Part shown: positions 1 to 55,006 of the stretch, in pieces
How positions within the stretch are numbered: position 1 is the stretch's first letter
Layout: every line of letters begins with the position of its first letter
NCBI GenBank assembly: GCA_964408935.1
Contig: CAYPBF010000003.1
Coordinates: forward strand, 1 to 55,006
Direction: 5' to 3'
Origin: an uncultured Dehalococcoidales bacterium
GTDB lineage: Bacteria; Chloroflexota; Dehalococcoidia; Dehalococcoidales; BS750m-G39
Length of the DNA: 55,006 nt
The notes under the pieces: model-generated
Told to the model about the DNA's origin: nothing
What the model saw: only the letters and a program-made list of their open reading frames with translations
Database searches by the model: none
Made by a program: the position numbers and the translations under genes

Positions 1-1
1 T

Positions 2-639
<638 letters not shown>

Positions 640-726
640 ACAAGTTGCTAGTTAGAGAAGTATGTAGTACATTATTGATAATAAATAGCGAAATCCTATT
701 AAGTATATACTAAAGGAGGGGCAGCA

Positions 727-2070
727 ATGGCAAAGAGAACCAAGGAAGAAGCTAAGGACTATGTCCTGAAGATGGCTAAGGAGCACGACGTTAAGTTCGT
801 CCGACTCTGGTTTACCGATATCCTGGGTATGCTCAAGAGTTTCGCCATCACCGTGGAGGAGCTGGATATGGCACTGGAGGAGGGGATGGGCTTTGACGGC
901 TCGTCAATCGAGGGCTTTGCCCGTATCGATGAGAGTGACATGGTAGCTATGCCCGACCCCGATAGCTTCCAGCTGCTGCCCTGGAGACCGCGCGAGCACC
1001 GCGCTGTAGCGCGAATGTTCTGCGACGTCCTCAGGCCGGGCGGTCAGCATTTTGAAGGCGACCCCAGATATGTCCTCAAACAGAACCTGAAGCGTGCCTC
1101 TGACCTGGGCTATACCTTCTACGTGGGGCCGGAGCTGGAATATTTCTACTTTAAGGGTCCCGACGGCACCGAGCAGCTCGACCAGGGCGGTTATTTCGAC
1201 CTTATCCCGCTGGATATGGCCACCGACCTGCGCCGGGAAACCGTGCTAGCCCTGGAGGAGATGGGCATCGGCGTTGAGTATTCCCACCATGAGGTGGCCG
1301 GCAGCCAGCATGAGATAGATATGCGCTATACCGATGCCCTGACCATGGCCGATAACGTGATGACCTATCGGCTGGTGGTGAAGCAGATTGCTATCCAAAA
1401 CGGTGTCTACGCTACCTTTATGCCCAAGCCTATCTTCGGCGTTAATGGCAGCGGCATGCACGTGCACCAGTCGCTTTTTAAGGGCGATAAGAACGCCTTT
1501 TTTGATGCCAAAGACGAGTATCACCTGACCCAGGTAGCTAAGAGCTACATCGCCGGCCTGCTCAAGTACGCCCCGGAAATCACGGCGGTGACCAACCAGT
1601 GGGTCAACTCTTATAAGCGGATGGTTCCCGGCTTTGAGGCACCGGTATACCAATCCTGGGCAAGGCGAAACCGGGCTGACTTGGTGAGGGTTCCTGAATA
1701 TAAGCCGGGTAAGGAAAAAGCCACCAGGATAGAATTCCGCTCCCCTGACCCCGCCTGTAACCCATACCTTGCCTTCAGCGTCATGCTGGCCGCCGGGCTG
1801 GAAGGAGTTGATAAGGGCCTGGAAGCACCTCCGCCCGTCGAAGAAAACGTCTACGAAATGACCGAGCAGGAGATGAAGAAACGGGGAATAGGTATCCTAC
1901 CGGCCAGCCTGGTGGAAGCTATCCAGCTGGCTGAGAAAAGTGAAGTAGTTCGAAAGGCTCTGGGCGAGCACGTTTTTAAGGCCTTTATCCAGAACAAGAA
2001 AATAGAGTGGAACCAGTACAAAGCCCAGGTCACCGAATATGAGCTGAAGAAGTACCTGCCGGTACTATAA
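727..2070 (+). CDS. glnA: Glutamine synthetase type I (short, GSI-alpha-like)
   Basis: FDGSSIEG, HHEVA, FMPKP, NGSGMHVHQSL, RIEFRSPDPACNPYLA; SD aaggaggg. Confidence 0.97.
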   Translation: MAKRTKEEAKDYVLKMAKEHDVKFVRLWFTDILGMLKSFAITVEELDMALEEGMGFDGSSIEGFARIDESDMVAMPDPDSFQLLPWRPREHRAVARMFCDVLRPGGQHFEGDPRYVLKQNLKRASDLGYTFYVGPELEYFYFKGPDGTEQLDQGGYFDLIPLDMATDLRRETVLALEEMGIGVEYSHHEVAGSQHEIDMRYTDALTMADNVMTYRLVVKQIAIQNGVYATFMPKPIFGVNGSGMHVHQSLFKGDKNAFFDAKDEYHLTQVAKSYIAGLLKYAPEITAVTNQWVNSYKRMVPGFEAPVYQSWARRNRADLVRVPEYKPGKEKATRIEFRSPDPACNPYLAFSVMLAAGLEGVDKGLEAPPPVEENVYEMTEQEMKKRGIGILPASLVEAIQLAEKSEVVRKALGEHVFKAFIQNKKIEWNQYKAQVTEYELKKYLPVL

Positions 2071-2088
2071 GCCAAGAAGGAGGCCGCT

Positions 2089-3822
2089 ATGCCTCATTCG
2101 GGTGATACCCGTCGGCTGCGCATTGCCATGGCCCAACTCAACGTCACGGTAGGCGATTTCGAGGGCAACCTGCGTAAAATGCTGAAAGGCGTCGAGCGGG
2201 CGAAGGAGCAAGGCGCCGACCTAGTCACCTTTCCCGAGCTGGCCGTCTGCGGCTATCCGCCCGAAGACCTGCTCTTTAAGCCGCACTTTATCGCTGAAAA
2301 CCGACGCTACCTGGGAAAGCTAGCCGAGGCTTCGGCGGGAATCACCGTTATCGCTGGTTTTGCCGATGGCGACGGCGCTATCTATAACGCCGCCGCCGTT
2401 ATCCACGACGGCAAGCTGGCCGACGTTTACCACAAGATATTCCTGCCTAACTACGGCGTCTTTGACGAGAACCGCTATTTTCGCCCCGGTGATAGCTGCC
2501 CCGTCTATACCATCGCCGGCGTTAAGGTCGGCGTCAATGTCTGCGAGGATATCTGGTATGATTTCGGCCCGGCTAACGTTCAGGCGGCGGCGGGAGCCGA
2601 GGTCATCGTCAATATCAGTTCCTCGCCCTACCACTTCGGCAAAGGCAGCTTCCGGGAGGAGATGATAGCCAGCCAGGCTAAAGATAATAGGGCTATTTTT
2701 GCCTATGACAACCTGGTGGGGGGGCAGGACGAGCTAGTCTTTGACGGCGGCAGTATGATTCTGGACGAAAAGGGGCGCTTGCTGGCCAGGGGCAAGCAGT
2801 TCGAGGAAGATATGATAATAGCCGACCTGGATGTTGCCGCCAGTCGGACACGCCCAGAAAAGAAGTCATCTACCCAAAAACCACCCTGGAAAGTAACCCG
2901 AGCTACGTTATCCGAAAAACCTTTCATTGTCGATAAACCCGCGCTCTCCCCCCAGAAGGTCAGGCCGAGGAGCCTCTACGCCGAAATCTACGAGGCCCTG
3001 GTATTGGGCACGGGCGACTACGTGACCAAGAACGGCTTTAAGAAGGTCGTGGTCGGACTTTCGGGGGGAATCGATTCCAGCCTGGTGGCCGTCATCGCCG
3101 TCGATGCCCTGGGCAAGGAGGGGGTGGTGGGGGTGGCTATGCCCTCCAGGTATTCCTCGGCGGGCAGCCTCTCCGACGCCGAGCTGCTGGCCAAGAACCT
3201 GGGCATCAAGCTCTTGACCGTTCCTATCGAACAAGTGTTTCAGGCCTACCGCGATACGCTGGCCGAGGCTTTTGAGGGGACGAAGCCCGACGTCGCCGAG
3301 GAGAATATCCAGGCGCGCATCCGGGGCAACATCCTGATGGCGCTCTCCAATAAGTTCGGCTGGCTGGTGCTGACCACGGGTAACAAGAGCGAGATGGCTA
3401 CCGGCTACACCACGCTCTACGGGGATATGGCGGGGGGCTTTGCCGTGATAAAGGATGTGCCCAAGACCATGGTCTACGAGCTGTCCCGATACCGCAACTA
3501 TCGGGGGGACAAAGAGCTGATACCGCCTTCGGTTATCGATAAGCCGCCTTCGGCGGAGCTGAGGCCGGAGCAGAAAGACAGCGACACCCTGCCTGCCTAC
3601 GAGCGGCTCGACCCCGTGCTCAAGGCCTACGTCGAGGAGGATAAGAGCGTCGAGGAGATTATCGCCCTGGGTATCGACGAAGAGGTGGTCAGGAAGGCCG
3701 CCCGACTGGTGGACGGCAGCGAGTACAAGCGGCGGCAGTCGCCGCCGGGGGTAAAGATAACCACCCGCGCCTTCGGACGGGACCGCCGTTTGCCCATTAC
3801 CAACCGCTATAAGGGTGGGTAG
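2089..3822 (+). CDS. nadE: Glutamine-dependent NAD+ synthetase
   Basis: Nitrilase domain (FPEL, K..LPNYGVFDE, VCEDIW) plus SGGIDSS, ENIQARIRG, TGNKSE, PPSAEL. Confidence 0.96.
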   Translation: MPHSGDTRRLRIAMAQLNVTVGDFEGNLRKMLKGVERAKEQGADLVTFPELAVCGYPPEDLLFKPHFIAENRRYLGKLAEASAGITVIAGFADGDGAIYNAAAVIHDGKLADVYHKIFLPNYGVFDENRYFRPGDSCPVYTIAGVKVGVNVCEDIWYDFGPANVQAAAGAEVIVNISSSPYHFGKGSFREEMIASQAKDNRAIFAYDNLVGGQDELVFDGGSMILDEKGRLLARGKQFEEDMIIADLDVAASRTRPEKKSSTQKPPWKVTRATLSEKPFIVDKPALSPQKVRPRSLYAEIYEALVLGTGDYVTKNGFKKVVVGLSGGIDSSLVAVIAVDALGKEGVVGVAMPSRYSSAGSLSDAELLAKNLGIKLLTVPIEQVFQAYRDTLAEAFEGTKPDVAEENIQARIRGNILMALSNKFGWLVLTTGNKSEMATGYTTLYGDMAGGFAVIKDVPKTMVYELSRYRNYRGDKELIPPSVIDKPPSAELRPEQKDSDTLPAYERLDPVLKAYVEEDKSVEEIIALGIDEEVVRKAARLVDGSEYKRRQSPPGVKITTRAFGRDRRLPITNRYKGG

Positions 3823-3891
3823 GGGCTTAAAGCTATTGGCAGGGCGTGGTATAATAGCCCAAACCGTACCATCTGAGCAGAGAGGTCTTTC

Positions 3892-4887
3892 ATGGAACAG
3901 GTCGTCGGTGCTGATGCTGAAGGTAAGCTGATAGTCATCCTCAGAATCTTAAGCGAGTCCTCGGAGCCGCTGGGCTCCATCACCATCGCCCGCCGCCTGG
4001 AGGGGGAGGGGGTTTTCTTGAGCGAGCGGGCGGTCAGATACCATCTAAAGATTGCCGACGAGCGCGGCTACACCCAGCCTGGGGGTCGGGACGGGCGAAT
4101 GATTACCGACGAGGGGCGGCGGGAGGTCAAAGAGGCACTGGCTTCGCAGCAGCTCGGCTTCGTCAAGGAGAAGCTGGAACTGCTGGCCTACCAGACCACC
4201 TTCGACCCCGTAAAGCGCAAGGGGCAGCTGCCCATCAACACCTCATTCGTGGCCAAAGATAAGTTCAGGAAGGCGCTTTCCGCCATGAAGGAGACCTTTA
4301 GGGCGGGCATCTGCGTCAGCGAGCTGGTGGCCACGGCCGAGGCGGGCGAACACCTCGGCGCCGTGGTCGTGCCCGAGGGCAAGGTCGGCTTCGCCACCGT
4401 TTGCGGCGCCGCCATTAACGGCGTGCTACTTAAGGCAGGCATACCCAGTGAATTTCGCTTCGGCGGCGTGCTCGAAATAAGGAAGTCGGAGGCGAGGCGT
4501 TTCGTGGCCATCATCGACTATGCCGGCACCTCCCTCGACCCCTCCGAGCAGTTTATTCGCGCCCGGATGACCAGCGTCGGTGAAGCCGCCCGCACTGGAA
4601 GCGGTAAGATTCTGGGTAATTTCCGCACCATACCCGCCCAGGCCCGAGCCGCCGTGGAAGAAAAGCTGGCGTTGCTCAAAGAAATCGGTATCAACGGGGT
4701 CTACGCCCTGGGCGAGACCAGCGAGCCGCTTTGTCAGATTCCGGTGGCCTTGAATCGGGTTGGTGCCGTCCAGCTGGGCGGGCTTAACCCGGTGGCGGCG
4801 GCCGTCGAAGCCGGCATCGAGATTGAAAACGTGGCCGAGAGCGGACTGATCGACTTCGACCAGCTAGTCAGCTTTGGCAAGCTGTAG
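3892..4887 (+). CDS. nrpR: NrpR-type (DUF128) nitrogen transcriptional regulator: wHTH plus NrpR regulatory domains
   Basis: N-terminal wHTH (LSERAVRYHLK...GR.IT..G) and C-terminal DUF128-like region (GGLNPVAAAVE); ends the nitrogen cluster. Confidence 0.8.
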   Translation: MEQVVGADAEGKLIVILRILSESSEPLGSITIARRLEGEGVFLSERAVRYHLKIADERGYTQPGGRDGRMITDEGRREVKEALASQQLGFVKEKLELLAYQTTFDPVKRKGQLPINTSFVAKDKFRKALSAMKETFRAGICVSELVATAEAGEHLGAVVVPEGKVGFATVCGAAINGVLLKAGIPSEFRFGGVLEIRKSEARRFVAIIDYAGTSLDPSEQFIRARMTSVGEAARTGSGKILGNFRTIPAQARAAVEEKLALLKEIGINGVYALGETSEPLCQIPVALNRVGAVQLGGLNPVAAAVEAGIEIENVAESGLIDFDQLVSFGKL

Positions 4888-4900
4888 TATATATAAGTCT

Positions 4901-4936
4901 AAAAAAGCAGGGTCGAGGAGACTGCCTCGACCCTGT
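4901..4936 (-). terminator. Intrinsic terminator between convergent operons
   Basis: 11-bp stem CAGGGTCGAGG (4908-4918) / CCTCGACCCTG (4925-4935) with A6 at 4901-4906, i.e. a U-tract on the minus strand. Confidence 0.85.
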
Positions 4937-4970
4937 TCGGTTTATAAATAGGGTTGCCAAGAAGGCTGCT

Positions 4971-5189
4971 TTAGTCTTTTACCTTGGTTTCTTTCTCCAG
5001 CACCTCGGCCAGGGCTTTGAAGCCCTCACCGCCGAAGGACTTGAACTGCAGGGTAAGCAGCTCGGAGTACTTAAAGCCCTTGGACTTAATCCAGTCCCGA
5101 TGGACCTTGTCGCCCCGCCCTATCATGTGGCGGGCCAGGTCGAGGGAGCTGCTCGAAACCTTGTTGCATACCGGACAGTGATAACTCAT
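4971..5189 (-). CDS. Small C2H2 zinc-finger-like protein
   Basis: 72 aa, C-x2-C-x12-H-x8-H; last gene of the minus-strand operon, upstream of the terminator. Confidence 0.75.
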   Translation of the reverse strand: MSYHCPVCNKVSSSSLDLARHMIGRGDKVHRDWIKSKGFKYSELLTLQFKSFGGEGFKALAEVLEKETKVKD

Positions 5190-5209
5190 TTAAACCTCCG
5201 CTAAAAGAC

Positions 5210-7489
5210 TTATTTAGCCTTCTTTTTATCCTTCTCCCTGAGGGCCTTGAAGACCTTCTCCGGGGTTATGGGTAAATCGTTGATGCGGACGCCGACGGCC
5301 TTGTAAACGGCGTTGCCGATAGCGCCGGCGGTGGGGTTGGTCAGGCCTTCGCCAGCTTCCTTAGCGCCGAAGGGGCCTTCGGGCTCGTAGGTATCGATTT
5401 CCAGAATTTCGGTCTCGGGCATATCCAGGGAGCGGATGAGCTTGTAATCAGCAATGGACGGGTTGAGTATCTTACCGTCGTCCATGGGCTGGTCTTCACA
5501 GTAGCCGTAGCCGCCGGCCATCATAATGGCGCCTTCCAGCTGCCCTTCGATGCCGACGGGGTTGACCACGGTGCCGCTTTCGTGGGCGGTGGTGACGTTG
5601 ACCAGATAGTATCGGCCCGTCTCCACGTCCACGGCCACCTCGGCCGCCTGGACGCCAAAACTGTAGGCGGGGGATATCATGCCCTTGCGGTGGGGGGTAT
5701 AGTGGCCGCGGCCCATGATAGCCACACCATCCTTGCCCCTTATCGCCTCTTTAACGATATCATAGTAGGACACGCCTCTCTCGGGGCGGTTGATTATATG
5801 AATCCAACCGTCCTTGATGTCCAGGTCGTAGACGATGTTGACGTTCATCTTGGCGGCGGCGAATTCCATAATCTGCTGCTTGCATTCGGCGGCGGCGCGC
5901 TTTACGGCGTTGCCGCTCATCAGCGTCTGTCGGCTGCCCCAGGCACCGAGGTCGGGCGGACAGATGCCGGTATCACCGGAGAAGACCCTGACGTCCTCCA
6001 GCTTAATGCCCAGCTCCTCGGCGCATATCATGGCCAGGGTGGTATTAGAGCCCTGGCCGATATCGCAGGCCCCGGTATAGACATCGGCCTTGCCGTCGAT
6101 ATTTATCTTGACCACGGCCGCCGAGAAGGCGTAGGGGGTGTTGAACCAGTTGAAGATGCCGCCCGACATAAAGCCGTAGGCGGAAACACCGATGCCGTGG
6201 TTGGCGGGCAGCTTGCCCCGCTTCTTGATGTGCGTTTCAATCTTGTCCAGGCACTGGTGCAGGCCGCAGCTCTGGATAAAGGCCTGCCCGGGGACTTCGT
6301 AGTTGGGGGTCATGCCGTTTATGCGCCGTATTTCGATGGGGTCGATGCCCAGGTCGTCGGCCATCATATCGATTTGGGATTCGCCGACAAACGTTGACTG
6401 GGGGGCGCCGAAACCGCGCATGGCCGAGGTGACGGCGGTATTGGTATAGACACGGTAACCGTCGTAGCGGTAGTTGGGGAATTTATAGGGGAAGGAGGAG
6501 AAGAAACCAGTCAGGTAGAGGGCGGTGGCGCCCATAGCCGTGTAGGCGCCGCCCTCGGTGATGACGCGGGCTTCCTTAGCCAGCATCTTGCCGTCCTTGG
6601 TGGCTCCCAGCTTGAGGAAATAATACATGGGGGTGCGGCGCTTGGTGGCGGTGAACTCCTCTTCCCGGGATAAGACTATCTTTACCGGCTGGCAGAGCTT
6701 CTGGGAGAGGACAGCGGCGCAGAACTGGGCCGAATCCAGCTCGAACTTGCTGCCGAAGCCGCCGCCAGTGTGGCGGTTCATCACCCGGATGTCGCTCTCT
6801 CTAATATCGAGCATGTCGGCGTAGAGCCGCTGGATATAATATGACGATTGAGTAGATGTCCACACGGTGAGCTTGCCGTTGTGGCCGAAGCTGGCTACGG
6901 CGTCGTGGGTCTCCATGCAGACGTGCGCCTGCGAAGAGCACTTGTACTGGTCTTCGCGGATGTGGTCGCACTTCTTGAAGGCTTCGTCAACGTCGCCCCA
7001 CTCGATGTGGCGGTTGATGTTGATGTTCAGTTCAACGCCGTCGTGTACCTGGGGCGCCTCTTCCTTGATAGCCTCCAGGGGGTCGTAAACGGCGGGTAGA
7101 GGATCGTATTCCACCTCGATAAGGTCCAGCGCCTCTTCGGCGGTGTCCTCGTCGATGGCGGCTACGGCCGCTACCGGGTCGCCGATGTAGCGGACTTTCT
7201 CGCGGCAGAGAATTTCCTCGTCGCAAAGCTCGGGGAAACGCCGCCAGATGCCCTGTTTGCGTCCCAGGGTATCCTTGCCCGTGACCACCGCCTTAACACC
7301 AATGACCCTCTTGGCCTTGCTGGTATCAACCTTGAGAATCTTGGCATGGGGGTAGGGGCTTCTCAGGACCTTGCCGTAGAGCATGTTGGGCAGAACCACG
7401 TCGAAGGTGTACTTGGCGCTGCCGGTTACCTTTTCCGTTCCGTCGATGTTATGTACCCGTTGACCGATTACGGTAAATTTACTAGTCAT
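5210..7489 (-). CDS. Xanthine oxidase/dehydrogenase-family molybdopterin-binding large subunit
   Basis: GGGFGSK, AMRGFGAPQ, GPFGAKEAGEG motifs; 759 aa. Confidence 0.93.
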   Translation of the reverse strand: MTSKFTVIGQRVHNIDGTEKVTGSAKYTFDVVLPNMLYGKVLRSPYPHAKILKVDTSKAKRVIGVKAVVTGKDTLGRKQGIWRRFPELCDEEILCREKVRYIGDPVAAVAAIDEDTAEEALDLIEVEYDPLPAVYDPLEAIKEEAPQVHDGVELNININRHIEWGDVDEAFKKCDHIREDQYKCSSQAHVCMETHDAVASFGHNGKLTVWTSTQSSYYIQRLYADMLDIRESDIRVMNRHTGGGFGSKFELDSAQFCAAVLSQKLCQPVKIVLSREEEFTATKRRTPMYYFLKLGATKDGKMLAKEARVITEGGAYTAMGATALYLTGFFSSFPYKFPNYRYDGYRVYTNTAVTSAMRGFGAPQSTFVGESQIDMMADDLGIDPIEIRRINGMTPNYEVPGQAFIQSCGLHQCLDKIETHIKKRGKLPANHGIGVSAYGFMSGGIFNWFNTPYAFSAAVVKINIDGKADVYTGACDIGQGSNTTLAMICAEELGIKLEDVRVFSGDTGICPPDLGAWGSRQTLMSGNAVKRAAAECKQQIMEFAAAKMNVNIVYDLDIKDGWIHIINRPERGVSYYDIVKEAIRGKDGVAIMGRGHYTPHRKGMISPAYSFGVQAAEVAVDVETGRYYLVNVTTAHESGTVVNPVGIEGQLEGAIMMAGGYGYCEDQPMDDGKILNPSIADYKLIRSLDMPETEILEIDTYEPEGPFGAKEAGEGLTNPTAGAIGNAVYKAVGVRINDLPITPEKVFKALREKDKKKAK

Positions 7490-7971
7490 TTCGCCTCCTT
7501 ATACTCACCCTTAACCACGGCGGTTATGGCCCTGATGATGCTGTTGTAACCGGTGCAGCGGCAGATGTTGCCGTCAATGCCCTCTTTTATCTCTGCCTTG
7601 GTGGGTTTGGGGTTTTCGGTGAGCAGGGCCGTGGACGACATCAGCATCCCCGGAGTGCAGAAGCCGCACTGGTAGGAGCCGTGGTCGAGGAAGGCTCTCT
7701 GTAGCGGACTCAGTTTGTTGCCCTTGGCCAGCCCCTCCACGGTGGTTATCTCGCTGCCGTTGGCCTGTAGGGCCAGCATGGAACAAGACTTGACCGACAT
7801 GCCGTTGAGCATTACGGTGCAGGCCCCGCAGGAGCTGGAGTTACAGCCCCGCTTGGTTCCGGTCAGGCCCAGCTCGATCCTCAAAACGTCCGAGAGCAGG
7901 GTGTTGGGTTTGACAAAAATGTCGTAGGGTTGGCCGTTAACCTTGAATTTTAGCTCTTTTTTCATCATCAA
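7486..7971 (-). CDS. Xanthine dehydrogenase-family 2x[2Fe-2S] small subunit
   Basis: GTKRGC..SSCGACTV, QCGFCTPG, GNICRCTGY. Confidence 0.95.
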   Translation of the reverse strand: MMMKKELKFKVNGQPYDIFVKPNTLLSDVLRIELGLTGTKRGCNSSSCGACTVMLNGMSVKSCSMLALQANGSEITTVEGLAKGNKLSPLQRAFLDHGSYQCGFCTPGMLMSSTALLTENPKPTKAEIKEGIDGNICRCTGYNSIIRAITAVVKGEYKEAK

Positions 7972-7980
7972 ACCTCTCTA

Positions 7981-8850
7981 TCAAGCCTTCTTGGCGTTAG
8001 CCATGGCCTCTTTAGTTAGTCGGGGGACCAGGACTTTAATCAGCTCGCGTCGGTATTCATCCGAGGCGTAGATATCGGATATGGGGTCGGCCTCCTTGGC
8101 GGCGGCCTCTCCGGCCTGCGCCAGCAGGGCGTCGGTGGGCTTTTTGCCCTTAAGTATTGCCTCTGCCTTCTTGGGCCTAAGCGGGGTCGGTGCCGATGCC
8201 CCCAGGGCGAGTCGGATATTCTGGCAGACGTCGCCCGCGCCCAACGTGACCGATGCGGCCACGCTGACGGTGGCCAGGTCGCTTTGAATCACGTTGAACT
8301 TGTAGTAGGCGGAGCCGGTTTTGGCCGGGACGGGGGGCAGCGAAATCTCGGTAAGCAGCTCACCCGGTTCCAGCGCCGTCTCGAAGTAGTCCAGGCTGAA
8401 GTCCTCGGCGGGCATACTCCTCTTGCCCTTGGAGCCAGTCATGGTCAAGGTTGCGTTGAGCGCGATGAACACCGGCATGGGGTCACCGGCGGGGTCGGCG
8501 TGGCAGACGTTGCCGCCGATGGTGCCCCAGTTGCGGGTCTGAATCGAGGCCAGGCGGGTTTCCATCTTGGCCAGCACGGGGTATTTCTTCTTAATGACCG
8601 CCGATTTCTCGATAGTGCGGTGGGTGGTGGTAGCCCCGATTTTGAGCCCGTCCTTCTCGTCCTTAATGTAGCTCAGCTCGGATACGCCCTTGATATCAAT
8701 CAGGTAGGGGGGGGCGACCAGTCCCTGCCGCATCAAGACCAGCAGTGATTGCCCGCCGCAGATTACCTTGCAATCATCCTGGTATTTATCCAGCAGGGCA
8801 AGGGCTTCTTTGAGCGTCTTGGGAGCGAAGTGTTCAAACTCTTTTATCAT
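7981..8850 (-). CDS. Xanthine dehydrogenase-family FAD-binding medium subunit
   Basis: ICGGQSL, GTIGGNVCHADPAGD, DIYASDEYR; 289 aa. Confidence 0.93.
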   Translation of the reverse strand: MIKEFEHFAPKTLKEALALLDKYQDDCKVICGGQSLLVLMRQGLVAPPYLIDIKGVSELSYIKDEKDGLKIGATTTHRTIEKSAVIKKKYPVLAKMETRLASIQTRNWGTIGGNVCHADPAGDPMPVFIALNATLTMTGSKGKRSMPAEDFSLDYFETALEPGELLTEISLPPVPAKTGSAYYKFNVIQSDLATVSVAASVTLGAGDVCQNIRLALGASAPTPLRPKKAEAILKGKKPTDALLAQAGEAAAKEADPISDIYASDEYRRELIKVLVPRLTKEAMANAKKA

Positions 8851-8923
8851 TAGCCCGACCTCCTAGATTTTGTAGCGTTAGTCACTTTAAAGCCTCCGTT
8901 TTTCAGTATCTATGGGCTTCTAT

Positions 8924-9379
8924 TTACCCCAGCTCTTCCTTCAGCTTTTTCTGAAGGTTTTCGATAAACTGCGCCCCGACCTTGTTGACTTTGGCGCGCA
9001 TAATTCTCTCGCCGAAGGTGGCCAGCCGGCCCACCATGCTCACGTTGGACATGTAGGCGACCTCAACCTCGCCGCCGCCTAGCTCCTTCATGTCGACTAT
9101 GGTCTCCTGGCTGAAGGTGCCGGCGCCACCCATGGCCGAACCCCGCCCCACCGCCTTGATATGCTTGGGCGGGTCGATATCGCTCAGTTTCTGGGTGAAA
9201 TTGATTTTGACGCCGATGGGGCCTACCCTCTGTTTGACGATACCTTCCCAGGTCGTATCGTCGACGGGTTCCATCTTGTCAGCGCCGGGGATACAGGAAG
9301 CCAGCGTGCCCGGCTTGAGCAGAAAGTCCCATACCTTCTGTATTGGCGCTTTCATGGTGAACTTCCCCTCAATTTTCAT
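8924..9379 (-). CDS. coxG: CoxG/SRPBCC-family protein
   Basis: APIQKVWDFL...CIPGA...GRLATFGERIM pattern; adjacent to the molybdoenzyme genes. Confidence 0.8.
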   Translation of the reverse strand: MKIEGKFTMKAPIQKVWDFLLKPGTLASCIPGADKMEPVDDTTWEGIVKQRVGPIGVKINFTQKLSDIDPPKHIKAVGRGSAMGGAGTFSQETIVDMKELGGGEVEVAYMSNVSMVGRLATFGERIMRAKVNKVGAQFIENLQKKLKEELG

Positions 9380-9405
9380 TTTGAGATTCGCCTCCTTCTC
9401 GCTCT

Positions 9406-9630
9406 TTAGAGCATTTGGTTAATGTACGGGTCTGCGCTGGGGGTGGGGAGCTTGGGCATGGTGAAATTACCATTAGAACCCGCCTTTGAGAGAGGCAGGT
9501 TCTTTAGGACCTCCGGCAAACACCCCCGATACTTTTCGCAATAGCATAAAAGGTAGTGGCGGCCCCTATAGACAGGACAGTCTTTGCATATCGTCCCCGA
9601 AAAGGGGCATATCATTTCCGCCTTAGCCAT
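9406..9630 (-). CDS. Small Cys-rich hypothetical protein
   Basis: 74 aa with CPFS..C..C...RGRH...C.C...RGC; fills the gap in an otherwise tightly packed operon. Confidence 0.65.
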   Translation of the reverse strand: MAKAEMICPFSGTICKDCPVYRGRHYLLCYCEKYRGCLPEVLKNLPLSKAGSNGNFTMPKLPTPSADPYINQML

Positions 9631-9710
9631 TAGCGCAATTCTTCTTTAGATTTAATACCAGCCTATATTCTTGCACACTATTGAGTTGCGATGCAAATTT
9701 TTTCTTCAGG

Positions 9711-11315
9711 TTATGAGCTGGGCTTGATTTCTGGGCTTTCCCAGTCTTTCATCGGCCTCATCCACGGCGCTTTCTCGACGAACTCGTCGTGCGCCAGGGG
9801 TACGGGTGGGTGGCAGAGGAACTGCGGGTCGAACTCGTCTTTGACCTTGAGCAGCCAGGTATGATAGTTTGGCCCGTAGGCGGGGCCGGTAAGGTACAAC
9901 GGCTGGTGAGGTCCCAGCAGCGAGGTGTAGAAGCGCTTCCTGATGTTCTCCTTGGATGTTTCCAGATAGAAATGGTCGACGCCATCGGTGTTGACGTCGG
10001 GGTCCCAGTAAACGAGAAACTCGGAGTAGCCCTGGTGGCCCAGCTCGAAGCTCTGGAACCAGCCGGGGTCGCCGTAGTCGGGCATGAGGGGTGGGGTGAA
10101 TTTCTTTTTCAGCTCGGCGTAGTTTTCTCCATGGGGGATGGAGTGGGTGAGGGTCTCGATGACATAGTCCACCGAGACGTAGCCGCCGCACATCAGCCAC
10201 ATCCCCGCCGAGTCGGCGTTCTTAAACCAGGACTCGTCGGTGGGGCGGGTGCGGCGGGCTTCCCCGCCGAGCTCGGTTATAATATCGTTGAGTATTTTCT
10301 CCTCATAATCCATCTGCTCCTCGGAGGTGAAGGCGATGAGTAGCACGCGCAGCAAATGGAAGCCGGCGATGGTCTCTTCGTTTTCCTGCGACCAGAGCTC
10401 CCAGAACTCCTCCTTGCAACTGGCCTTGGCGATGGCCCTCCAGAAGATGGGCACCTTGGTCACGCCGCCGCCGATTTCCGCCTTGGCCATCTCGAACATG
10501 GCCTTTTTCATGGCGTCCTTGCTGGGCATGGTGAAGTTTATCCATTTTACCCGCTTGACGGGGAGTTCCAGGGAGGTGTGGGGTGAAATGCCCGTCGGCT
10601 CCAGCCTTTCCGGCTGGAAGGGGAGGAGCTTAATGGCCATCTTGGTGACGATGCCCAGGCAGCCCCTGAGTCCGGTAAAGCCGCGCAGCAGCCCCCTCAG
10701 GTCGGGGCCGGGGCCCTCGCCCCAGAAGGGGTCTTCCCCGGTGGCCAATGAGCCCATCTTAACCACCTCGCCGTCGGGCAGGACCAGCTCCGTGCCCAGG
10801 ATGCGGCGGTGAGGTAGACCGATGCGGTAGCTTAAGGGCGACCAGCCGTCGCCGAGCATATTGGCGATGGCGGAACACTGCGAGCCGCCGCCGCCGACGA
10901 TGATATAGCAGCCCCGCTTCATCGCCTCTTCCTGGAGCTGGGAATAGATAACCCCGGAGCCCACCGTGGCATAGAGGTGCTTGTCGTCAATCTCGCAGTC
11001 GTCCATCCGTTTCAGGTCGACCAGCAGCTCGTCATCGACGTGACAGTGAGAGCGCGGGCCGTACCAGCCCGTGCTGTAGGGGACGTAGGGGACCTTGTAT
11101 TTGTTGCAGGCCTTGACTATCTTCTGGACTTCCTCTGTAGTGCGCGGCATGATAACGCAGCCGGGCACCTTGGTCATTACCCGCTCGTAGCCCAGTCCGG
11201 CCTCGTAGCCGGCGGGCCCGGAGCGATAGCCTTCACGGACGGCGGGCTCGGACGAGATATAATCCTTGCCCACGATAGCTTCCAGCGCCTTCAATGCTTC
11301 CTTGGATATAGCCAT
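9711..11315 (-). CDS. FAD-binding oxidoreductase (VAO/PCMH, GlcD-like fold), atypical C-terminus
   Basis: PRTTEEVQKIVKACN, VDLKRMD, GTELVLPDGEVVKMGS, GIVTKMAIKL, KDEFDP. Confidence 0.85.
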   Translation of the reverse strand: MAISKEALKALEAIVGKDYISSEPAVREGYRSGPAGYEAGLGYERVMTKVPGCVIMPRTTEEVQKIVKACNKYKVPYVPYSTGWYGPRSHCHVDDELLVDLKRMDDCEIDDKHLYATVGSGVIYSQLQEEAMKRGCYIIVGGGGSQCSAIANMLGDGWSPLSYRIGLPHRRILGTELVLPDGEVVKMGSLATGEDPFWGEGPGPDLRGLLRGFTGLRGCLGIVTKMAIKLLPFQPERLEPTGISPHTSLELPVKRVKWINFTMPSKDAMKKAMFEMAKAEIGGGVTKVPIFWRAIAKASCKEEFWELWSQENEETIAGFHLLRVLLIAFTSEEQMDYEEKILNDIITELGGEARRTRPTDESWFKNADSAGMWLMCGGYVSVDYVIETLTHSIPHGENYAELKKKFTPPLMPDYGDPGWFQSFELGHQGYSEFLVYWDPDVNTDGVDHFYLETSKENIRKRFYTSLLGPHQPLYLTGPAYGPNYHTWLLKVKDEFDPQFLCHPPVPLAHDEFVEKAPWMRPMKDWESPEIKPSS

Positions 11316-11330
11316 GATTGCCTCCTACCT

Positions 11331-12614
11331 CTATATTGCCGCCAGGATGATTTCGGAGATATCTAATACCTTAACGCCTTCCTTGCCGGCGGCCTGGGCG
11401 AAATTCTCCTTGCACCAGGGGCAGCTGGCGACCAGGGCCTCGGCCCCGATGGCCTTGACCTCCTCCAGCCTTTCCTGAGCCGCCCAGGAAGCGAAGTCGG
11501 GGAAGGCTTCTTTGGTGCCGCGGCCCGCGCCGCAACAGAAGGCGTTTTCTTTCATTCTTACCATCTCCACCAGCTCGACGCCGGGGATGGCCTGCAGAAT
11601 ATCTCTGGGTTGCTGATAGACGCCGTTGTGGCCGCGTCGGCGCTCCAGTCTGGGCTCCACCATACCCCACTCCCCACGCTCACCCGCCCAGGGTTTCCAG
11701 GGCTCGCTTAAGCGACTCAGGCTGCAGGAATCGTGATAGGTGAGCTTGAGGTTGACCTTCTTCTTGAGCTTAAGCGCCTTTGTCTTGACCAGCTCATCAA
11801 CGAACTCGACCAGGTGGACGACCTTAAAACCGAGCTCGTCGGTGGAAATACCGAGCAGCTTGGGATAATCGACTTTCCACATTCGGTAGCCCTCGGCGCA
11901 GCTTAAGAGCAGCGTCTTGGCGCCCGTTTTCCTGACCTCTTCCACGTTGCGCTTGGCCAGCTTCTTGGCCTCGTCGTACATGCCCACCGAATAGAGAATG
12001 TTGCCGCAGCACCATTCATCGGGCATGAGCATGAAGGGTGTCCCCGAGGCCTTGAGTATCTTGGCCGTGGCCTGGGCAATCTCGGGGTTGGTGTAGGCCG
12101 CCGAGCAGCCGACGAAGTAAAGCACATCGGCCTTTTCGGCGGGCTTGACGTCGCCGGGCAGCCATTTGTTGCGGTTGGCGTGTGGTGAGCCGAAGCGGTT
12201 GTGTTCTTTGGCGATGTTCTGGGCCAGCTTCTTGTGCTGGGGCATGGGGCCCTTGCCGTCCTTAACCGCCTTGATGCGCAGTGCTTCCAGGGTAAGCTCT
12301 ATCTCCAGGTCGAGGTTGCGCTTGCAGCCCACGTCACAGGCGCCGCAGAGCGTGCAGGCGTAGAGAATCTTCAAAAGCTCGTCGGAGTATTCCATCCTGC
12401 CTTCGAGCATAGCCAGTCCGATGCGCATCTTGCCGTAGGCGCCGTAGGAATCAAAGAGGTACTTGGTGGCGCTGGGGCAGCGGGTGCTGAAGGTCATGCC
12501 GGGCATATAAATGTGGTCGACCCAGGTGCACCCCTTGCACTTGATGCACTTACTCATGTCGTATTCGAAGTTATCTAAGTTGGTTACATCCAGCTTAACC
12601 TTGCCTTTAAGCAT
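11331..12614 (-). CDS. HdrD/GlcF-like Fe-S protein (4Fe-4S dicluster plus two CCG domains)
   Basis: CIKCKGC, CTLCGACDVGC, YFVGC...WCCG, YHDSC...FCCGAG...SCPWC. Confidence 0.9.
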   Translation of the reverse strand: MLKGKVKLDVTNLDNFEYDMSKCIKCKGCTWVDHIYMPGMTFSTRCPSATKYLFDSYGAYGKMRIGLAMLEGRMEYSDELLKILYACTLCGACDVGCKRNLDLEIELTLEALRIKAVKDGKGPMPQHKKLAQNIAKEHNRFGSPHANRNKWLPGDVKPAEKADVLYFVGCSAAYTNPEIAQATAKILKASGTPFMLMPDEWCCGNILYSVGMYDEAKKLAKRNVEEVRKTGAKTLLLSCAEGYRMWKVDYPKLLGISTDELGFKVVHLVEFVDELVKTKALKLKKKVNLKLTYHDSCSLSRLSEPWKPWAGERGEWGMVEPRLERRRGHNGVYQQPRDILQAIPGVELVEMVRMKENAFCCGAGRGTKEAFPDFASWAAQERLEEVKAIGAEALVASCPWCKENFAQAAGKEGVKVLDISEIILAAI

Positions 12615-12626
12615 TGTTATTCCTCC

Positions 12627-14084
12627 CTAGAAGCACAGATTACCGGGGTTCATTATATTATTGGGGTCGAAGAGCTTTTTCACCCTCTTCAGGGTGGCGG
12701 CGTAGCCGTTGGCCTGGGCGTAGACCATCTCGGCCCAGTCGCCGTAGGGGCGGGTGAAGAGGGCGCCCTGGTCGAAAAAGGTCTTGGCGGCCTCGCTGCC
12801 CAGGGTGCGTACCCTTTCCACCTCAGGGTTGCTGGCGGGGTCGTAGAAGAGGTCGAACTCCAGCTGGCAGGCCCGATTATGCTCGATGGGTTGCATGTAG
12901 CCGCCCAGGTCGCTTTCGGGGAGGCCGTATCGGGAGGCCAGCGATGTCATCTTCTCAATGAACTTGGGCGCCAGCATCGGCTTGGTGATGAATAAGAGGC
13001 TGTGACAGCCGCCCTTGGCGCGGTTCTTCCAGTAGGTCACCTCTTTGGGCCAGGGCTGGCGCAGCATACCCAGCAGCCTTTGGCCCGAGCCGGGAAGCCC
13101 GGGGAGGTCAGCGCCGAACGATATTTCGGGGAACTCGTTTTTGGTAATATCATTAAGCGCCTTTTCTTCGTATCTAATCCTGCCGTCGGGGTCGCGGAAG
13201 TGTCCGCTGATGACCAGGATCAAAGTCCAGGGCGGCAGGGAGGTCCTGAGTGAGGCGAACTCCTTCTTGATGTCGTTGGCCATTATTGCCGCCAAGTCGG
13301 TATTATTGAGCAGCAGGCACTCCTGGCCGATTCTTATCTTCAATATGCGATATAGAAACTCGACGGTCTGGTTGAGGTCTTTGACCGGGGCGATGAACAT
13401 CTTGTCTTTCTGGGTGGGGAACTCGGTCTTGAGGTTGGTCCAGGTCACCACCCCCATCGTCCCCTGGGCCGCCTGCACTAACCTATAGAAGTCCAGGCCG
13501 GGGCCGGAGGGGTTGCCCCCCTCGGAGGGGGAATCGGGGTAACCGGTGACGCTGGCCGAGCCCATGCGGAAGACCTCGCCGTTGGGCCAGACGACCTCCA
13601 TGCTCTGCATCGGTTCGCCGTAGTCATAGACGGTGTTGGTGATGACTTCTCTCTCCAGGCTGTCGGTGAGCACCGAGCGCTGGGGGTGGGGGAGGAGGGG
13701 CATCATTACCCGAAAGCCCTTCTCGGCCAGGTGTTCGGTGAGCTGTTCCCAGGTCACCCCCGCCTCGAAGCGGACGCGGCGGTTGAACTCGTCGACCTCA
13801 AAGATGCGGTTCATGCGGGTAAGGTCGAGGATGATGCCGCCCTTCTTGGGGATGGCCGCCCCGTAGTAGTGCACCCAGGAGCTGACCGGTACCACGGGGA
13901 GAGAATGGTCGTTAGCCACCTTGATTACCTTTTGCACTTCCTCGGTGTCTTTGGGTTTGACCGCGTATTCGGGTTTACCCGCCGGTTGCAGGCTGAAGTC
14001 CTTGGCGTAGCTCTCTAAAGCCTTGGGGTCGTCGGAGAAGTTCTCGACGCCGACGATGGCCACCAGCTTGTCCCTTTTGTTCAT
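12627..14084 (-). CDS. FAD-binding oxidoreductase (VAO/PCMH, GlcD-like fold), atypical C-terminus
   Basis: KPKDTEEVQKVIK, ILDLTRMNRI, EAGVTWEQL, FDPNNIMNPG. Confidence 0.88.
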   Translation of the reverse strand: MNKRDKLVAIVGVENFSDDPKALESYAKDFSLQPAGKPEYAVKPKDTEEVQKVIKVANDHSLPVVPVSSWVHYYGAAIPKKGGIILDLTRMNRIFEVDEFNRRVRFEAGVTWEQLTEHLAEKGFRVMMPLLPHPQRSVLTDSLEREVITNTVYDYGEPMQSMEVVWPNGEVFRMGSASVTGYPDSPSEGGNPSGPGLDFYRLVQAAQGTMGVVTWTNLKTEFPTQKDKMFIAPVKDLNQTVEFLYRILKIRIGQECLLLNNTDLAAIMANDIKKEFASLRTSLPPWTLILVISGHFRDPDGRIRYEEKALNDITKNEFPEISFGADLPGLPGSGQRLLGMLRQPWPKEVTYWKNRAKGGCHSLLFITKPMLAPKFIEKMTSLASRYGLPESDLGGYMQPIEHNRACQLEFDLFYDPASNPEVERVRTLGSEAAKTFFDQGALFTRPYGDWAEMVYAQANGYAATLKRVKKLFDPNNIMNPGNLCF

Positions 14085-14212
14085 GGTTCTACCTCCCGCT
14101 GGGATGATGCCCTTCTTATCAAAAAAATCGACCCTTCAATTTCACGGGTCTTGGGTATAGTCATAAAATTGGAAAAACATCGCATAATGTCGGTGACATT
14201 TTGCCGTTTCAG

Positions 14213-14242
14213 AGGATAGCATAAAATAATATTGCATGGCAA
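14213..14242 (-). promoter_or_regulatory. Probable sigma-70 promoter of the catabolic operon
   Basis: Minus strand TTGCCA-18-TATCCT with extended -10 TG and an upstream A-tract. Confidence 0.55.
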
Positions 14243-14321
14243 CTTTTTTTGCCCGAAGGTTTAAAAGGGGAAAATTTGGCGATAGTGAAACGCAAACCGT
14301 GCTTCCAGATGAGCGATTAGT

Positions 14322-14558
14322 TTAGGAGCCGGTCGGCTTGTCTTGGCCGCCCTTTTTCTTGGTGGGGGTGGGGGTCTTGGAGGGCGCATCGATGACATAC
14401 TTCTCCGCCGTGAACGGAGAGTAGCCCGTGGAAACCTTCCTGCCGCCCTCGGTAATCACCAACCCCGTACCGCATCTGGGACACGTCTGATTTTGGGGGA
14501 ACTGCAACGCCCAACCTGAACAGCGATAGGCGCATTTTGGGCATTTGCCGTCTAGCAT
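14322..14558 (-). CDS. Small zinc-ribbon protein
   Basis: CPKC...CPRCG double knuckle, 78 aa. Confidence 0.7.
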   Translation of the reverse strand: MLDGKCPKCAYRCSGWALQFPQNQTCPRCGTGLVITEGGRKVSTGYSPFTAEKYVIDAPSKTPTPTKKKGGQDKPTGS

Positions 14559-14563
14559 ACTTT

Positions 14564-14593
14564 ATCATACTTATTAGAGGGCTTCGGCGTCAA
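14564..14593 (-). promoter_or_regulatory. Sigma-70 promoter, probably leaderless
   Basis: TTGACG-18-TATGAT; ATG follows 5 nt after the -10 box, no SD. Confidence 0.6.
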
Positions 14594-14782
14594 GTTGATT
14601 CTATGGGAGAGGGGATGGACTTTTTTCTTTTCTATCTGCCTTAATTTGGCTCATACTCTCTTTTTCTGCCAAATTCGAGCGATATGTGAAGTAAACGCCC
14701 TTCTACTGCCCATCTACGGCTGGTATATTCTGACAATAGAAATAAATCGACTATTGTTAACTATAATCGGGTTTGGGTAACC

Positions 14783-16234
14783 CTATTTGCCGATAGAATT
14801 AAGGTAATCGCGGTACCAGGCCAGTCGGTTCAGGACGTGGGCGGCGCGACGGGGACTGGGATAGACGGGGATACCTTCTCGGCTGAAGAGGGAGGCGACC
14901 TCGGGGTCGGTGGCGAATTCGACAGCGGGCTTGACCATGAATACCGGTTTTTCATCGCGCTGGACGCGTGATTTAAGCTGGTCCAGGGATTTTTCCTCCG
15001 CCTTTCGGTAGGCCTTAATCTCCTCTTTGGTGAACATGGTGGCCAGGCGGTCGGTGCTGGCCCCGATGGGCGCCTGCAGCAGGATGGCGTCGATATCCTT
15101 GTCGTCCATCATGGCGAAGAGGGAGGGAAAGGTGACCGGGTTTTCGGCCATGCTGATACCGGCCATATCCACCGGGTTGGCGTGGGACCAGCGCGGCGGC
15201 AGCTGGGCGTTGAGCTTCTCGATGGTGGCCGGGGCCAGTTTGGGTATCTCCAACCCTTCTTTTTCGCAGGCCTCGGCAGACATTACCCCCAACCCCCCGC
15301 CAATGGTCAAAATGCCAATCTTCTTGCCGTGGGGGAGGGGCTGATAGAGCAGGGCGGTGACCACGTCGCAGAGCTCGTCATCATCTTCCACCCGCAGCAC
15401 CCCCGCCTGGTGAAAAGCGGCCTCATACACCCTGTCCGAGCCAGCCAGGGTGGCGGTGTGGGACATGGCGGCTTCGGCCGAGGCCCTGGTCGCCCCCGAC
15501 TTGATGACGATAACGGGTTTGTGAGGGGTAACCTTTTTGGCTAGCTCAAAAAAACGTCGGCCTTCTCTCAACCCCTCAATATAGGTAGCGATTATCCTGG
15601 TGTCTTTGTCTTCGGCCAGGTATTCAAAGTAGTCGGCAAAGCGTATGTCGGCTTCGTTACCGGTGCAAACGAACTTGCTGAAGCCGATGCCCGACATCAT
15701 GCCACGGTGCAGGATGCGGTGGCCGTAGTTGCCGCTCTGAGACAGAAGGGCTACCGGCCCAGGTGGAGTTTCAAAGGTCCAGGCCAGCGTGGAGAGATGG
15801 GACGAGGTATCAGCGTGACCCATGGTGTTGGGCCCGATGAAGCGGATGCCTCCCTGGCGGGCGACTTCGACCAGGTCAGCTTCCAGTTTGACGCCCTCGC
15901 CACCGCTCTCGGCAAAACCGCCCGAGACGACCACGGCCGCCTTTATACTTTTCTGCACGCACTCCCGTATTACCTTGGGCACCCTGGGCGCAGCAACGAC
16001 GATAACGGCCAGTTCTACTGGTTCGGGGATATTGAGCACGCTGGGATAGGCCTTAAGCCCCATAACCTCGGCGGCGTTGGGGTTGACCGGATAGATTTCT
16101 CGGCGGGCAGGGCCAAGGAGGTGTTTCATAATGCCGTATCCCCAGGAACCGGGGTTGTTGGAGGCGCCGATGACGGCCACCGTCCTGGGGTCGAAGATAT
16201 ATTGCCAGTTGATCTTACCGTCGCTGTTTTTCAA
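14783..16234 (-). CDS. Acetate/acyl-CoA ligase (ADP-forming) alpha subunit
   Basis: VAVIGAS, YPVNP, IGPNTMG, LSQSG, GNEAD, SHTATLAGS (phospho-His), NPVD; TTG start with SD AAGGTGA. Confidence 0.9.
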   Translation of the reverse strand: MKNSDGKINWQYIFDPRTVAVIGASNNPGSWGYGIMKHLLGPARREIYPVNPNAAEVMGLKAYPSVLNIPEPVELAVIVVAAPRVPKVIRECVQKSIKAAVVVSGGFAESGGEGVKLEADLVEVARQGGIRFIGPNTMGHADTSSHLSTLAWTFETPPGPVALLSQSGNYGHRILHRGMMSGIGFSKFVCTGNEADIRFADYFEYLAEDKDTRIIATYIEGLREGRRFFELAKKVTPHKPVIVIKSGATRASAEAAMSHTATLAGSDRVYEAAFHQAGVLRVEDDDELCDVVTALLYQPLPHGKKIGILTIGGGLGVMSAEACEKEGLEIPKLAPATIEKLNAQLPPRWSHANPVDMAGISMAENPVTFPSLFAMMDDKDIDAILLQAPIGASTDRLATMFTKEEIKAYRKAEEKSLDQLKSRVQRDEKPVFMVKPAVEFATDPEVASLFSREGIPVYPSPRRAAHVLNRLAWYRDYLNSIGK

Positions 16235-16370
16235 GATATCACCTTTGCGTTCTTTAGATTCTACACGCTGTCCGTTTTATTAACAAGTTTAGCCCGGCGG
16301 CGAGGCGGTATCATAACAAAAAGGTATTCTATGCTATAATCTAAAAACGAGGTTTTTTAAGAGGTAGGCG

Positions 16371-17288
16371 ATGGCTCAAGCTGACTACGAAGTGGTTATT
16401 ATCGGTGGGGGGCCAGCGGGGCTTACCGCGGGGCTTTACACGGCGCGGGCGGGATTGAAGAGCCTGCTCATCGAGCGCGGCGCCTTTGGCGGGCAGATGT
16501 TCAACGCGCCCATGGTGGAGAACTACCCCGGTTTCCCCGAGGGCATCCCCGGCGCTGAACTGGGGGAGCTGATGCGTAAGCAGGCGGATAAATACGGTCT
16601 GAAGACGGAAACGATGGGCGTCACCGCTATCAAAACGGGGCGGACGCATAAGATTAGCACCGAGAAGGGGAATTTCGAGGCCGAGGCGGTTATTATCGCC
16701 ACCGGCTCGGACTACCAGAAGCTGGGCGTCCCCGGCGAGGGAACACTCACTGGACATGGCGTCTCTTACTGCGCCACTTGCGACGGTTTCTTCTTTCGCC
16801 AGCGGGAGGTGGCTGTGGTGGGTGGGGGCGATGCCGCCATCACCGACGCTTTGGAGTTGGCCCAGCACGCCACTAAGGTCTACGTCATCCACCGACGTGA
16901 CGAGCTACGGGCGGGGGAGGTTCTGGGGAAGAGGGCCAAGGCCCAGCCCAAGATAGAGTTCATCTGGGACACCATTGTCGAGGAGGTCGTGGGTGGGGAG
17001 GCGGTCAAGGCGCTTAAATTACGCAACGTTAAGACCAAAAAGGCTTCCACGTTGGAGGTGGCCGGCGTCTTCGTCGCTGTAGGGCTTATACCTAGCAGCC
17101 AGCCGTTTGCTAGCATACTAAAGCTGGCTAAGACTGGCCACATCAGCACCGACGAAACGATGGCGACCTCGGTTCCCGGTATCTTTGCCGCCGGGGACGT
17201 CCGCCAGAGTTCAGCCCGCCAGATTGCTACCGCTGTGGGCGACGGCGCCACCGCCGCCAAGGCGGTATTCAGCTATCTAAAGGGCTGA
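16371..17288 (+). CDS. trxB: Thioredoxin reductase
   Basis: GGGPAG, GVSYCATCDG, GGGDAA, FAAGDVR. Confidence 0.96.
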   Translation: MAQADYEVVIIGGGPAGLTAGLYTARAGLKSLLIERGAFGGQMFNAPMVENYPGFPEGIPGAELGELMRKQADKYGLKTETMGVTAIKTGRTHKISTEKGNFEAEAVIIATGSDYQKLGVPGEGTLTGHGVSYCATCDGFFFRQREVAVVGGGDAAITDALELAQHATKVYVIHRRDELRAGEVLGKRAKAQPKIEFIWDTIVEEVVGGEAVKALKLRNVKTKKASTLEVAGVFVAVGLIPSSQPFASILKLAKTGHISTDETMATSVPGIFAAGDVRQSSARQIATAVGDGATAAKAVFSYLKG

Positions 17289-17296
17289 AAAAAGGG

Positions 17297-17373
17297 TGGC
17301 GACCCCGGGGGGATTCGAACCCCCGATCTCCACCGTGACAGGGTGGCATGTTAGACCGCTACACCACGGGGCC
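17297..17373 (-). tRNA. tRNA-Asp(GTC)
   Basis: Cloverleaf GGCCCCG...CGGGGTC-G-CCA, anticodon arm CCACC-CT GTC AC-GGTGG, GGTTCGAATCC. Confidence 0.97.
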
Positions 17374-17386
17374 GTTTGGTAAGCAA

Positions 17387-17415
17387 AGTCTATCAGGGGC
17401 ACCTTTCCCTGTCAA
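17387..17415 (-). promoter_or_regulatory. Sigma-70 promoter of tRNA-Asp
   Basis: TTGACA-17-TAGACT on the minus strand. Confidence 0.7.
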
Positions 17416-17492
17416 GCTGACGGTTAAGCCTCGCTGTTGTTGCATCAGTGGTTGTATGCTATAATGCTAATCTCTAATGGGTAAAGGAGAAC

Positions 17493-17819
17493 ATGGTTAC
17501 TAAGGAGAATGAGGTTACCGAGGACAGCAAGCTGCGCGATTACGAGCTGGTAGTGATTATCAGCCCCGAGGTTGCCGAGGAAGCCCTTGACGGCATTGTG
17601 GATAACATCAGCCGCCTGATTACTCAGGACGGCGGCACGGTTGATGAAGTTGACCGCTGGGGCAAGCGCAAGCTGGCCTATCCCATTCAACATTTTCTGG
17701 AAGGCAATTACGTTCTGTTCCGATGCAAGATGAAAGCGACATCGGGCAAAGGGCTTGAAGCGAATTTAAGAATTTCTGAGGAGGTGCTGCGGCATTTACT
17801 GGTAAGATTAGAAAGCTAA
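17493..17819 (+). CDS. rpsF: 30S ribosomal protein S6
   Basis: RDYELVVII.P, WGKRKLAYPI, EEVLRHLLVR. Confidence 0.96.
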   Translation: MVTKENEVTEDSKLRDYELVVIISPEVAEEALDGIVDNISRLITQDGGTVDEVDRWGKRKLAYPIQHFLEGNYVLFRCKMKATSGKGLEANLRISEEVLRHLLVRLES

Positions 17820-17877
17820 TATAGAGGAAAACGCCTGTTTCCTACGGATTTGGGTGAGGGCGAAAGGAGTTACGGCG

Positions 17878-18306
17878 ATGTTGACCCTGAACAAAGTAAT
17901 GATTATAGGAAATGTTGGCACTGAACCCGAAATGCGTTTCACTCCTAACGGCAACCCGGTAACCTCGTTCCGAGTTGCCACCAACAGAGTCTACACCACC
18001 CCCGAAGGCGAGCGTAAGCAGGAGACGGAATGGTTTACCGTAGTCGCCTGGAACAGATTAGCCGAAAATTGCAACCAGTATCTGACCAAAGGTCAGCGTG
18101 TTTATGCCGAGGGCAGGCTGCACACCCGTAGCTGGGAAGGCCAGGACGGGCAGCAGCGCTCCCGGTCGGAGATAGTGGCTAACCGGGTGCTCTTCCTTGA
18201 CCGACAGGCAACGGCTCCCACTCCCGGGGAGGGGGGCGAGGAGGCGGCCCACAGCGAGCCGGAGCCAGCGGCGGTGGAAGACGCGCCCTTCCCCGATGAG
18301 GGTTAG
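17878..18306 (+). CDS. ssb: Single-stranded DNA-binding protein
   Basis: LNKVMIIGNVG..PEMRFTPNG, EGRLHTRSWE, acidic tail with APF; ATG at 17878 has SD AAGGAG. Confidence 0.95.
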   Translation: MLTLNKVMIIGNVGTEPEMRFTPNGNPVTSFRVATNRVYTTPEGERKQETEWFTVVAWNRLAENCNQYLTKGQRVYAEGRLHTRSWEGQDGQQRSRSEIVANRVLFLDRQATAPTPGEGGEEAAHSEPEPAAVEDAPFPDEG

Positions 18307-18342
18307 AAATCTACTAGAAGGGTTTAGGTACTACAATAAGAG

Positions 18343-18645
18343 GTGGCTAGAAGAAGAGCCGACGAATCTAGAGCGAAAAGGCCGGGCAGGTCGAGATATA
18401 TACCGAGACGCAAGTTTTGTTCCCTCTGCGTCGATAACGTTAAGGAGATAGATTACAAAGACCCGGCCAAGTTGCGCCATTACATATCGGATAGGGGTAA
18501 GATTGGGCCGCGACGTAAGACGGGCACATGCGCCAAGCATCAGCGCGCCCTGGCGCTGGCCATAAAGAGGGCGCGTCACTTAGCCCTGTTGCCTTATGTG
18601 CCGGCGCACATCCATAAGACAGGGGGCGTTGGTGTACGCGATTAG
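18343..18645 (+). CDS. rpsR: 30S ribosomal protein S18 (Cys-containing form)
   Basis: [37 protein letters not shown]. Confidence 0.96.
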
Positions 18646-18694
18646 TGCGGTTTAGGACCTTTATTTTAAGTGTCCTTAGCTGCTTCATCCCCTT

Positions 18695-18723
18695 TTGACA
18701 CCCCACGAATACAGAAGTATAAT
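18695..18723 (+). promoter_or_regulatory. Consensus sigma-70 promoter of the rpmH operon
   Basis: Perfect TTGACA-17-TATAAT. Confidence 0.85.
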
Positions 18724-18750
18724 CATCCTGGTTTAATTACGGAGTTATTT

Positions 18751-18891
18751 GTGCCTAAGAGAACTTATCAACCGAAGAGTATCCCCCGAAAAAGAGAGCA
18801 CGGCTTTAGGGCCAGAATGAGCACCCGTGGCGGTCGAGATGTCTTGAAGGCACGACGGCTTAAGGGACGTAAGCGCTTGACCGTGGTGTAA
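18751..18891 (+). CDS. rpmH: 50S ribosomal protein L34
   Basis: GTG start, MPKRTYQP...[30 protein letters not shown] (46 aa). Confidence 0.96.
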
Positions 18892-18893
18892 CC

Positions 18894-19256
18894 ATGCGAG
18901 GCGAGCAATACCTTACCAGGTCGGATGACTACGCCCTGGTCTATGAAAAGGGTAGTTCCTGGGCAAGCGACCTGATGGTGCTTAAGGCTTTGCCTAACCA
19001 GCTTGCCCTGACCCGGTACGGGTTCTCGGTGAGCAAACGGCTGGGTGGGGCGGTGGTGAGGAATCGGGTCAAGCGCCGAATGCGCGAAATATTGCGGGCG
19101 TTACCGCTGGAGGTGGGGTGGGATATCATCTTTATCGTCCGCCCCAAAGCGGCAAAAGCCAGTTTCGCGGACTTAGAAAAAACGGTTCGGGGGTTGCTTT
19201 CCCGGGCCAGGATTTTAGAGAGGGAGCATGAAGGAGCTGGCCTTAGGGCTAATTAG
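18894..19256 (+). CDS. rnpA: Ribonuclease P protein component
   Basis: [23 protein letters not shown]. Confidence 0.95.
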
Positions 19257-19461
19257 ATTGTATCAGCTCACTATTTCGCGGATTTTTCCGTCCAACTGCC
19301 GCTATAGCCCTACCTGTTCTCAGTATACCTATGAGGCTATCTCCCGTTTCGGCTTTTTTAAGGGGGGCTGGATGGGGGCGAGGCGAATCGCCCGCTGCCA
19401 CCCCTTTCACCCCGGCGGTTACGACCCGGTGCCGCACGCTGACCATGGAGGCAACAGCTAA
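19228..19461 (+). CDS. yidD: Membrane protein insertion efficiency factor YidD
   Basis: [27 protein letters not shown]. Confidence 0.95.
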
Positions 19462-20634
19462 GTGAGGATTGGTAACAAGAATCTACCGGTGGGCAAGATT
19501 AGCCTGCTCATTGTTATGCTCCTAGTGGGGTTGGTGTTGGTTGGGTGTACCGGCATCAGGGGCTCGCCTGAGGGCGGTTCCGGCGCTACCGTGGCCGACG
19601 GGACCATATTCTTAGCCCCCTCTTTGCCGCAGTCGGGAGGCTTCGGCTGTTCGGCGCCGGCGGCGGAGAGCAAGCTGGTGGCGGTGAACGCGGAGACGGG
19701 AGTACAACGCTGGGAGGTTCCGCTGGAAGGGGCGACGACATCGGGCGGCTTCGGCTGTGCCCAGACGACGATACCGGTGGCCATTTACGGCAGCCCCGTT
19801 GTCTTCGAAGAGCTGGTCTATGTTGCTGGCTATAACGGCAAGATTTACGCCCTAAATGCCGAGACGGGGGCGTTGCGCTGGGTCTATCCCCGTACCGGTA
19901 ACCTGGATCCCATCGTCAGCGGCCTGGTCGTCGGCCTGGATAAGCTCTATTTCAGCTGCTCCGACGGGAGTGTCTACGCCCTAGACGTAGCTACCGGTGA
20001 TTTGCTCTGGGAGTTCGCCACCGAGAGCGAGGACAAGATATGGTCAACGCCCGCTTACGAAGCGGGGACGCTCTATGTGGCTTCCTTCGACAAGAAGCTC
20101 TATGCCATAAACGCCACTGACGGCACTGAATTATGGCAGTTCGAGGTGGGGGGGGCTTTTGCCTCTACGCCGCTGGTCGATAACGGCACCGTCTATATCG
20201 GCACCCTCGACCGCTACTTCTATGCCATAAACGCCGCCGACGGCACACTTAAGTGGGAGTTCCAGGCGGAAAAGTGGTTCTGGACGCGGGCGGTAGTCTT
20301 TGAAGACACCATTTATGTCGGCTGTTTCGATAATAAGGTCTACGCCTTGAATGCCCTGACTGGGGTCGAGATAACCGAGTTCGACCTGGAAAGCCCGGTC
20401 CGTTCCTGGCCAGTCCTGGACGGTGACAGGGTCCTGGTCGCCAGCGAGGCGGGCAAGATATACGCCATAGATGCCGTCAATAACCAGATGGGGCTTTTCG
20501 CCGACCTGGCCGAGACGATATACGCCCCGCTCGCTTTGGGCGAGAACGTCCTCTATGTTTATACCCAGGAGCTGAATCTCCACGCCTTTAACCTTGATAC
20601 GGGCGTAAGGCTGTGGGTTCAGACCGTTGACTAA
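19462..20634 (+). CDS. PQQ-repeat (BamB-like) beta-propeller protein, predicted lipoprotein
   Basis: Repeated 'YALNA.TG..(L)W.F' blades; signal peptide ending LVLVGC. Confidence 0.85.
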   Translation: MRIGNKNLPVGKISLLIVMLLVGLVLVGCTGIRGSPEGGSGATVADGTIFLAPSLPQSGGFGCSAPAAESKLVAVNAETGVQRWEVPLEGATTSGGFGCAQTTIPVAIYGSPVVFEELVYVAGYNGKIYALNAETGALRWVYPRTGNLDPIVSGLVVGLDKLYFSCSDGSVYALDVATGDLLWEFATESEDKIWSTPAYEAGTLYVASFDKKLYAINATDGTELWQFEVGGAFASTPLVDNGTVYIGTLDRYFYAINAADGTLKWEFQAEKWFWTRAVVFEDTIYVGCFDNKVYALNALTGVEITEFDLESPVRSWPVLDGDRVLVASEAGKIYAIDAVNNQMGLFADLAETIYAPLALGENVLYVYTQELNLHAFNLDTGVRLWVQTVD

Positions 20635-20652
20635 TAAGTGAGGTAGATTTCT

Positions 20653-21600
20653 TTGGACCTGAACTGGTGGGACATAATCGCGATACAGCCAATGACCAAC
20701 ATCTTGGTGGTGATGACCCACTACCTCTTCAACAACTTCGGGCTGGCTATTATCGCTCTGACGCTCATCGTTAACGGCGCTATGCTCCCCCTGACACTGA
20801 AGCAGATTCGCGCTTCCAGGGCCATGCAGGCGCTTCAGCCCAAGCTTGCTGAGCTTAAGAAGAAGTACGGCAAGGACAGGGAGAGGATGGCCCAGGAGCA
20901 GATGAAGCTCTACAAAGAGTCGGGGGTTAGCCCGGCCGGCTGCGTGCTGCCGCTGTTAGTCCAGATGCCTGTCTGGATTGCCCTTTTCCAGTCCATCACG
21001 CGAATGGTGGCGGTAATCCCAGAGAACCTGGCGGGGCTTTCCCACTATCTCTATTCCTGGCAGGTGGTCTATACCACCCTACCTCTGGACAATCACTTCC
21101 TCTGGTTAAACCTGGCTGTCGGTGACATTTTCCTGGCACTGCTGGTGGGCGCCTCGATGTGGGTGCAGCAGAAGATGATTATGGCGCCGTCGGTCGACCC
21201 CTCTCAGAAGACGCAGAGCAGCCTGATGCTCTGGATAATGCCCATCATGTTTGCCTGGTTGACACTATCGTTCCCCAGCGGGCTGGCCCTCTTCTGGGTG
21301 ACTTCTAACCTGTTTAGAATTGGCTTACAGTACTGGATCGGGGGGTGGGGAGGCCTGGTGAAGTCATCGCCCAAGAAAGAGACCGGTCGGGACAAGAAGT
21401 ATAAAAAGCGTATCGCCGAGGTGGAGCAAGCCTCCGAAGGCGGTGCTGATATCGTGCCCAGTGCGGCACGGGAAGAGGATACGAGCTATGAAGAGCCTGG
21501 AGACAAGCGGGCGGACCGTGGAGGAGGCTATCCAAAAAGCATTAGAGACACTAAACCTAAGTCGAGAAAAGGTAGAGGTCACCGTCCTAAAAGAGGGTAA
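20653..21600 (+). CDS. yidC: YidC/Oxa1 membrane protein insertase with long charged C-tail
   Basis: FGLAIIALTL, MQALQPKL.ELKKKY, GCVLPLLVQMPVWIALF, PSGLALFW. Confidence 0.95.
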   Translation: MDLNWWDIIAIQPMTNILVVMTHYLFNNFGLAIIALTLIVNGAMLPLTLKQIRASRAMQALQPKLAELKKKYGKDRERMAQEQMKLYKESGVSPAGCVLPLLVQMPVWIALFQSITRMVAVIPENLAGLSHYLYSWQVVYTTLPLDNHFLWLNLAVGDIFLALLVGASMWVQQKMIMAPSVDPSQKTQSSLMLWIMPIMFAWLTLSFPSGLALFWVTSNLFRIGLQYWIGGWGGLVKSSPKKETGRDKKYKKRIAEVEQASEGGADIVPSAAREEDTSYEEPGDKRADRGGGYPKSIRDTKPKSRKGRGHRPKRG

Positions 21601-22141
21601 GCACGGTATTTTGGGTTTGGGGTCCGAAGAGGCCATGGTAAGAGTTGAACCTCTGGCCAGCGTGCCGGAGAACATGGACGAGATGGCTCGGGAAGTCCTG
21701 GAGACACTTCTGACCCGGCTGGGGGTTTTGGCTTCGGTGGAGTGTCAGACCAAACCACCGACAGGGGAGGGGGCGGGCGAGGTTATTACCCTGGATGTGA
21801 GCGGTGACGACCTGGGCATCCTCATCGGGCGGCGGGGACAGACCCTTTCCTCCCTGCAGTACGTCGTCAGGCTCATCCTGGCCCATCAGACTCAGGCCCG
21901 GGTGCCCATAGTCATCGACGTCGAGGGCTACAAGCAGCGCCGTTACGAGGCGTTGCAGGCCCTGGCCCAGCGCATGGCCGAGCAGGTTAAAGCCAAGGGC
22001 CGCCCCTTTACGCTGGAGCCGATGCTGGCCTACGAGAGGCGCATTATCCACCTGACTCTGGCCGATGATCCCGACGTCACCACTGAGAGCGTCGGCGAAG
22101 GCGAGACGCGCAAGGTAGTCATTATGCCCCGTGAGCAATAG
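21488..22141 (+). CDS. jag: Jag/EloR/KhpB RNA-binding protein (JAG-KH-R3H)
   Basis: MKSLETSGRTVEEAI, GILIGRRGQTL (KH), EPMLAYERRIIH (R3H); start assigned to ATG 21488. Confidence 0.93.
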   Translation: MKSLETSGRTVEEAIQKALETLNLSREKVEVTVLKEGKHGILGLGSEEAMVRVEPLASVPENMDEMAREVLETLLTRLGVLASVECQTKPPTGEGAGEVITLDVSGDDLGILIGRRGQTLSSLQYVVRLILAHQTQARVPIVIDVEGYKQRRYEALQALAQRMAEQVKAKGRPFTLEPMLAYERRIIHLTLADDPDVTTESVGEGETRKVVIMPREQ

Positions 22142-22195
22142 CCACTAAGCTGGCTTTGATTGCTTTACATAACAATCAAGAAAAGGGGGCACAAA

Positions 22196-22969
22196 ATGGC
22201 GAAGACCGACTGGGCGGGGCTTAGCGATAAGATTGACCGTTTGCTGCGTCTCAAGGCAAGCCCCGTTGCTTACAAGCGGCTGGAGAAAGCCGCCGAGCTG
22301 GAAAAAATACCCGAGGTAATGCCCCTCGACCGCCGCGCTTCTTTTTGTCAGGTGCCAGCCATGGTGCGCACCATGGGCCTGACGATATCGGCCACCAGGG
22401 ATAACTTCGGCGGGCGTTGCGCCCGCATCAACGGCCTGGCGGAGTCTAGCCAGCAGCAGGTTGACTGGGAGGCGGAGCAATTCGCTAATACCTGGTTTGC
22501 CAACGTGGCAGAGGCCAAAAAGCAGATGGCGGCCTACCCCACCGTTCCCCCCGGAGAAGCCGTGGTGCTGGCCCCGCTGGCGGCGGGGAAGTTTGAGCCT
22601 GAGGTTATCCTCATCTACGGCAACCCCGCGCAGATGATGCTCCTCATGAACGGGCTTCAGTTCAAGGACTACGAGCGCTTTCAGTTCTTCTTTATCGGGG
22701 AAGGCTCCTGTGCCGACGGACTGGCGCAGTGCTACACCACAGGCAAGCCCGCCCTGGCTATTCCCTGCCTGGGCGAGAGGGCTTTCGGCGCCGTTACCGA
22801 GGACGAGATGGTGATGGCCCTGCCGCCGAAGATGCTGGGCAAAGCTGTCGAAGGTCTGGAGTCGCTTAAAGCGCGGGGCATCGGCTACCCGGTTATGTAT
22901 CTGGGGCCGCTGTGTGACCCGTCGCCGGTGCTGATGCAGATATACCCCGAGTGGTGGGAGCGCCGTTAG
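22196..22969 (+). CDS. DUF169-family protein
   Basis: L.LKASPVAYK, SFCQ, ..P.QMM.L, SCAD..A, PC.GER pattern; start assigned to ATG 22196. Confidence 0.75.
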   Translation: MAKTDWAGLSDKIDRLLRLKASPVAYKRLEKAAELEKIPEVMPLDRRASFCQVPAMVRTMGLTISATRDNFGGRCARINGLAESSQQQVDWEAEQFANTWFANVAEAKKQMAAYPTVPPGEAVVLAPLAAGKFEPEVILIYGNPAQMMLLMNGLQFKDYERFQFFFIGEGSCADGLAQCYTTGKPALAIPCLGERAFGAVTEDEMVMALPPKMLGKAVEGLESLKARGIGYPVMYLGPLCDPSPVLMQIYPEWWERR

Positions 22970-23014
22970 GATATTCAGCAGCTTGTTTTATTTTTCAAGC
23001 TGTGCTAACCTTTA

Positions 23015-23290
23015 GCGGTAAAGGCAATGACGGAGAGGAGTAGGGGGAGAGCGGTAGCTTAAAGCGAGTCTGAACGGGTGAGAGCAGACGTTGCCGTCCC
23101 CCGAAGATCACTCCCGAGCCACCAACCGAAAGGTGCTTGGTCACCGAGTAGACCTGGTCGGTAACGTCAACCGTTATCACTGACGGGGGCATTAGGATGT
23201 GCCCTGATAAGAGCCTTCGCTTTGAAAGCGGGGGAAATAGGGTGGTACCGCGGGTAGAATCCCGTCCCTAGGGGACGGGATTTTTTAATA
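23015..23290 (+). promoter_or_regulatory. T-box riboswitch (Ile specifier AUC) with terminator
   Basis: T-box AGGGTGGTACCGCG at 23239-23252, specifier GAAG-ATC-ACTCC (ATC 23107-23109), terminator ATCCCGTCCC..GGGACGGGAT-T6, upstream of ileS. Confidence 0.95.
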
Positions 23291-23301
23291 TAGGGGGTCT
23301 T

Positions 23302-26357
<3,056 letters not shown>

Positions 26358-26361
<4 letters not shown>

Positions 26362-27440
26362 GCGGGCGGGGGTGTTTCCGTCAGTGTGACGTAGGCGGTT
26401 TGCTGGCTGTCGCCCCGCCAGAAGACGACTTCCACTTCCTCACCGATTTCCTTGGAATGTATCGCCTGGACCATCTCCTCGGCGGTGGTTATAGCTTCAC
26501 CACCGAAGCTGACGATGACGTCGCCAGGTTCCAGGCCAGCGGTGGCGGCGGGACTGACGGTGGCCATGCTGGTAATGAGGGCGCCCTCATTCACCGCCAG
26601 GCCGTAGGTCATTACGGCATACTCATCCACGGTGTAGAGCACCACCCCCAACCAGGGGCGGACGACGTAGCCGTTCTCAATCAGCTCCTCGATGATGGGC
26701 ATGGCCGAATCGCTGCTGATGGCGTAGCCCATGCCCTCTACGCCCACCTGAGAGACTTTGACGCTGGTGATGCCGATAACCTCGCCGGCCATATTTACCA
26801 GCGGGCCGCCGCTGTTACCGGGGTTGATGGCGGCATCGGTCTGAATCAGGTCGTCCAGGGTCTGCCCGGCTGCCACTGACAGGGAAATATCCTTGGCGCT
26901 GACGATGCCCTTGGTGGCGCTTATGCCCAACCCCAGCGAGTTACCGATAGCCACCACCCAGTCGCCCACCCGTAAGGCGTCGGAATCACCCACCTTAACC
27001 GCGGGCAGGTTGACGGCGTTGACCCGGATTACGGCCAGGTCGCTCAACGAGTCGGTGCTTATGGTCACGGCGGAGAAGGTCCGGCCGTCGGCCAGGGTCA
27101 CGATAACGCTCTGCGCTCCTTCTACCACGTGGTTGTTGGTCACGATGACCCCGTCTTCATCTATAATCCACCCCGAGCCCGCCCCCTGCTGTGTGTAGGG
27201 GCGGTTGAAGGCGTCATAGCCGACGTACTCGGTGTTGATGGCCACCACCGAGGGCCTGACCAGGGCCACCACGTCGGCAATAGTGAGCGTTGACGAGGTG
27301 TCTATAGCGACGGGTGGGGCGACGGTGGGGTCGCCTGAGCTGGGTGGCTCGGTGCTTACCAGCGAGCAGCTGCTGCTCAAGACCAGGCTCATAATGATAA
27401 CCAGGGCGATGACCAGGTGTCTTATCTTTAGCGCTTTCAT
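26358..27440 (-). CDS. htrA: HtrA/DegP-like serine protease with one PDZ domain
   Basis: TNNHVV, DLAVI, TDAAINPGNSGGPL, PDZ domain; N-terminal membrane anchor or lipobox-like Cys. Confidence 0.93.
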
Positions 27441-27631
27441 AAATAGTCTCCTCGACTTCGGCTTTATCTTTATAACGTGCCAGGCAAGCTATGGTTAGCT
27501 GTCTCTGGTACCATTCCTATAATACTGATTGTAGCACTACGGGTAGGCTGGGGCAAAGTGATTTCTGTCACCTTTCCAAAGGGGCCAAAATCTGTTATAG
27601 TTTACCCCAGTCTTATAAAGGAGGAGGTCGG

Positions 27632-28327
27632 GTGGCCGAGACGGTGATAGCGAAAGCCAGAGGCGAAGGCAGGACGGTGCTGACCGAGGTCGAGTCCAAA
27701 CAACTGCTCGGCCAGGCGGGCATCGACGTGGTTGAGACTAGACTGGCCACTTCCAAGGAAGAAGCTGTTTCCATAAGCGAGGAGCTTGGTTTCCCCGCAG
27801 TACTCAAGATAGCCTCGCCCGATATTATTCACAAGAGTGACGCGGGCGGGGTCAAACTGGGGCTGGAAAGCGCCCGGGCGGTGGGGCAGGCCTACGACGA
27901 TATCATAGCCGCCGCCAAGCAAAAATATCCCAAGGCCAGGATTCTGGGGGTGGCCGTGCAAAAGATGGCGCGCCCTGGCGTCGAGGTTATTATCGGAATG
28001 TCCCAGGACGAACAGTTCGGGCCCGTCCTCATGTTCGGGCTGGGGGGCATACTGGTGGAGGTGCTCAAAGACGTCTCCTTCCGCCTCGTTCCCTTAACCA
28101 AGCGGGACGCCGCTGAGATGGTCAGGGAGATAAAGGGCTACCCCCTACTTGAAGGCTATCGGGGAGGGGAAGTGGTGAAGATAGCCTACCTGGAGAATTT
28201 GCTGCTCAAGGTGTCTGATTTTGTCGAGAAAAATCCTGAGGTCAAAGAGCTTGACCTCAACCCTATTTTTGCCTACAGCGATGGTGCTTTAGCCGTAGAC
28301 GCCAGGGTAATACTGGACTCAAAATGA
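27632..28327 (+). CDS. Acetate/acyl-CoA ligase (ADP-forming) beta subunit (ATP-grasp)
   Basis: LTEVESKQLL, VLKIASPDIIHKSDAGGV, FGPVLMFGLGG.LVEVLKD, ELDLNP; GTG start with SD GGAGGAGG. Confidence 0.92.
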   Translation: MAETVIAKARGEGRTVLTEVESKQLLGQAGIDVVETRLATSKEEAVSISEELGFPAVLKIASPDIIHKSDAGGVKLGLESARAVGQAYDDIIAAAKQKYPKARILGVAVQKMARPGVEVIIGMSQDEQFGPVLMFGLGGILVEVLKDVSFRLVPLTKRDAAEMVREIKGYPLLEGYRGGEVVKIAYLENLLLKVSDFVEKNPEVKELDLNPIFAYSDGALAVDARVILDSK

Positions 28328-29832
28328 ATCTGAAACAGATGTTGGAAGGGGCGGCCAAGCGCTACGCTGACAAGACGGCAGTAGCTATGGGCGAGCGTCG
28401 GCTGTCCTATGCCGAGCTGGACGAGGCCGCAAATCGGGTGGCCAACGCCCTGGTGGGGATGGGGATAACTCAGGGCGACCACGTCGCCCTGCTGCTGGCC
28501 AACAGCCCCGAATTCGTCGCCGTCTATTTCGGGGTGGTCAAAATCGGGGCCATTGCCGTCCTGCTCGACCCCAAGTATAAGCTCACCGAGCTGGTCTCCT
28601 TGTGTGACGACTCCAGGCCCAGGGTCCTGATAACGGAAAGCCCCTGCCTGGAAGAGCTGATGCCTGTTATGGACAAATTCAAGTCCGTGGAACACGTTAT
28701 CGGCCTGACCCCACGCTCGCGAAGAAAAATCGTCACCTACAAAAAGATTATGGAGGAAAGCCCCGCCTCACCAGTCAACATAGAGCCGGCGCCCGAGGCT
28801 ATCGCCCATATCGCCTATAGCTCGGGGCCTTCCTTTAACCCGCGGGGGGTAGTGCTGTCCCACGGGACACTGGTTGAGGAGGCGGATATATCGGGTGACA
28901 GCTTCGAACAAACGGATAGAGACGTCGTTATTCTCTTCGCCCTGCCCATGCACCATGCCTTCGGGCTGGTGGTGGTCATGATGACGGCTATTGCCCAGGG
29001 CAGCACGGTGGTGATGCTTTCGGGGCTTTCCCTGGATAGCCTCTTCGAGCTTATTGAGCGGGAAAAGGCGACCATATTCATGGGGGTGCCTTTCGTTCAC
29101 GGGCTCATCGTGGAGTTCATCGAAGATGGCTGGCTGAAGCACGACCTGAGCTCGCTGCGCATCTGGGGCACGGCTGGGGCCGCCATGCCCCCCAGGATTG
29201 CCGAAAAGGTGAAAGAGCACGTCGGCCTGACCCCGGTCAACTTTTGGGGGATGACCGAATCAGCGGCACAGGTCAGCTGCACCACCCTCGACGGGCGGGG
29301 GGCAGCCAACTCGGTGGGTAGAACTCTGCGCGGCTGGGAGCTGAAGATAGTCGATGACGAGGGACGTGAGCTGCCCACAGGTGAGACGGGCGAGATAATA
29401 GTCAAAGGCCCCATTATGGACGAGTACTACAACAACCCTCAGGTGACAGCCCAGATAATCAAGGACGGCTGGCTCTATACCGGTGATATGGGCTGGCGGG
29501 ACGATTCAGGCTGGCTCTTTTTGGCCGCGGGCCGTAAGAAGGACATGATTATCAGTAAGGGGCAGAATATCTCCCCCAGCGATGTCGAAGAGATAATCAG
29601 CCGTCACCCTAAGGTGGATGAGGTGGCGGTGTTGGGTATCGCTGACGAGTCGAGGGGAGAGACGCCGCGGGCGTTCGTAAAGTTAAAGACGGGCAAAAAG
29701 ACGAGCGAACGGGTGATAAAGCGTTTTTGCCTGAAGCACCTGGCCAACTACAAAGTGCCGCGGGAGGTTGTCTTTATCAAGTCCCTGCCCAGAACCGCCA
29801 ACGGCAAAATCGATAAGGAAAAGTTGAGATGA
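28324..29832 (+). CDS. AMP-dependent acyl-CoA/acyl-ACP ligase-family protein with deviant P-loop
   Basis: LPMHHAFG, WGMTE, GWLYTGD, GRKKDMIISKGQNI, PRTANGKIDK. Confidence 0.85.
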   Translation: MNLKQMLEGAAKRYADKTAVAMGERRLSYAELDEAANRVANALVGMGITQGDHVALLLANSPEFVAVYFGVVKIGAIAVLLDPKYKLTELVSLCDDSRPRVLITESPCLEELMPVMDKFKSVEHVIGLTPRSRRKIVTYKKIMEESPASPVNIEPAPEAIAHIAYSSGPSFNPRGVVLSHGTLVEEADISGDSFEQTDRDVVILFALPMHHAFGLVVVMMTAIAQGSTVVMLSGLSLDSLFELIEREKATIFMGVPFVHGLIVEFIEDGWLKHDLSSLRIWGTAGAAMPPRIAEKVKEHVGLTPVNFWGMTESAAQVSCTTLDGRGAANSVGRTLRGWELKIVDDEGRELPTGETGEIIVKGPIMDEYYNNPQVTAQIIKDGWLYTGDMGWRDDSGWLFLAAGRKKDMIISKGQNISPSDVEEIISRHPKVDEVAVLGIADESRGETPRAFVKLKTGKKTSERVIKRFCLKHLANYKVPREVVFIKSLPRTANGKIDKEKLR

Positions 29833-31070
29833 AACGAAGAGTAGTCATTACCGGAATGGGCCTGCTCACGCCGCTGGGGGTGGGGACAGAGGCGAACTGG
29901 CAGGCGCTTTGCCAGGGGAAATCGGGGGTGGGGCCAGTGACCCATTTCGACGCGGGCGAGTTCCGCACCCAGATTGCTGGTGAGGTAAAGGACTTTGACC
30001 CCCTCGACTTTGTCGACCGCAAGCTGGCCAGGCGTGGCGATCGCTTTATCCACTTCGCCCTGGCGGCGGCGCGGATGGCGCTGGAAGACGCCAAACTTAA
30101 GATTGACGCCTCTAACGACGAGCGGGTGGGGGTTTCGGTGGGTACGGCCATGGGCGGTATCGAGAGCATCGAGAAAAATCATGAGCTTTTGATAAAGGGA
30201 AAGCGGCAGCAGATTTCCCCCTTCTTTGTTCCCAGCTTCCTGGGTAACATGGCTACGGGGCAGGTTGCCATCAGCTTTGGGGCCAAGGGGGCCAATATGT
30301 GTACGGTGACCGCCTGTGCCTCGGGGACGCACGCCATCGGCGACGCCGCCGTTGTTATCCAGCGTGGCGATGTCGACGCCATGATTGCCGGCGGTACCGA
30401 GGCCGCCATCAGGCCGCTGGTCTTTGCCGGACTGGACCCCTTAAAGGTAATGTCGGCCCGCAACGATGCCCCCGAAAGAGCCAGCCGCCCCTTCGATAAA
30501 GAGCGCGACGGCTTTATCATCGGCGAGGGGGCAGGCATGGTCATTTTGGATGAGCTGGAATCGGCCCAAAGGCGGGGGGCCAAGATTTACGGCGAGGTTT
30601 TGGGCTACGGCCTTAACAGCGACGCCTATCACATCACCGCCCCCGACCCCGAGGGCCTGGGCGCCGCCGCCTGCATGAGGCTGGCTTTAGAAGATGCCGG
30701 CATTTCCCCCGACCAGGTGGACTATATAAACGCCCACGGCACCTCGACGACGCTCAACGACCTCTCCGAGACCAGGGCCATCAAGGACGTCTTCGGCGAG
30801 CTGAGCCGTAAGATACCGGTCAGCGCCAACAAATCGATGATGGGGCACATGTGGGCAGGGGCGGGGGTGGCCGAGGCCATCGCCAGCCTGCTCACCATCC
30901 GCGACGGCATTATTCCGCCCACCATCAACTACGAGACGCCCGACCCCGATTGCGACCTCGACTACGTACCCAATGAAGCCCGGAAGGCTAAAGTAAACAT
31001 CGCCCTCTCCAACTCCTTCGGCTTCGGCAGCACCAACGGCTGCCTCATCTTAGGGAAATTTTCCCCTTAA
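29829..31070 (+). CDS. fabF: Beta-ketoacyl-ACP synthase II
   Basis: RRVVITGMG, TACASG, YINAHGTST, KSMMGH, SNSFGFG. Confidence 0.94.
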   Translation: MKRRVVITGMGLLTPLGVGTEANWQALCQGKSGVGPVTHFDAGEFRTQIAGEVKDFDPLDFVDRKLARRGDRFIHFALAAARMALEDAKLKIDASNDERVGVSVGTAMGGIESIEKNHELLIKGKRQQISPFFVPSFLGNMATGQVAISFGAKGANMCTVTACASGTHAIGDAAVVIQRGDVDAMIAGGTEAAIRPLVFAGLDPLKVMSARNDAPERASRPFDKERDGFIIGEGAGMVILDELESAQRRGAKIYGEVLGYGLNSDAYHITAPDPEGLGAAACMRLALEDAGISPDQVDYINAHGTSTTLNDLSETRAIKDVFGELSRKIPVSANKSMMGHMWAGAGVAEAIASLLTIRDGIIPPTINYETPDPDCDLDYVPNEARKAKVNIALSNSFGFGSTNGCLILGKFSP

Positions 31071-31097
31071 AAAATCCCCTTTAAGCCTGGTCGGCTA

Positions 31098-31126
31098 TTG
31101 TCAAAAAGGGTGAGGTATGCTATATT
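31098..31126 (+). promoter_or_regulatory. Sigma-70 promoter of the small membrane-protein gene
   Basis: TTGTCA-17-TATATT with extended TG. Confidence 0.7.
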
Positions 31127-31130
31127 CTAT

Positions 31131-31151
31131 ATACCTAGAATTACTATGTAT
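31131..31151. promoter_or_regulatory. Candidate PadR operator 1
   Basis: ATACCTAG-N5-CTATGTAT dyad starting 5 nt after the -10 box; homologous to operator 2. Confidence 0.65.
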
Positions 31152-31229
31152 TTAGAATAACCAGCTATCTCTTGTTGTCAAGGCAGCAGTCTCGATATGA
31201 ATCAAAGGAAAGGAGGTGAGCGCTAGATA

Positions 31230-31373
31230 ATGAAACTTCTAAGTCTAGCTATCTGTTCCCTGGGTATTTGGGTTTTCCTGGGTCCGTTGGTTTCGGCCGA
31301 TTGGGTCGCCTACGTCTTCGGTGGCTTAGCCGCCGTACTGGCTTTCTTAGCTGCATTTATGACGAAATCATAG
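31230..31373 (+). CDS. Small 47-aa two-helix membrane protein (SPW-repeat-like), absent from ORF track
   Basis: MKLLSLAICSLGIWVFLGPLVSADWVAYVFGGLAAVLAFLAAFMTKS; strong SD AAGGAGGTGA; own promoter. Confidence 0.8.
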   Translation: MKLLSLAICSLGIWVFLGPLVSADWVAYVFGGLAAVLAFLAAFMTKS

Positions 31374-31482
31374 CCAGGCTGGCTACTATTTATTCCCTCA
31401 TAGAGTCTAGTCAAACTCACCGAAAACTACGGGACTGCTGCCTTGACTGGCTCGACCTTTAAGCTCTCTCTTCTAGAACGTG

Positions 31483-31511
31483 TTGCAAAGCGGAGTACTG
31501 TGTATTATTAT
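31483..31511 (+). promoter_or_regulatory. Sigma-70 promoter of padR
   Basis: TTGCAA-17-TATTAT. Confidence 0.65.
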
Positions 31512-31515
31512 ATTG

Positions 31516-31536
31516 ATGCATAGGGTTACTAGGTGT
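31516..31536. promoter_or_regulatory. Candidate PadR operator 2
   Basis: ATGCATAG-N5-CTAGGTGT dyad starting 5 nt after the -10 box. Confidence 0.65.
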
Positions 31537-31556
31537 TATAAGGCGAGGTGAACGGT

Positions 31557-31892
31557 ATGGCACAGAGACGTGAACTCATCAAGGGCAGTTTCGATTCCCT
31601 AATTCTTTGTCTTCTCGACCAGCAGTCGATGTACGGCTACCAGATTATCAAGGAGCTGGAGAAGCGTAGCCAAGGCTATTTCCGCTTTAAAGAAGGCACC
31701 CTCTATCCGGCCCTGCACCGCCTGGAGCAATCGGGCCTAATCGAGGGCAAGTGGCAGATGTTGCCTAACGGGCGGCAGCGAAGATACTATCACATCACGG
31801 AAAAGGGGCTTCACGGTCTGGAAACCAAGCGGAGCCAGTGGCTGGATTTCTTGGCAGCGATGAACCTGATTATTCGCCCTCAGTCTGACTGA
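31557..31892 (+). CDS. PadR-family transcriptional regulator
   Basis: MYGYQIIKEL, KEGTLYPALHRLE..GLI, RRYYHITEKG. Confidence 0.95.
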   Translation: MAQRRELIKGSFDSLILCLLDQQSMYGYQIIKELEKRSQGYFRFKEGTLYPALHRLEQSGLIEGKWQMLPNGRQRRYYHITEKGLHGLETKRSQWLDFLAAMNLIIRPQSD

Positions 31893-31904
31893 TGAGGTGT
31901 TGAA

Positions 31905-32804
31905 TTGGCGACGACGCTGACTCATTATCTGGAAATAGTCAGGGATAACCTGAGGCTGGACCGCACCACCGCGCGGGAGGTCCTCAAGGAACTGGCGGCG
32001 CATATCGAGGACGAGGTCCAGGAGCTGAAGGAGGCTGGGCTGTCGGATGAAGAGGCGGCGGATGCCTGTTTGACGCTGATGGGTTCGGCCAAGACGCTCG
32101 CCCGCCAGATATACGAGAGCCACAGCCAGGGTAGCTGGACTCAGGCGCTTTTTGCCGCTATGCCCCACCTGCTTTTCGGTCTGCTCTTCGCCCTCAACTG
32201 GTGGCAGGGTGTTATCGGGTTGCTAACGGCGCTGGTGGTACTTCTCGGAGTGGTGGTCTACGGCTGGTGGCGGGGCAAGCCCTCCTGGCTTTTCTCCTGG
32301 TTGGGCTACTCGCTGCTACCGGTGGTTTTTGCCGGACTGCTCCTGCTCTATCTGCCCCCGGGGTGGTCCTGGGTGGCCATCCTCATCTACATCCCCACGT
32401 CGCTGTGGCTGGTCTGTGCCTTTACTATGAAAGCGATAAAGCGGGACTGGTTATACAGCTCGCTGATGCTGCTGCCGCTGCCGATTATCATCGGCTGGTT
32501 TCTGGCCGTTGAACCGGTGGACAGGTCATCCCTCTACTGGCTGCAACGCCTCCAGGATTTCGCCCCCTGGATCGGGCTTACCTTCCTCTCCCTGGGGGTG
32601 GCTGTAACCACCTTCATCCGCTTGAGAAAACGCTGGCTGAGGATATCGGTCCTGGTAACAGCGGGGCTGATAACCTTGACCATGATTGCTTACTATGCCG
32701 AGGGCAGACTCAGCATACCCGCCTTTTTGGCTCTAGTCTTGGTGATGCTGATTCTACTGCTAAGCCCAGCTTTAGTAGAGCGGACGCTAAAGCATAGCGA
32801 TTGA
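31905..32804 (+). CDS. Membrane protein with N-terminal HAAS/permease-prefix domain
   Basis: YLE.VR..L...EL.AHIED...GLS.EEA...MGSAK.LA followed by multiple TM segments; typical PadR partner. Confidence 0.8.
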   Translation: MATTLTHYLEIVRDNLRLDRTTAREVLKELAAHIEDEVQELKEAGLSDEEAADACLTLMGSAKTLARQIYESHSQGSWTQALFAAMPHLLFGLLFALNWWQGVIGLLTALVVLLGVVVYGWWRGKPSWLFSWLGYSLLPVVFAGLLLLYLPPGWSWVAILIYIPTSLWLVCAFTMKAIKRDWLYSSLMLLPLPIIIGWFLAVEPVDRSSLYWLQRLQDFAPWIGLTFLSLGVAVTTFIRLRKRWLRISVLVTAGLITLTMIAYYAEGRLSIPAFLALVLVMLILLLSPALVERTLKHSD

Positions 32805-32859
32805 CATTTTCTAGGGGCGCTTAACTAGCCTGTGTTTTTTTAGAAGGAGGTGTCTGGCT

Positions 32860-33717
32860 ATGTCTGGAGTCAGAGTGGTTGCCGATAGCGCGGTCTGTTT
32901 GCCCAAAGAGCTTATAGAGAAGTACAACATCGAGCTGGTGCCGGAGACTATCATCTTTGGTACCACCGTCTATCGTGACGGCGTCGACCTAGTGCCCAGT
33001 GAATTCTACGTCAAGTTGGGGGAGGCCAAGGAGCTGCCGACGACATCGGCTCCCTCCCCTCAGGACTTTATTGATGTCTTCCAGAAGGTGGGTAAAGACG
33101 CCGATTCTATTGCCTGCATCTTGGTAACTGCGGGGTTCAGCCATATGGGTTTGCAGGCGGCTATGACCGCTCGTGAGAGCGTTCCCGAGCCGCCGATAGA
33201 GATTATGGACTCACGGACGGCGTTGGGTGCTTATGGCTTCGTCGTCCTGGCGGCAGCCAAGGCGGCCGCAGCGGGTAAGCCACTGCCCGAGGTTATCCAA
33301 GCCGCCCAAGACGTGCAGAAGCGGGTTACGATGATAGCTACCTTGAATACGATTAAGTATCTGGCCAAAGGAGGGCGCATCGGTAAGGCCGCCCACTGGG
33401 CTGGCACTCTGCTCAGCATTAAGCCCATCATAGAAGTACCTCCTTCCACCGGGGTTTTAGAACCGATAGAGAGGGTCAGAACCAGACGAAAGGCACTGCA
33501 GCGATTGCTAGAGATTATGCAGGAGAGGGTCGGCCAAGGACAGCGGGTACACGCTAGTATAGAACAGGCTAATGTGACCGAAGAAGCACAATGGCTTGAG
33601 TCTCAGCTAATATCGCTTTTTGATTGTGCCGAAATTTATATAAATGATTTCGCCCCCGTGGCTGGAGTCCACTGTGGACCGGGGGTAATTGGGATTTCCT
33701 TTTATACCGGGGACTGA
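32860..33717 (+). CDS. DegV-family fatty-acid-binding protein
   Basis: VVADSA, PTTSAPSP, IMDSRT, YLAKGGRI, HCGPG.IG. Confidence 0.92.
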   Translation: MSGVRVVADSAVCLPKELIEKYNIELVPETIIFGTTVYRDGVDLVPSEFYVKLGEAKELPTTSAPSPQDFIDVFQKVGKDADSIACILVTAGFSHMGLQAAMTARESVPEPPIEIMDSRTALGAYGFVVLAAAKAAAAGKPLPEVIQAAQDVQKRVTMIATLNTIKYLAKGGRIGKAAHWAGTLLSIKPIIEVPPSTGVLEPIERVRTRRKALQRLLEIMQERVGQGQRVHASIEQANVTEEAQWLESQLISLFDCAEIYINDFAPVAGVHCGPGVIGISFYTGD

Positions 33718-33731
33718 GGAGTCATTTCTTT

Positions 33732-34589
33732 ATGGCGCCAAAGGTAGCCGTCATTACCGACAGCATAGCCTGCCTCACTAAGGAGCTGGTGGAGCAGTAC
33801 GGCATCAGGATTGCTCCCATTAACCTCTATTTCGAGGATAGGACCTACCGTGACTGGGTGGATATAACCCCTGACGAAGCCTACAAGCTCTTTCTGAAAG
33901 ACCCTGATGCCTTTAAGACCTCGGGGATCAATCCCTCGGAGTGGATAGAGGCCTGCCGTGAGGCCAGCCGGGAGACCGACAGCATCATCTGTATCACCCT
34001 TTCCTCCAAACTGAGCATGGTCTATGACAGCGTTCTGGGGGCAAAAAAGCGCCTTGAAAAAGAGATTCCCGGGCTTTCCGTAGCGGTGATGGACTCCGAG
34101 ACAGTCACGGCCACCGAGGGCTTTGTCGCCCTGGCGGCGGCTCGGGCGGCGGAGGAGGGCAAGTCGTTGTCCGAGGTGGTTGAAGCTGCCGAGACGGTGA
34201 AGAAAAAGGTGGCTATGGTGGCCTTCCTGGATACCATACGCCATGTTTACCGCACCGGACGCATACCCAAGATAGCGGCTTTGGCCGGCTCAATACTTAG
34301 CATCAGGCCGATGCTCACCGTCACCGATGGGGTGGTCAAATTCATGGGCGTGGTGCGGAGCCGCGAGCGGGGCATAAAGAAGATGCTGAAGAAGATGAGG
34401 GAGAAGGTGGGCAAAAACCCGGTGCACGTGGCGGTGATGCACGCCTTCGCCCAGGAAGAGGGCGAGAAGCTGAAGGAACAGGTTGCCGCCGAGTTCAACT
34501 GCGTTGAGCTTTGGCTTACCGGTTTCAGCCCGGTGATGGGCTACGCCACCGGCACGGGCACGCTGGGGCTGGCTTTCTATGAAGATTAG
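33732..34589 (+). CDS. DegV-family fatty-acid-binding protein
   Basis: VITDS, SSKLS, VMDSET, GRI, SIRPML, G.GTLGLAF. Confidence 0.92.
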   Translation: MAPKVAVITDSIACLTKELVEQYGIRIAPINLYFEDRTYRDWVDITPDEAYKLFLKDPDAFKTSGINPSEWIEACREASRETDSIICITLSSKLSMVYDSVLGAKKRLEKEIPGLSVAVMDSETVTATEGFVALAAARAAEEGKSLSEVVEAAETVKKKVAMVAFLDTIRHVYRTGRIPKIAALAGSILSIRPMLTVTDGVVKFMGVVRSRERGIKKMLKKMREKVGKNPVHVAVMHAFAQEEGEKLKEQVAAEFNCVELWLTGFSPVMGYATGTGTLGLAFYED

Positions 34590-34604
34590 CAAGGGGAACC
34601 GGCT

Positions 34605-35495
34605 ATGAAGTGGTGGCTTAAGGTAATACTGGCGCTTCTTCTGGCGGTTATCGCCGCCTTTCTGGGGATTTCGGTCTACCTGGGGCACTCGATGACGGCC
34701 GTGGAGAGGCTGCCCATTACCGAGACCCCCGCTCTCTGCGGGCTTGACTACGAAGAGATAAGCTTTCCCAGTCGTGTCGACGAGCTGACCCTCTACGGCT
34801 GGTATATCCCGGCTGAGGACAGCGATGAGGTTATTATTATGGTGCACGGTGCCGAGCAACACCGTGCCGACCCGACCGTTAAGATGGTGGATATCGCCTG
34901 CGGGTTGGTGGAGCACGGCTATAACGTCGTCATGTTCGATACGCGGGGGCACGGCGAGTCCGAGGGGGACAGGATGTCGGCGGGCTATTTCGAAGTCAGG
35001 GACCTGGGTGGTGCCGTCGACTACGTGATGGCTTTGGGCTTCGAGGACATCGGGGTGCTGGGCTTTTCGATGGGTGGGGCCACTGCCATTCTGACCGCCG
35101 CCGAGGATGACAATATCGATGTCGTCGTCTCCGACAGCGCCTATGCCGATCTTAACGACATGATTGAGCCCCAGTTTGCCGAGCGCACCAGCTTCCCCAC
35201 CTTTTTCCTCCGCCCCCTGCTCTTCATGGTCAAGATGATGTACGGTATCGATTTTACCGATATCAAGCCCGTCGAGGTGGTGGGCGATATCGCCCCAAGA
35301 CCCATCCTCTTCATCCAGGGCGAACTCGACGATACCGTGCCCCCGGAGCATGCCTACAGCCTGTATGAAGCCTCGGATAACCCCTTAAACCAGCTTTGGG
35401 TGCTGCCCGATGTCGGTCATGTTGAGGCTTACGCCAGCTACCCTGAAGAGTATATGGACAGGGTGACCGCTTTCTTCGACGACGCTTTGAAGTAA
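34605..35495 (+). CDS. Membrane-anchored alpha/beta hydrolase
   Basis: N-terminal TM, MVHG, D.RGHGES, GFSMGG nucleophile, GELDDTVP, GHVEA. Confidence 0.9.
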   Translation: MKWWLKVILALLLAVIAAFLGISVYLGHSMTAVERLPITETPALCGLDYEEISFPSRVDELTLYGWYIPAEDSDEVIIMVHGAEQHRADPTVKMVDIACGLVEHGYNVVMFDTRGHGESEGDRMSAGYFEVRDLGGAVDYVMALGFEDIGVLGFSMGGATAILTAAEDDNIDVVVSDSAYADLNDMIEPQFAERTSFPTFFLRPLLFMVKMMYGIDFTDIKPVEVVGDIAPRPILFIQGELDDTVPPEHAYSLYEASDNPLNQLWVLPDVGHVEAYASYPEEYMDRVTAFFDDALK

Positions 35496-35556
35496 TTTCA
35501 TCCATTTCCCCCTATTATGTCTAGCCAAAATAGGCTAAACGCTCTATAATGGGGGC

Positions 35557-36141
35557 ATGGTTAGTCAATTTGTTTCTGACCTACAGCGGCTGACTGATGG
35601 GCTGGGGGAGCTCCCCGAGCCGACGGTCAAGCCGCCCTTTGTCGTCGTCAGCGGCCTGCCGGGGACGGGGAAGTCCTACTTCTGCGCCAAGCTGGCTGAG
35701 AGGCTGCCCTTCGTTATCCTGGAGAGCGACGCCCTGCGCAAGAGGCTCTTCTCGCCACCAAGCTACAGCCCCGAAGAGAGCGCTTACCTCTTTCGGACGC
35801 TGCACCAGCTCATCGAACGGCTGCTCAAAAAAGGCATTCCTCTCATCCTCGACGCCACCAACCTCTCCGAGCGGGACCGCGAGCGCCTCTACAATATCGC
35901 CGAGCGCCTCGACGCCCGTCTCATCCTGGTGCAGGTGGAGGCGCCGCCGGAGTTGGTCTACCAGCGGCTTGAAGCCAGAAAAAACGGCGAAAAATCGGTG
36001 GGCAACTCGGACGCCGACTGGGAGGTCTACCACAAGATGAAGCCAACGGTTGAGAAAATCGGCCGTAAGCACTATGTCGCTGATAGCTCGCGGGATATAA
36101 AGCCCATGCTGGATAAGGTGGTCAGGGAGGCGAGCCGTTAG
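35557..36141 (+). CDS. AAA_33-type P-loop kinase
   Basis: SGLPGTGKS, ESDALRK, LDATNL, SDADW. Confidence 0.85.
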   Translation: MVSQFVSDLQRLTDGLGELPEPTVKPPFVVVSGLPGTGKSYFCAKLAERLPFVILESDALRKRLFSPPSYSPEESAYLFRTLHQLIERLLKKGIPLILDATNLSERDRERLYNIAERLDARLILVQVEAPPELVYQRLEARKNGEKSVGNSDADWEVYHKMKPTVEKIGRKHYVADSSRDIKPMLDKVVREASR

Positions 36142-36172
36142 AAAATCGCTTTAAGTCAGGGGGTTTTTGGAG

Positions 36173-37234
36173 ATGACGGACACCAAGAAGATGAAAGAGC
36201 TGCTGGAGAGGCTGTCCAACGCCCACGGCATTTCGGGCTACGAAGGCGGCGTCAGGGATATCATTAAGAAAGAGGTCGGGGCCTGTGTCGACGAAGTAAA
36301 AGTCGATAACTTCGGCAACCTAATCACCATCAAGAAGGGGAAAGCGCCCTCGGTGATGATTGCCGCCCACATGGACGAAATCGGCCTGATGGTGAAATAC
36401 ATAGACGATGATGGTTTTATCCGCTTCGCTAAGGTGGGGGGCTGGTTCGACCAGACATTGGTCAACCAGCGGGTAGTGCTGCACACCAAGAAGGGTATGA
36501 TTACGGGCGTCATTGGCTCCAAGCCGACGCACGTGATGAAGACCGAGGATAGGAAGAAGGCGATTGAAGCTAAGGATATGTTCATAGATGTCGGCGCTGC
36601 TTCGCGTGACGAGGCCACCAAGATGGGTGTTGAGCCCGGGGTAGCAGTTTCGCTCGACCAGAAGCTGGCGACGTTAACCGACGACAGGGTCACCGGTAAG
36701 GCCTTTGACGACCGCGCCGGCGGGGCCGTGCTCATTGCCGCGCTGCAAAGCATGGCGGGCGTGAAATCAGCCTCGGTATTCGGTGTCTTTACCGTTCAGG
36801 AAGAAGTCGGGCTTAAGGGCGCCCGAACTTCGGCTTTCGGCTTAAACCCCGATGTCGGCATTGCCATAGATACCTGCATAACCGGTGACCACCCCGGTAT
36901 CAAGAAGACCGATTCGGCCATTGAAATCGGCAAGGGGCCGTCGCTTACGGTGATGGATGCCGGGGGGAGGGGGGTGATTACCCATCCCAAGGTGCTGGAG
37001 TGGCTGCGCGAAACGGCTAAGGCTGAGGGTATTCCCTGCCAGATGGAAGTCACCGAGAGTGGCAGTACCGACGCCTCGGCCATCAGCCTGACGCGGGAAG
37101 GCGTCCCTTCGGGGGTGATTAGCATCGCTACTCGCTATATCCACACACCAGTGGAGCTTTTAAGCCTGAAAGACCTCGCCCAGACCGTAGATTTGGTCGT
37201 CGCCGCCATAAAATCGGTCGGCAACTACTTCTAG
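36173..37234 (+). CDS. M42-family (TET-like) metallo-aminopeptidase
   Basis: AHMDEIG, KAFDDRAG, QEEVGLKGA, IAIDT, RYIHTP. Confidence 0.93.
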   Translation: MTDTKKMKELLERLSNAHGISGYEGGVRDIIKKEVGACVDEVKVDNFGNLITIKKGKAPSVMIAAHMDEIGLMVKYIDDDGFIRFAKVGGWFDQTLVNQRVVLHTKKGMITGVIGSKPTHVMKTEDRKKAIEAKDMFIDVGAASRDEATKMGVEPGVAVSLDQKLATLTDDRVTGKAFDDRAGGAVLIAALQSMAGVKSASVFGVFTVQEEVGLKGARTSAFGLNPDVGIAIDTCITGDHPGIKKTDSAIEIGKGPSLTVMDAGGRGVITHPKVLEWLRETAKAEGIPCQMEVTESGSTDASAISLTREGVPSGVISIATRYIHTPVELLSLKDLAQTVDLVVAAIKSVGNYF

Positions 37235-37244
37235 GGGGTTAGTC

Positions 37245-37892
37245 ATGCAGATTAAGTATCTGGGTCACTCTGCTTTTATCATAAGCTCGGCCGGAAGGGT
37301 AAAGATAATAACCGACCCCTATACCACCAGCCCTGACCTGACCTATGGTGAGATAAAGGCGACAGCCGATATCGTTACCGTGAGCCACGACCACTTGGAC
37401 CACTGTAACGTCGCCGCCGTCGGTGGTAACCCCCAGGTGGTGCGGCGGGTGGGGGTCTTCAGCGCTAAGGGCATAGAGTTCAAGGGTATTAACAGCTATC
37501 ACGACGACGATGGGGGGAGGATGAGGGGTGGCAATATCATCTTCTGCTTCGAGGTGGATCGCCTAAAGGTCTGTCATCTCGGTGACCTGGGCCATCGGCT
37601 CGACAATAAGCAGCTGAAAGAGATAGGCAAAGTCGATATCCTGCTCATCCCCGTGGGCGGTTACTTCACCATCGACGCCAAGGTTGCCACCGAGGTCTGC
37701 GAGCAGCTGAAGCCCGGGGTGATTATCCCCATGCACTACCGCACCAACAAGGGCCTGCCCGTCATCGCTGGGGTGGAAGATTTCCTGCGCGGTAAGGACA
37801 AGGTGAAGTGGCTGGATACCAGCCAGGTGGAGTTCAAGGCCGGCGAGCTGCCCGAGGCCGGCCAGATTATCGTGCTCAAATCAGCCTTGTAG
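37245..37892 (+). CDS. MBL-fold metallo-hydrolase
   Basis: YLGHSAF, SHDHLDH, HLGDLG, IPMHY. Confidence 0.9.
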   Translation: MQIKYLGHSAFIISSAGRVKIITDPYTTSPDLTYGEIKATADIVTVSHDHLDHCNVAAVGGNPQVVRRVGVFSAKGIEFKGINSYHDDDGGRMRGGNIIFCFEVDRLKVCHLGDLGHRLDNKQLKEIGKVDILLIPVGGYFTIDAKVATEVCEQLKPGVIIPMHYRTNKGLPVIAGVEDFLRGKDKVKWLDTSQVEFKAGELPEAGQIIVLKSAL

Positions 37893-37979
37893 CTTAGTGC
37901 GGTTGACCATGATTGCGCAGTTGACGGTGGTGGTATAATTAAATATGGGGGTGAGGTTAGGGGGACTGAGAAACATATT

Positions 37980-38588
37980 TTGAAGATAGGTTGTATCGTT
38001 CTTGCCGGGGGCAAGGGTTTACGTCTGGGAAGAGATAAGGCGCTTGAGACAGTTGATGGCCAGAGTTTACTGCAACGGGTGGTAACCCAGCTCAGTTCCT
38101 TTAGCGACGAGGTAATTATTGTTACGGCTAAAGGCAAGTCCCTTCCTCAGTTTTTTGATAACCCGAGCTTTAAAATAGTCGCCGACGCCTATCCGGGCCG
38201 AGGCGCTCTGGTTGGTCTGGCTAGCGGTCTGGCCGCTTCGAAGGCCCGTTATAACTTGGCTGTCGCCTGTGATATGCCCTTCCTCAATCCGGCCCTGCTC
38301 CGTTATATGTTGGGGCTTGCGGCTGGCTTCGACCTGGTGCTCCCCCGACTGAACGATATGGTGGAACCGCTGCATGCCGTTTACGCCAGGAGCTGTCTGG
38401 CTCCCCTGGAACGGCTGCTGGAAGAGGAACATATGAAGATTGACGCCCTTTTCGGGCTGGTTAAGGTCAGGTATGTGGAGGCCGAAGAGATTGACCGCTT
38501 CGACCCGCGCCACCTGAGCTTCTTCAACGTTAATAGCAGCGCCGACCTGGAGAGGGCACAGCAACTGGCCAAGGAGATAAATCAGTGA
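37980..38588 (+). CDS. mobA: Molybdenum cofactor guanylyltransferase
   Basis: LAGGKG.RLGRDKA, VACDMPF, EPLHAVY, FFNVN. Confidence 0.9.
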   Translation: MKIGCIVLAGGKGLRLGRDKALETVDGQSLLQRVVTQLSSFSDEVIIVTAKGKSLPQFFDNPSFKIVADAYPGRGALVGLASGLAASKARYNLAVACDMPFLNPALLRYMLGLAAGFDLVLPRLNDMVEPLHAVYARSCLAPLERLLEEEHMKIDALFGLVKVRYVEAEEIDRFDPRHLSFFNVNSSADLERAQQLAKEINQ

Positions 38589-39844
38589 TAAGCGTTGAGC
38601 AGGCTCTGGAGAAGATTCTGGAGCATATAGAAGTCCTGGAAACAGAAGAAAGCCCGATACTGAGCTGCCTGGGGCAGACGCTGGTCGAGGATATACGTGC
38701 CGAGATAGACATCCCGCCGTTGGACAACTCGGCTATGGACGGCTATGCCGCCAGGGCGGCCGATACCAAAGGCGCCAACCCCAAATCGCCCCGCATCCTG
38801 CGCGTTATCGGCACCGTCACCGCTGGCTCGATTTTTACCTCAAAAGTAGAGGCGGGAACAGCCGTCAGGATTATGACCGGGGCGCCCCTGCCTTCGGGCG
38901 CCGACGCCGTGGTCAAATTCGAGGATACCGACCAGGAGGGGCGGGATAATAGTGCCTCCGAGGTAGGCATTCTGGCCGAGGTAGCTAAGGGGCTGGACGT
39001 ACGGCGGGCGGGCGAGGACATCGCCAAGGGAACGCTGGTGCTGGGCAAGGGAACAGCAATCAGGCCCGCTGAGGTCGGCGTTCTGGCTTCGCTGGGACGC
39101 GGCCTGGTAAAGGTCATCCGCCGTCCGGTAGTGGCTATCCTGGCCACGGGCGATGAGATAGTGGATATCACCAAACCGCTACCTGAGGGCAAGATATACA
39201 ACAGCAACAGCTACAGCCTGGCGGCACTGGTGGCGCGCTACGGGGGAATTCCCAAGATACTGGGTATCGCCACCGATGTGGAAGATTCTTTGGTAGCCCG
39301 CCTCCATCTGGGGCTGGACGCCGATATGCTGGTGACCTCGGGGGGCGTTTCGCTGGGTGATTACGATATCGTACGCGACGTCTTGGCCAAAGAGGGCGAA
39401 GTCGTCTTCTGGCGGGTACGCCAAAAGCCGGGCAAGCCGCTGGCCTTTGGTATGATTAAGGCGTTGGGGGGTGGGGATGGCGTCAAAAAGATACCCCTCT
39501 TCGGGCTGGCGGGCAACCCGGTGAGCGCCATGCTCAACTTCGAGCTCTTCGTCCGCCCCGCCATGCTCAAGATGATGGGCCACCAGAAGCTGGCCAAGCC
39601 GATGATAGAGGCCACCATAGAAGAGCCGATTGTGAACACCGACGGGCGGCGCATCTTTGCCCGCGCCATCGTGGCAAAGCGCGACGGCCAATACTTCGCC
39701 CGCCTTACCGGGCCTCAGGGCTCGGGGATTTTGACCTCGATGACGCTGGCCAACGGGCTGGTAATAGTGCCTGAGGATGCGCCCGGTGTGGAGAAGGGGG
39801 ATTTGGTGCAGGTGATAATGCTGGACTGGGGCGAGGAGGTATAG
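38585..39844 (+). CDS. moeA: Molybdopterin molybdotransferase MoeA
   Basis: PPLDNSAMDGYA, IMTGAPLP.GADAVV, TGDE, SGGVSLGDYD, QKPGKP, GNPVSA. Confidence 0.96.
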   Translation: MISVEQALEKILEHIEVLETEESPILSCLGQTLVEDIRAEIDIPPLDNSAMDGYAARAADTKGANPKSPRILRVIGTVTAGSIFTSKVEAGTAVRIMTGAPLPSGADAVVKFEDTDQEGRDNSASEVGILAEVAKGLDVRRAGEDIAKGTLVLGKGTAIRPAEVGVLASLGRGLVKVIRRPVVAILATGDEIVDITKPLPEGKIYNSNSYSLAALVARYGGIPKILGIATDVEDSLVARLHLGLDADMLVTSGGVSLGDYDIVRDVLAKEGEVVFWRVRQKPGKPLAFGMIKALGGGDGVKKIPLFGLAGNPVSAMLNFELFVRPAMLKMMGHQKLAKPMIEATIEEPIVNTDGRRIFARAIVAKRDGQYFARLTGPQGSGILTSMTLANGLVIVPEDAPGVEKGDLVQVIMLDWGEEV

Positions 39845-39846
39845 CC

Positions 39847-40578
39847 TTGATTGTCGATGCCGAAGGCTTCGTCTTCGAGCCGCCACCGGTGATATCGCGG
39901 GCGCGGCGGGTCTTGATTAAACCCAGTGCCGCCTACGCGACATCCTATCCGGTGAGCACCAGTCAGGAGATGCTGGCTACCATAATCGAGGGCATCCGTC
40001 AGGTCAGTGACGCTGACGTCCTCATCCTGGCGGGCACCCCCGATGGTTCACCCGTCTATCCCATCTACCAGAAGCTGGGCTATAACTTCCCCCGCATTCT
40101 GACGCTGGATGTCAAGGACTGCGTTTGGGTGGAAGTGGATAACCCCCTACCCAAGCCCCTGATTGTGCCCACCTTCTGGGTGCCTAACGTTATCCTTTCC
40201 TGCGACTACCTGATAACGGTGGCGCCCTTGAAGGTGATTGAGGGGCAGGGGTGGCTGAGCATTGCCAACCTGCTCTCGGTGCTGCCCAGCACCAAGTACG
40301 GGGGTGGGATGCCCTGGGGATACGAGGACTTATACGACCTGGAGATAGAACCGGTAATCGCTGACCTCTATTTTACGCTGCCCTTCGATTTGGGCATCAT
40401 TGAAGCCCGCCAGAAGTTCGTTGGGGAAACCAACCCGACCAAGGGCATGATTGAACCGTGCGGCCGTGTTTTTGTCGGTGAGCCTTATGAAATTGACAGC
40501 GAAGCCTCGAAAGAGCTGGGGATTGAGACCGATTACCTAGATTTGATTAAGGAAGCGCGGGTGGGGTTGGAAGAATAA
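39847..40578 (+). CDS. DUF362-like protein
   Basis: RVLIKP, ...D.LITV..LK...G.LSI.N pattern; divergent. Confidence 0.6.
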   Translation: MIVDAEGFVFEPPPVISRARRVLIKPSAAYATSYPVSTSQEMLATIIEGIRQVSDADVLILAGTPDGSPVYPIYQKLGYNFPRILTLDVKDCVWVEVDNPLPKPLIVPTFWVPNVILSCDYLITVAPLKVIEGQGWLSIANLLSVLPSTKYGGGMPWGYEDLYDLEIEPVIADLYFTLPFDLGIIEARQKFVGETNPTKGMIEPCGRVFVGEPYEIDSEASKELGIETDYLDLIKEARVGLEE

Positions 40579-40591
40579 GGGGGTGATGTTC

Positions 40592-40809
40592 GTGTCTTGT
40601 TATCTTAGGCACATGAAGGACGTCCTCGACGAAGCGGGGATAGTGGTTACCCCGTCAACCGCAAGCAGGTCGACCAGGCGGTACATAAGGCGGTGGGTGT
40701 GACCTACAAGGATTGCCCGACTACCTGGAAGAGAGTCAAGCAGGATATAACGGGCGACGAAATTAAGCGCCGCGCTCTTATCGCTCAGATTAAGTCAGCG
40801 GTGGGCTAG
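40592..40809 (+). pseudogene. Small conserved-type protein (MSCYLRHMKD...) split by an apparent 1-nt deletion
   Basis: Frame 1 MSCYLRHMKDVLDEAGIVVT; adding one C in the run at 40650-40653 continues as PVNRKQVDQAVHKAVGVTYKDCPTTWKRVK...AVG* (72 aa); SD GGGGTGA. Confidence 0.7.
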
Positions 40810-41096
40810 TAGCTTATGCCGAACTCGGTATAGCGCCCGCTGGGCTCCGACCAGTTGGTGACCACTCTTTCCACCCTGGCCGCGGGCGGTCCTACGTTAA
40901 GATAGGTAATCAGCTCTTCCAGCCGACTCCTCTCGCCCTCAGCGACTACCTCCACCGAGTCCCCGCGGGGCAGATTGCGTACGTAGCCCTTTAATCCCAG
41001 TCTTCTGGCCCTTTGGGCAGCGAAGGCGCGGAAGAAGACGCCTTGAACGTCGCCGTATATCAAGACCCTGACCGCGGCTAAATCCTTCTTTTCCAT
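40806..41096 (-). CDS. acyP: Acylphosphatase
   Basis: GDVQGVFFRAF, GYVRNL, VEVVAEG, GPPAARV. Confidence 0.95.
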   Translation of the reverse strand: MEKKDLAAVRVLIYGDVQGVFFRAFAAQRARRLGLKGYVRNLPRGDSVEVVAEGERSRLEELITYLNVGPPAARVERVVTNWSEPSGRYTEFGISY

Positions 41097-41097
41097 A

Positions 41098-42033
41098 TTA
41101 CCTCAGCACGAACCTCAGTGATTGGGGGAACTGCTCTTTGTCCAGCCGATGCAAGCCCTGCTGGTGGGCCGGCTCGATGGCGTCGTTGAACTCCTGGGCT
41201 TTGAGGGGGCGGTTGAGGGTGGGGATATCAAAAGCCTTATAGCAGGGGCGGTACTGGGACATGATATTGAGGTAGGTGTTGGCCGAAATCTCAGCAGCGA
41301 GGAACCTTACCACCTCTTTGGTCCCCGCTAGGCCCTCGGGCAGCACCAGGTGGCGCACCAAAAGACCGCGTTGGGCAATGCCGTTATCATCCACCTTAAG
41401 GTCGCCTACCTGGCGGTGCATCTCACTGACCGCGGCCCGATTGATTTCTGGGTAGCCCTTTATCCCCGAAAGGCGCTCGGCGGTCTTGGCGTCGGCGTAT
41501 TTCATATCGGGCATGTAGATATCAACGATACCGTCCAGCAGCTTCAACGTCTCTATGGCGTCGTATCCCCCTGTGTTATAGACCAGGGGCAGGTTTAAAC
41601 CTTTGGCCGTGGCTATCTCCAGTGCCTCCAGAATATAGGGCACTACGTGGCTGGGGCTGACCAGGTTTATGTTGTGGCAACCCCTTGCCTGCAGAGAGAG
41701 CATCATGCTGGCCAGGGTTTCGCCGGACACGGCTTCGCCCTCGCCGAGCTGGCTGATGGTGTAGTTCTGGCAGAAGATACAATGCAGGTTGCAATAACTA
41801 AAGAAGATGGTCCCCGAGCCGTTGTGGCCCACCAGAGGGGCTTCCTCGCCCATATGGGGGCCGTAGCTGGAGACCATAACCTTGTCGGTGACCTGACACT
41901 GGCCGCTTTCCCCGCTAAGGCGGTTGACGCCACAGGCGCGGGGGCAGAGTCGGCATTCTTCCAGGATGGCGCGGGCTCGTTTTGCCCTGTCCCTCAACTC
42001 CCCGCTCTGGTGTAGCTGTTGGTAGGCAGCTAT
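41098..42033 (-). CDS. Radical SAM protein (PflX-like); start uncertain (ATA 42033 or TTG 41997)
   Basis: CRLCPRACGVNR, CNLHCIFCQN (CxxxCxxC), VYNTGGY, DIYMPDMKY, LVRHLVLP. Confidence 0.88.
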   Translation of the reverse strand: MAAYQQLHQSGELRDRAKRARAILEECRLCPRACGVNRLSGESGQCQVTDKVMVSSYGPHMGEEAPLVGHNGSGTIFFSYCNLHCIFCQNYTISQLGEGEAVSGETLASMMLSLQARGCHNINLVSPSHVVPYILEALEIATAKGLNLPLVYNTGGYDAIETLKLLDGIVDIYMPDMKYADAKTAERLSGIKGYPEINRAAVSEMHRQVGDLKVDDNGIAQRGLLVRHLVLPEGLAGTKEVVRFLAAEISANTYLNIMSQYRPCYKAFDIPTLNRPLKAQEFNDAIEPAHQQGLHRLDKEQFPQSLRFVLR

Positions 42034-42035
42034 CT

Positions 42036-42179
42036 CTATTCCTCCTCCTCTTTTCCCTTCTTCCCCTTTTTAATCACCTCCACCGTCATCGGTGGGGTCA
42101 AGATAGTGGGGTGGGCTATTTTCTTATCGTCCTTTTTCGGCTTCTTGGTTTCTCGATGTCGGTAGTCTCTACGGCCCAT
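42036..42179 (-). CDS. Small 47-aa basic/acidic protein, absent from ORF track
   Basis: MGRRDYRHRETKKPKKDDKKIAHPTILTPPMTVEVIKKGKKGKEEEE; SD GAGGTG; upstream TTTACA-17-TAAACT. Confidence 0.75.
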   Translation of the reverse strand: MGRRDYRHRETKKPKKDDKKIAHPTILTPPMTVEVIKKGKKGKEEEE

Positions 42180-42242
42180 AGTCACACCTCTATCTTATTT
42201 GATTAAAGTTTAACAAAGGGGAGCTATCGTGTAAAGCTGTCT

Positions 42243-42926
42243 CTAGAACTGGTCCAGGGCCATACGGGCGGCTTCCGTCTCGGCCGCCTTTTTGTTTTTG
42301 CCCGACCCGCGGCCGATGACATCTCCACCCACCGTGACCTCGACGGTGAAACGGCGGTCGTGGGCGGGGCCTACGGCTTCGACGACCTTGTATCGGGGCT
42401 TTAGCTGCCGCTTGGCCTGGGCTACCTCCTGCAGCTTGGTCTTGTAGTCGGCCTCTACACCCTGGCTGAGCGCTTTGCCCATCTTTTTAGCCATTAGCTT
42501 TAGAATGAACTTGCGGGTGACGGCCAGGCCCTGGTCGAGGAAGATGGCGGCAATCAGGGCCTCCAGAGCCCCCGAAAGGTTAGCGGGTTTGTTTCTGCCC
42601 CCACCCCCCTCCTCACCCTTGCCAAGGTAGAGGTAATCGCCCAGCTTTATGGACTTGGCCAGGCGGGATAGGGCGACCTGACTCACCAGTGAGGAGCGCA
42701 CCCGGGTCATCTCGCCCTCGCTGAACTGGGGGAAGCGCTTATAGAGCTCTTCGGCGATGATAAAGCCGAGCACGGCATCGCCTAGGTACTCCAGCCTTTC
42801 GTTATCGCCCTCGGCCAGGTCGGGGTTTTCGTTGATATAGGAGCTATGCACCAGCGCCTGCTCCAGTAGGGCCTGGTTCTTGAACCTGATTTTCAGGGCC
42901 TTTTGTAGCGTGGTTAAAACGGTCAA
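42243..42926 (-). CDS. rnc: Ribonuclease III
   Basis: ALVHSSY, NERLEYLGDAVLG, dsRBD DYKTKLQE, GPAHDRRF, G.GKNKKAAE. Confidence 0.97.
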   Translation of the reverse strand: MTVLTTLQKALKIRFKNQALLEQALVHSSYINENPDLAEGDNERLEYLGDAVLGFIIAEELYKRFPQFSEGEMTRVRSSLVSQVALSRLAKSIKLGDYLYLGKGEEGGGGRNKPANLSGALEALIAAIFLDQGLAVTRKFILKLMAKKMGKALSQGVEADYKTKLQEVAQAKRQLKPRYKVVEAVGPAHDRRFTVEVTVGGDVIGRGSGKNKKAAETEAARMALDQF

Positions 42927-42949
42927 GTTGCTTTCTTCCCTCTAGCTTT

Positions 42950-43016
42950 AGCATAAATACTAAGGCGGGCGGTGTCAAATAGGGTTATTGCCTCTGAGTC
43001 ATGCCCGTGTTATAAT
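42950..43016. promoter_or_regulatory. Divergent sigma-70 promoters for rnc (-) and tRNA-Gln (+)
   Basis: Minus: TTGACA-17-TATGCT (42978-42950); plus: TTGCCT-17-TATAAT (42988-43016). Confidence 0.7.
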
Positions 43017-43027
43017 CGGTTTTGAAC

Positions 43028-43101
43028 TGGGGAATCGTCTAGTGGTAGGACAGCGGACTCTGGATCCGTAAGGGAAGGTTCGAATCCTTCTTCCCCAGCC
43101 A
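43028..43101 (+). tRNA. tRNA-Gln(CTG)
   Basis: TGGGGAA...TTCCCCA-G-CCA, anticodon arm GCGGA-CT CTG GA-TCCGT. Confidence 0.96.
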
Positions 43102-43122
43102 TTTTATTTTTTGGAGGCTACT

Positions 43123-43878
43123 ATGAGACCGCTTCAGAGCGATTTATCTATCTACAAGAAGTTTGATTTTAAATATCCGCCTGTAGGCGTCAAGTTCTGC
43201 CTGAGTAAGCCAGAGGGAATCAAGCCGCTGGATAAGTCCATTCCCTTCTGTGAGATGCTCAGGGAGGCGCAGCGAAGGGGCACCGCCTTTTACTTTAGCC
43301 GCGAGAACGAGAGCTGCGTGGGCAAGATAGTATTGGGCATGGAGGACTTTCCACTTTTTGTGGAAGGGGGACTGATCGGGCCCAGGTTCGGCATCTTTCA
43401 GGAGGCGCGGGCTAACAATAAAATCTATCAGTACATACCCCGCTTCGCTCCGGGGCTGGTCAACTATGTCGCCTTCGCCCCACTGGATAAATTGACCTTC
43501 GAGCCCGACCTTCTGGTTCTTACCGCCACCACCAGCCAGGCGGAAATCGTGCTCAGGTCAATGAGCTATTCCACCGGCGAGATTTGGGAGACCAAAGCCA
43601 CGGGGGTACTGGGCTGCGCTTGGCTTTACATCTATCCCTTTCAAAGCGGTAAGGTGAACTATACGGTTACCGGGCTGGCTTTTGGGGCGAAGTCAAAAGA
43701 GGTGTTCGAGGAGGGGTGGATGCTGATATCCATACCCTATAACTGGCTGCCGATTATAACGGCCAACCTTGAGGAGATGGAATGGGTCTTGCCCTCTTAC
43801 ACTGACGGTCGGGAGAAGTTCCTTGAGCGAGAGGAGAAGGTGTTCGAAGAATCCGCCAAAGAGGCGGAGAATGAATAG
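43123..43878 (+). CDS. DUF169-family protein
   Basis: YPPVGVKF, PFCEM, SC.G...LG, EPDLLV, GC.W pattern; ATG 43123 with SD GGAGG. Confidence 0.75.
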   Translation: MRPLQSDLSIYKKFDFKYPPVGVKFCLSKPEGIKPLDKSIPFCEMLREAQRRGTAFYFSRENESCVGKIVLGMEDFPLFVEGGLIGPRFGIFQEARANNKIYQYIPRFAPGLVNYVAFAPLDKLTFEPDLLVLTATTSQAEIVLRSMSYSTGEIWETKATGVLGCAWLYIYPFQSGKVNYTVTGLAFGAKSKEVFEEGWMLISIPYNWLPIITANLEEMEWVLPSYTDGREKFLEREEKVFEESAKEAENE

Positions 43879-43897
43879 CCTGAAACAGGCGGGTATC

Positions 43898-43926
43898 TTG
43901 CCGTTTTAGCCTGTCGCTGTTATAAT
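43898..43926 (+). promoter_or_regulatory. Sigma-70 promoter of tRNA-Glu
   Basis: TTGCCG-17-TATAAT. Confidence 0.75.
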
Positions 43927-43987
43927 AGCCGTGGCTGGCTTTAGAGAAAGCACTATAAGTCTCTGGTTGTAGCCAGCCTTTTTAGGT

Positions 43988-44063
43988 GGCGCATTCGTCT
44001 AGCGGTTAGGACACCGCCCTCTCAAGGCGGAGATCACGGGTTCGAATCCCGTATGCGCTACCA
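43988..44063 (+). tRNA. tRNA-Glu(CTC)
   Basis: GGCGCAT...ATGCGCT-A-CCA, anticodon arm CCGCC-CT CTC AA-GGCGG. Confidence 0.96.
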
Positions 44064-44066
44064 AGC

Positions 44067-44095
44067 TTGACTTTTAAATCTTGCATTTTTATAAT
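44067..44095 (+). promoter_or_regulatory. Sigma-70 promoter of the tRNA-Thr/Tyr cluster
   Basis: TTGACT-17-TATAAT. Confidence 0.8.
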
Positions 44096-44120
44096 GTTCC
44101 AGCTAACCTGTAGCTGGAAT

Positions 44121-44193
44121 GCCCGAGTGGCGCAATGGTAGCGCAACCGACTTGTAATCGGTAGGTTAGCGGGTTCGACTCCCCTCTCGGGCT
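44121..44193 (+). tRNA. tRNA-Thr(TGT), CCA not encoded
   Basis: GCCCGAG...CTCGGGC-T, anticodon arm ACCGA-CT TGT AA-TCGGT. Confidence 0.95.
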
Positions 44194-44206
44194 GAGGTCT
44201 GTGTGG

Positions 44207-44290
44207 GGAGGGGTGCCGGAGTGGTTAATCGGAGCAGACTGTAAATCTGCCGCCCTAAGGGCTACGCAGGTTCGAATCCTGCCCCCTCCA
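44207..44290 (+). tRNA. tRNA-Tyr(GTA), CCA not encoded
   Basis: GGAGGGG...CCCCTCC-A, anticodon arm GCAGA-CT GTA AA-TCTGC, long variable arm. Confidence 0.95.
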
Positions 44291-44350
44291 CTTTAGATAT
44301 AATTTAGGGATTAGAAGTTAGACCACAAAAACTGGTATAATGTTCTGGGT

Positions 44351-44423
44351 GCCCACATAGCTCAGTCGGTAGAGCACGTTCTTGGTAAGAACGGGGTCAC
44401 CAGTTCGAATCTGGTTGTGGGCT
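44351..44423 (+). tRNA. tRNA-Thr(GGT), CCA not encoded
   Basis: GCCCACA...TGTGGGC-T, anticodon arm CGTTC-TT GGT AA-GAACG. Confidence 0.95.
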
Positions 44424-44443
44424 TTAATTAAAGGGGGTAAAAA

Positions 44444-45646
44444 ATGGCAAAGCAGAAATTCGAAAGGACTAAGCCCCATTGTAACGTGGGCACCATCGGT
44501 CACGTCGACCATGGTAAGACAACTCTGACCTCGGCGATAACTATGGTCCTGTCTAAGGCAGGGGGGACTGAATATCGCGCCTTCGAGAGTATCGATAATG
44601 CTCCCGAAGAGAAGGCGCGCGGCCTGACCATAGCCATCGCCCATATCGAGTATGAAACCGAGAAGCGCCATTATGCCCATATTGATTGCCCTGGGCACGC
44701 CGATTTCATCAAGAATATGATAACCGGTGCCGCCCAGATGGACGGCGCCATCCTGGTGGTGAGCGCCCCCGACGGGCCTATGCCCCAGACCAGGGAACAC
44801 GTCCTGCTGGCCAGGCAGGTGGAGGTTCCCTACATCGTGGTGGCTCTCAACAAGATTGACGCCCTCGATGACGAAGAGCTGCAGGAGCTGGTGGAGGTGG
44901 AGACCAGAGAGCTGCTGACCAAGTATAAGTTCCCCGGTGACGATTTGCCGGTGATAAGGATGAGCGCCCTAAAAGCCCTGGAGTGTGGCTGCGCCAAGCG
45001 CGAGTGTGAATGGTGCGGCGGCATTTGGAAGCTAATTGATGCCATCGATACCTATATTCCCACCCCGGTAAGGCCCAAAGACCAGCCCTTCCTGATGCCG
45101 GTGGAGGATGTCTTTAGCATTAAGGGTCGCGGCACTGTGCCTACGGGCAGGGTGGAGCGAGGCGTGATTAAGGCCGGCGACGAGGTTGAAATCGTGGGCT
45201 TACACCACGAGCCGCGCAAGACGGTGGCTACCAGCCTAGAGATGTTCCATAAGATTCTGGACGATGCTGAGCCTGGAGACGCTGTTGGTATCCTGCTGCG
45301 AGGCGTGGAACGTGACGACATCGAGCGGGGTATGGTCATCGCCGCCCCCGGTTCGATTAAGCCGCATACCTATGCCGAGGCCGAGGTCTACGTCCTGAGC
45401 AAGGAAGAGGGGGGCCGACATACGCCGTTCTTTAACGGCTATAAGCCCCAATTCTACATAAGGACTACCGACGTTACCGGCACCATCGAGCTGCCCGAAG
45501 GGGTGGAGATGGTTATGCCCGGTGACAACATTAACATGAAGATTAAGCTTATCTACCCGGTGGCTCTGGAGAAGGGCTTACGCTTTGCTATCCGGGAGGG
45601 GGGTAAAACGGTGGGTGCCGGCACTATCAGCCGCATCATTGAGTAG
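44444..45646 (+). CDS. tuf: Elongation factor Tu
   Basis: [42 protein letters not shown]. Confidence 0.99.
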
Positions 45647-45648
45647 AG

Positions 45649-45816
45649 ATGGCGAGGAAGTCTGAAGCCAGGGTTATTATCCATCTTGCCTGCACTGAGT
45701 GCAACGAGAGGACATATACTTCCACGAAGAACAAGAGGAACGACACCCAGCGTCTGGAGCTGAAGAAGTATTGCCCCCGCTGCCGCAGTCATACCCTGCA
45801 CAAGGAGACGAAATAG
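45649..45816 (+). CDS. rpmG: 50S ribosomal protein L33 (Zn-binding C+ form), absent from ORF track
   Basis: [18 protein letters not shown]...[21 protein letters not shown] (55 aa). Confidence 0.96.
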
Positions 45817-45845
45817 GGCGGCATGGAGGCATTTGAGGACGTTTT

Positions 45846-46055
45846 ATGACTCAACGTACTGCTACCAAGCGTTCCCGCTTCCGCTTCATCGGCGATATTA
45901 TCGCCGAGCTGAGGAAGGTGGTCTGGCTCTCCAGGCGAGAGGCGGCTTACCTAACCTTCCTGGTGCTGGTGGTTACCGTGGCCATGGGTATACTGCTGGG
46001 CGTCTTCGACTGGGGTTTTACTCAAATCGTGGAAAAATTCTTTGTGGGCGGATAA
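45846..46055 (+). CDS. secE: Preprotein translocase subunit SecE
   Basis: IAELRKVVW plus one TM; between rpmG and nusG. Confidence 0.93.
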   Translation: MTQRTATKRSRFRFIGDIIAELRKVVWLSRREAAYLTFLVLVVTVAMGILLGVFDWGFTQIVEKFFVGG

Positions 46056-46100
46056 AAGCCCAGCTCTTTTCCAATTCCAATTTGTTTAAACGAGGGGTTT

Positions 46101-46658
46101 TTGGTGGCTGAGAAACAAAACAAGGTGGCGGAAAGTCAAAAAGGGTGGTTCGTGATTCATACCTATTCCGGGTATGAGGAAAGGGTTAAGAAGAATCTTG
46201 AGCAACGCATCAAGTTTATGGACAGCGCTGAAGAGATTGGCGATATTATCATACCCACCGAGGTGGAGATAGAGGTAAAGAACGGGCAGCGGCGGAATGT
46301 GGACAAGAAAATACTGCCCGGTTACATCCTGGTCCAGATGAACATGAGTGACCAGAGCTGGAACATCGTGCGCAACACGCCCGGGGTGACCGGATTTGTC
46401 GGCAGCGGCACCAAGCCGACACCCCTGCTCGAGGACGAGGTTAACCAGATACTGAAGCAGATGGCCGCTGAGGCCCCCAAGGTCAAGGTCGGTTTCCGCA
46501 AAGGGCAGAGCGTGAGGGTGAACAGCGGGCCTTTTATAGATTTTGTTGGCGTGGTGGATGAAATAAGCACCGATAAGGGCAAGGTCAAGGTGCTTCTCTC
46601 GCTTTTCGGACGGGAGACACCGGTTGAGCTTGACTTCTTACAGGTAGAGAAGCTCTAG
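46101..46658 (+). CDS. nusG: Transcription termination/antitermination factor NusG
   Basis: [48 protein letters not shown]. Confidence 0.97.
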
Positions 46659-46666
46659 GAGATAAA

Positions 46667-47092
46667 GTGGCTAAGAAAGTCAAGGCCGTAATTAAGCTGC
46701 AGATTCCCGCAGGCAAGGCCAACCCGGCGCCACCGGTGGGGCCGGCCCTGGGTCAGCACGGGCTTAACATCATGGCCTTCTGTAAACAGTATAACGACCG
46801 CACCTCCAAGCAGGAGGGCTCGATTATTCCGGTGGAGATAACCGTCTACGAAGACCGTTCCTTCACCTTTATTACCAAGACGCCACCGGCTACCGATTTG
46901 CTAAAGAAAGCGTTGGGGGTAGAGAAGGCCTCGGGCGAAGCCGGCCACGAGAGTGCGGGTACGATAACCCGCGCCCAGCTGCGCGAGATTGCCGAGATTA
47001 AGGCTAAAGACCTGAACGCGACCACTATCGAGGGCGCGGAGCGCATCATCGAGGGCACCGCCCGCAGTATGGGCATCGAGGTAGAGAAGTGA
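46667..47092 (+). CDS. rplK: 50S ribosomal protein L11
   Basis: [25 protein letters not shown]. Confidence 0.98.
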
Positions 47093-47802
47093 CCAGACAC
47101 GGCAAAAAATACGCTGAGGCGCTGAAGATGGTGGATAGGGAAAAGACCTATACCCCGGAAGAGGCTATCGGCATCATCAAGAAGGCGGCTTTTACTAAAT
47201 TCGACGAAACGGTGGAGCTTCATCTCCGCATGGGAGTAGACCCGCAGGACGCCACCCAGCAGGTACGTGGTGTGGCTCTCCTGCCCCATGGACTGGGCAA
47301 GCAGGTGCGCGTGCTGGTGTTTGCCCAGGGTGAAGCTGCCAAGGCCGCCCAAGACGCTGGCGCCGAGGCTGTTGGTGCTGACGATATGATTAAGAAAATC
47401 GAGGACGGCTGGCTGGAGTTTGATACCGCTATCGCCACTCCTGATATGATGGGCAAGGTAGGCAAGCTGGGTAAAATCCTGGGGAGGAAGGGGCTGATGC
47501 CCAACCCCAAGTCGGGGACGGTGGTGGCCGCGGAGGACATCCCCCGCGCCATCGAGGAAGCCCGCAAGGGGCGGGTGGAGTTCAAGCTCGACCGCCAGGC
47601 CATCATTCACGTCGTCCTGGGCAAGGTCAGCTTTGAGGAAGAAAAGCTGCTGGCCAATCTGGCAGCGCTCGTCGAGGCGGTGATGAAGGCCAAGCCCAGC
47701 GGGGCCAAGGGCCAGTATGTCAAGACGGCTACTCTGACCACTACCATGGGGCCGGGAGTAAAGCTCGACCTTAAACCCGCCCTGGCTTTAACCTCCAGTT
47801 AA
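47089..47802 (+). CDS. rplA: 50S ribosomal protein L1
   Basis: [33 protein letters not shown]. Confidence 0.98.
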
Positions 47803-47832
47803 TAGTCAATCTTAAGTGAAAGGGGATATCTG

Positions 47833-48984
47833 ATGGCGGACGTTGCTATTGTCGGTGTTGGCCAGACTGCTTTCAGCCGTAGCTGCGGCGTATCGATACG
47901 GGAGCTGGCCTTCGAGGCTTTCCAGGAGGCGCTGGAGGGAGTGGATATCACCAACGCTGATATCGACGCCTCCATTATCTGCTCCGCCCCGGAGTACGAT
48001 AAACAGCGCTCACCGGCCGGCCTGATATCGGAATACCTGGAGCTGACCCCCAAGCCGAGCTTCTACGTGGAGACGGTCTGCTCTTCGAGCAGCACGGGCT
48101 TGAGGGTCGCCTGGTCACTGGTCAAATCGGGGCTGCACAAGATGGTGGCCGTAGTCGGTTTTCAGAAGATGTCCGAGCTTTCCTCCCGCGACGCCGCCGA
48201 GCGTATGGGGCGGGGGGCGGATATCATCTGGGAATCGCCCTTCGGGCTGACCATGCCCGCGGGTTACGCTATGTACGCCCGCGCGCACATGGCTAAGTAC
48301 GGCACCACCGAGGAGCACTTTGCTAAGATACGCGTCAAGAATTCGCACTACGGGGCGACCAATCCCAAGGCGAACTACCGTAAGGAGCTAAGCCTGGAGG
48401 ATATCATGCAATCCGACATGATAACCAGCCCCTTGAAGAAATTCGACTGCTGCGCCAATGCCGACGGCGCTTCCTGCGTTATCGTCGCCCGCGGCGACGT
48501 GGCCAAGAGCATAAGCAAGAAGCCTATCTGGATTGCGGGGCTGGGGGCGGCTACCGATACCATGACCATGGCGGGGCGGAAAGAGCTGACGGGCCTGCAG
48601 TGCGCCCAGGAAGCCGCCAAGCAGGCTTACAAGATGGCGGGTGTCAAGCCGCAGGATATCAATGTCGCTGAGGTGCACGATTGTTTTACTGTCTCCGAGA
48701 TTTTAGCCTACGAAGACCTGGGCTTCGCCAAGCCCGGGGAGGGGGTGGGCCTCATTGAGGATAAAGAGACCTACGTCGACGGCAAGATACCAGTCAACGT
48801 CGATGGCGGCCTGCTCTCTAAAGGGCATCCCATCGGTGCCACCGGAGGCTCCCAGATAAGAACAATTGTTCGGCAGCTGCGGGGCGAGGCCACCGAGGCC
48901 CAGGTGAAGGGCGCCGAGATAGGGCTGGTGCATAACATCGGTGGCATCGGGCAATACGGTAACGTAACCATCTTGAGGAGGTAG
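47833..48984 (+). CDS. Thiolase-family protein 1 (SCP2/archaeal HDCF type)
   Basis: VETVCSSS (Cys), EVHDCF, GGLLSKGHPIGATG. Confidence 0.92.
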   Translation: MADVAIVGVGQTAFSRSCGVSIRELAFEAFQEALEGVDITNADIDASIICSAPEYDKQRSPAGLISEYLELTPKPSFYVETVCSSSSTGLRVAWSLVKSGLHKMVAVVGFQKMSELSSRDAAERMGRGADIIWESPFGLTMPAGYAMYARAHMAKYGTTEEHFAKIRVKNSHYGATNPKANYRKELSLEDIMQSDMITSPLKKFDCCANADGASCVIVARGDVAKSISKKPIWIAGLGAATDTMTMAGRKELTGLQCAQEAAKQAYKMAGVKPQDINVAEVHDCFTVSEILAYEDLGFAKPGEGVGLIEDKETYVDGKIPVNVDGGLLSKGHPIGATGGSQIRTIVRQLRGEATEAQVKGAEIGLVHNIGGIGQYGNVTILRR

Positions 48985-48988
48985 CCTA

Positions 48989-49402
48989 ATGGGCTTTGAG
49001 AACTTCGGCACGGTCAGTTTTACCACGGAGGCCAAAGTGGCCGACTTCATCACCTACCTGGAACAGGGCAAGGTGATGGCCACCCGCTGCCCCAAGTGCG
49101 GGGGAAGCTATTTCCCGCCCAAGGCCGATTGCCCCAGCTGCCTTTCGGGGGAGGTGGAGTGGTTTGAGGTCAAGGGCCAGGGTAAGCTGGCTACCTATAC
49201 CATAGTTAATTACGGGCCGTCGGGCTTTGAGGACGACGCTCCTTACACACTGGCGCTGGGTGAGTTTGAGGGGGGATTACAGATTATGGCCCGCTTGAGC
49301 AAGGATATTGCTCCTGAGGATATCAAGGTGGGTATGAGCCTGGTGGTCGTTCCCTTGAAGCGGCCTGACGGCAGAATCAGCTACGAATTCAAAAAAGGTT
49401 AG
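48989..49402 (+). CDS. Zn-ribbon/OB-fold DUF35 protein 1
   Basis: CPKCG..YFPPKADCPSC, PY.LAL.E. Confidence 0.9.
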   Translation: MGFENFGTVSFTTEAKVADFITYLEQGKVMATRCPKCGGSYFPPKADCPSCLSGEVEWFEVKGQGKLATYTIVNYGPSGFEDDAPYTLALGEFEGGLQIMARLSKDIAPEDIKVGMSLVVVPLKRPDGRISYEFKKG

Positions 49403-49422
49403 GCAAGACAAGGAGGTCAGAC

Positions 49423-50604
49423 ATGGCGGATAGGAAGGTTTGTATCATCGGCGGTGGCATGGATAGATGGGGGGTGAGAGAGGCCAGCTTGGTCGACTTG
49501 GCCCAGGAGGCGGCGCAGGCCTGTTTTGACGATGTGCCGGCGTTGAAGAAAGAGGATATAGACGGCCTTATCTTTGCTTCTTCCTACTGCGGGCGGAGCT
49601 CTTTTCAGGTTAACGCGGCTCCGGTAATCGCCGAGCGCATCGGTCTTCAGCCGACCAGTATCTGTACCAGGGTGGACACCCTCTGTGCCGGCGGCAGTTC
49701 GGGTATCATCATGGCCACGGGGCTGATAAGGTCCGGGATGGCCGATGTGGTCATGGTTGCTGGTGGCGAGAAGCTCTATACGCCACAGCGCTGGGAGACC
49801 TACTACAGCGAGATGGCTTCCATCGACCATGATTGGGATGGAGCCCAGGGGATGGGTTTACCGCCCCCCTTCTTCAGCATGACCGCCCAGGAGCACATGA
49901 AGCGCTACGGGACGACCAAGGAACAGCTTTCGGCGGTCTCAGTCAAGAACCGCCGCAACGGCTCTAACAACCCTAATGCACAGTTCCAGAAGGAGATTTC
50001 TCTGGAAGAGGTGATGGCCGCTAGGCCGATTGTACCGCCGCTGAGCCTTTTTGATTGCACGCCTATTACCGACGGCTGCGCCGCCGTGATGTTGACTCAT
50101 GAAGATAAGGCCAAGGAGCTTTCCGACCGTCCCCTGGTTTACGTCAGGGGAACGGCTCAGGCGAGTCTTCACAGTATGTCTATGAACTGGCCCGGTGAGA
50201 GTTTGGCCGATTGGGTCCACCTGAGGACGGCAGCTAAGAGAGCTTACGAGCAGGCCAGGGTTAAACCCGAAGACATCGACGTCGCCCAGACTCACGATTG
50301 CTTTACCATCTCGGAGATTATCGAGATGGAGGACCTGGGGTTCTGCAAGAAGGGGGAGGGGGGGCCCTTTGTCGAGTCGGGACAGAACGATTTTGGCGGC
50401 AAGATTCCGACCAATACCGACGGCGGGCTGCTTTCCTGTGGCCACCCCTTCGGCGCCACCGGTATTCGCCAGGCACGCGAGATTCTCTTCCAGCTGCAGG
50501 GTAGGGCCATCAGGCAGGTAGATGGCGTCAAGATGGGGTTGACCCATAACCTGAGCGGCCTCAACGTCGAGCATACCATACTTATCTACGGCCGAGAGCC
50601 CTAA
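49423..50604 (+). CDS. Thiolase-family protein 2 (SCP2/archaeal HDCF type)
   Basis: VDTLCAGG (Cys), QTHDCF, GGLLSCGHPFGATG. Confidence 0.92.
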   Translation: MADRKVCIIGGGMDRWGVREASLVDLAQEAAQACFDDVPALKKEDIDGLIFASSYCGRSSFQVNAAPVIAERIGLQPTSICTRVDTLCAGGSSGIIMATGLIRSGMADVVMVAGGEKLYTPQRWETYYSEMASIDHDWDGAQGMGLPPPFFSMTAQEHMKRYGTTKEQLSAVSVKNRRNGSNNPNAQFQKEISLEEVMAARPIVPPLSLFDCTPITDGCAAVMLTHEDKAKELSDRPLVYVRGTAQASLHSMSMNWPGESLADWVHLRTAAKRAYEQARVKPEDIDVAQTHDCFTISEIIEMEDLGFCKKGEGGPFVESGQNDFGGKIPTNTDGGLLSCGHPFGATGIRQAREILFQLQGRAIRQVDGVKMGLTHNLSGLNVEHTILIYGREP

Positions 50605-50635
50605 AAGATAAGATTAACGCTATAAGGGGGAAATT

Positions 50636-51121
50636 ATGCCAGTACCTGGAGTACCGATTTTAGAAGGTTTATATCCATCGACTCTGGACCTTTATCCTTT
50701 TGAGGCCAAGGAATTTAACCGGGTTCACCAGTTCTACGAGAACTTGAGGGCAAACCGCTTTACCACCACCAAGTGTAAGAAATGCGGCACTACGCCTTTC
50801 CCGCCGCGGGTCGTCTGCCCCAAGTGTAATTCGGACGACCTGGAGTGGGTGGACTTGCCCACCAAGGGTAAGGTGCTGCGTTTCACCGAGGAGGTGGCGG
50901 GAGTGCCCCTGGGCTTCGATGCCCCCCTGATTCACGCCCTTATTGAGCTGGAAGACGGGCACAAGCTTATCTGCCGTATCGCTAATTGTAAGGAAGGGGA
51001 ACTTAAAGAGGGTGCGGCCGTACGGCTGTTTGCCTATGAGGTACCACCCATGATTGTGGAGAATAGGGGTGTCATGAAGGAAGTACCCCGAATGTTCTTT
51101 GCTTTTGAACCGGTGAAGTAG
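50636..51121 (+). CDS. Zn-ribbon/OB-fold DUF35 protein 2
   Basis: CKKCG..PFPPRVVCPKC, ALIELEDG. Confidence 0.9.
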   Translation: MPVPGVPILEGLYPSTLDLYPFEAKEFNRVHQFYENLRANRFTTTKCKKCGTTPFPPRVVCPKCNSDDLEWVDLPTKGKVLRFTEEVAGVPLGFDAPLIHALIELEDGHKLICRIANCKEGELKEGAAVRLFAYEVPPMIVENRGVMKEVPRMFFAFEPVK

Positions 51122-51127
51122 TATAAT
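51099..51127 (+). promoter_or_regulatory. Sigma-70 promoter of rplJ-rplL
   Basis: TTGCTT-17-TATAAT; the -35 box lies inside the DUF35-2 CDS. Confidence 0.65.
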
Positions 51128-51149
51128 ACCAAAACAATCGAATAAAACA

Positions 51150-51262
51150 TTTCCGAAGACAGCGGGTGCCCCTTAAGGGGGCTCAAATTCAATGCCTGCC
51201 GAGGATAAAAAGGGTTGAGTCTTTTAAGTCCTTGCGCGGCAGGTGCAAGGACTCATTTTTTA
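51150..51262 (+). promoter_or_regulatory. L10 leader (r-protein autoregulatory RNA) with downstream terminator-like hairpin
   Basis: CCGAAGACAGCGGG...CCTGCCGAGG core; hairpin AGTCCTTGC/GCAAGGACT followed by a T-tract; upstream of rplJ. Confidence 0.88.
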
Positions 51263-51279
51263 TAGGGGGGTGATGAATA

Positions 51280-51807
51280 TTGGCCACTAGGGAAGAGAAG
51301 GCGCAGATTATCGACAGCCTGCAGGAGATTTTCTCCAAGTGCAGCGTCGGTGTGCTGACTGACTATCGGGGTCTGACGGCGGCCGAGATGACTGAGCTGC
51401 GCCGCAAATTGAGAGAAGCCAACGTTGAGTATCGGGTAGTGAAGAACACGCTGGCGCGCTTTGCCGCCGAGAGGGCGGGCAAGGACGAGCTGTTGGGCTT
51501 CTTCGAGGGACCGGTGGCGATTGCCTTCGGCTACGGTGATATTACCGAGCCGCCCAAGGCCTTAGCCGCCTATATCGAGGACGCTAAGGTGGAGATGACG
51601 TTCAAGGGCGGCTTCTTACCCGATAGGATGCTCAGCCTGGAGGAAGTCGAGAGCCTGTCGAAGCTACCGTCAAGGGAGATTCTGCTGGCCAGGGTCGTGG
51701 GCGGAATACAAAGCCCATTGGCGGCTTTGGTCAGCCGTCTTAACGCCCCGATGGCGGGGCTGGTGGGAGTATTGCAAGCTAGGATTAAACAATTGGAGGG
51801 AAAATAA
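51280..51807 (+). CDS. rplJ: 50S ribosomal protein L10
   Basis: [29 protein letters not shown]. Confidence 0.97.
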
Positions 51808-51809
51808 AA

Positions 51810-52490
51810 ATGGCAGAAGAAGCCAAGGAAAAGAAAGAGGAGAAAGCCGAGGCTGAGGTGAAGGAACCCGAAGCGGAAGAGCCGAAGGCTCAACCCGAAG
51901 CGGAAGAGCCAAAGGCTCAACCCGAAGCGGAAGAGCCAAAGGCTCAACCCGAAGCCAAGGCTGAAGAGAAGCCTGAGGCCAAAGCCGAGGAGAAGCCCGA
52001 AGCTGAGGCGAAACCGGAGGCCAAGGCGGAAGCTAAACCGGAACCGAAGCCAGAGCCTAAACCGGAGCCTAAGGCCGAGGAGAAGAAGGCGCCTAAGAAG
52101 CTATCCAAGGGCGTCGAGGACATTATGAACACCATAAAGAAGATGACCGTCCTCGAGCTTTCCGAGCTGGTAGGCGCTCTTGAAGACGAGTTCGGCGTCA
52201 GTGCTTCGGTGGCGGTGGCGGCTCCGGCCGCGGGTGGGGCGGCAGCAGGCGCCGCGGCTCCGGCGTCCACCGAGGAGCAGACGGAGTTCAGTGTCGTCCT
52301 CAAAGACGTGGGGGCCAACAAGATTAACGTTATCCGTGCCGTCAGGGAGATGACGACGCTGGGCTTGAAGGAAGCCAAGGACTTCGTCGAGAGTGCTCCA
52401 CAGACGGTAAAAGAGGGAGTTACCAAGGACGAAGCCGCTAATATGAAACAAAAGCTTGAGGCGGCGGGCGCTACTGTTGAAGTAAAATAA
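51810..52490 (+). CDS. rplL: 50S ribosomal protein L7/L12 with ~97-aa E/P/K/A-rich N-terminal extension
   Basis: Core [58 protein letters not shown]. Confidence 0.95.
51865..51955 (+). repeat. 27-bp coding tandem repeat, about 3.4 copies (QPEAEEPKA unit)
   Basis: AACCCGAAGCGGAAGAGCC(G/A)AAGGCTC starting at 51865, 51892, 51919, partial copy at 51946. Confidence 0.95.
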
Positions 52491-52505
52491 AGCGGGAGTT
52501 TTTCG

Positions 52506-52763
52506 GTGACTTCTGGCGATTATTGGCTACCTATCGCTATCGGTGGCTTTTTCGCCATCGTGGGCATCATCCTGGTTCTTTTGGGCCGGGGGGAGGAGAG
52601 ACATTACTACGACTCCCTGGCTCAGCGCACCGACGCCAGGGAGTTCCTGGAGCGATGGCCGGAGCGCCCACGTTTGGGGGCGCTTAAAATCGGCGGTTGG
52701 ATAACTATTATCGTCGGCGGGATGCTGATAATTATGGGTGGTGCCTTCTGGCTATGGGGCTAG
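52506..52763 (+). CDS. Small two-TM hypothetical membrane protein
   Basis: 85 aa, hydrophobic N and C helices around a charged loop. Confidence 0.7.
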   Translation: MTSGDYWLPIAIGGFFAIVGIILVLLGRGEERHYYDSLAQRTDAREFLERWPERPRLGALKIGGWITIIVGGMLIIMGGAFWLWG

Positions 52764-52844
52764 AGGGACGCGCTACCTATATCGTTTCTCGTCCTTAACT
52801 ATCGAATCTTTTATCCCGACGTGCCTGTGTTCACGGTTTTTTAG

Positions 52845-54080
52845 ATGAACATGATTAGCTCTCAGAGCGGTGGAAAAGGTTATCGCCTTTACGTGCTTAC
52901 TCTTGCGGCACTGTCCTGCACCTTTACTATTGCTATGCAACAGATTTGCATGTCCGTCCTCTTCAAGGAGGTAGCCGAGGACCTGGGCATGAACTTGGTT
53001 CAGATGGGCATAGTCTGGGGTATGCCCAACTTTGCTGGTTTGTTTATTGTCTTCGTCGCTGGCTTGCTTGCCGACCGTTTTGGAGCCCCGCGCGTCATGG
53101 GCATTGCCTGTATCCTGGCCGGCATCTTCGGTGCCCTCAGGGGTACTACCGGTGACTTTTTCAGTCTGGCGCTAGTTACCTTCTTTATGGGACTTTCCAT
53201 CTGGGTTCTACCCAGCAGCGTCTTTAAAACCACCGCCACCTGGTTTTCGGGGCGGAAACTGGTCATCGCCAACGGCGTGGTTTCGGCGGGCATGGGGCTG
53301 GGCTTTACCGTAGGCGCCCTGATTAGTGCCACCGTAATGTCACCATTGCTTGGCGGCTGGGAGAACGTGTTATTCTTGTATGGCGGCATATCGGTCTTCA
53401 TCGGATTGCTCTGGCTGCTCACCGTGAAGGAGCATAGCCAGGTGCACCTGGGAGCGGCACCGACCAAGGTGCCGTTGCGCCAGTCAATCTCACGCGTCTT
53501 TCCTATCAAAACCATCTGGCTTCTCGGCTTGACCCTTTTGGGCTATGGCGCTTGTATTCAGGGGGTGATTGGTTACTTGCCCACCTACCTGCGCAATATC
53601 GGCTGGGCGGCCGCCGGCGCCGACGGAACTGTGGCTGCCTTTAGTGCTCTGAGCACGCTGGGAGCTATTCCGCTGACCTTACTTTCGGCCAAGATCGGCT
53701 TGAGGAAGGCTGTTACCTTCCCGGTGCTGATAGTGGTCATTGTCGGTGTCGCCCTGCTGCCCCTGGTGGGTAGTGCCGCGGTCTGGGTGATAATGATAAT
53801 AATCGGCGTTACCCGTGACGGCTTTATGGCCGTCGTCCTAACCATAAGCACCGAAACCGAGGGGGTGGGGGTAGTCTATGCCGGCACGGCTATGGGGCTG
53901 ACGCAGACAATTATGAGCGTGGGTCCTCTTAGTTCTCCCGCCCTGGGTAACAGCCTGGCCGACCCCGCTAACCCCGCCGCCCCCTATCCCTTCTTCCTCT
54001 GGGCGGCCTTCGGGCTGATAGCATTAATCGCCTTTTGCTTCGTCAAGGAATCGGGCTGGCGGAATAAACCCCAGTTATGA
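52845..54080 (+). CDS. MFS transporter
   Basis: About 12 TM segments; motif A GLLADRFGAPRV. Confidence 0.92.
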   Translation: MNMISSQSGGKGYRLYVLTLAALSCTFTIAMQQICMSVLFKEVAEDLGMNLVQMGIVWGMPNFAGLFIVFVAGLLADRFGAPRVMGIACILAGIFGALRGTTGDFFSLALVTFFMGLSIWVLPSSVFKTTATWFSGRKLVIANGVVSAGMGLGFTVGALISATVMSPLLGGWENVLFLYGGISVFIGLLWLLTVKEHSQVHLGAAPTKVPLRQSISRVFPIKTIWLLGLTLLGYGACIQGVIGYLPTYLRNIGWAAAGADGTVAAFSALSTLGAIPLTLLSAKIGLRKAVTFPVLIVVIVGVALLPLVGSAAVWVIMIIIGVTRDGFMAVVLTISTETEGVGVVYAGTAMGLTQTIMSVGPLSSPALGNSLADPANPAAPYPFFLWAAFGLIALIAFCFVKESGWRNKPQL

Positions 54081-54089
54081 GAAGATGGG

Positions 54090-55006
54090 CTATACTAAAC
54101 TCCGGGGCCGATATTGAATGGCTTCGGCAATATGATTTGCCTTGATAATTTCGGTGTTTTCCAGGTCGGCGAGGGTGCGGCCAATCTTTAAGATGCGGTG
54201 GAAGGCGCGGGCGGAGAGGTAGAGCTGTTTCATGGCCGCCTTGAGTAGGCTCTGGGCTGATTCCTCGGTCTGGCAGTATTCCCTGACCTCAGTGGGCGTC
54301 ATCTCAGCGTTGCAAGCCAGCCCCGTGCCTTCAAAGCGCTGGCGCTGCTTTAAGCGCGCCGCCTCGACACGGCCCTGTACCTCCTTCGATTCCTCACCCA
54401 GCCTATCGTCGGCCAGCTTTTCGTAGTCGATGTGGGGTACCTCGATAAAGATATCCACCCTATCGATAAAAGGTCCGCTCATCCGCTTCTGGTAGCGGCT
54501 AACCAGGCTCGGTGAGCAGGTACACGCCTTGAAAGGGTCGCCGTAGTAGCCGCAGGGGCAGGGGTTCATCGCCCCCACCAGCATGAAGTTGGCGGGAAAG
54601 GTGACGCTGCCCTGGGCGCGGCTGATGGTGATTACCCTGTCTTCCAGGGGCTGGCGCAATACCTCCAGCACGGCGTGCCCGAACTCGGGTAGCTCGTCCA
54701 AGAATAATACCCCGCGATGGCTGAGGCTTATCTCACCTGGTCGGGGCCACTGTCCGCCCCCCACCAGCCCCGCATTAGAGATGCTGTGGTGGGGGGAACG
54801 GAAAGGGCGCTGCTTAATCAGCGGGGTGTTGGCCGGCAATAAGCCGCTGACGCTGTAGACCTTGGTCACTTCCAGGGCTTCTTCGTCGGTCATCGGTGGT
54901 AAGAGCGAGGGCAACGAGCGTGCCAGCAGCGTCTTGCCGCTGCCCGGTGGCCCCATCATAATCACGTTGTGTCCCCCCGCCGCCGCCACCTCCAAAGCCC
55001 GCTTGA
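54090..55006 (-). CDS. comM: YifB/ComM Mg-chelatase-like AAA+ ATPase (5' truncated by window)
   Basis: GPPGSGKT, PFRSPHHS.S, GEISLSHRGVLFLDELPEF, LRQPLED, AMNPCPCG, LSARAFHRILK. Confidence 0.93.
   Translation of the reverse strand, partial: KRALEVAAAGGHNVIMMGPPGSGKTLLARSLPSLLPPMTDEEALEVTKVYSVSGLLPANTPLIKQRPFRSPHHSISNAGLVGGGQWPRPGEISLSHRGVLFLDELPEFGHAVLEVLRQPLEDRVITISRAQGSVTFPANFMLVGAMNPCPCGYYGDPFKACTCSPSLVSRYQKRMSGPFIDRVDIFIEVPHIDYEKLADDRLGEESKEVQGRVEAARLKQRQRFEGTGLACNAEMTPTEVREYCQTEESAQSLLKAAMKQLYLSARAFHRILKIGRTLADLENTEIIKANHIAEAIQYRPRSLV

Follow-up and report, generated by a model that had tools for sequence, protein, structure and literature searches.

A candidate 21-bp PadR operator at the promoters of padR, a membrane microprotein gene and lipid-related genes in Dehalococcoidales

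Two promoters in the genome of an uncultured Dehalococcoidales bacterium carry the same 21-bp dyad, one ahead of a gene for a small hydrophobic protein and the other ahead of padR, and we consider it likely that this dyad is the operator of the PadR encoded at 31557-31892 and that PadR represses from it. The first-pass annotation had proposed a PadR operator at these two promoters, an interpretation that the sequence comparisons presented here support. The window (the whole stretch of DNA that was analysed, 55,006 nt) is contig C3 of a 1.39 Mb, 97%-complete genome with 56% GC. The organism is an uncultured MAG, and its public relatives are all uncultured Dehalococcoidales MAGs.

Twin promoter-dyad units and their conservation at padR

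The genes, promoters and dyads of the locus are laid out as follows, in coordinates of the window:

28324-31070, + strand: acyl-CoA-ligase/fabF pair, upstream of the microprotein ORF
31098-31126, + strand: promoter P1, TTGTCA-17-TATATT (-35 box TTGTCA at 31098-31103, -10 box TATATT at 31121-31126, 17-nt spacer)
31131-31151, no strand assigned: operator 1, ATACCTAG-AATTA-CTATGTAT, over the +1 of P1 predicted from the promoter consensus
31230-31373, + strand: microprotein gene, 47 aa, hydrophobic, with two membrane helices recognised by eye
31483-31511, + strand: promoter P2, TTGCAA-17-TATTAT (-35 box TTGCAA at 31483-31488, -10 box TATTAT at 31506-31511, 17-nt spacer)
31516-31536, no strand assigned: operator 2, ATGCATAG-GGTTA-CTAGGTGT, over the consensus-predicted +1 of P2
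31557-31892, + strand: padR, encoding a 111-aa single-domain PadR of subfamily 2 (PF03551, 94.4 bits)
31905-32804, + strand: gene for a HAAS-domain multi-pass membrane protein of 299 aa, the presumed sensor partner
32860-34589, + strand: two tandem degV (FakB-like fatty-acid-binding) genes (PF02645, TIGR00762)
34605-35495, + strand: alpha/beta hydrolase gene, which follows degV in several relatives too

The order padR-HAAS-degV is kept in nearly all of 80 loci that we compared, often with the ligase/fabF pair upstream. The tandem degV genes are probably co-transcribed with padR and the HAAS gene, and the hydrolase gene is possibly the final gene of this operon.

In a consensus scan P1 scored 10 out of 12, with a TG preceding its -10 box, and it is kept in the genus as TTGCCA-17-TATATT; P2 scored 9 out of 12 and is conserved in orthologues. 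Reading of the sequence and scan thus agree with the earlier description of two sigma-70-type promoters with 17-nt spacers, 385 bp apart. The dyad, which was said to start exactly 5 nt after the -10 box, begins at the fifth nucleotide past it (4 nt lie between) in both units, and the arms of site 1 and site 2 are indeed identical at 7 of 8 positions each. The claim of an identical geometry holds for the twin units and fails as a rule: in orthologous promoters the dyad follows the -10 box after anything from 0 to 4 nt, and at the other targets in this genome after 0 to 10 nt. Similarly, the dyads do have the position relative to the boxes that would place them over +1, the +1 itself being a prediction from the promoter consensus only.

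Both dyads are 21 bp long and have the form ATRCMTAG-N5-CTAKGTRT. Operator 1, which in reverse complement reads ATACATAG-TAATT-CTAGGTAT, is self-complementary at 7 of 8 positions, gives the top score in the genome with our position weight matrix (PWM; 38.2 bits), and is kept within the genus whether the microprotein gene is present or not. Operator 2 is self-complementary at just 5 of 8, begins 41 nt upstream of the padR ATG and scores 28.5 bits. The pattern at up to two mismatches is expected 0.04 times per window by chance (100 shuffles); we observed two exact matches, a number that none of the 100 shuffles reached. The P1 and P2 regions show no alignment beyond the hexamers and the dyad arms. 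We treat only the 21-bp core as functional, since relatives do not share the extension of the site 1 arms to 16 nt. The distance between the two operators is 380-415 bp in relatives that have the microprotein gene and 88-129 bp in those that lack it; DNA looping or helical phasing of the twin operators was discarded, for there is no constant phase across relatives.

A clear orthologue of this PadR is found in 32-34 of 41 related genomes, with 90-94% identity inside the genus. The dyad lies upstream of the padR ATG in all 13 genus genomes, at about -41 (39-43 nt from the ATG), in the form ATRCATAG-N5-CTAGGTRT, and likewise in most other genera of the family, the range over genus and family being -39 to -47. 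A motif missing upstream of orthologous padR genes was the outcome against which the first-pass annotation had set its reading; among 80 species-level Dehalococcoidales padR loci we found it at 58 with no more than two mismatches (33 exact, 17 with one and 8 with two), almost always at -33 to -52. The 67 exact sites that we collected have 61 different spacers, which are 76% A+T in comparison with a genome of 56% GC. Conserved arms around a freely varying spacer are the footprint expected of a dimeric DNA-binding protein.

Conservation at padR has its exceptions. Among the more distant orthologues of padR, roughly one in four shows no recognisable site upstream of the gene although the recognition helix is unchanged, suggesting either that autoregulation is not universal or that those sites have degenerated. 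Across the 80 orthologues, including those that lack a canonical site, this helix (KEGTLYPALHRLE) hardly varies, which leaves a test for its co-evolution with the motif without power. At the level of whole genomes, the motif occurs in 30 of the 32 that have a PadR orthologue and is missing from six of the nine that have none (Fisher p = 4.5e-4). The three orthologue-less genomes with exact or one-mismatch matches are G030 and G037, which are incomplete, and G027, which is complete; the two matches in G027 are one duplicated sequence with a mismatch in the core, and they look spurious.

Targets of the dyad across the genome and the order

The first-pass annotation spoke of a mini-regulon confined to the two promoters of the window, a description that proved too narrow. 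A genome scan with the PWM returned six strong sites (21.6-38.2 bits), the next match scoring 16 bits and a reversed control matrix giving none above 12 bits. Four of the six lie beyond the twin pair:

C1:13909: site before a plsY gene
C59:3514: site before a second plsY gene
C13:11269: site before a lipoprotein gene adjoining lgt, at the promoter TTGACA-16-TAGAAT
C2:22964: site before a gene for a PgfA/PorA-like (DUF3068) membrane protein

Each of the six starts 0-10 nt past the -10 box of a good sigma-70-type promoter (e.g. TTGCAA-17-TATAAT). The best NCBIfam match of the C2 protein is the mycobacterial lipid-trafficking protein PgfA, at a score below the model cut-off, and a Pfam search with the lipoprotein gave insignificant NTF2-like matches only. 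With scores of around 16 bits or lower, the weak sites on C46 (before degV), on C34 and at C1:30782 were excluded as regulon members.

The same targets recur in relatives. Of the 41 genomes, most that belong to the genus or family have one to six motif matches each, as compared with 0-1 for the backwards control, and 37 of 38 sites that are not beside padR stand directly upstream of orthologues of the C1 plsY, the C59 plsY, the C13 lipoprotein, the C2 protein or degV. Other families of the order have the site before plsY, degV and padR, before an SDR oxidoreductase gene in two families, and also before MaoC-like and acyl-CoA-dehydratase-like genes (labels given by eye from the N-terminal sequence).

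The predicted regulon has a clear theme, which is fatty-acid binding, the first acylation step of phospholipid synthesis and the handling of envelope lipids. With a FakA-type Dak2 protein encoded on C21 and PlsX on C19, the route from FakA/FakB through acyl-phosphate to PlsY is complete. It is not a global lipid regulon, since the 1.39 Mb genome has seven plsY and nine degV paralogues, of which only two plsY and two to three degV have a site.

A microprotein gene enclosed by a long-range RNA stem

The 47-aa ORF downstream of P1 is a real gene. Pairwise differences number 411, 286 and 749 at codon positions 1, 2 and 3, and read in frame 436 of the 959 codons that differ are synonymous, a figure that drops to 107 and 91 on shifting the frame. 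Such an excess at third positions and of synonymous changes is typical of coding sequence. Its homologues form 37 clusters of 45-74 aa, most of them 45-55 aa; a source is named for only a few, and it is Dehalococcoidales or Chloroflexota each time. The presence of the dyad at the microprotein promoter, as first described, was borne out in relatives: the operator follows the -10 box in 12 of the 12 species examined, including one in which the cassette precedes degV and not padR, and three distant metagenomic homologues.

Six genomes of the genus show the arrangement P1-operator-ORF-P2-operator-padR, seven lack the ORF and keep both units 101-129 bp apart, and one has P2 only; the neighbouring genus g7 also lacks the ORF and has its twin units at a distance of 88-118 bp. 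In the eight close relatives that keep P1 and operator 1 without the microprotein gene, the pair would constitute a second, upstream padR promoter. The complete cassette (promoter, operator, ORF and inverted arms) is also found before padR in another genus, before degV in another family, and before padR(-HAAS)-degV in the three distant metagenomic homologues. That the cassette is a mobile element flanked by inverted repeats and only recently inserted was considered and rejected, because it is present in other genera and families with arms that have diverged and still covary. From this distribution the cassette is more likely an old member of the locus that has been lost repeatedly.

The inverted arms and two further segments are predicted to shape the microprotein mRNA:

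31177-31194, + strand: 5' arm of an 18-bp RNA stem enclosing the microprotein ORF (inverted repeat, 94% complementary)
31212-31220, + strand: Shine-Dalgarno region of the microprotein gene (GGAGGUGAG), predicted to pair with the 3' UTR
31404-31421, + strand: 3'-UTR segment (AGUCUAGU...CUCACC), predicted partner of the Shine-Dalgarno/start region
31430-31447, + strand: 3' arm of the RNA stem

The 18-bp stem is part of the centroid fold (z = -3.2) and shows compensatory changes in a nine-species RNAalifold analysis, for instance A-U, G-U and G-C at one and the same pair; the most distant homologue has arms of entirely unlike sequence that remain complementary. In the RNAalifold model GGUGAG and GCUAGAU pair with AUCUAGC...CUCACC, a pairing kept in seven of the nine sequences. 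Promoter-like matches on the minus strand (31181->31154 and 31414->31385) were evaluated as promoters of an antisense RNA and dropped, as they are not conserved in relatives. We regard the microprotein gene as a putative regulon member with an additional layer of post-transcriptional control.

PadR, its membrane partner and known systems

The protein encoded by padR has a PadR domain only (PF03551 at residues 19-89, 94.4 bits against a cut-off of 27), and the domain search did not place it in the DeoR-thioesterase, MarR, GntR or TetR families. Its architecture is that of PadR-s2, a wHTH plus one C-terminal helix: at 111 aa it aligns nearly end to end with its best solved relatives, 5DYM (117 aa) and 4ESB (115 aa), and has no second domain. 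The closest is 5DYM (E = 5.8e-18, residues 4-104), which we take to be CD630_1154, the strain-630 homologue of C. difficile cdPadR1. With TIGR03433, the family of acidobacterial PadR paralogues, it scores 97.6 bits, just below the cut-off of 101.8.

Where there is sequence to judge from, the gene for the membrane protein adjoins padR in practically all of the 80 loci. Its N-terminus passes the NCBIfam model perm_prefix_1 (NF038403; 37.8 bits against a cut-off of 30); Pfam HAAS gives 24.2 bits, under its cut-off of 27, yet matches in 20 of 21 orthologues. The NCBIfam score and the orthologues together show that the N-terminus is of the HAAS type, so the PadR-HAAS pair of the first-pass annotation can be kept. 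The AF2 model (pLDDT 79) has N-terminal helices at 3-15, 20-43, 48-59 and 62-73, plus about eight long helices, and P87, H88, W128, D181, W182, R239 and R243 are invariant in the membrane domain. Searched against PDB folds, the model gave no match below E = 1, and Pfam searches returned no family for the membrane part of this protein or for the microprotein.

We propose that a PadR dimer would bind ATACMTAG-N5-CTAKGTAT with one half-site per monomer, at six promoters: P1, P2, those of the two plsY genes, and those of the PgfA/PorA-like and lipoprotein genes. At P1 it would repress the membrane microprotein gene, and at P2 it would autoregulate padR-HAAS-degV-degV, probably together with the hydrolase gene. 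The co-transcribed HAAS protein may perceive a membrane or lipid cue and in response hold PadR, release it or change its configuration, so that expression of DegV/FakB and of PlsY (acyl-phosphate:glycerol-3-phosphate acyltransferase) would follow the state of the membrane. This sensing step is conjecture, and the nature of the cue is deduced from the regulon content only.

PadR is our candidate binder because the link of the dyad to the padR promoter is the most constant of all (58 of 80 species), and because motif and PadR orthologue co-occur among genomes. The site also matches the operator geometry of the PadR-s2 protein cdPadR1; the PadR paralogue on C5, whose gene precedes two degV genes, shows another dyad at its promoter, GTAGTA-A-TACTAC; and no different regulator gene recurs beside the sites. 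The same observations make it unlikely that the dyad is a real operator bound by another factor, be it a PadR paralogue or an unrelated regulator with the padR operon as one of its targets, even if the genome does have at least three other PadR-like genes and some distant padR orthologues stand without a site.

As for the mode of action, the strong sites start 0-10 nt past the -10 box and cover the transcription start, so that binding of PadR there would block RNA polymerase and repress. Such occlusion matches the autorepressing operons of Listeria in which a PadR is encoded with a membrane partner (PMC6624303). We find it quite improbable that PadR binds the dyad as an activator, as a dual regulator or with the HAAS protein as co-activator: such a role would suit the weaker degV site on C46, which abuts the -35 box in an activator-like position, and a positively acting PadR, PrhP, is reported in Ralstonia solanacearum, but six of the six strong sites lie between -10 and about +25, a repressor position, and the characterised PadRs encoded with DUF1700/HAAS partners are autorepressors (PMC6624303).

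It is very improbable that the dyads act as RNA, in the form of 5'-terminal mRNA hairpins affecting stability or translation. Unrelated genes share the very sequence of the arms, a constraint that hairpin formation would not impose, and the single variable arm position shows no covariation, with 41 of 67 sites having A/G or C/T at positions 5/17, that is, mismatches. In favour of a hairpin, the sites would make up the initial ~20 nt of the mRNAs, and the locus has a real conserved RNA structure in its long-range stem; at several promoters, however, the left arm runs into the -10 box or borders on it and would not be transcribed. Finally, a local promoter duplication or a chance resemblance, with no shared regulation, is scarcely credible for units that are close together and share a layout but fail to align outside the hexamers and dyad arms, and whose dyad stands at promoters on four other contigs and is conserved across the order.

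Beyond repression by PadR, a broader reading is possible, which we offer tentatively and would not call probable: PadR-HAAS could be the membrane-lipid homeostasis switch of Dehalococcoidales, for which no lipid regulator is known. In it, a membrane-embedded HAAS sensor of bilayer or fatty-acid state would adjust, by way of a single repressor, a dedicated FakB(DegV)-PlsY acylation module, the PgfA-like protein with a role in lipid trafficking, and the lipoprotein. The microprotein would be co-repressed, with its translation predicted to be locked by RNA pairing, and could feed back on the sensor or on PlsY. If true, phospholipid synthesis would here be under a new class of regulatory system, two-component-like without a kinase, and working like FapR, FabT or DesK-DesR.

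HAAS-linked PadRs are widespread and poorly understood; operator consensus sequences and regulons are known for very few and the signal for almost none. The present case offers a defined 21-bp candidate operator and a regulon conserved across an order of uncultured, small-genome Chloroflexota, and its lipid theme makes a testable prediction of the signal perceived by the membrane sensor. Which plsY and degV paralogues switch together would give a first handle on why the genome has so many of them, and operator and repressor are small enough for full testing in a laboratory host. A PadR-s2 autorepressor with a HAAS membrane partner is already known as a type of system. What the sequences suggest as new are the operator consensus and its order-wide conservation, a putative regulon centred on plsY, degV and envelope lipids, and a co-regulated microprotein with a predicted RNA lock. 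The distinctive part is the lipid link: in the literature on PadR regulators we found no regulon centred on plsY, degV and envelope lipid proteins, and in that on Dehalococcoidia no transcriptional regulator of phospholipid synthesis.

The microprotein cassette recalls the mRNAs of type I toxins like hok and AapA1, whose 5' and 3' regions pair over a long distance: it too has a small hydrophobic peptide, a conserved long-range 5'-3' stem and a Shine-Dalgarno sequence that is predicted to be sequestered. Unlike those, it shows no antisense promoter that relatives share, and it is single copy, syntenic before padR across divergent lineages, and transcribed under a candidate PadR operator.

The 21-bp operator of cdPadR1 (CDR20291_0991), GTACTAT-N2-ATTATA-N-AGTA, was mapped by EMSA, needs an AT-rich spacer and is present in two copies in the gene's own promoter (PMC5050560). 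Its TACT-N11-AGTA, equal to TAC-N13-GTA, has the same outer geometry as positions 2-4/18-20 of ATACMTAG-N5-CTAKGTAT. Both proteins are single-domain PadRs of about 110 aa, with AT-rich operator centres and two sites in the own promoter, implying autoregulation. The systems differ in the inner half-site, CMTAG/CTAKG, which here is strongly conserved and different, in the HAAS membrane protein that accompanies our PadR, in the targets (plsY, degV and envelope genes here, a stress/antibiotic network for cdPadR1), and in that ours is a prediction from sequence. The systems of TIGR03433 PadRs with NF038403 'permease prefix domain 1' proteins are similar in that the N-terminus of our partner passes NF038403, and dissimilar in that its C-terminal membrane region has no Pfam match.

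A HAAS-PadR signalling dyad was proposed by Ravi et al. 2024 as a kinase-free alternative to two-component systems (PMC11237479), and in Listeria monocytogenes the PadR autorepressors LltR and LftR are paired with the membrane partners Lmo0600 (DUF1700) and LftS, respectively (PMC6624303, PMC4517056). As in those operons, a stand-alone padR is followed here by a gene for a membrane protein with an N-terminal domain of the HAAS/DUF1700 type, and the logic we propose is theirs, autorepression with a membrane sensor controlling the availability of the repressor. The differences are a transmembrane domain without Pfam family or PDB fold, a context without PspC, Toastrack or LiaF, a predicted regulon of phospholipid acylation and fatty-acid binding, and the availability of a predicted operator consensus, which is wanting for most HAAS-linked PadRs.

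Bacterial lipid synthesis is regulated by FapR in Bacillus, FabT in streptococci, FadR and FabR in E. coli, and DesT, whose ligands (acyl-CoA, acyl-ACP or malonyl-CoA) are bound by the regulator itself. In outline the system described here is alike, with one candidate repressor and a palindromic operator at the promoters of lipid genes, including pls, and of its own operon. It differs in that the families are unrelated, in the separate membrane partner of PadR, and in reaching a subset of the plsY and degV paralogues. With PadR as the sole domain of our protein, the resemblance to regulators of the FapR, FabT and FadR type would be a functional one only.

Acyl-phosphate genes and putative PadR-degV modules in the genome

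Searches with tblastn recovered seven PlsY-family and nine DegV paralogues in the 1.39-Mb genome, an unusually heavy commitment, for a genome of this size, to acyl transfer from acyl-phosphate and to fatty-acid binding. The predicted PadR operator is present at only 2 of the 7 plsY and 2-3 of the 9 degV genes. The relevant loci, by contig, are as follows.

C21:8913-13812, Dak2-domain (FakA-like) gene, 545 aa, then four tandem degV
C19:6336-7298, PlsX gene
C1, C59, C20, C90, C61, C82 and C33, plsY-like genes (tblastn)
C3 (the window), C5, C21 and C46, degV genes (tblastn)
C5:39061-41247, minus strand, second PadR paralogue, then two degV directly

The FakA-like gene with its tandem degV on C21, together with PlsX on C19, shows that a fatty-acid kinase route is present, although the window by itself suggests otherwise. 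The C5 PadR is 45% identical to that of the window, and its promoter carries the palindrome GTAGTA-A-TACTAC, unlike the window operator, which suggests that this PadR-degV unit runs in parallel to the one in the window, under an operator of its own.

The microprotein promoter and transcript

At the microprotein promoter (site 1) of the source genome, the palindrome reaches 16-nt arms (TATTCTATATACCTAG / CTATGTATTTAGAATA, window 31123-31159), an extension that is not conserved in relatives; AGAAT/ATTCT flanks at the operator before the lipoprotein gene on C13 resemble it. In the mRNA itself (window 31177-31447), the 18-bp 5'-3' stem covaries and the Shine-Dalgarno is predicted to be sequestered by the 3' UTR. 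By eye, a hairpin immediately 3' of the stop codon (31371-31385) occupies the same position in several relatives with differing sequence, and no U-tract accompanies it in these.

Operators and padR loci in relatives

Two identical near-motif sequences (L164 and L173) were found in G027, a complete genome without a PadR orthologue:

G027:C1:117792 and 125099, near-motif pair, 7.3 kb apart

The pair resembles a duplicated segment rather than an operator.

At another locus (L183, on a GCA_043818095.1 contig), two degV genes come straight after a microprotein homologue and padR, and no HAAS gene was called in the interval between padR and degV. Some lineages may therefore do without the HAAS partner or encode it at another site.

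Elsewhere in the order, in families other than that of the source genome (L171, L172, L179, L169 and L177, from genomes G030, G032 and G040), genes located downstream of the same operator include an SDR (FabG-like) gene, seen in two separate families, a MaoC-like hot-dog gene and 2-hydroxyacyl-CoA-dehydratase/activator-like genes, all identified by eye from N-terminal sequences only. These targets hint that regulon membership changes between lineages yet remains within acyl metabolism.

Follow-up and report, generated by a model that had tools for sequence, protein, structure and literature searches.

A covarying RNA helix brackets the gene of a membrane microprotein next to a PadR-HAAS pair in uncultured Dehalococcoidia

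The DNA analysed here, referred to as the window, is a stretch of 55,006 nucleotides from an uncultured Dehalococcoidales bacterium (contig CAYPBF010000003.1). Between fabF and a padR-family gene it carries a 47-codon open reading frame (ORF) enclosed by two complementary arms, which together form what we call the bracket helix; arms and ORF make up a small cassette with a promoter and a palindromic operator ahead of it (Table 1). The 3' UTR between the stop codon and the 3' arm measures 56 nt. Two degV genes follow on the same + strand after the HAAS gene, and the region from 26358 to 37892 codes for an HtrA-like protease, an ATP-grasp protein, an AMP-dependent ligase, FabF, the two DegV proteins and an alpha/beta hydrolase, giving the chromosomal neighbourhood of the PadR-HAAS pair a lipid, fatty-acid and envelope theme. 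An Rfam scan at permissive E-values returned two matches at chance level (E = 4-5), both outside the element.

Table 1. Features of the cassette and its flanks (positions in the window)
Feature	Position	Strand	Basis or remark
fabF	29829-31070	+	Upstream of the cassette
P1 promoter, sigma-70-like, TTGTCA + 17 nt + TG-n-TATATT	31098-31126	+	10/12 matches, extended -10
Palindromic PadR-type operator, core CCTAG-N5-CTATG at 31134-31148	31123-31159	.	Inverted repeat, 88%
5' arm of bracket helix	31174-31194 (core 31177-31194)	+	Folding, inverted repeat, covariation
A-rich linker, strong SD AGGAGGT (31211-31217) and 13-nt spacer	31195-31229	+	
5' strands of clade-specific inner helices	31215-31220, 31222-31228	+	Within the linker/SD region
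Gene of the 47-aa two-helix membrane microprotein (MKLLSLAICSLGIWV...)	31230-31373	+	Homologues, codon variation, AF2
Stop-codon hairpin, terminator-like, then CTATTTAT	31371-31385	+	MFE; this sequence only
3'-UTR partners of the inner helices: GTCTAGT (31405-31411), anti-SD CTCACC (31416-31421)	31405-31421	+	Window's clade only
3' arm of bracket helix	31430-31451 (core 31430-31447)	+	Folding, inverted repeat, covariation
P2 promoter of padR, TTGCAA + 17 nt + TATTAT; operator-like site 31516-31537	31483-31537	+	
padR-family transcriptional regulator	31557-31892	+	PF03551 E = 3.8e-27; TIGR03433 E = 3.6e-28
Membrane protein with N-terminal HAAS/permease-prefix domain, predicted PadR sensor partner	31905-32804	+	

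The ORF had been proposed as a gene in a preliminary description made from the sequence letters, and comparison with related sequences confirmed it. Homologues of the peptide numbered 37, with identities of 55-96%, and a pattern scan of metagenomes added 80 further loci, for more than 80 overall. Positions 4-15 at the N terminus (LSLAICSLGxWV) are nearly invariant, as are W25, VFG and A35, and the family has 17 invariant positions in all, while third codon positions vary freely (entropy mostly 1.2-1.9 bits). The combination of a conserved protein with free third positions indicates selection at the protein level and therefore a real gene. AlphaFold2, run with the family alignment, predicted helices at residues 2-22 and 25-46 (pLDDT 75), so that the peptide is modeled as a helical hairpin that has Lys at either end. 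We found no significant family for the window peptide in Pfam and NCBIfam, and a look-up of this exact peptide in public assemblies gave no record. Weak compositional matches to SPW (PF03779), DUF1003 and PspM appeared in the peptide searches. The resemblance to SPW repeats suggested earlier did not hold, as the SPW model reached 12 of 38 family members, all below threshold (best E = 0.0078), and did not match the window peptide. The family is narrow (20 clusters at E <= 1e-3 in a set of 1.84 billion representative proteins) and consists of unclassified microproteins that are predicted to span the membrane with two helices. A check of P0028 contigs for transcript-like ends came back with nothing beyond one contig of 951 nt. 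The related loci belong to MAGs of Dehalococcoidia/Chloroflexota and to four MAGs labelled Deltaproteobacteria, the cassette being present in none of those four.

In the window, the genes after the cassette show both features of a HAAS-PadR dyad, a stand-alone PadR-like wHTH protein and an adjacent HAAS-TM protein. The latter scored 37.8 bits against the permease-prefix domain NF038403, above its cut-off of 30, and slightly below the cut-off of 27 against PF22564 (24.2 bits, E = 4e-5). Matches to PspC, Toastrack and LiaI-LiaF-TM domains were absent among the window proteins tested. Pairs of a PadR wHTH protein and a HAAS multi-TM protein have been proposed as transducers of membrane signals that could take the place of two-component systems (Ravi et al. 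2024, PMC11237479). The arrangement is widely kept: of the 74 loci with enough sequence, 63 have padR directly downstream of the cassette (+133 to +275), and the HAAS gene follows padR in the window and wherever else the sequence extends far enough downstream. The P1 operator overlaps the -10 element and the predicted transcription start, which falls near 31133, about 41-44 nt upstream of the 5' arm; the transcript is thus predicted to begin before the arm. A promoter-like site was found at the homologous place in 44/64 loci, and the PadR-type operator named in the preliminary description proved to be a true palindrome, with an operator-like motif upstream of the 5' arm in 51/64. The promoters are of the type TTGACA/TTGCCA, 17 nt, TGCTATATT/TATTAT, and one or two CCTAG-N5-CTATG palindromes come directly after them; this order of promoter and palindrome precedes the 5' arm closely in 51/64 loci. 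As the P1 operator motif recurs after P2, the locus has tandem promoters with related palindromes. Most simply, the microprotein gene would be a target of the PadR-HAAS pair, and it is possibly a partner as well.

The two arms of the bracket helix (18 nt each, 94% complementary, one G.U on the + strand) have no second copy in the 55-kb window. When the segment 31170-31455 was folded, the helix appeared in both the MFE and the centroid structures, with a base-pair probability of 0.99 (z = -3.2 compared to dinucleotide shuffles). Repeat search and folding thus agree on the outer helix of 18 bp with one G-U that had been drawn before. Two further hairpins from the same drawing, at 31320-31336 and over the stop codon, were also present in the MFE, the second of them in 1/66 loci. 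The bracket is an RNA helix of 18-21 bp that closes the message into a single domain of about 270 nt.

To look for the helix in the other loci, we compared the 100 nt before the AUG with the 150 nt after the stop codon by an ungapped search (78 loci, 20 shuffles each), used in place of RNAduplex, which over-extended across the long flanks with spurious pairs. In 70/78 loci there was a helix that outscored all 20 shuffles. Its 5' arm started 45-65 nt upstream of the AUG in every one of these loci and its 3' arm 16-92 nt past the stop, mostly at about +23-37 or +50-65. The conserved helix stops about 33 nt short of the AUG and resumes at least 16 nt after the stop codon, distances that place it outside the footprints of initiating and terminating ribosomes. 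In a MAFFT alignment of 66 distinct cassettes (alignment A2), RNAalifold recovered the bracket helix as the sole common long-range structure, with compensatory double changes in 12 of 13 pairs. A 17-pair version had 89.4% of its cells paired, compared to 79.2% in shuffles, and changes on both sides in 15 of 17 pairs. The covariation score was 0.41, against 0.216+-0.010 in shuffles (0/500 as high) and 0.06-0.21 when the partner was slid by 1-3 columns, so that the check on homologous loci proposed in the preliminary description came out in favor of the outer helix. Individual columns illustrate the exchange of pairs, one with AU 40, GC 23, GU 2 and CG 1 and none broken, and another with AU 27, GC 12, CG 12, GU 8 and UG 3. 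There were 49 different arm haplotypes, including CCAAGG/CCUUGG, CCGGGG/CCCCGG, CUAAGG/CCUUAG, CCACGG/CCGUGG and a shifted GCAAAAGCGGCAG/CUGCCGCUUUUGC, and sequences folded singly gave a mean bracket base-pair probability of 0.92. [quoted passage not shown]

The center of the helix behaves differently from its flanks, which covary. GGCAGC/GCUGCC (31180-31185/31439-31444; A2 columns 24-29/355, 354, 325-322) is near-invariant, with identity in 58-66 of the 66 sequences at five of the six pairs and 52/66 at the sixth. Such a core hints that some factor may recognize the duplex in a sequence-specific way. Separately, two loci (L081 and L097) have a 28-nt insertion in A2 columns 326-353 that contains a degenerate second 3' arm (GGCACTTCCG ... 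GGCACTGCTGC).

The preliminary description also drew helices nested inside the bracket, between the region of the SD and start codon and the 3' UTR. In the window, GGTGAG/CTCACC, GCTAGAT/GTCTAGT and ATGA/TCAT can indeed form, but the fold that enforces them lies 3.1 kcal/mol above the MFE and accounts for about 0.004 of the ensemble. The MFE has the SD paired with CUGGCUUUCUU in codons 36-40 instead, and GCUAGAU with AGUCUAGC in codons 6-8. The motif GCTAGAT (31222-31228) has alternative partners, AGTCTAGC (31245-31252, codons 6-8) or GTCTAGT (31405-31411); the two are direct repeats of each other, an arrangement that might work as a switch. Over the 39 loci with long 3' UTRs, the inner helices were 77%, 73% and 56% paired, compared to 93% for the outer helix. 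Duplexes between the RBS and the 3' UTR beat shuffles in ten members of the window's clade (p 0.01-0.07), by GGUGAG/CUCACC together with GCUAGAU/AUCUAGC. A short-3'UTR clade (L052, L053 and L055) has a separate pairing, GGUCA...AAGUG with CACUU...UGACU, which spans the GUG start. Taken together, pairing between RBS and 3' UTR reached p <= 0.05 in 13/66 loci, and in the remaining loci, about 50, RBS-3'UTR complementarity was no better than in shuffles. Family-wide, the SD paired with the CDS at a probability of 0.42 and with the 3' UTR at 0.16, and its pair probability was 0.68 when the 3' UTR was left out, while pairing of the RBS (-16..+3) was the same in native sequences (0.574) as after shuffling of the CDS and 3' UTR (0.575; Wilcoxon p = 0.97). 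The inner helices can be drawn and are significant in the window's clade, but they belong neither to the MFE nor to the family as a whole. Judged from these predictions, masking of the RBS by the 3' UTR is clade-specific and not a family mechanism.

Two other observations concern the RBS. The window's clade (L002, L007, L009, L010, L015, L026, L028, L029, L038 and the window itself, 31212-31230) keeps the SD core GGAGG 13-15 nt away from the start codon, versus 8-9 nt in other clades, and the extra GAGCG of the long spacing is part of the inner helices. RNAalifold also paired the SD with codons 34-37, a pairing that we rejected as a selected structure given that covariation is not possible there and synonymous sites are unconstrained.

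The long-distance pairing was the ground for comparing the locus with type I toxins, in which case the full-length mRNA would be translationally inert, its 5'-3' fold hiding SD and AUG until a trigger, 3' processing or another, opened it and the peptide damaged the membrane. We consider this explanation unlikely, although several features are in line with it. The 5'-3' closing helix exists and covaries, and mRNAs of aapA1/IsoA1 and hok/Sok, where such long-distance interactions are established, provide a precedent (PMC5416894). However, the conserved helix does not touch the RBS, and its 5' arm is away from the predicted 5' end. Complementarity between 3' UTR and RBS goes beyond chance in the window's clade and, independently, in L052/53/55, and the energy cost of the masking fold is small; even so, masking is missing in about 50 of 66 loci, is equal to shuffles over the family and takes up a minute share of the window's ensemble. 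The product is a small hydrophobic protein, a membrane peptide below 60 aa with two predicted helices. Two transmembrane helices and strong sequence conservation are nevertheless unusual for type I toxins, and here there are both, including the 17 invariant positions. Presence is patchy in close relatives, as a toxin module might be, but the gene is single copy, in fixed synteny with PadR-HAAS and under a common operator. Synteny and operator together are easier to reconcile with an effector or partner under regulation than with a selfish toxin module.

An antisense RNA would be the other half of such a system. No conserved sigma-70-like promoter was found on the minus strand, the maximum being 7/66 loci per 20-nt bin, and the minus-strand matches in the window are not conserved among the 66 loci, in agreement with the preliminary description, which had seen no convincing antisense promoter. 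An antisense antitoxin gene was accordingly not found; this statement covers sigma-70-like promoters at conserved positions on the minus strand of 66 loci. The toxin identity of the protein is unsupported. What remains of the type I toxin-like architecture is a conserved, covarying, closed 5'-3' fold with SD pairing possible in the clade, so that the resemblance to hok and aapA mRNAs holds for this sequence, whereas masking is neither predicted to dominate nor family-wide.

The bracket helix could also be regarded as a long-range terminator or insulator, which would form behind the polymerase and stop or attenuate read-through from the strong P1 promoter into padR, or between degV genes. This seems improbable. 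A local terminator after the 3' arm was detected in 1/66 loci, and 65/66 lack one after the ORF, which leaves room for such a function. T is enriched 5-8 nt past the arm (0.46), and runs of T5-6 occur in L020, L023, L041, L049, L060 and L080; yet a U-rich tract (>=5 T in 8) follows the 3' arm in 13/64 loci only, and in the window there is no T run after 31451. The helix of the degV-flanked loci, GCAAAAGCGGCAG...CUGCCGCUUUUGC and then UUAUAU, resembles a terminator save for its giant loop, but the "loop" of about 235 nt is unlike those of known intrinsic terminators, and we know of none that works with a hairpin of that kind. Two simpler versions were rejected as well. One is an intrinsic terminator past the 3' arm, the U tract being inconsistent among loci. 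The other is the stop-codon hairpin acting as a terminator that cuts off the 3' arm: a terminator between stop codon and 3' arm was present in 1/66 loci, namely the window, and the hairpin is consequently not a trait by which the family as a whole would lose the 3' arm from its transcripts.

The cassette is not tied to padR. In L070, L078, L081, L097 and L098 it lies between two degV genes without a promoter of its own, and in L032, L065 and L084 ahead of degV. The helix is kept in both degV settings with different arm sequences. The cassette is self-contained, and the helix travels with the ORF through three genomic settings. As a side note, the arms of the first group, GCAAAAGCGGCAG/CUGCCGCUUUUGC, are shifted and U-rich.

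Several relatives whose FabF and PadR proteins are 75-92% identical to those of the window lack the cassette. Aligned to window positions 31160-31470, L003-L006 and L011 kept P1 and the operator and miss a stretch that begins near the 5' arm and runs to about 8 nt past the 3' arm, while in L001, L012, L013 and L016-L018 both the cassette and P1 are missing. The boundaries of the loss are a few nucleotides from the arms, with junctions that vary slightly between loci. As the most divergent loci carry the cassette, we infer that loss is the likelier direction. These comparisons suggest repeated clean loss of the cassette, possibly promoted by the long inverted repeat itself. In the cassette-less relatives, P1 and P2 stand about 90 nt apart before padR.

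The kind of mismatches tolerated within the helix is informative about the level at which selection acts. In the 13 fixed core columns, non-Watson-Crick cells comprised 54 G.U and 6 A.C on the sense strand (binomial 1e-10, the sequences not being independent). A symmetric DNA element would have them in equal numbers, whereas only RNA made from the + strand can accept G.U while refusing A.C, and the excess of G.U therefore speaks for selection on the RNA of the + strand. The pattern points to a bracket helix that is selected at the RNA level, on the sense strand. An inverton or MITE was rejected on these grounds, on the constant orientation of the cassette and on the uniqueness of the repeat in the window. 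More generally, a DNA-level inverted repeat, i.e., arms that are recombination sites, that terminate a small mobile or invertible element or that are simply prone to form a cruciform, is very hard to credit: the cassette comes and goes as a whole, its limits close to the arms, and is known at three genomic positions, but it is never inverted relative to padR (63/63 loci), its arms are unique in 55 kb, there is no evident target-site duplication, deletion junctions differ by locus, and no transposase or invertase gene is nearby, in addition to the excess of G.U.

The reading that we favor, with a probability of roughly 45% for the whole of it, is a membrane microprotein under PadR/HAAS control, in which the closing helix most likely serves processing or stability and RBS masking is a clade-specific addition. 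According to this model, PadR would repress both P1 and P2 until the HAAS membrane protein, sensing a membrane or lipid signal, frees it. P1 would then yield the microprotein mRNA, with no terminator before padR. The bracket helix would most likely be a determinant of processing and stability, be it as a site for a double-strand endonuclease (RNase III type), as a barrier to exonucleases or as both. Against the RNase III option, 13 bp of conserved core is little for a classical site of that enzyme. The outcome would be a compact mini-mRNA with paired ends, its fate uncoupled from the flanking padR or degV message. In the window's clade, the closing stem might be extended by two helices that join the 3' part of the SD and the spacer to the 3' UTR; these would compete with the fold between SD and CDS and probably damp translation. 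Judged by synteny and the common operator, the microprotein is more likely to be an effector or feedback partner of the PadR-HAAS sensor than a toxin.

A bolder version, which we consider doubtful, is that the unit is a portable "mini-mRNA cassette". A double-strand-specific nuclease would excise the microprotein message, and in some clades the lock between 3' UTR and RBS would make that message activatable. If this were true, stability and translation would be set independently of the operon, whether at padR or between degV genes, and the cassette would represent a general device for the expression of membrane microproteins that has not been described before.

Long-range pairing between 5' and 3' UTRs is known in bacteria, but its members are few. 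As far as comparative analysis can tell, this example of long-range folding in a bacterial mRNA is well supported as well as rare, with a pairing signal that spans 66 distinct sequences from uncultured Dehalococcoidia. What is new here is a covarying, gene-bracketing and portable helix that comes with a new family of microproteins in a little-studied phylum. The element allows one to ask how long-range mRNA folding controls the expression of small proteins, and it bears on what PadR-HAAS systems regulate and on gene-bracketing helices as signals for mRNA processing outside rRNA operons.

In rRNA operons, the RNase III processing stems are long-range helices formed from both sides of a gene. 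The bracket helix is alike in being a long-range helix that flanks a gene within a longer transcript, but the stems flank rRNAs and the bracket an mRNA ORF, and cleavage is here hypothetical. With hok and aapA1, the locus shares a small hydrophobic ORF, an mRNA of about 250-270 nt closed 5' to 3' and, within the clade, possible sequestration of the SD. It differs from them in that no conserved antisense promoter was found, the 5' arm lies inside the predicted transcript and not at its end, masking is not family-wide, the protein has two predicted TM helices and the gene is linked by its operator to PadR-HAAS.

[quoted passage not shown] 2013, PMC3868564). A comparable anti-SD, CTCACC, is found in the 3' UTR of the window's clade. 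However, SD pairing is the interaction itself in icaR, whereas in the window the conserved helix is located about 35 nt upstream of the SD, and pairing of the SD is clade-specific and belongs to a fold that is not predicted to dominate. At the level of the neighboring genes, the locus matches the HAAS-PadR dyad in that a PadR wHTH gene stands next to one for a multi-TM protein that carries a HAAS domain at its N terminus; unlike the window, the parts of that description used here mention no microprotein gene or RNA element (PMC11237479).

[quoted passage not shown] Both have a 5'-3' UTR helix of about 14 bp on a short mRNA, placed outside the RBS and concerned, in our case putatively, with nuclease access and not with initiation. 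The hbs message is short and strongly translated, and it is a single, experimentally studied gene for a DNA-binding protein (PMC5737220). The bracket helix, by comparison, covaries over 66 loci, encloses the gene of a membrane microprotein and moves with it as a cassette.

Follow-up and report, generated by a model that had tools for sequence, protein, structure and literature searches.

Two gene pairs, each encoding a thiolase and a DUF35 protein, lie between rplA and rplJ in an uncultured Dehalococcoidales bacterium from sediment, and this arrangement is old and common to dozens of related species. We analysed one stretch of its DNA, 55,006 nucleotides long (the window). In the reading that we consider moderately probable, the boundary between rplKA and rplJL has long held heteromeric beta-ketothiolases in this lineage, which ride on the ribosomal transcript and catalyse the thiolase reaction in a route of the beta-oxidation or crotonyl-CoA type.

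As listed in Table 1, the gene order in the window is tuf-rpmG-secE-nusG-rplK-rplA, a 30-nt spacer, thl1-duf35-1-thl2-duf35-2, a promoter-like site, the L10 leader and rplJ-rplL. The intergenic gaps from tuf to rplK are 2, 29, 45 and 8 nt, and the order of these genes was the same in 40 related loci. The first 4 nt of rplA are shared with the end of rplK, and the TAA stop codon of rplA is at 47800–47802. On the upstream side the tuf unit is adjoined by tRNA genes, and upstream of these a consensus scan found promoter-like sites at 43898–43926 and 44067–44095. The thiolase/DUF35 genes span 47833–51121 (3289 nt) and are co-oriented with the ribosomal genes. Their packing is operon-like, with gaps of 30 nt (rplA-thl1), 4 nt (thl1-duf35-1), 20 nt (duf35-1-thl2) and 31 nt (thl2-duf35-2). 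The GC content of the four genes is 0.57–0.60, similar to that of neighbouring genes, and no direct or inverted repeats bracketing them were found. A preliminary description of this DNA had reported about 3.3 kb of acyl-CoA genes between rplA and rplJ, beginning 30 nt after the rplA stop codon, with host-like composition and no mobile-element scars. The open reading frames, Pfam matches, base composition and flanking sequence agree with it in each of these respects.

Table 1. Features of the rplKA/rplJL region, in positions of the window.
Feature	Position	Strand	Basis or remark
Upstream part of presumed transcription unit (tuf to rplK)	44444–47092	+	
tuf	44444–45646	+	ORF list
rpmG	45649–45816	+	ORF list
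secE	45846–46055	+	ORF list
nusG	46101–46658	+	ORF list
rplK	46667–47092	+	ORF list
rplA (ribosomal protein L1, 237 aa)	47089–47802	+	Pfam Ribosomal_L1, 217.9 bits, 1.3e-64
rplA-thl1 spacer, 30 nt	47803–47832	+	Ribosome-binding site GAAAGGGGAT is the sole conserved element
thl1, SCP2-type thiolase, 383 aa	47833–48984	+	Conserved core gene; Pfam Thiolase_C_1, Thiolase_N
duf35-1, zinc-ribbon (CPKC...CPSC) + OB-fold protein, 137 aa	48989–49402	+	Pfam zf-ChsH2, OB_ChsH2_C
thl2, second SCP2-type thiolase, 393 aa	49423–50604	+	Pfam; alignment to 6esq_A
duf35-2, zinc-ribbon (CKKC...CPKC) + OB-fold protein, 161 aa	50636–51121	+	Pfam zf-ChsH2, OB_ChsH2_C
Promoter-like site for rplJL, TTGCTT-17-TATAAT	51099–51127	+	Sequence reading; overlaps duf35-2 stop codon
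Ribosomal protein L10 leader, autoregulatory 5' UTR of rplJL	51135–51267	+	Rfam RF00557, 60.2 bits vs gathering 44
rplJ	51280–51807	+	Pfam
rplL	51810–52490	+	Pfam

Both thiolases carry the SCP2-type motifs, namely a nucleophilic Cys, HDCF and the His of GH(P/A)xGATG, as read from the sequence. SCP2 thiolases combine an HDCF motif containing the catalytic Cys with a second, nucleophilic Cys, whereas in the related aldolases Sal and Ltp2 Gly takes the place of the nucleophile and HDCF is replaced by YDCY or YDHF (PMC12329534). The Pfam scores of thl1 (Thiolase_N with Thiolase_C or Thiolase_C_1) are 155.2, 49.7 and 46.5 bits, all above the gathering scores, and its NCBIfam NF004720 score is 444.6 against a cutoff of 420. 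When thl1 was aligned to PDB 7yvy and 6esq_A, its predicted nucleophilic Cys (VETVCSSS), acid/base Cys (AEVHDCF) and His (GHPIGATG) matched those of 6esq_A. For thl2 the Pfam scores are 144.4, 78.2 and 36.7 bits, all above cutoff, and the NF004720 score of 358.3 is below the cutoff; VDTLCAGGS, AQTHDCF and GHPFGATG are retained in alignment to 6esq_A. In both DUF35 proteins zf-ChsH2 and OB_ChsH2_C score above cutoff, and each has the two Cys pairs expected of a DUF35 zinc ribbon (CPKC...CPSC in duf35-1, CKKC...CPKC in duf35-2). The top PDB match of duf35-1 is 6esq_E (E = 1.9e-17), which duf35-2 matches at E = 6.2e-10. We presume that duf35-1 is the scaffold subunit of thl1 and that duf35-2 is the partner of thl2. 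The two pairs are anciently diverged paralogues, with identities of 38% and 36%, the first value being that between thl1 and thl2.

We compared 80 species-representative loci. The thl1-duf35-1 pair directly follows rplA in 43, most of them labelled Dehalococcoidales, Dehalococcoidia or Chloroflexota, and is located elsewhere in the genome in 37. Adjacency to rplA is retained down to 74% EF-Tu identity. More than 120 clusters match thl1 at 84–93% identity. Median identity is 83.3% for thl1, 86.5% for tuf, 80.3% for rplK, 74.7% for rplA and 63.0% for rplJ, and the identity of thl1 tracks that of the ribosomal genes (Spearman 0.93, n = 40), which indicates vertical inheritance. This synteny dates the arrangement as old and leaves no place for a recent mobile insertion. 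The second module differs among close relatives, being thl2-duf35-2, an HMG-CoA synthase::DUF35 fusion with a thiolase, or absent. The fusion (NF003274, 254.3 bits vs cutoff 244) and its thiolase follow thl1-duf35-1 in 12 related loci, thl2 is present in just 14 linked loci plus L081, and in L025 rplA and thl1 are separated by a MaoC dehydratase gene. The preliminary description had treated the four genes as one inserted cassette, a view that does not hold. Judged from these loci, the conserved core is thl1-duf35-1, with at least two interchangeable second modules, of which thl2-duf35-2 is one.

The junction between rplA and thl1 was covered by unitigs from independent sediment metagenomes, in X1 at 47501–47846 and 47817–48189 with 0 mismatches and in X3 at 47499–47868. 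Outside Chloroflexota, the closest homologues of thl1 come from Bathyarchaeia (about 70% identity), so the thiolase family moved between domains at some point. That transfer could favour a recent horizontally acquired mobile insertion, but we give this explanation, like that of an assembly chimera, practically no weight. Both are refuted by the 43 independent loci with the same junction, the independent unitigs and the divergence of thl1 in step with the ribosomal genes; the host-like composition and lack of flanking repeats also argue against them.

Within the rplA-thl1 spacer there is an AAAGGGG ribosome-binding site. A scan of the window, with a consensus that may not fit Chloroflexota promoters, found no terminator-like or promoter-like site in the spacer, and the RNA fold of the junction is no better than that of shuffled sequence (z = +0.38). 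In an alignment of 26 sequences (the window and 25 loci), conservation is limited to the ribosome-binding site and the start codon, and no promoter is conserved across relatives. The earlier statement that no terminator or promoter is visible between rplA and thl1 is thereby borne out. Conserved adjacency, a common strand, tight packing and a terminator-free spacer are what operon membership predicts, and co-transcription of thl1 with rplKA is plausible in the window's lineage.

Alternatively, the position may be a historical accident with no bearing on regulation. A promoter belonging to the thiolases, in the spacer or towards the 3' end of rplA, would then drive most of their transcription, independently of the ribosomal operon. 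Ribosomal clusters often contain internal promoters, and the consensus scan may miss those of Chloroflexota. The spacers of close relatives L002–L009 contain AATAAT, which resembles a -10 box, but the spacer of the window has no -10-like hexamer. The lone promoter-like match inside rplA (47450–47477) coincides with a conserved protein motif, and relatives differ at its first base, which speaks against it as a promoter. In L035 and L039, which belong to other lineages, a strong terminator-like 13-bp hairpin followed by a U-run stands between rplA and thl1 (z = -4.3 and -3.8). This implies that thl1 needs read-through or its own start there, and coupling to rplKA is therefore not universal. The spacer is 58–98 nt long in L021, L024 and most loci carrying only thl1-duf35-1; together with the hairpins, this means that tight coupling is no general property of the arrangement. 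An own promoter would also suit the loci where the pair is unlinked, as well as the codon usage of thl1 described below. Against it, the spacer measures only 20–37 nt in most close relatives, with nothing conserved beyond the ribosome-binding site, and the persistence of adjacency down to 74% EF-Tu identity points to selection for the arrangement. On balance we think transcription from an own promoter rather unlikely.

The window sequence was not found in any of the RNA runs searched. In relatives, RNA unitigs cover both rplA and thl1, and none was found that cleanly bridges the junction; at the L020 junction they leave a gap at 1818–1853. The only RNA unitig joining the two genes was an inverted chimera. 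In X22, a metatranscriptome of relatives, thl1-like unitigs have a word depth of 880–3870 compared with 1000–1580 for rplA, although unitig depth is a poor measure of expression and the conserved thl1 also recruits RNA from genomes with a ribosome-unlinked pair. The codon usage of thl1 (log-likelihood ratio -0.060 per codon) is in the lower third of window genes and is not ribosomal-protein-like. Codon bias is weak across the genome overall.

The preliminary description placed the thiolases on the nusG-rplKA transcript and proposed that they are highly expressed. Strand, gaps of 4–31 nt and the lack of a terminator or promoter speak for the first proposal, which no RNA unitig spanning the junction cleanly backs. 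For the second, the conservation of thl1, close to that of EF-Tu, and an RNA depth comparable to that of rplA are set against its codon usage. Thiolase expression is probably tied to the ribosomal operon, as the gene arrangement suggests. Growth-rate dependence and membership of a core carbon pathway, also proposed, are points that we only infer.

Downstream of duf35-2, the TTGCTT-17-TATAAT site scored under the -35 threshold of the promoter scan and was read by eye. Its -10 box begins directly past the duf35-2 stop codon, and the L10 leader follows 8 nt further downstream. Loci of each of the three variants have a -10-like box at the corresponding place ahead of the leader (such as TGTGCTATAAT in L039 and TTGACT-17-TATAAT in L070). 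We regard 51099–51127 as a candidate rplJL promoter. The leader match is full-length, ends 13 nt ahead of rplJ and contains a terminator-like hairpin (51227–51253) followed by a T-run (fold z = -2.35). The leader lies 3' of the insert in 10 of the 11 related loci tested. The L12 protein of the window is extended at its N terminus by about 100 aa, in which Lys, Glu, Ala and Pro are abundant, and 27-nt tandem repeats occupy 51865–51955 of rplL.

The order nusG-rplK-rplA ... L10 leader-rplJ-rplL and the attenuator-like leader hairpin are those of bacterial rplKA and rplJL(-rpoBC) units. The window differs from these units in the 3.3-kb block of metabolic genes that separates rplA from the leader, in a nusG-rplK gap of only 8 nt, and in that rpoB and rpoC do not follow rplL. 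In E. coli the metabolic genes of rpmF-plsX-fabHDG ride with a ribosomal gene. In M. tuberculosis the mmaA/fabD2 lipid genes separate rplKA from rplJL, most of the intervening genes being on the opposite strand. These precedents likewise have lipid or acyl genes in or between ribosomal-protein units, but the genes and positions differ. Literature searches found no paper describing thiolase/DUF35 genes between rplA and rplJ.

Homologues of thl2-duf35-2 with 70–73% identity occur, in unlinked relatives, in tight operons of 3-hydroxyacyl-CoA dehydrogenase, enoyl-CoA hydratase, thiolase and DUF35 genes. Unlinked thl1-duf35-1 homologues adjoin genes for 3-hydroxyacyl-CoA dehydrogenase, crotonase, short-chain dehydrogenase, medium-chain dehydrogenase and acyl-CoA dehydrogenase. 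Because unlinked relatives adjoin 3-hydroxyacyl-CoA dehydrogenase and crotonase genes, thl1 and thl2 are most likely heteromeric beta-ketothiolases. We infer their substrate and direction from gene context in other genomes only. This context resembles the hbd-crt-thl operons of short-chain beta-oxidation and butyrate metabolism. In the window, by contrast, the pairs lie among ribosomal genes, away from any dehydrogenase or hydratase gene, and the partner genes hbd and crt are absent from its 55 kb. The benzoylsuccinyl-CoA thiolase BbsAB of anaerobic toluene degradation (PDB 7PXP) is likewise a heteromeric enzyme from bacteria and includes an integrated DUF35 zinc-finger subunit, but no bbs pathway genes are near the window's pairs. 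Identity with BbsAB was rejected on scores of 188.5 and 180.4 bits vs 750 (NF053628, BbsB) and 31.2 and 36.7 vs 250 (NF053627, BbsA).

Among solved structures, the thiolase/HMG-CoA synthase/DUF35 complex of Methanothermococcus thermolithotrophicus (PDB 6ESQ, 6ET9) ranks first or second as a match to each of the four window proteins. There too an SCP2-type thiolase gene adjoins a DUF35 scaffold gene; the window differs in its bacterial host and in the location of the genes inside a ribosomal operon, and some of its relatives carry the HMG-CoA synthase::DUF35 fusion in the same slot. In Sulfolobus acidocaldarius, a fatty-acid synthase containing a reductase and a MaoC dehydratase assembles around a thiolase/DUF35 pair; homologues of Saci_1120 itself are reported to occur in archaea only (bioRxiv 10.1101/2024.07.05.601840). 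As in the window, that pair works without HMG-CoA synthase and there are several pairs per genome. Its partner types (short-chain dehydrogenase, MaoC dehydratase, medium-chain dehydrogenase) are neighbours in related loci, MaoC in the L025 slot and the dehydrogenases beside unlinked copies, but are missing from the window's cassette.

These likenesses, with the 12 fusion loci, favour a supply of acetoacetyl-CoA to an archaeal-type mevalonate pathway or a Sulfolobus-like CoA-dependent, ACP-independent fatty-acid synthase, in which case lipid-precursor synthesis would be coupled to ribosome synthesis. We judge this improbable. No HMG-CoA synthase domain was found in the 55-kb window, where tblastn with the L014 fusion matches only duf35-2, through its DUF35 part. 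The HMG-CoA synthase loci bring their own thiolase, so thl1 is not obviously the partner of that enzyme. With scores of 344 bits for thl1 and 316 bits for thl2, both fall short of the 600-bit cutoff of the archaeal acetoacetyl-CoA thiolase equivalog AcCoTHIOL_METTL, and membership of the archaeal mevalonate-entry complex was rejected. The window also encodes a FabF-type ketoacyl synthase (29829–31070), so classical fatty-acid synthesis is probably present, and only the MEP route to isoprenoids is reported in Dehalococcoidia (PMC6107057).

A role of the DUF35 proteins, or of the whole complex, in translation would explain the ribosomal location. Trf (PDB 6htj), a Sulfolobus DUF35 protein, releases aIF2 from mRNA (PMC6996347) and matches duf35-1 at E = 2.2e-6 and duf35-2 at E = 1.8e-8. 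The thiolase scaffold 6esq_E is the better match for both, and aIF2 belongs to archaea. Each DUF35 gene forms a tight pair with a thiolase gene whose product has intact catalytic motifs, and unlinked homologues are in beta-oxidation-type operons. A translation role thus seems very improbable.

In the beta-ketothiolase reading, the four genes would extend the tuf-rpmG-secE-nusG-rplKA transcript at its 3' end in the window's lineage, each with its own ribosome-binding site. Transcription would continue into the L10 leader/attenuator, and rplJL would additionally be transcribed from their own promoter. Each enzyme would consist of an SCP2-type thiolase and a DUF35 zinc-ribbon/OB-fold scaffold subunit, and would cleave or form acetoacetyl-CoA (2 acetyl-CoA <-> acetoacetyl-CoA) or other short 3-oxoacyl-CoA. 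This reaction would serve as the thiolase step in a route of the beta-oxidation or crotonyl-CoA type, the remaining genes of that route being elsewhere in the genome. If the operon placement is true, the organism would have steady, ribosome-like thiolase expression.

Adjacency of rplA and rplJ is presumably the ancestral state, as in bacterial rplKAJL clusters. In the window these two genes are separated by two SCP2-type thiolase genes, thl1 and thl2, each adjoined by a gene for a presumed DUF35 partner protein, duf35-1 (duf1) and duf35-2 (duf2). The rplA-thl1 spacer, TAGTCAATCTTAAGTGAAAGGGGATATCTG, is 30 nt long and has a ribosome-binding site at its end, and the gaps between the four inserted genes are 4, 20 and 31 nt. 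Our scan found no terminator-like or promoter-like site in or near this spacer, and the RNA fold of the junction was no better than that of shuffled sequence (z = +0.38). A promoter-like match inside rplA (47450-47477) was rejected because a conserved motif of the protein coincides with it and because, as a promoter, it lacks conservation: many relatives have GAAAAT or a similar sequence in place of the TAAAAT box. The GC content of the insert (0.57-0.60) is similar to that of the flanks, and no repeats bracketing the insert were found. Given these findings on spacer, gaps, composition and repeats, the preliminary description was accurate in placing thiolase/DUF35 genes between rplA and rplJ, behind a 30-nt gap without visible terminator or promoter, with host-like composition and without mobile-element scars.

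Features of the window, with coordinates and, where given, strand
Feature	Coordinates	Strand	Position or content
Glutamine synthetase, NAD synthase and NrpR-type regulator	727-4887		together
Molybdenum hydroxylase set with adjacent FAD_binding_4 and CCG/4Fe-4S proteins	5210-14084	-	large, 2Fe-2S and FAD subunits, CoxG
ADP-forming acyl-CoA synthetase, first part	14783-16234		CoA-binding/ligase
DUF169 gene	22160-22969		
T-box leader	23018-23272		103.8 bits; directly 5' of the synthetase gene
Class I aminoacyl-tRNA synthetase	23302-26361		1019 aa
ADP-forming acyl-CoA synthetase, second part	27491-28327		ATP-grasp
Region of the ATP-grasp part	27491-31070		also AMP-binding ligase and FabF-type ketoacyl synthase
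DegV fatty-acid-binding protein	32860-33717		
Five tRNA genes	43028-44423	+	start of cluster, 5' of tuf
DUF169 gene	43111-43878		between tRNA-Gln and tRNA-Glu, just 5' of the tRNA-tuf cluster
tuf	44444-45646	+	then rpmG, secE, nusG
rplK	46667-47092	+	between nusG and rplA
rplA	47089-47802	+	last gene before the 30-nt spacer
thl1	47833-48984	+	first gene after the 30-nt spacer
duf35-1	48989-49402	+	3' of thl1
thl2	49423-50604	+	3' of duf35-1
duf35-2	50636-51121	+	3' of thl2; then 158-nt gap to rplJ
TATAAT box	51122-51127		right behind the duf35-2 stop codon
L10 leader (Rfam)	51135-51267		full length
L10 leader hairpin	51227-51253		T-run after
rplJ	51280-51807	+	after the 158-nt gap
rplL	51810-52490	+	3' of rplJ
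rplL N-terminal extension	51810-52110		about 100 aa
Tandem repeats in the extension	51865-51955		three of 27 nt
Membrane protein and MFS transporter	52506-54080		after rplL, in place of rpoB/rpoC

The junction is also present in independent sediment metagenomes. Two unitigs of run X1 (47501-47846 and 47817-48189) cover it with 0 mismatches, and a unitig of run X3 (47499-47868) spans it. These unitigs dispose of the misassembly that the preliminary description had named as a danger, and together with 43 loci sharing the order rplA-thl1-duf1 they exclude both misassembly and recent insertion.

These 43 loci come from a scan in which each species was represented by a single genome and which gave 80 loci encoding a thl1 relative (numbered with L below). 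The best relatives, up to 95% identical, are from Dehalococcoidales or Dehalococcoidia MAGs. What follows thl1-duf1 at the 43 loci, where the pair lies directly 3' of rplA, differs. Form A, thl1-duf1-thl2-duf2 as in the window, was found at 14 linked loci, plus L081. In form B the pair is followed by an HMG-CoA-synthase::DUF35 fusion and a different thiolase (12 linked loci: L012, L014-L016, L018, L019, L021, L024, L030, L034, L045 and L049; for example L014, 7584-10197). The fusion has 468 aa and scores 254.3 bits with NF003274 (cutoff 244), and the second thiolase scores 548.7 with NF004810 (cutoff 403). Form C, with no second module, accounts for 13 linked loci, and four more linked contigs end too early to be assigned.

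The neighbour-joining tree built from thl1 mixes forms A and B among close relatives: L011 and L013 group with L012 and L014, and L020 groups with L018. Clades in which the pair has another genomic location nest among linked clades. Given this interleaving and the low identity between the two pairs (38% for thl1 and thl2, 36% for the DUF35 proteins), thl1-duf1 has long occupied this position, and the module behind it can be exchanged. The "four-gene cassette" is thus not a unit. Linkage extends to loci whose EF-Tu is just 74-76% identical to that of the window (L061, L070), and thl1 identity rises and falls with the identity averaged over tuf, nusG, rplK and rplA (Spearman 0.93, n = 40), which indicates vertical inheritance. 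The insertion dates far back and is made up of modules, not of one cassette.

At the Bathyarchaeia loci L066-L073, thl1 is 67-71% identical to window thl1 (pair compared, 47833-49402), which points to transfer of the thl1-duf1 pair between Archaea and Chloroflexota sharing the same sediments. L063 and L064 also carry the four-gene set of form B, there unlinked to ribosomal genes, and the Bathyarchaeia locus L069 has similar genes in the vicinity of thl1-duf1.

We compared the region upstream of thl1 among relatives. In most form A and form B loci the spacer is 20-37 nt, and its conserved part is just GAAAGGGGA and the start codon. A short spacer keeping only these, with no conserved promoter, is what transcription of thl1 as part of the rplKA message would predict, and operon membership of thl1 with rplKA is plausible in the window's lineage. 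Not all loci follow this pattern: the spacer measures 58-98 nt in L021 and L024 and in the majority of form C loci. L035 and L039 carry, between rplA and thl1, a hairpin with a perfect 13-bp stem and then GUUUUU (about 5935-5975; z = -3.8 and -4.3), likely a terminator or attenuator, which is missing from the window's lineage. In L025 a MaoC-like dehydratase gene (5463-5906) lies between rplA and thl1. Further upstream in the window, nusG and rplK are separated by just 8 nt (46658-46667), too little space for rplK to have a leader of its own.

On the downstream side, the Rfam L10 leader scored 60.2 bits against a threshold of 44, and the window held no other ribosomal-protein leader in Rfam. 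Of 11 relatives tested, all three forms included, 10 have this leader behind the insert; the exception is L025, whose duf1-rplJ gap is about 65 nt (7564-7630). The TATAAT box lies 8 nt upstream of the leader, with TTGCTT 17 nt further upstream. A -10-like box is kept at this position in most relatives irrespective of the preceding gene, as with TGTGCTATAAT in L039 and TTGACT-17-TATAAT in L070. Because box and leader hold their position across relatives, rplJL appears to retain its own promoter and autoregulatory leader, with the insert upstream of both.

No RNA run holding the window was found. For the form A relative L020 we found four metatranscriptome runs, whose unitigs cover rplK, rplA, thl1, duf1 and part of thl2 and leave the spacer uncovered. 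Unitigs of run X22 are 85-99% identical to nusG, rplK, rplA, thl1, duf1 and the beginning of thl2 of L020, with word depths of 880-3870 for thl1, 1000-1580 for rplA and 140-520 for rplK. Two X22 unitigs stand out at L020 940-1974: one joins thl1 to opposite-strand rplA and was read as an inverted assembly chimera; the second, jumping from thl1 back 1004 nt to rplK, was also read as a chimera. Loose ends of the L020 unitigs had no match to related loci good enough for placing. In situ, RNA resembling thl1 is thus abundant; none of the L020 RNA unitigs cleanly spans the rplA-thl1 spacer, however, and co-transcription of thl1 with rplKA is what we infer from the gene arrangement. Codon usage of the ribosomal genes in the window differs weakly from the rest, and thl1 ranks low. 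In view of the weak bias, and of codon usage in thl1 that is unlike that of ribosomal-protein genes, we took this rank as uninformative and not as a sign of low expression.

Among 21 loci with EF-Tu identities of 84-93%, median identities were 86.5% for tuf, 84.2% for nusG, 83.3% for thl1, 80.3% for rplK, 74.7% for rplA, 69.9% for duf1 and 63.0% for rplJ. Judged by these values thl1, almost as slow-evolving as EF-Tu, is under very strong constraint, which fits an abundant, indispensable protein. The interpretation offered in the preliminary description is supported in part. The "core carbon pathway" of the preliminary description is a reasonable guess, whose backing consists of this conservation and one metatranscriptome.

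The products of thl1 and thl2 have Thiolase_N and Thiolase_C_1 domains. Each aligns from end to end with thiolases of the SCP2 type, the top matches being 7yvy and the M. thermolithotrophicus thiolase 6esq_A. Both retain the nucleophilic Cys, HDCF and the His of GHPxGATG; HDCF with the catalytic Cys, plus a second nucleophilic Cys, is the SCP2-thiolase pattern, in contrast to related aldolases (PMC12329534). The two DUF35 proteins have a four-Cys zinc ribbon and an OB fold and best match the scaffold subunit 6esq_E. The window proteins fail the archaeal mevalonate thiolase and BbsAB equivalog models. Homologues of thl2-duf2 (70-73% identity) form tightly packed operons with genes for 3-hydroxyacyl-CoA dehydrogenase and enoyl-CoA hydratase, and unlinked thl1-duf1 homologues (including Bathyarchaeia at about 70% identity) adjoin 3HCDH, crotonase, short-chain, medium-chain or acyl-CoA dehydrogenase genes. 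From this gene context the thiolase/DUF35 pairs most likely encode a heteromeric beta-ketothiolase acting on acetoacetyl-CoA or another short 3-oxoacyl-CoA. We keep as a rival a biosynthetic role, in mevalonate entry or in a CoA-dependent fatty-acid synthase of the thiolase/DUF35 type described in Sulfolobus (bioRxiv 10.1101/2024.07.05.601840). The HMGCS::DUF35 module of form B speaks for this role, whereas the FabF-type synthase of the window and the MEP route, reported to be the sole one in Dehalococcoidia (PMC6107057), speak against it. The form B module itself sits oddly with that report. No HMG-CoA synthase was found in the 55-kb window.

Several other features were observed in the window. 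The rplL extension is rich in Lys, Glu, Ala and Pro. Its frame is open from just past the rplJ stop in most of 34 related loci checked (L001-L070), with lengths of 28-158 aa and the start M(T/P)EEEAKGKK in closer relatives; only in L046 is it nearly absent (6 aa). The membrane protein behind rplL (85 aa, two helices) recurs in most related loci reaching that far, and the transporter in about half. The NrpR-type regulator has Pfam NRD1_2 and HTH_12 domains; NrpR is familiar mainly from methanogenic archaea, where it represses nitrogen genes. Beside the molybdenum hydroxylase set lie two FAD_binding_4 proteins and a CCG/4Fe-4S protein, resembling a glycolate-oxidase-type set.

The thiolase and DUF35 proteins add new members to families already known. 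The searched literature contained no description of this operon architecture, and nothing relevant on PDB 7YVY, rplA/rplJ/thiolase or Dehalococcoidia thiolase metatranscriptomics. A broader proposal, which we consider improbable as a whole, is that the rplA-rplJ boundary would be a conserved expression slot coupling acetyl-CoA condensation to ribosome synthesis, with the second module swapping, among close relatives, between thiolase/DUF35 and archaeal-type HMGCS::DUF35 plus thiolase, and with enzymes biosynthetic for lipid precursors. The rpmF-plsX-fab cluster of E. coli would be an analogue. If the proposal is true, the HMGCS::DUF35 unit would mean that some Dehalococcoidia make HMG-CoA and may also run a mevalonate route, against the reported MEP-only picture; should the arrangement have no more than positional meaning, it is a curiosity of gene order. 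The locus offers a clear natural example of a ribosomal operon that has taken up metabolic genes, and comparison of lineages without a terminator, with one, and with the pair elsewhere could show what operon position does for expression. Dehalococcoidales-like bacteria of this kind occur in many metagenomes from sediment, groundwater and cold seeps; MAGs are all that is known of the close relatives identified here. With its EF-Tu-like conservation, its place in the main translation-gene operon and its abundance in one metatranscriptome, thl1 is a good candidate for a central acetyl-CoA enzyme of these organisms.

Follow-up and report, generated by a model that had tools for sequence, protein, structure and literature searches.

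The bacterial stalk protein bL12 recruits every translational GTPase, and its N-terminal domain docks on L10. To our knowledge it is the only ribosomal protein present in multiple copies. Canonical bL12, as in Thermotoga maritima (128 aa; 1dd3, 1zav) and Escherichia coli (121 aa; 3j7z), consists of an N-terminal dimerisation and L10-binding domain and a C-terminal factor-binding domain joined by an Ala/Pro hinge, and is encoded by a single-copy gene directly after rplJ, behind the L10 leader. A different body of work concerns the tails of ribosomal proteins: low-complexity tails rich in Ala, Glu and Lys are frequent on bacterial ribosomal proteins, the carriers including S2, S16, L25, S3, S6, L3, L10, L17, L19, L21 and L31, with bacterial L12 unlisted, and the vast majority of these low-complexity regions are C-terminal (Ntountoumi et al. 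2019, PMC6821194). Beyond this general survey, our full-text literature searches yielded no account of a bacterial bL12 with an extended N-terminus.

Here we analyze an rplL gene in a 55,006-nt window (the whole stretch of DNA that was analyzed, the forward strand of contig CAYPBF010000003.1 in assembly GCA_964408935.1) from an uncultured Dehalococcoidales bacterium. The gene shares the domains, hinge, copy number and operon position of canonical bL12, and differs from it in that about 97 additional residues, predicted to be disordered, precede helix α1, and in that Leu stands where canonical bL12 has its start Met.

Organization of the rplJL operon and the extended rplL gene

All features are encoded on the forward strand. 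A match to the L10 leader family (RF00557, the autoregulatory leader of the rplJL operon) is located at 51135..51267 (Rfam 60.2 bits against a gathering score of 44, E = 1.7e-8) and includes a terminator-like hairpin (51227-51253) followed by a T run. Downstream, rplJ (51280..51807; Pfam PF00466, E = 5e-28) encodes a 175-aa uL10 from a TTG start and ends with a TAA stop codon at 51805-51807. The rplL ATG at 51810 lies 2 nt past this stop, compared with a spacer of 31-95 nt between the two genes in non-extended Dehalococcoidia. The Shine-Dalgarno (SD) sequence of rplL, GGAGGG (51795..51800), is located within the 3′ end of rplJ, 9 nt upstream of the ATG.

The rplL open reading frame (51810..52490) encodes a protein of 226 aa (24.0 kDa) and is the single match in the whole genome (1.39 Mb, 97%-complete). 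Its C-terminal 129 residues (13.3 kDa) constitute a complete bL12 core that is 57-72% identical to other Dehalococcoidia bL12. This core comprises the N-terminal dimerisation and L10-binding domain (52116..52256, aa 103-149; PF16320, 61 bits against a cut-off of 25, E = 8.5e-17), an Ala/Pro/Gly hinge (aa 133-155), and, beyond the hinge, the C-terminal factor-binding domain (52287..52487, aa 160-226; PF00542, 103.9 bits against a cut-off of 25.9, E = 5.7e-30), for which the full profile (positions 1-67) is covered. Whereas a canonical bL12 measures about 120-130 aa and places its start Met directly at helix α1, this helix begins here at residue 100. The bL12 chains in the PDB (119-128 aa) align only from query residues 101-105, so that approximately 97-99 residues are extra, and no solved bacterial bL12 chain in this alignment covers the extension. 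The original prediction, made from the DNA alone, of a repetitive N-terminal extension of about 97 residues is therefore borne out by the open reading frame, the Pfam boundaries and the PDB chain alignment.

How many extensions each ribosome carries should follow from L10, by the known rule that ties the length of its helix α8 to the count of L12 dimers. For the local uL10 the best alignment is with L10 of the T. maritima L10-(L12 NTD)6 complex (1zav), without gaps from about residue 107 to 169, whereas E. coli-type L10 chains align to it only up to residue 151. The gap-free region corresponds to the C-terminal half including helix α8, of the long Thermotoga type, which predicts three L12 dimers and thus six bL12 copies. 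Based on this alignment the stalk probably carries six copies, and their six tails, radiating from the stalk base, would together add about 580 residues.

Composition, repeats and predicted disorder of the tail

The N-terminal extension (aa 1-97, 51810..52100; 10.7 kDa), hereafter the tail, is composed largely of Glu (33%), Lys (23%), Ala (22%) and Pro (18%). With 56% charged residues and a net charge of −10, it is a strong polyampholyte with PEPK stretches. Tandem Repeats Finder (TRF) and a repeat search identified a 27-bp tandem repeat (9 aa, PEAEEPKAQ) of 3.4 copies that are 98% identical (51865..51955), and the copies differ by one synonymous CCG/CCA change. The adjacent segment (51957..52075) holds older, degenerate repeats with TRF periods of 12, 24 and 30 bp, which encode AKAEEKPE twice and PEPK three times; in the repeat search the members of this degenerate family are spaced by 24, 18, 24, 12 and 12. 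All repeat spacings in the tail are multiples of 3. Every repeat that had been claimed is thus present (PEAEEPKAQ x3, AKAEEKPE x2, PEPK x3). At 91 bp, the array would fit within a typical short read, which makes an assembly artifact unlikely.

In the genus alignment, relatives have at most single QPEA units where the 27-bp array is located. Judged by this alignment, the array of 3.4 copies is a recent expansion specific to this species. The proposal that the extension had recently expanded consequently holds for the near-identical 27-bp copies and fails for the extension as a whole: going by its presence throughout the family and order and in further Dehalococcoidia families, the extension is old and the repeat number alone is recent.

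AlphaFold2, using a 68-sequence alignment, assigned pLDDT values of 40-47 and no secondary structure to residues 1-93, in agreement with the disorder that had been proposed for the tail. The predicted model places helices at residues 100-110 (α1) and 114-128, with the dimerisation domain at pLDDT 84-93. Both bL12 domains have a pLDDT of about 90 and the hinge (133-155) is below 50. The tail is expected to behave as an expanded, hydrated coil.

We also considered an origin of the tail from a mobile or palindromic (RPE/REP-like) hairpin element. This origin was rejected, as there were no inverted repeat pairs between 51780 and 52130 and no dispersed copies: a whole-genome blastn search for further copies of the tail repeat returned self-hits and chance 14-18-mers only. 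Exact-pattern scans of metagenome contigs matched neither the 27-bp unit nor the tail/core junction, and the exact 226-aa protein is absent from a collection of 15 billion proteins.

Conservation of the upstream start and coding signature

To place the gene among its relatives, we read the rplJ-rplL junction in 29 relatives, each a separate species of its genus, family or order and all uncultured Dehalococcoidales/Dehalococcoidia metagenome-assembled genomes. In 29/29, the first ATG of the rplL frame is positioned 1-2 nt past the rplJ stop with GGAGG(G/A) upstream, and in 29/29 the frame is uninterrupted from this ATG to the bL12 core. The CAATTGGAGGGAGAATAAG-ATG context is kept in all family and order loci displayed (25/25). 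The start at ATG 51810 that had been assigned on account of its good SD sequence is therefore the one conserved in every relative read. Among the best 120 database homologues, the gene-caller open reading frames are full-length (158-252 aa), and the homologues displayed in the alignment all begin with a motif like M-x-x-E-E-A-K-G-K-K.

The canonical start position is a conserved Leu in the genus. Leu98 (CTA, 52101..52103) occupies the place of the canonical bL12 start Met, and a codon comparison of 11 genus members yields CTA, CTG, CTT, TTA or TTG at this position (TTG in 2/11), with no SD sequence before it in the genus. Other Dehalococcoidia families retain M-[ST]-K at the equivalent position. 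Leu98 is probably a relic of an ancestral Met-Ser-Lys start.

We compared codons in a protein-guided alignment of the 11 genus members, a guidance that somewhat inflates the synonymous share of the changes reported here: differences at codon positions 1/2/3 number 672/385/1652 per 4,115 codon pairs in the extension (1,159 synonymous and 926 non-synonymous changes) and 443/229/2037 per 6,923 codon pairs in the core (1,789 synonymous and 573 non-synonymous). The excess of substitutions at position 3 indicates that the tail changes in the manner of coding sequence and is less constrained than the core. Codons are used with less bias in the tail than in the core: the GAA:GAG ratio is 15:17 compared with 7:26, and GC3 is 0.59 against 0.69-0.74, differences that we count against our best explanation.

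An open frame alone is weak evidence for translation here, since the antisense frame of the purine-rich tail repeat is open as well, and we dropped frame openness as sole evidence. Translation is instead supported by the conserved start context, the lost canonical start, the codon-position pattern and the open frame in relatives taken together. On this comparative evidence, which upholds the proposed translation of the tail, the tail is very probably translated from ATG 51810, and we are confident that it is also retained on the protein.

Length variation and distribution of the extension

Tail length ranges from 61 to 162 aa in the genus and from 24 to 133 aa in the family, and the remaining families of the order have tails of 35-79 aa. 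Each species has a tail length of its own, so the suggestion of a length-variable locus was correct (24-162 aa across the 29 relatives).

Across 401 genomes of the class Dehalococcoidia, bL12 open frames are mostly 126-140 aa. The one-contig genomes of one family, presumably the cultured dehalogenating genera, encode a normal bL12 of 126-134 aa. Several other Dehalococcoidia families have real extensions of 33-130 aa that begin at the same rplJ-adjacent ATG. In some of these long frames (L047, L050, L051, L053, L055 and L057) the canonical M-[ST]-K survives internally behind an SD-like motif whose strength varies, from strong (GAGGAGG, L047) to weak (GGGAG, L057), and from these motifs two bL12 isoforms are possible in these genomes. 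Long frames were rejected as read-through false positives in L044, L048 and L062 (3/20 within the class, with 2 more unparsed).

Outside the class, we fetched the 12 longest open frames from about 134 Chloroflexota genomes. All of the readable ones (11/11) were rejected as GC-rich read-through 5′ of a canonical SD sequence and ATG. The survey of rplL lengths in Chloroflexota thus returned real extensions, all within Dehalococcoidia, and in the sampled genomes, as judged from their open frames, the extended bL12 is confined to this class.

Similar tails on other proteins of the genome

A whole-genome scan for segments rich in Glu, Lys, Pro and Ala returned the bL12 tail as its top match. Pfam-confirmed proteins with such tails in the same genome are uS3 (376 aa), bS16, bL9 (211 aa), uS17 (188 aa) and bL19 (191 aa); RpoB-like, NusA-like and class II RNR-like proteins, identified by eye only, have similar tails. 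The notion of a stalk-specific novelty does not survive this result, as at least five other ribosomal proteins of the genome carry a tail of the same kind. The other tails are C-terminal, whereas that of bL12 is N-terminal, and their net charges differ widely (uS17, −28; bL19, −24; bL12, −10; uS3, +6; bL9, +19). With the six bL12 copies predicted above, the tails together would add more than 1,000 residues to each ribosome.

The uS17 tail is found in all genus members and in the family members with long bL12 tails, and is absent elsewhere in the order. The length of the uS17 open frame and that of the bL12 extension are correlated (Spearman 0.79, 28 genomes, phylogeny-uncorrected), also within the genus (Spearman 0.80, n = 10, phylogeny-uncorrected). 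It is conceivable, though in our view unlikely, that these small-genome Dehalococcoidales cover their translation and transcription machinery with a coordinated polyampholyte coat that is under selection and of which the bL12 tail is the largest part. Were this so, the coat could govern the spacing between ribosomes, hydration or condensate behavior in very small, slow-growing cells.

Conserved ends of the extension

Both ends of the extension are conserved. Relatives throughout the family retain M-[TSP]-x-E-E-A-K-G-K-K at the N-terminus, with a linker behind it that varies from 24 to 162 aa. Within the genus, no part of the extension is better conserved than KKxPKKLSKG, a basic junction just ahead of helix α1. 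The conservation of MTxEEAKGKK and KKxPKKLSKG hints at more than a featureless brush, and we count it against our best explanation, as we do the location of the bL12 N-terminus at the L10 interface in known structures, where a long tail may not be sterically harmless.

By analogy with archaeal and eukaryotic P-stalk proteins, which have a conserved C-terminal peptide, the tail might be a specific module in which the conserved N-terminal motif, held on a variable tether, recruits a partner to the stalk. The high cost to a 1.39-Mb genome and the co-varying tail lengths of different proteins would fit such a function. The motif is, however, charged and of low complexity, and lacks a hydrophobic anchor such as GFGLFD in P proteins; it decays outside the family; its conservation may reflect constraints on translation initiation, as third codon positions are also conserved within the genus; and the bL12 C-terminal domain already recruits factors. 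We consider recruitment by the motif doubtful, and decidedly so. Given that the tail is translated, a non-specific brush is somewhat favored over a specific binding function.

Possible internal starts and processing

The original prediction had found no alternative start just before the core, and in doing so missed an in-frame ATG (Met106, 52125..52127) preceded by a GAGGA whose last base is 5 nt away. Met106 falls midway along helix α1 (residues 100-110 in the AlphaFold2 model), not ahead of the core. Initiation at this codon would cost the protein roughly half of this helix, which provides the dimer and L10 interface, a role established from the T. maritima L10-L12 NTD complex (1zav). The GAGGA encodes the V-E-D residues only and is gone in L003-L005, where the protein reads V-A-D. 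Met106 itself is replaced by Ile or another residue in L012, L013, L016, L018, L020 and L028 and is missing from L060, a complete genome (G027) in which there is no ATG, GTG or TTG between Met1 and the MTVLDL motif.

These observations bear on whether a long form from 51810 and a short form from an internal start coexist, their mixture tuning the stalk. The persistence of M-[ST]-K with an SD-like motif in other Dehalococcoidia families would allow two isoforms there, and Met106 has an SD-like motif here. In this genus, however, the canonical start has become a Leu codon without an SD sequence, and the lone internal candidate truncates helix α1 and has neither its SD sequence nor its Met conserved, which makes two isoforms at this locus very unlikely.

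The tail could also be translated and then removed as a propeptide, leaving the mature ribosome with a normal bL12. There is a precedent in Firmicutes, where the Prp protease cleaves off an N-terminal extension of bL27, and the conserved basic junction KKxPKKLSKG could serve as a processing site, although it may be conserved simply as a remnant of the former start. No match to the Prp-family cysteine protease domain (PF04327) was found in this 97%-complete genome, while controls match in 3/14 genomes. Similar C-terminal tails on other ribosomal proteins point to a retained feature, and it seems unlikely that a cell would synthesize about 100 costly residues for each of six copies per ribosome and then discard them. 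Removal of the tail is in our judgment highly improbable.

Translation mainly from Met106, with the upstream 315 nt a spacer open by chance, deserves almost no credence: the SD spacing of GAGGA is good and purine-rich repeats, in the antisense frame as well, easily stay open, but the upstream ATG and SD sequence are conserved in every relative, substitutions are biased to position 3, GAGGA and Met106 are lost in relatives (the Met in at least seven that are still extended), and the interface helix would be cut in half.

Proposed origin and best explanation

The shortest extensions suggest how the tail may have arisen. At 24-25 aa (L021, L022 and L025) they are Lys-rich and non-repetitive (MPQNEAKGKKATKKPSVKAEAGKKP), and the rplJ-rplL spacers of non-extended Dehalococcoidia, at 31-95 nt, are comparable to them in length. 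Longer extensions have 9-residue units (KEPEAKAEV-like) inserted between the same ends, and the extension of L013 has a GTG every nine codons.

We propose that initiation at an upstream start brought the former spacer between rplJ and rplL into the frame, giving first a short, Lys-rich extension of about 25 aa, and that the old Met-Ser-Lys start decayed to Leu-Ser-Lys. The 9-residue unit would then have grown and shrunk by replication slippage of 27-bp units to the hypervariable lengths seen among relatives, the latest event being the three near-identical 27-bp copies at 51865-51955. Selection would maintain frame and composition rather than length or exact sequence. The tails would form a hydrated brush or spacer that works by entropic and electrostatic effects rather than as a specific binding module, and would belong to a lineage-wide set with those of uS3, bS16, bL9, uS17 and bL19 and, by eye, RpoB and NusA. 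Our best explanation, to which we assign a probability of roughly 0.7, is that rplL is a real 226-codon gene starting at ATG 51810 and encoding a normal bL12 with a disordered tail that acts as a brush.

Discussion

If all six predicted bL12 copies bear tails of about 100 residues, the stalk would tolerate far more N-terminal cargo than has been assumed. An uncultured Dehalococcoidales lineage would be making more than 1,000 extra disordered residues per ribosome despite streamlined genomes of 1-1.7 Mb, which poses the question of whether this cost is selected (for surface charge, hydration or spacing) or is tolerated drift through repeat slippage. A coat at the stalk, if real, could concentrate or gate translation factors as a second charged layer and be a bacterial counterpart of the P-stalk factor pool. 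In practical terms, automated annotation should leave extended rplL starts untrimmed, bL12 serves poorly as a length-invariant marker for the clade, and the tail repeat could be used as a strain-typing locus.

Compared with described systems, extra N-terminal sequence is also found in the mitochondrial protein bL12m (198 aa, 6vlz), which aligns from its residue 55 onward to query residues 93-224. The N-terminal part of bL12m, however, is a targeting presequence and a short linker, not a tandem-repeat polyampholyte.

The archaeal and eukaryotic P-stalk (aP1, P1/P2) likewise has multi-copy proteins with long, flexible, acidic, disordered tails that radiate from the base of the stalk, a likeness that amounts to a functional analogy only. 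P-stalk proteins are unrelated in fold and ancestry, and their tails extend from the C-terminus, with a conserved hydrophobic factor-binding peptide at the tip, whereas the bL12 tail is N-terminal, probably lacks such a peptide, and leaves the factor-binding C-terminal domain in place.

The closest likeness in composition is to the low-complexity tails surveyed in PMC6821194. As in that survey, the bL12 tail is terminal, dominated by Ala, Glu and Lys, attached to a highly expressed ribosomal protein and conserved in relatives (29/29 read), and the tails of uS3, bS16 and bL19 in this genome match carriers that are frequent there. Unlike those tails, that of bL12 is N-terminal, rich in Pro (18%) and would be present in six copies per ribosome. 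The bL12 tail is an N-terminal, multi-copy variant of the known A/E/K tails, and as such is new and not an isolated invention.

E/K/P/A tails beyond bL12

Outside the window, the genome that carries it encodes long E/K/P/A low-complexity tails, mostly C-terminal, on many translation and transcription proteins, with net charges ranging from −28 to +19. Tailed ribosomal proteins confirmed by Pfam on its other contigs are uS3 (376 aa, C16:11865-12995), uS17 (188 aa, C16:10687-11253), bL9 (211 aa, C19:7739-8374), bL19 (191 aa, C6:34009-34584) and, at a contig end, bS16 (C9:1-396). Three more carriers were assigned by eye only: a NusA-like protein (C19:2457-3905), an RpoB-like protein with a C-tail of about 235 aa (C11:6555-10853) and a class II RNR, whose insert is N-terminal.

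The uS17 open frame spans 95-234 aa in the genus, family and order relatives (G000-G040). Without phylogenetic correction, uS17 tail length correlates with the length of the N-terminal bL12 extension across 28 of these genomes (Spearman 0.79) and, likewise uncorrected, within the genus (Spearman 0.80, n = 10). Because the two lengths co-vary, we suggest that tail length is driven genome-wide.

Elsewhere in this genome, a 208-aa protein (C10:31459-32085) begins with a KEAKE/KREAKEAKEK repeat of roughly 110 residues; a Pfam match was not found for its globular C-terminal part.

Genomic context and start sites of rplL

The rplJL operon (rplJ, 51280-51807; rplL, 51810-52490) is isolated in the window, adjoined by neither rplKA nor rpoBC; the RpoB-like gene lies on contig C11. 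The upstream flank (49423-51121) contains genes for a thiolase-like protein and a ChsH2-type zinc-ribbon/OB-fold protein, and the downstream flank (52506-54080) encodes a putative 85-aa membrane protein with no Pfam match and a 411-aa ORF that by eye only resembles a multi-pass membrane transporter.

In other Dehalococcoidia families, six long rplL frames (L047, L050, L051, L053, L055, L057) begin immediately 3′ of rplJ and retain the canonical M-[ST]-K start internally. The SD-like motif ahead of this internal start ranges from strong in L047 (GAGGAGG) to weak in L057 (GGGAG). Judged from these sequences, these lineages may produce bL12 in both a long and a short form.

Outside Dehalococcoidia, two Chloroflexota genomes, both GC-rich, lack a stop codon between the rplJ and rplL frames, giving open frames of 335 aa (L072, G546:C93, − strand) and 323 aa (L074, G484:C12, + strand). 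The internal bL12 ATG still has an upstream SD in both, and the continuous frame could be an in-frame uL10-bL12 fusion.
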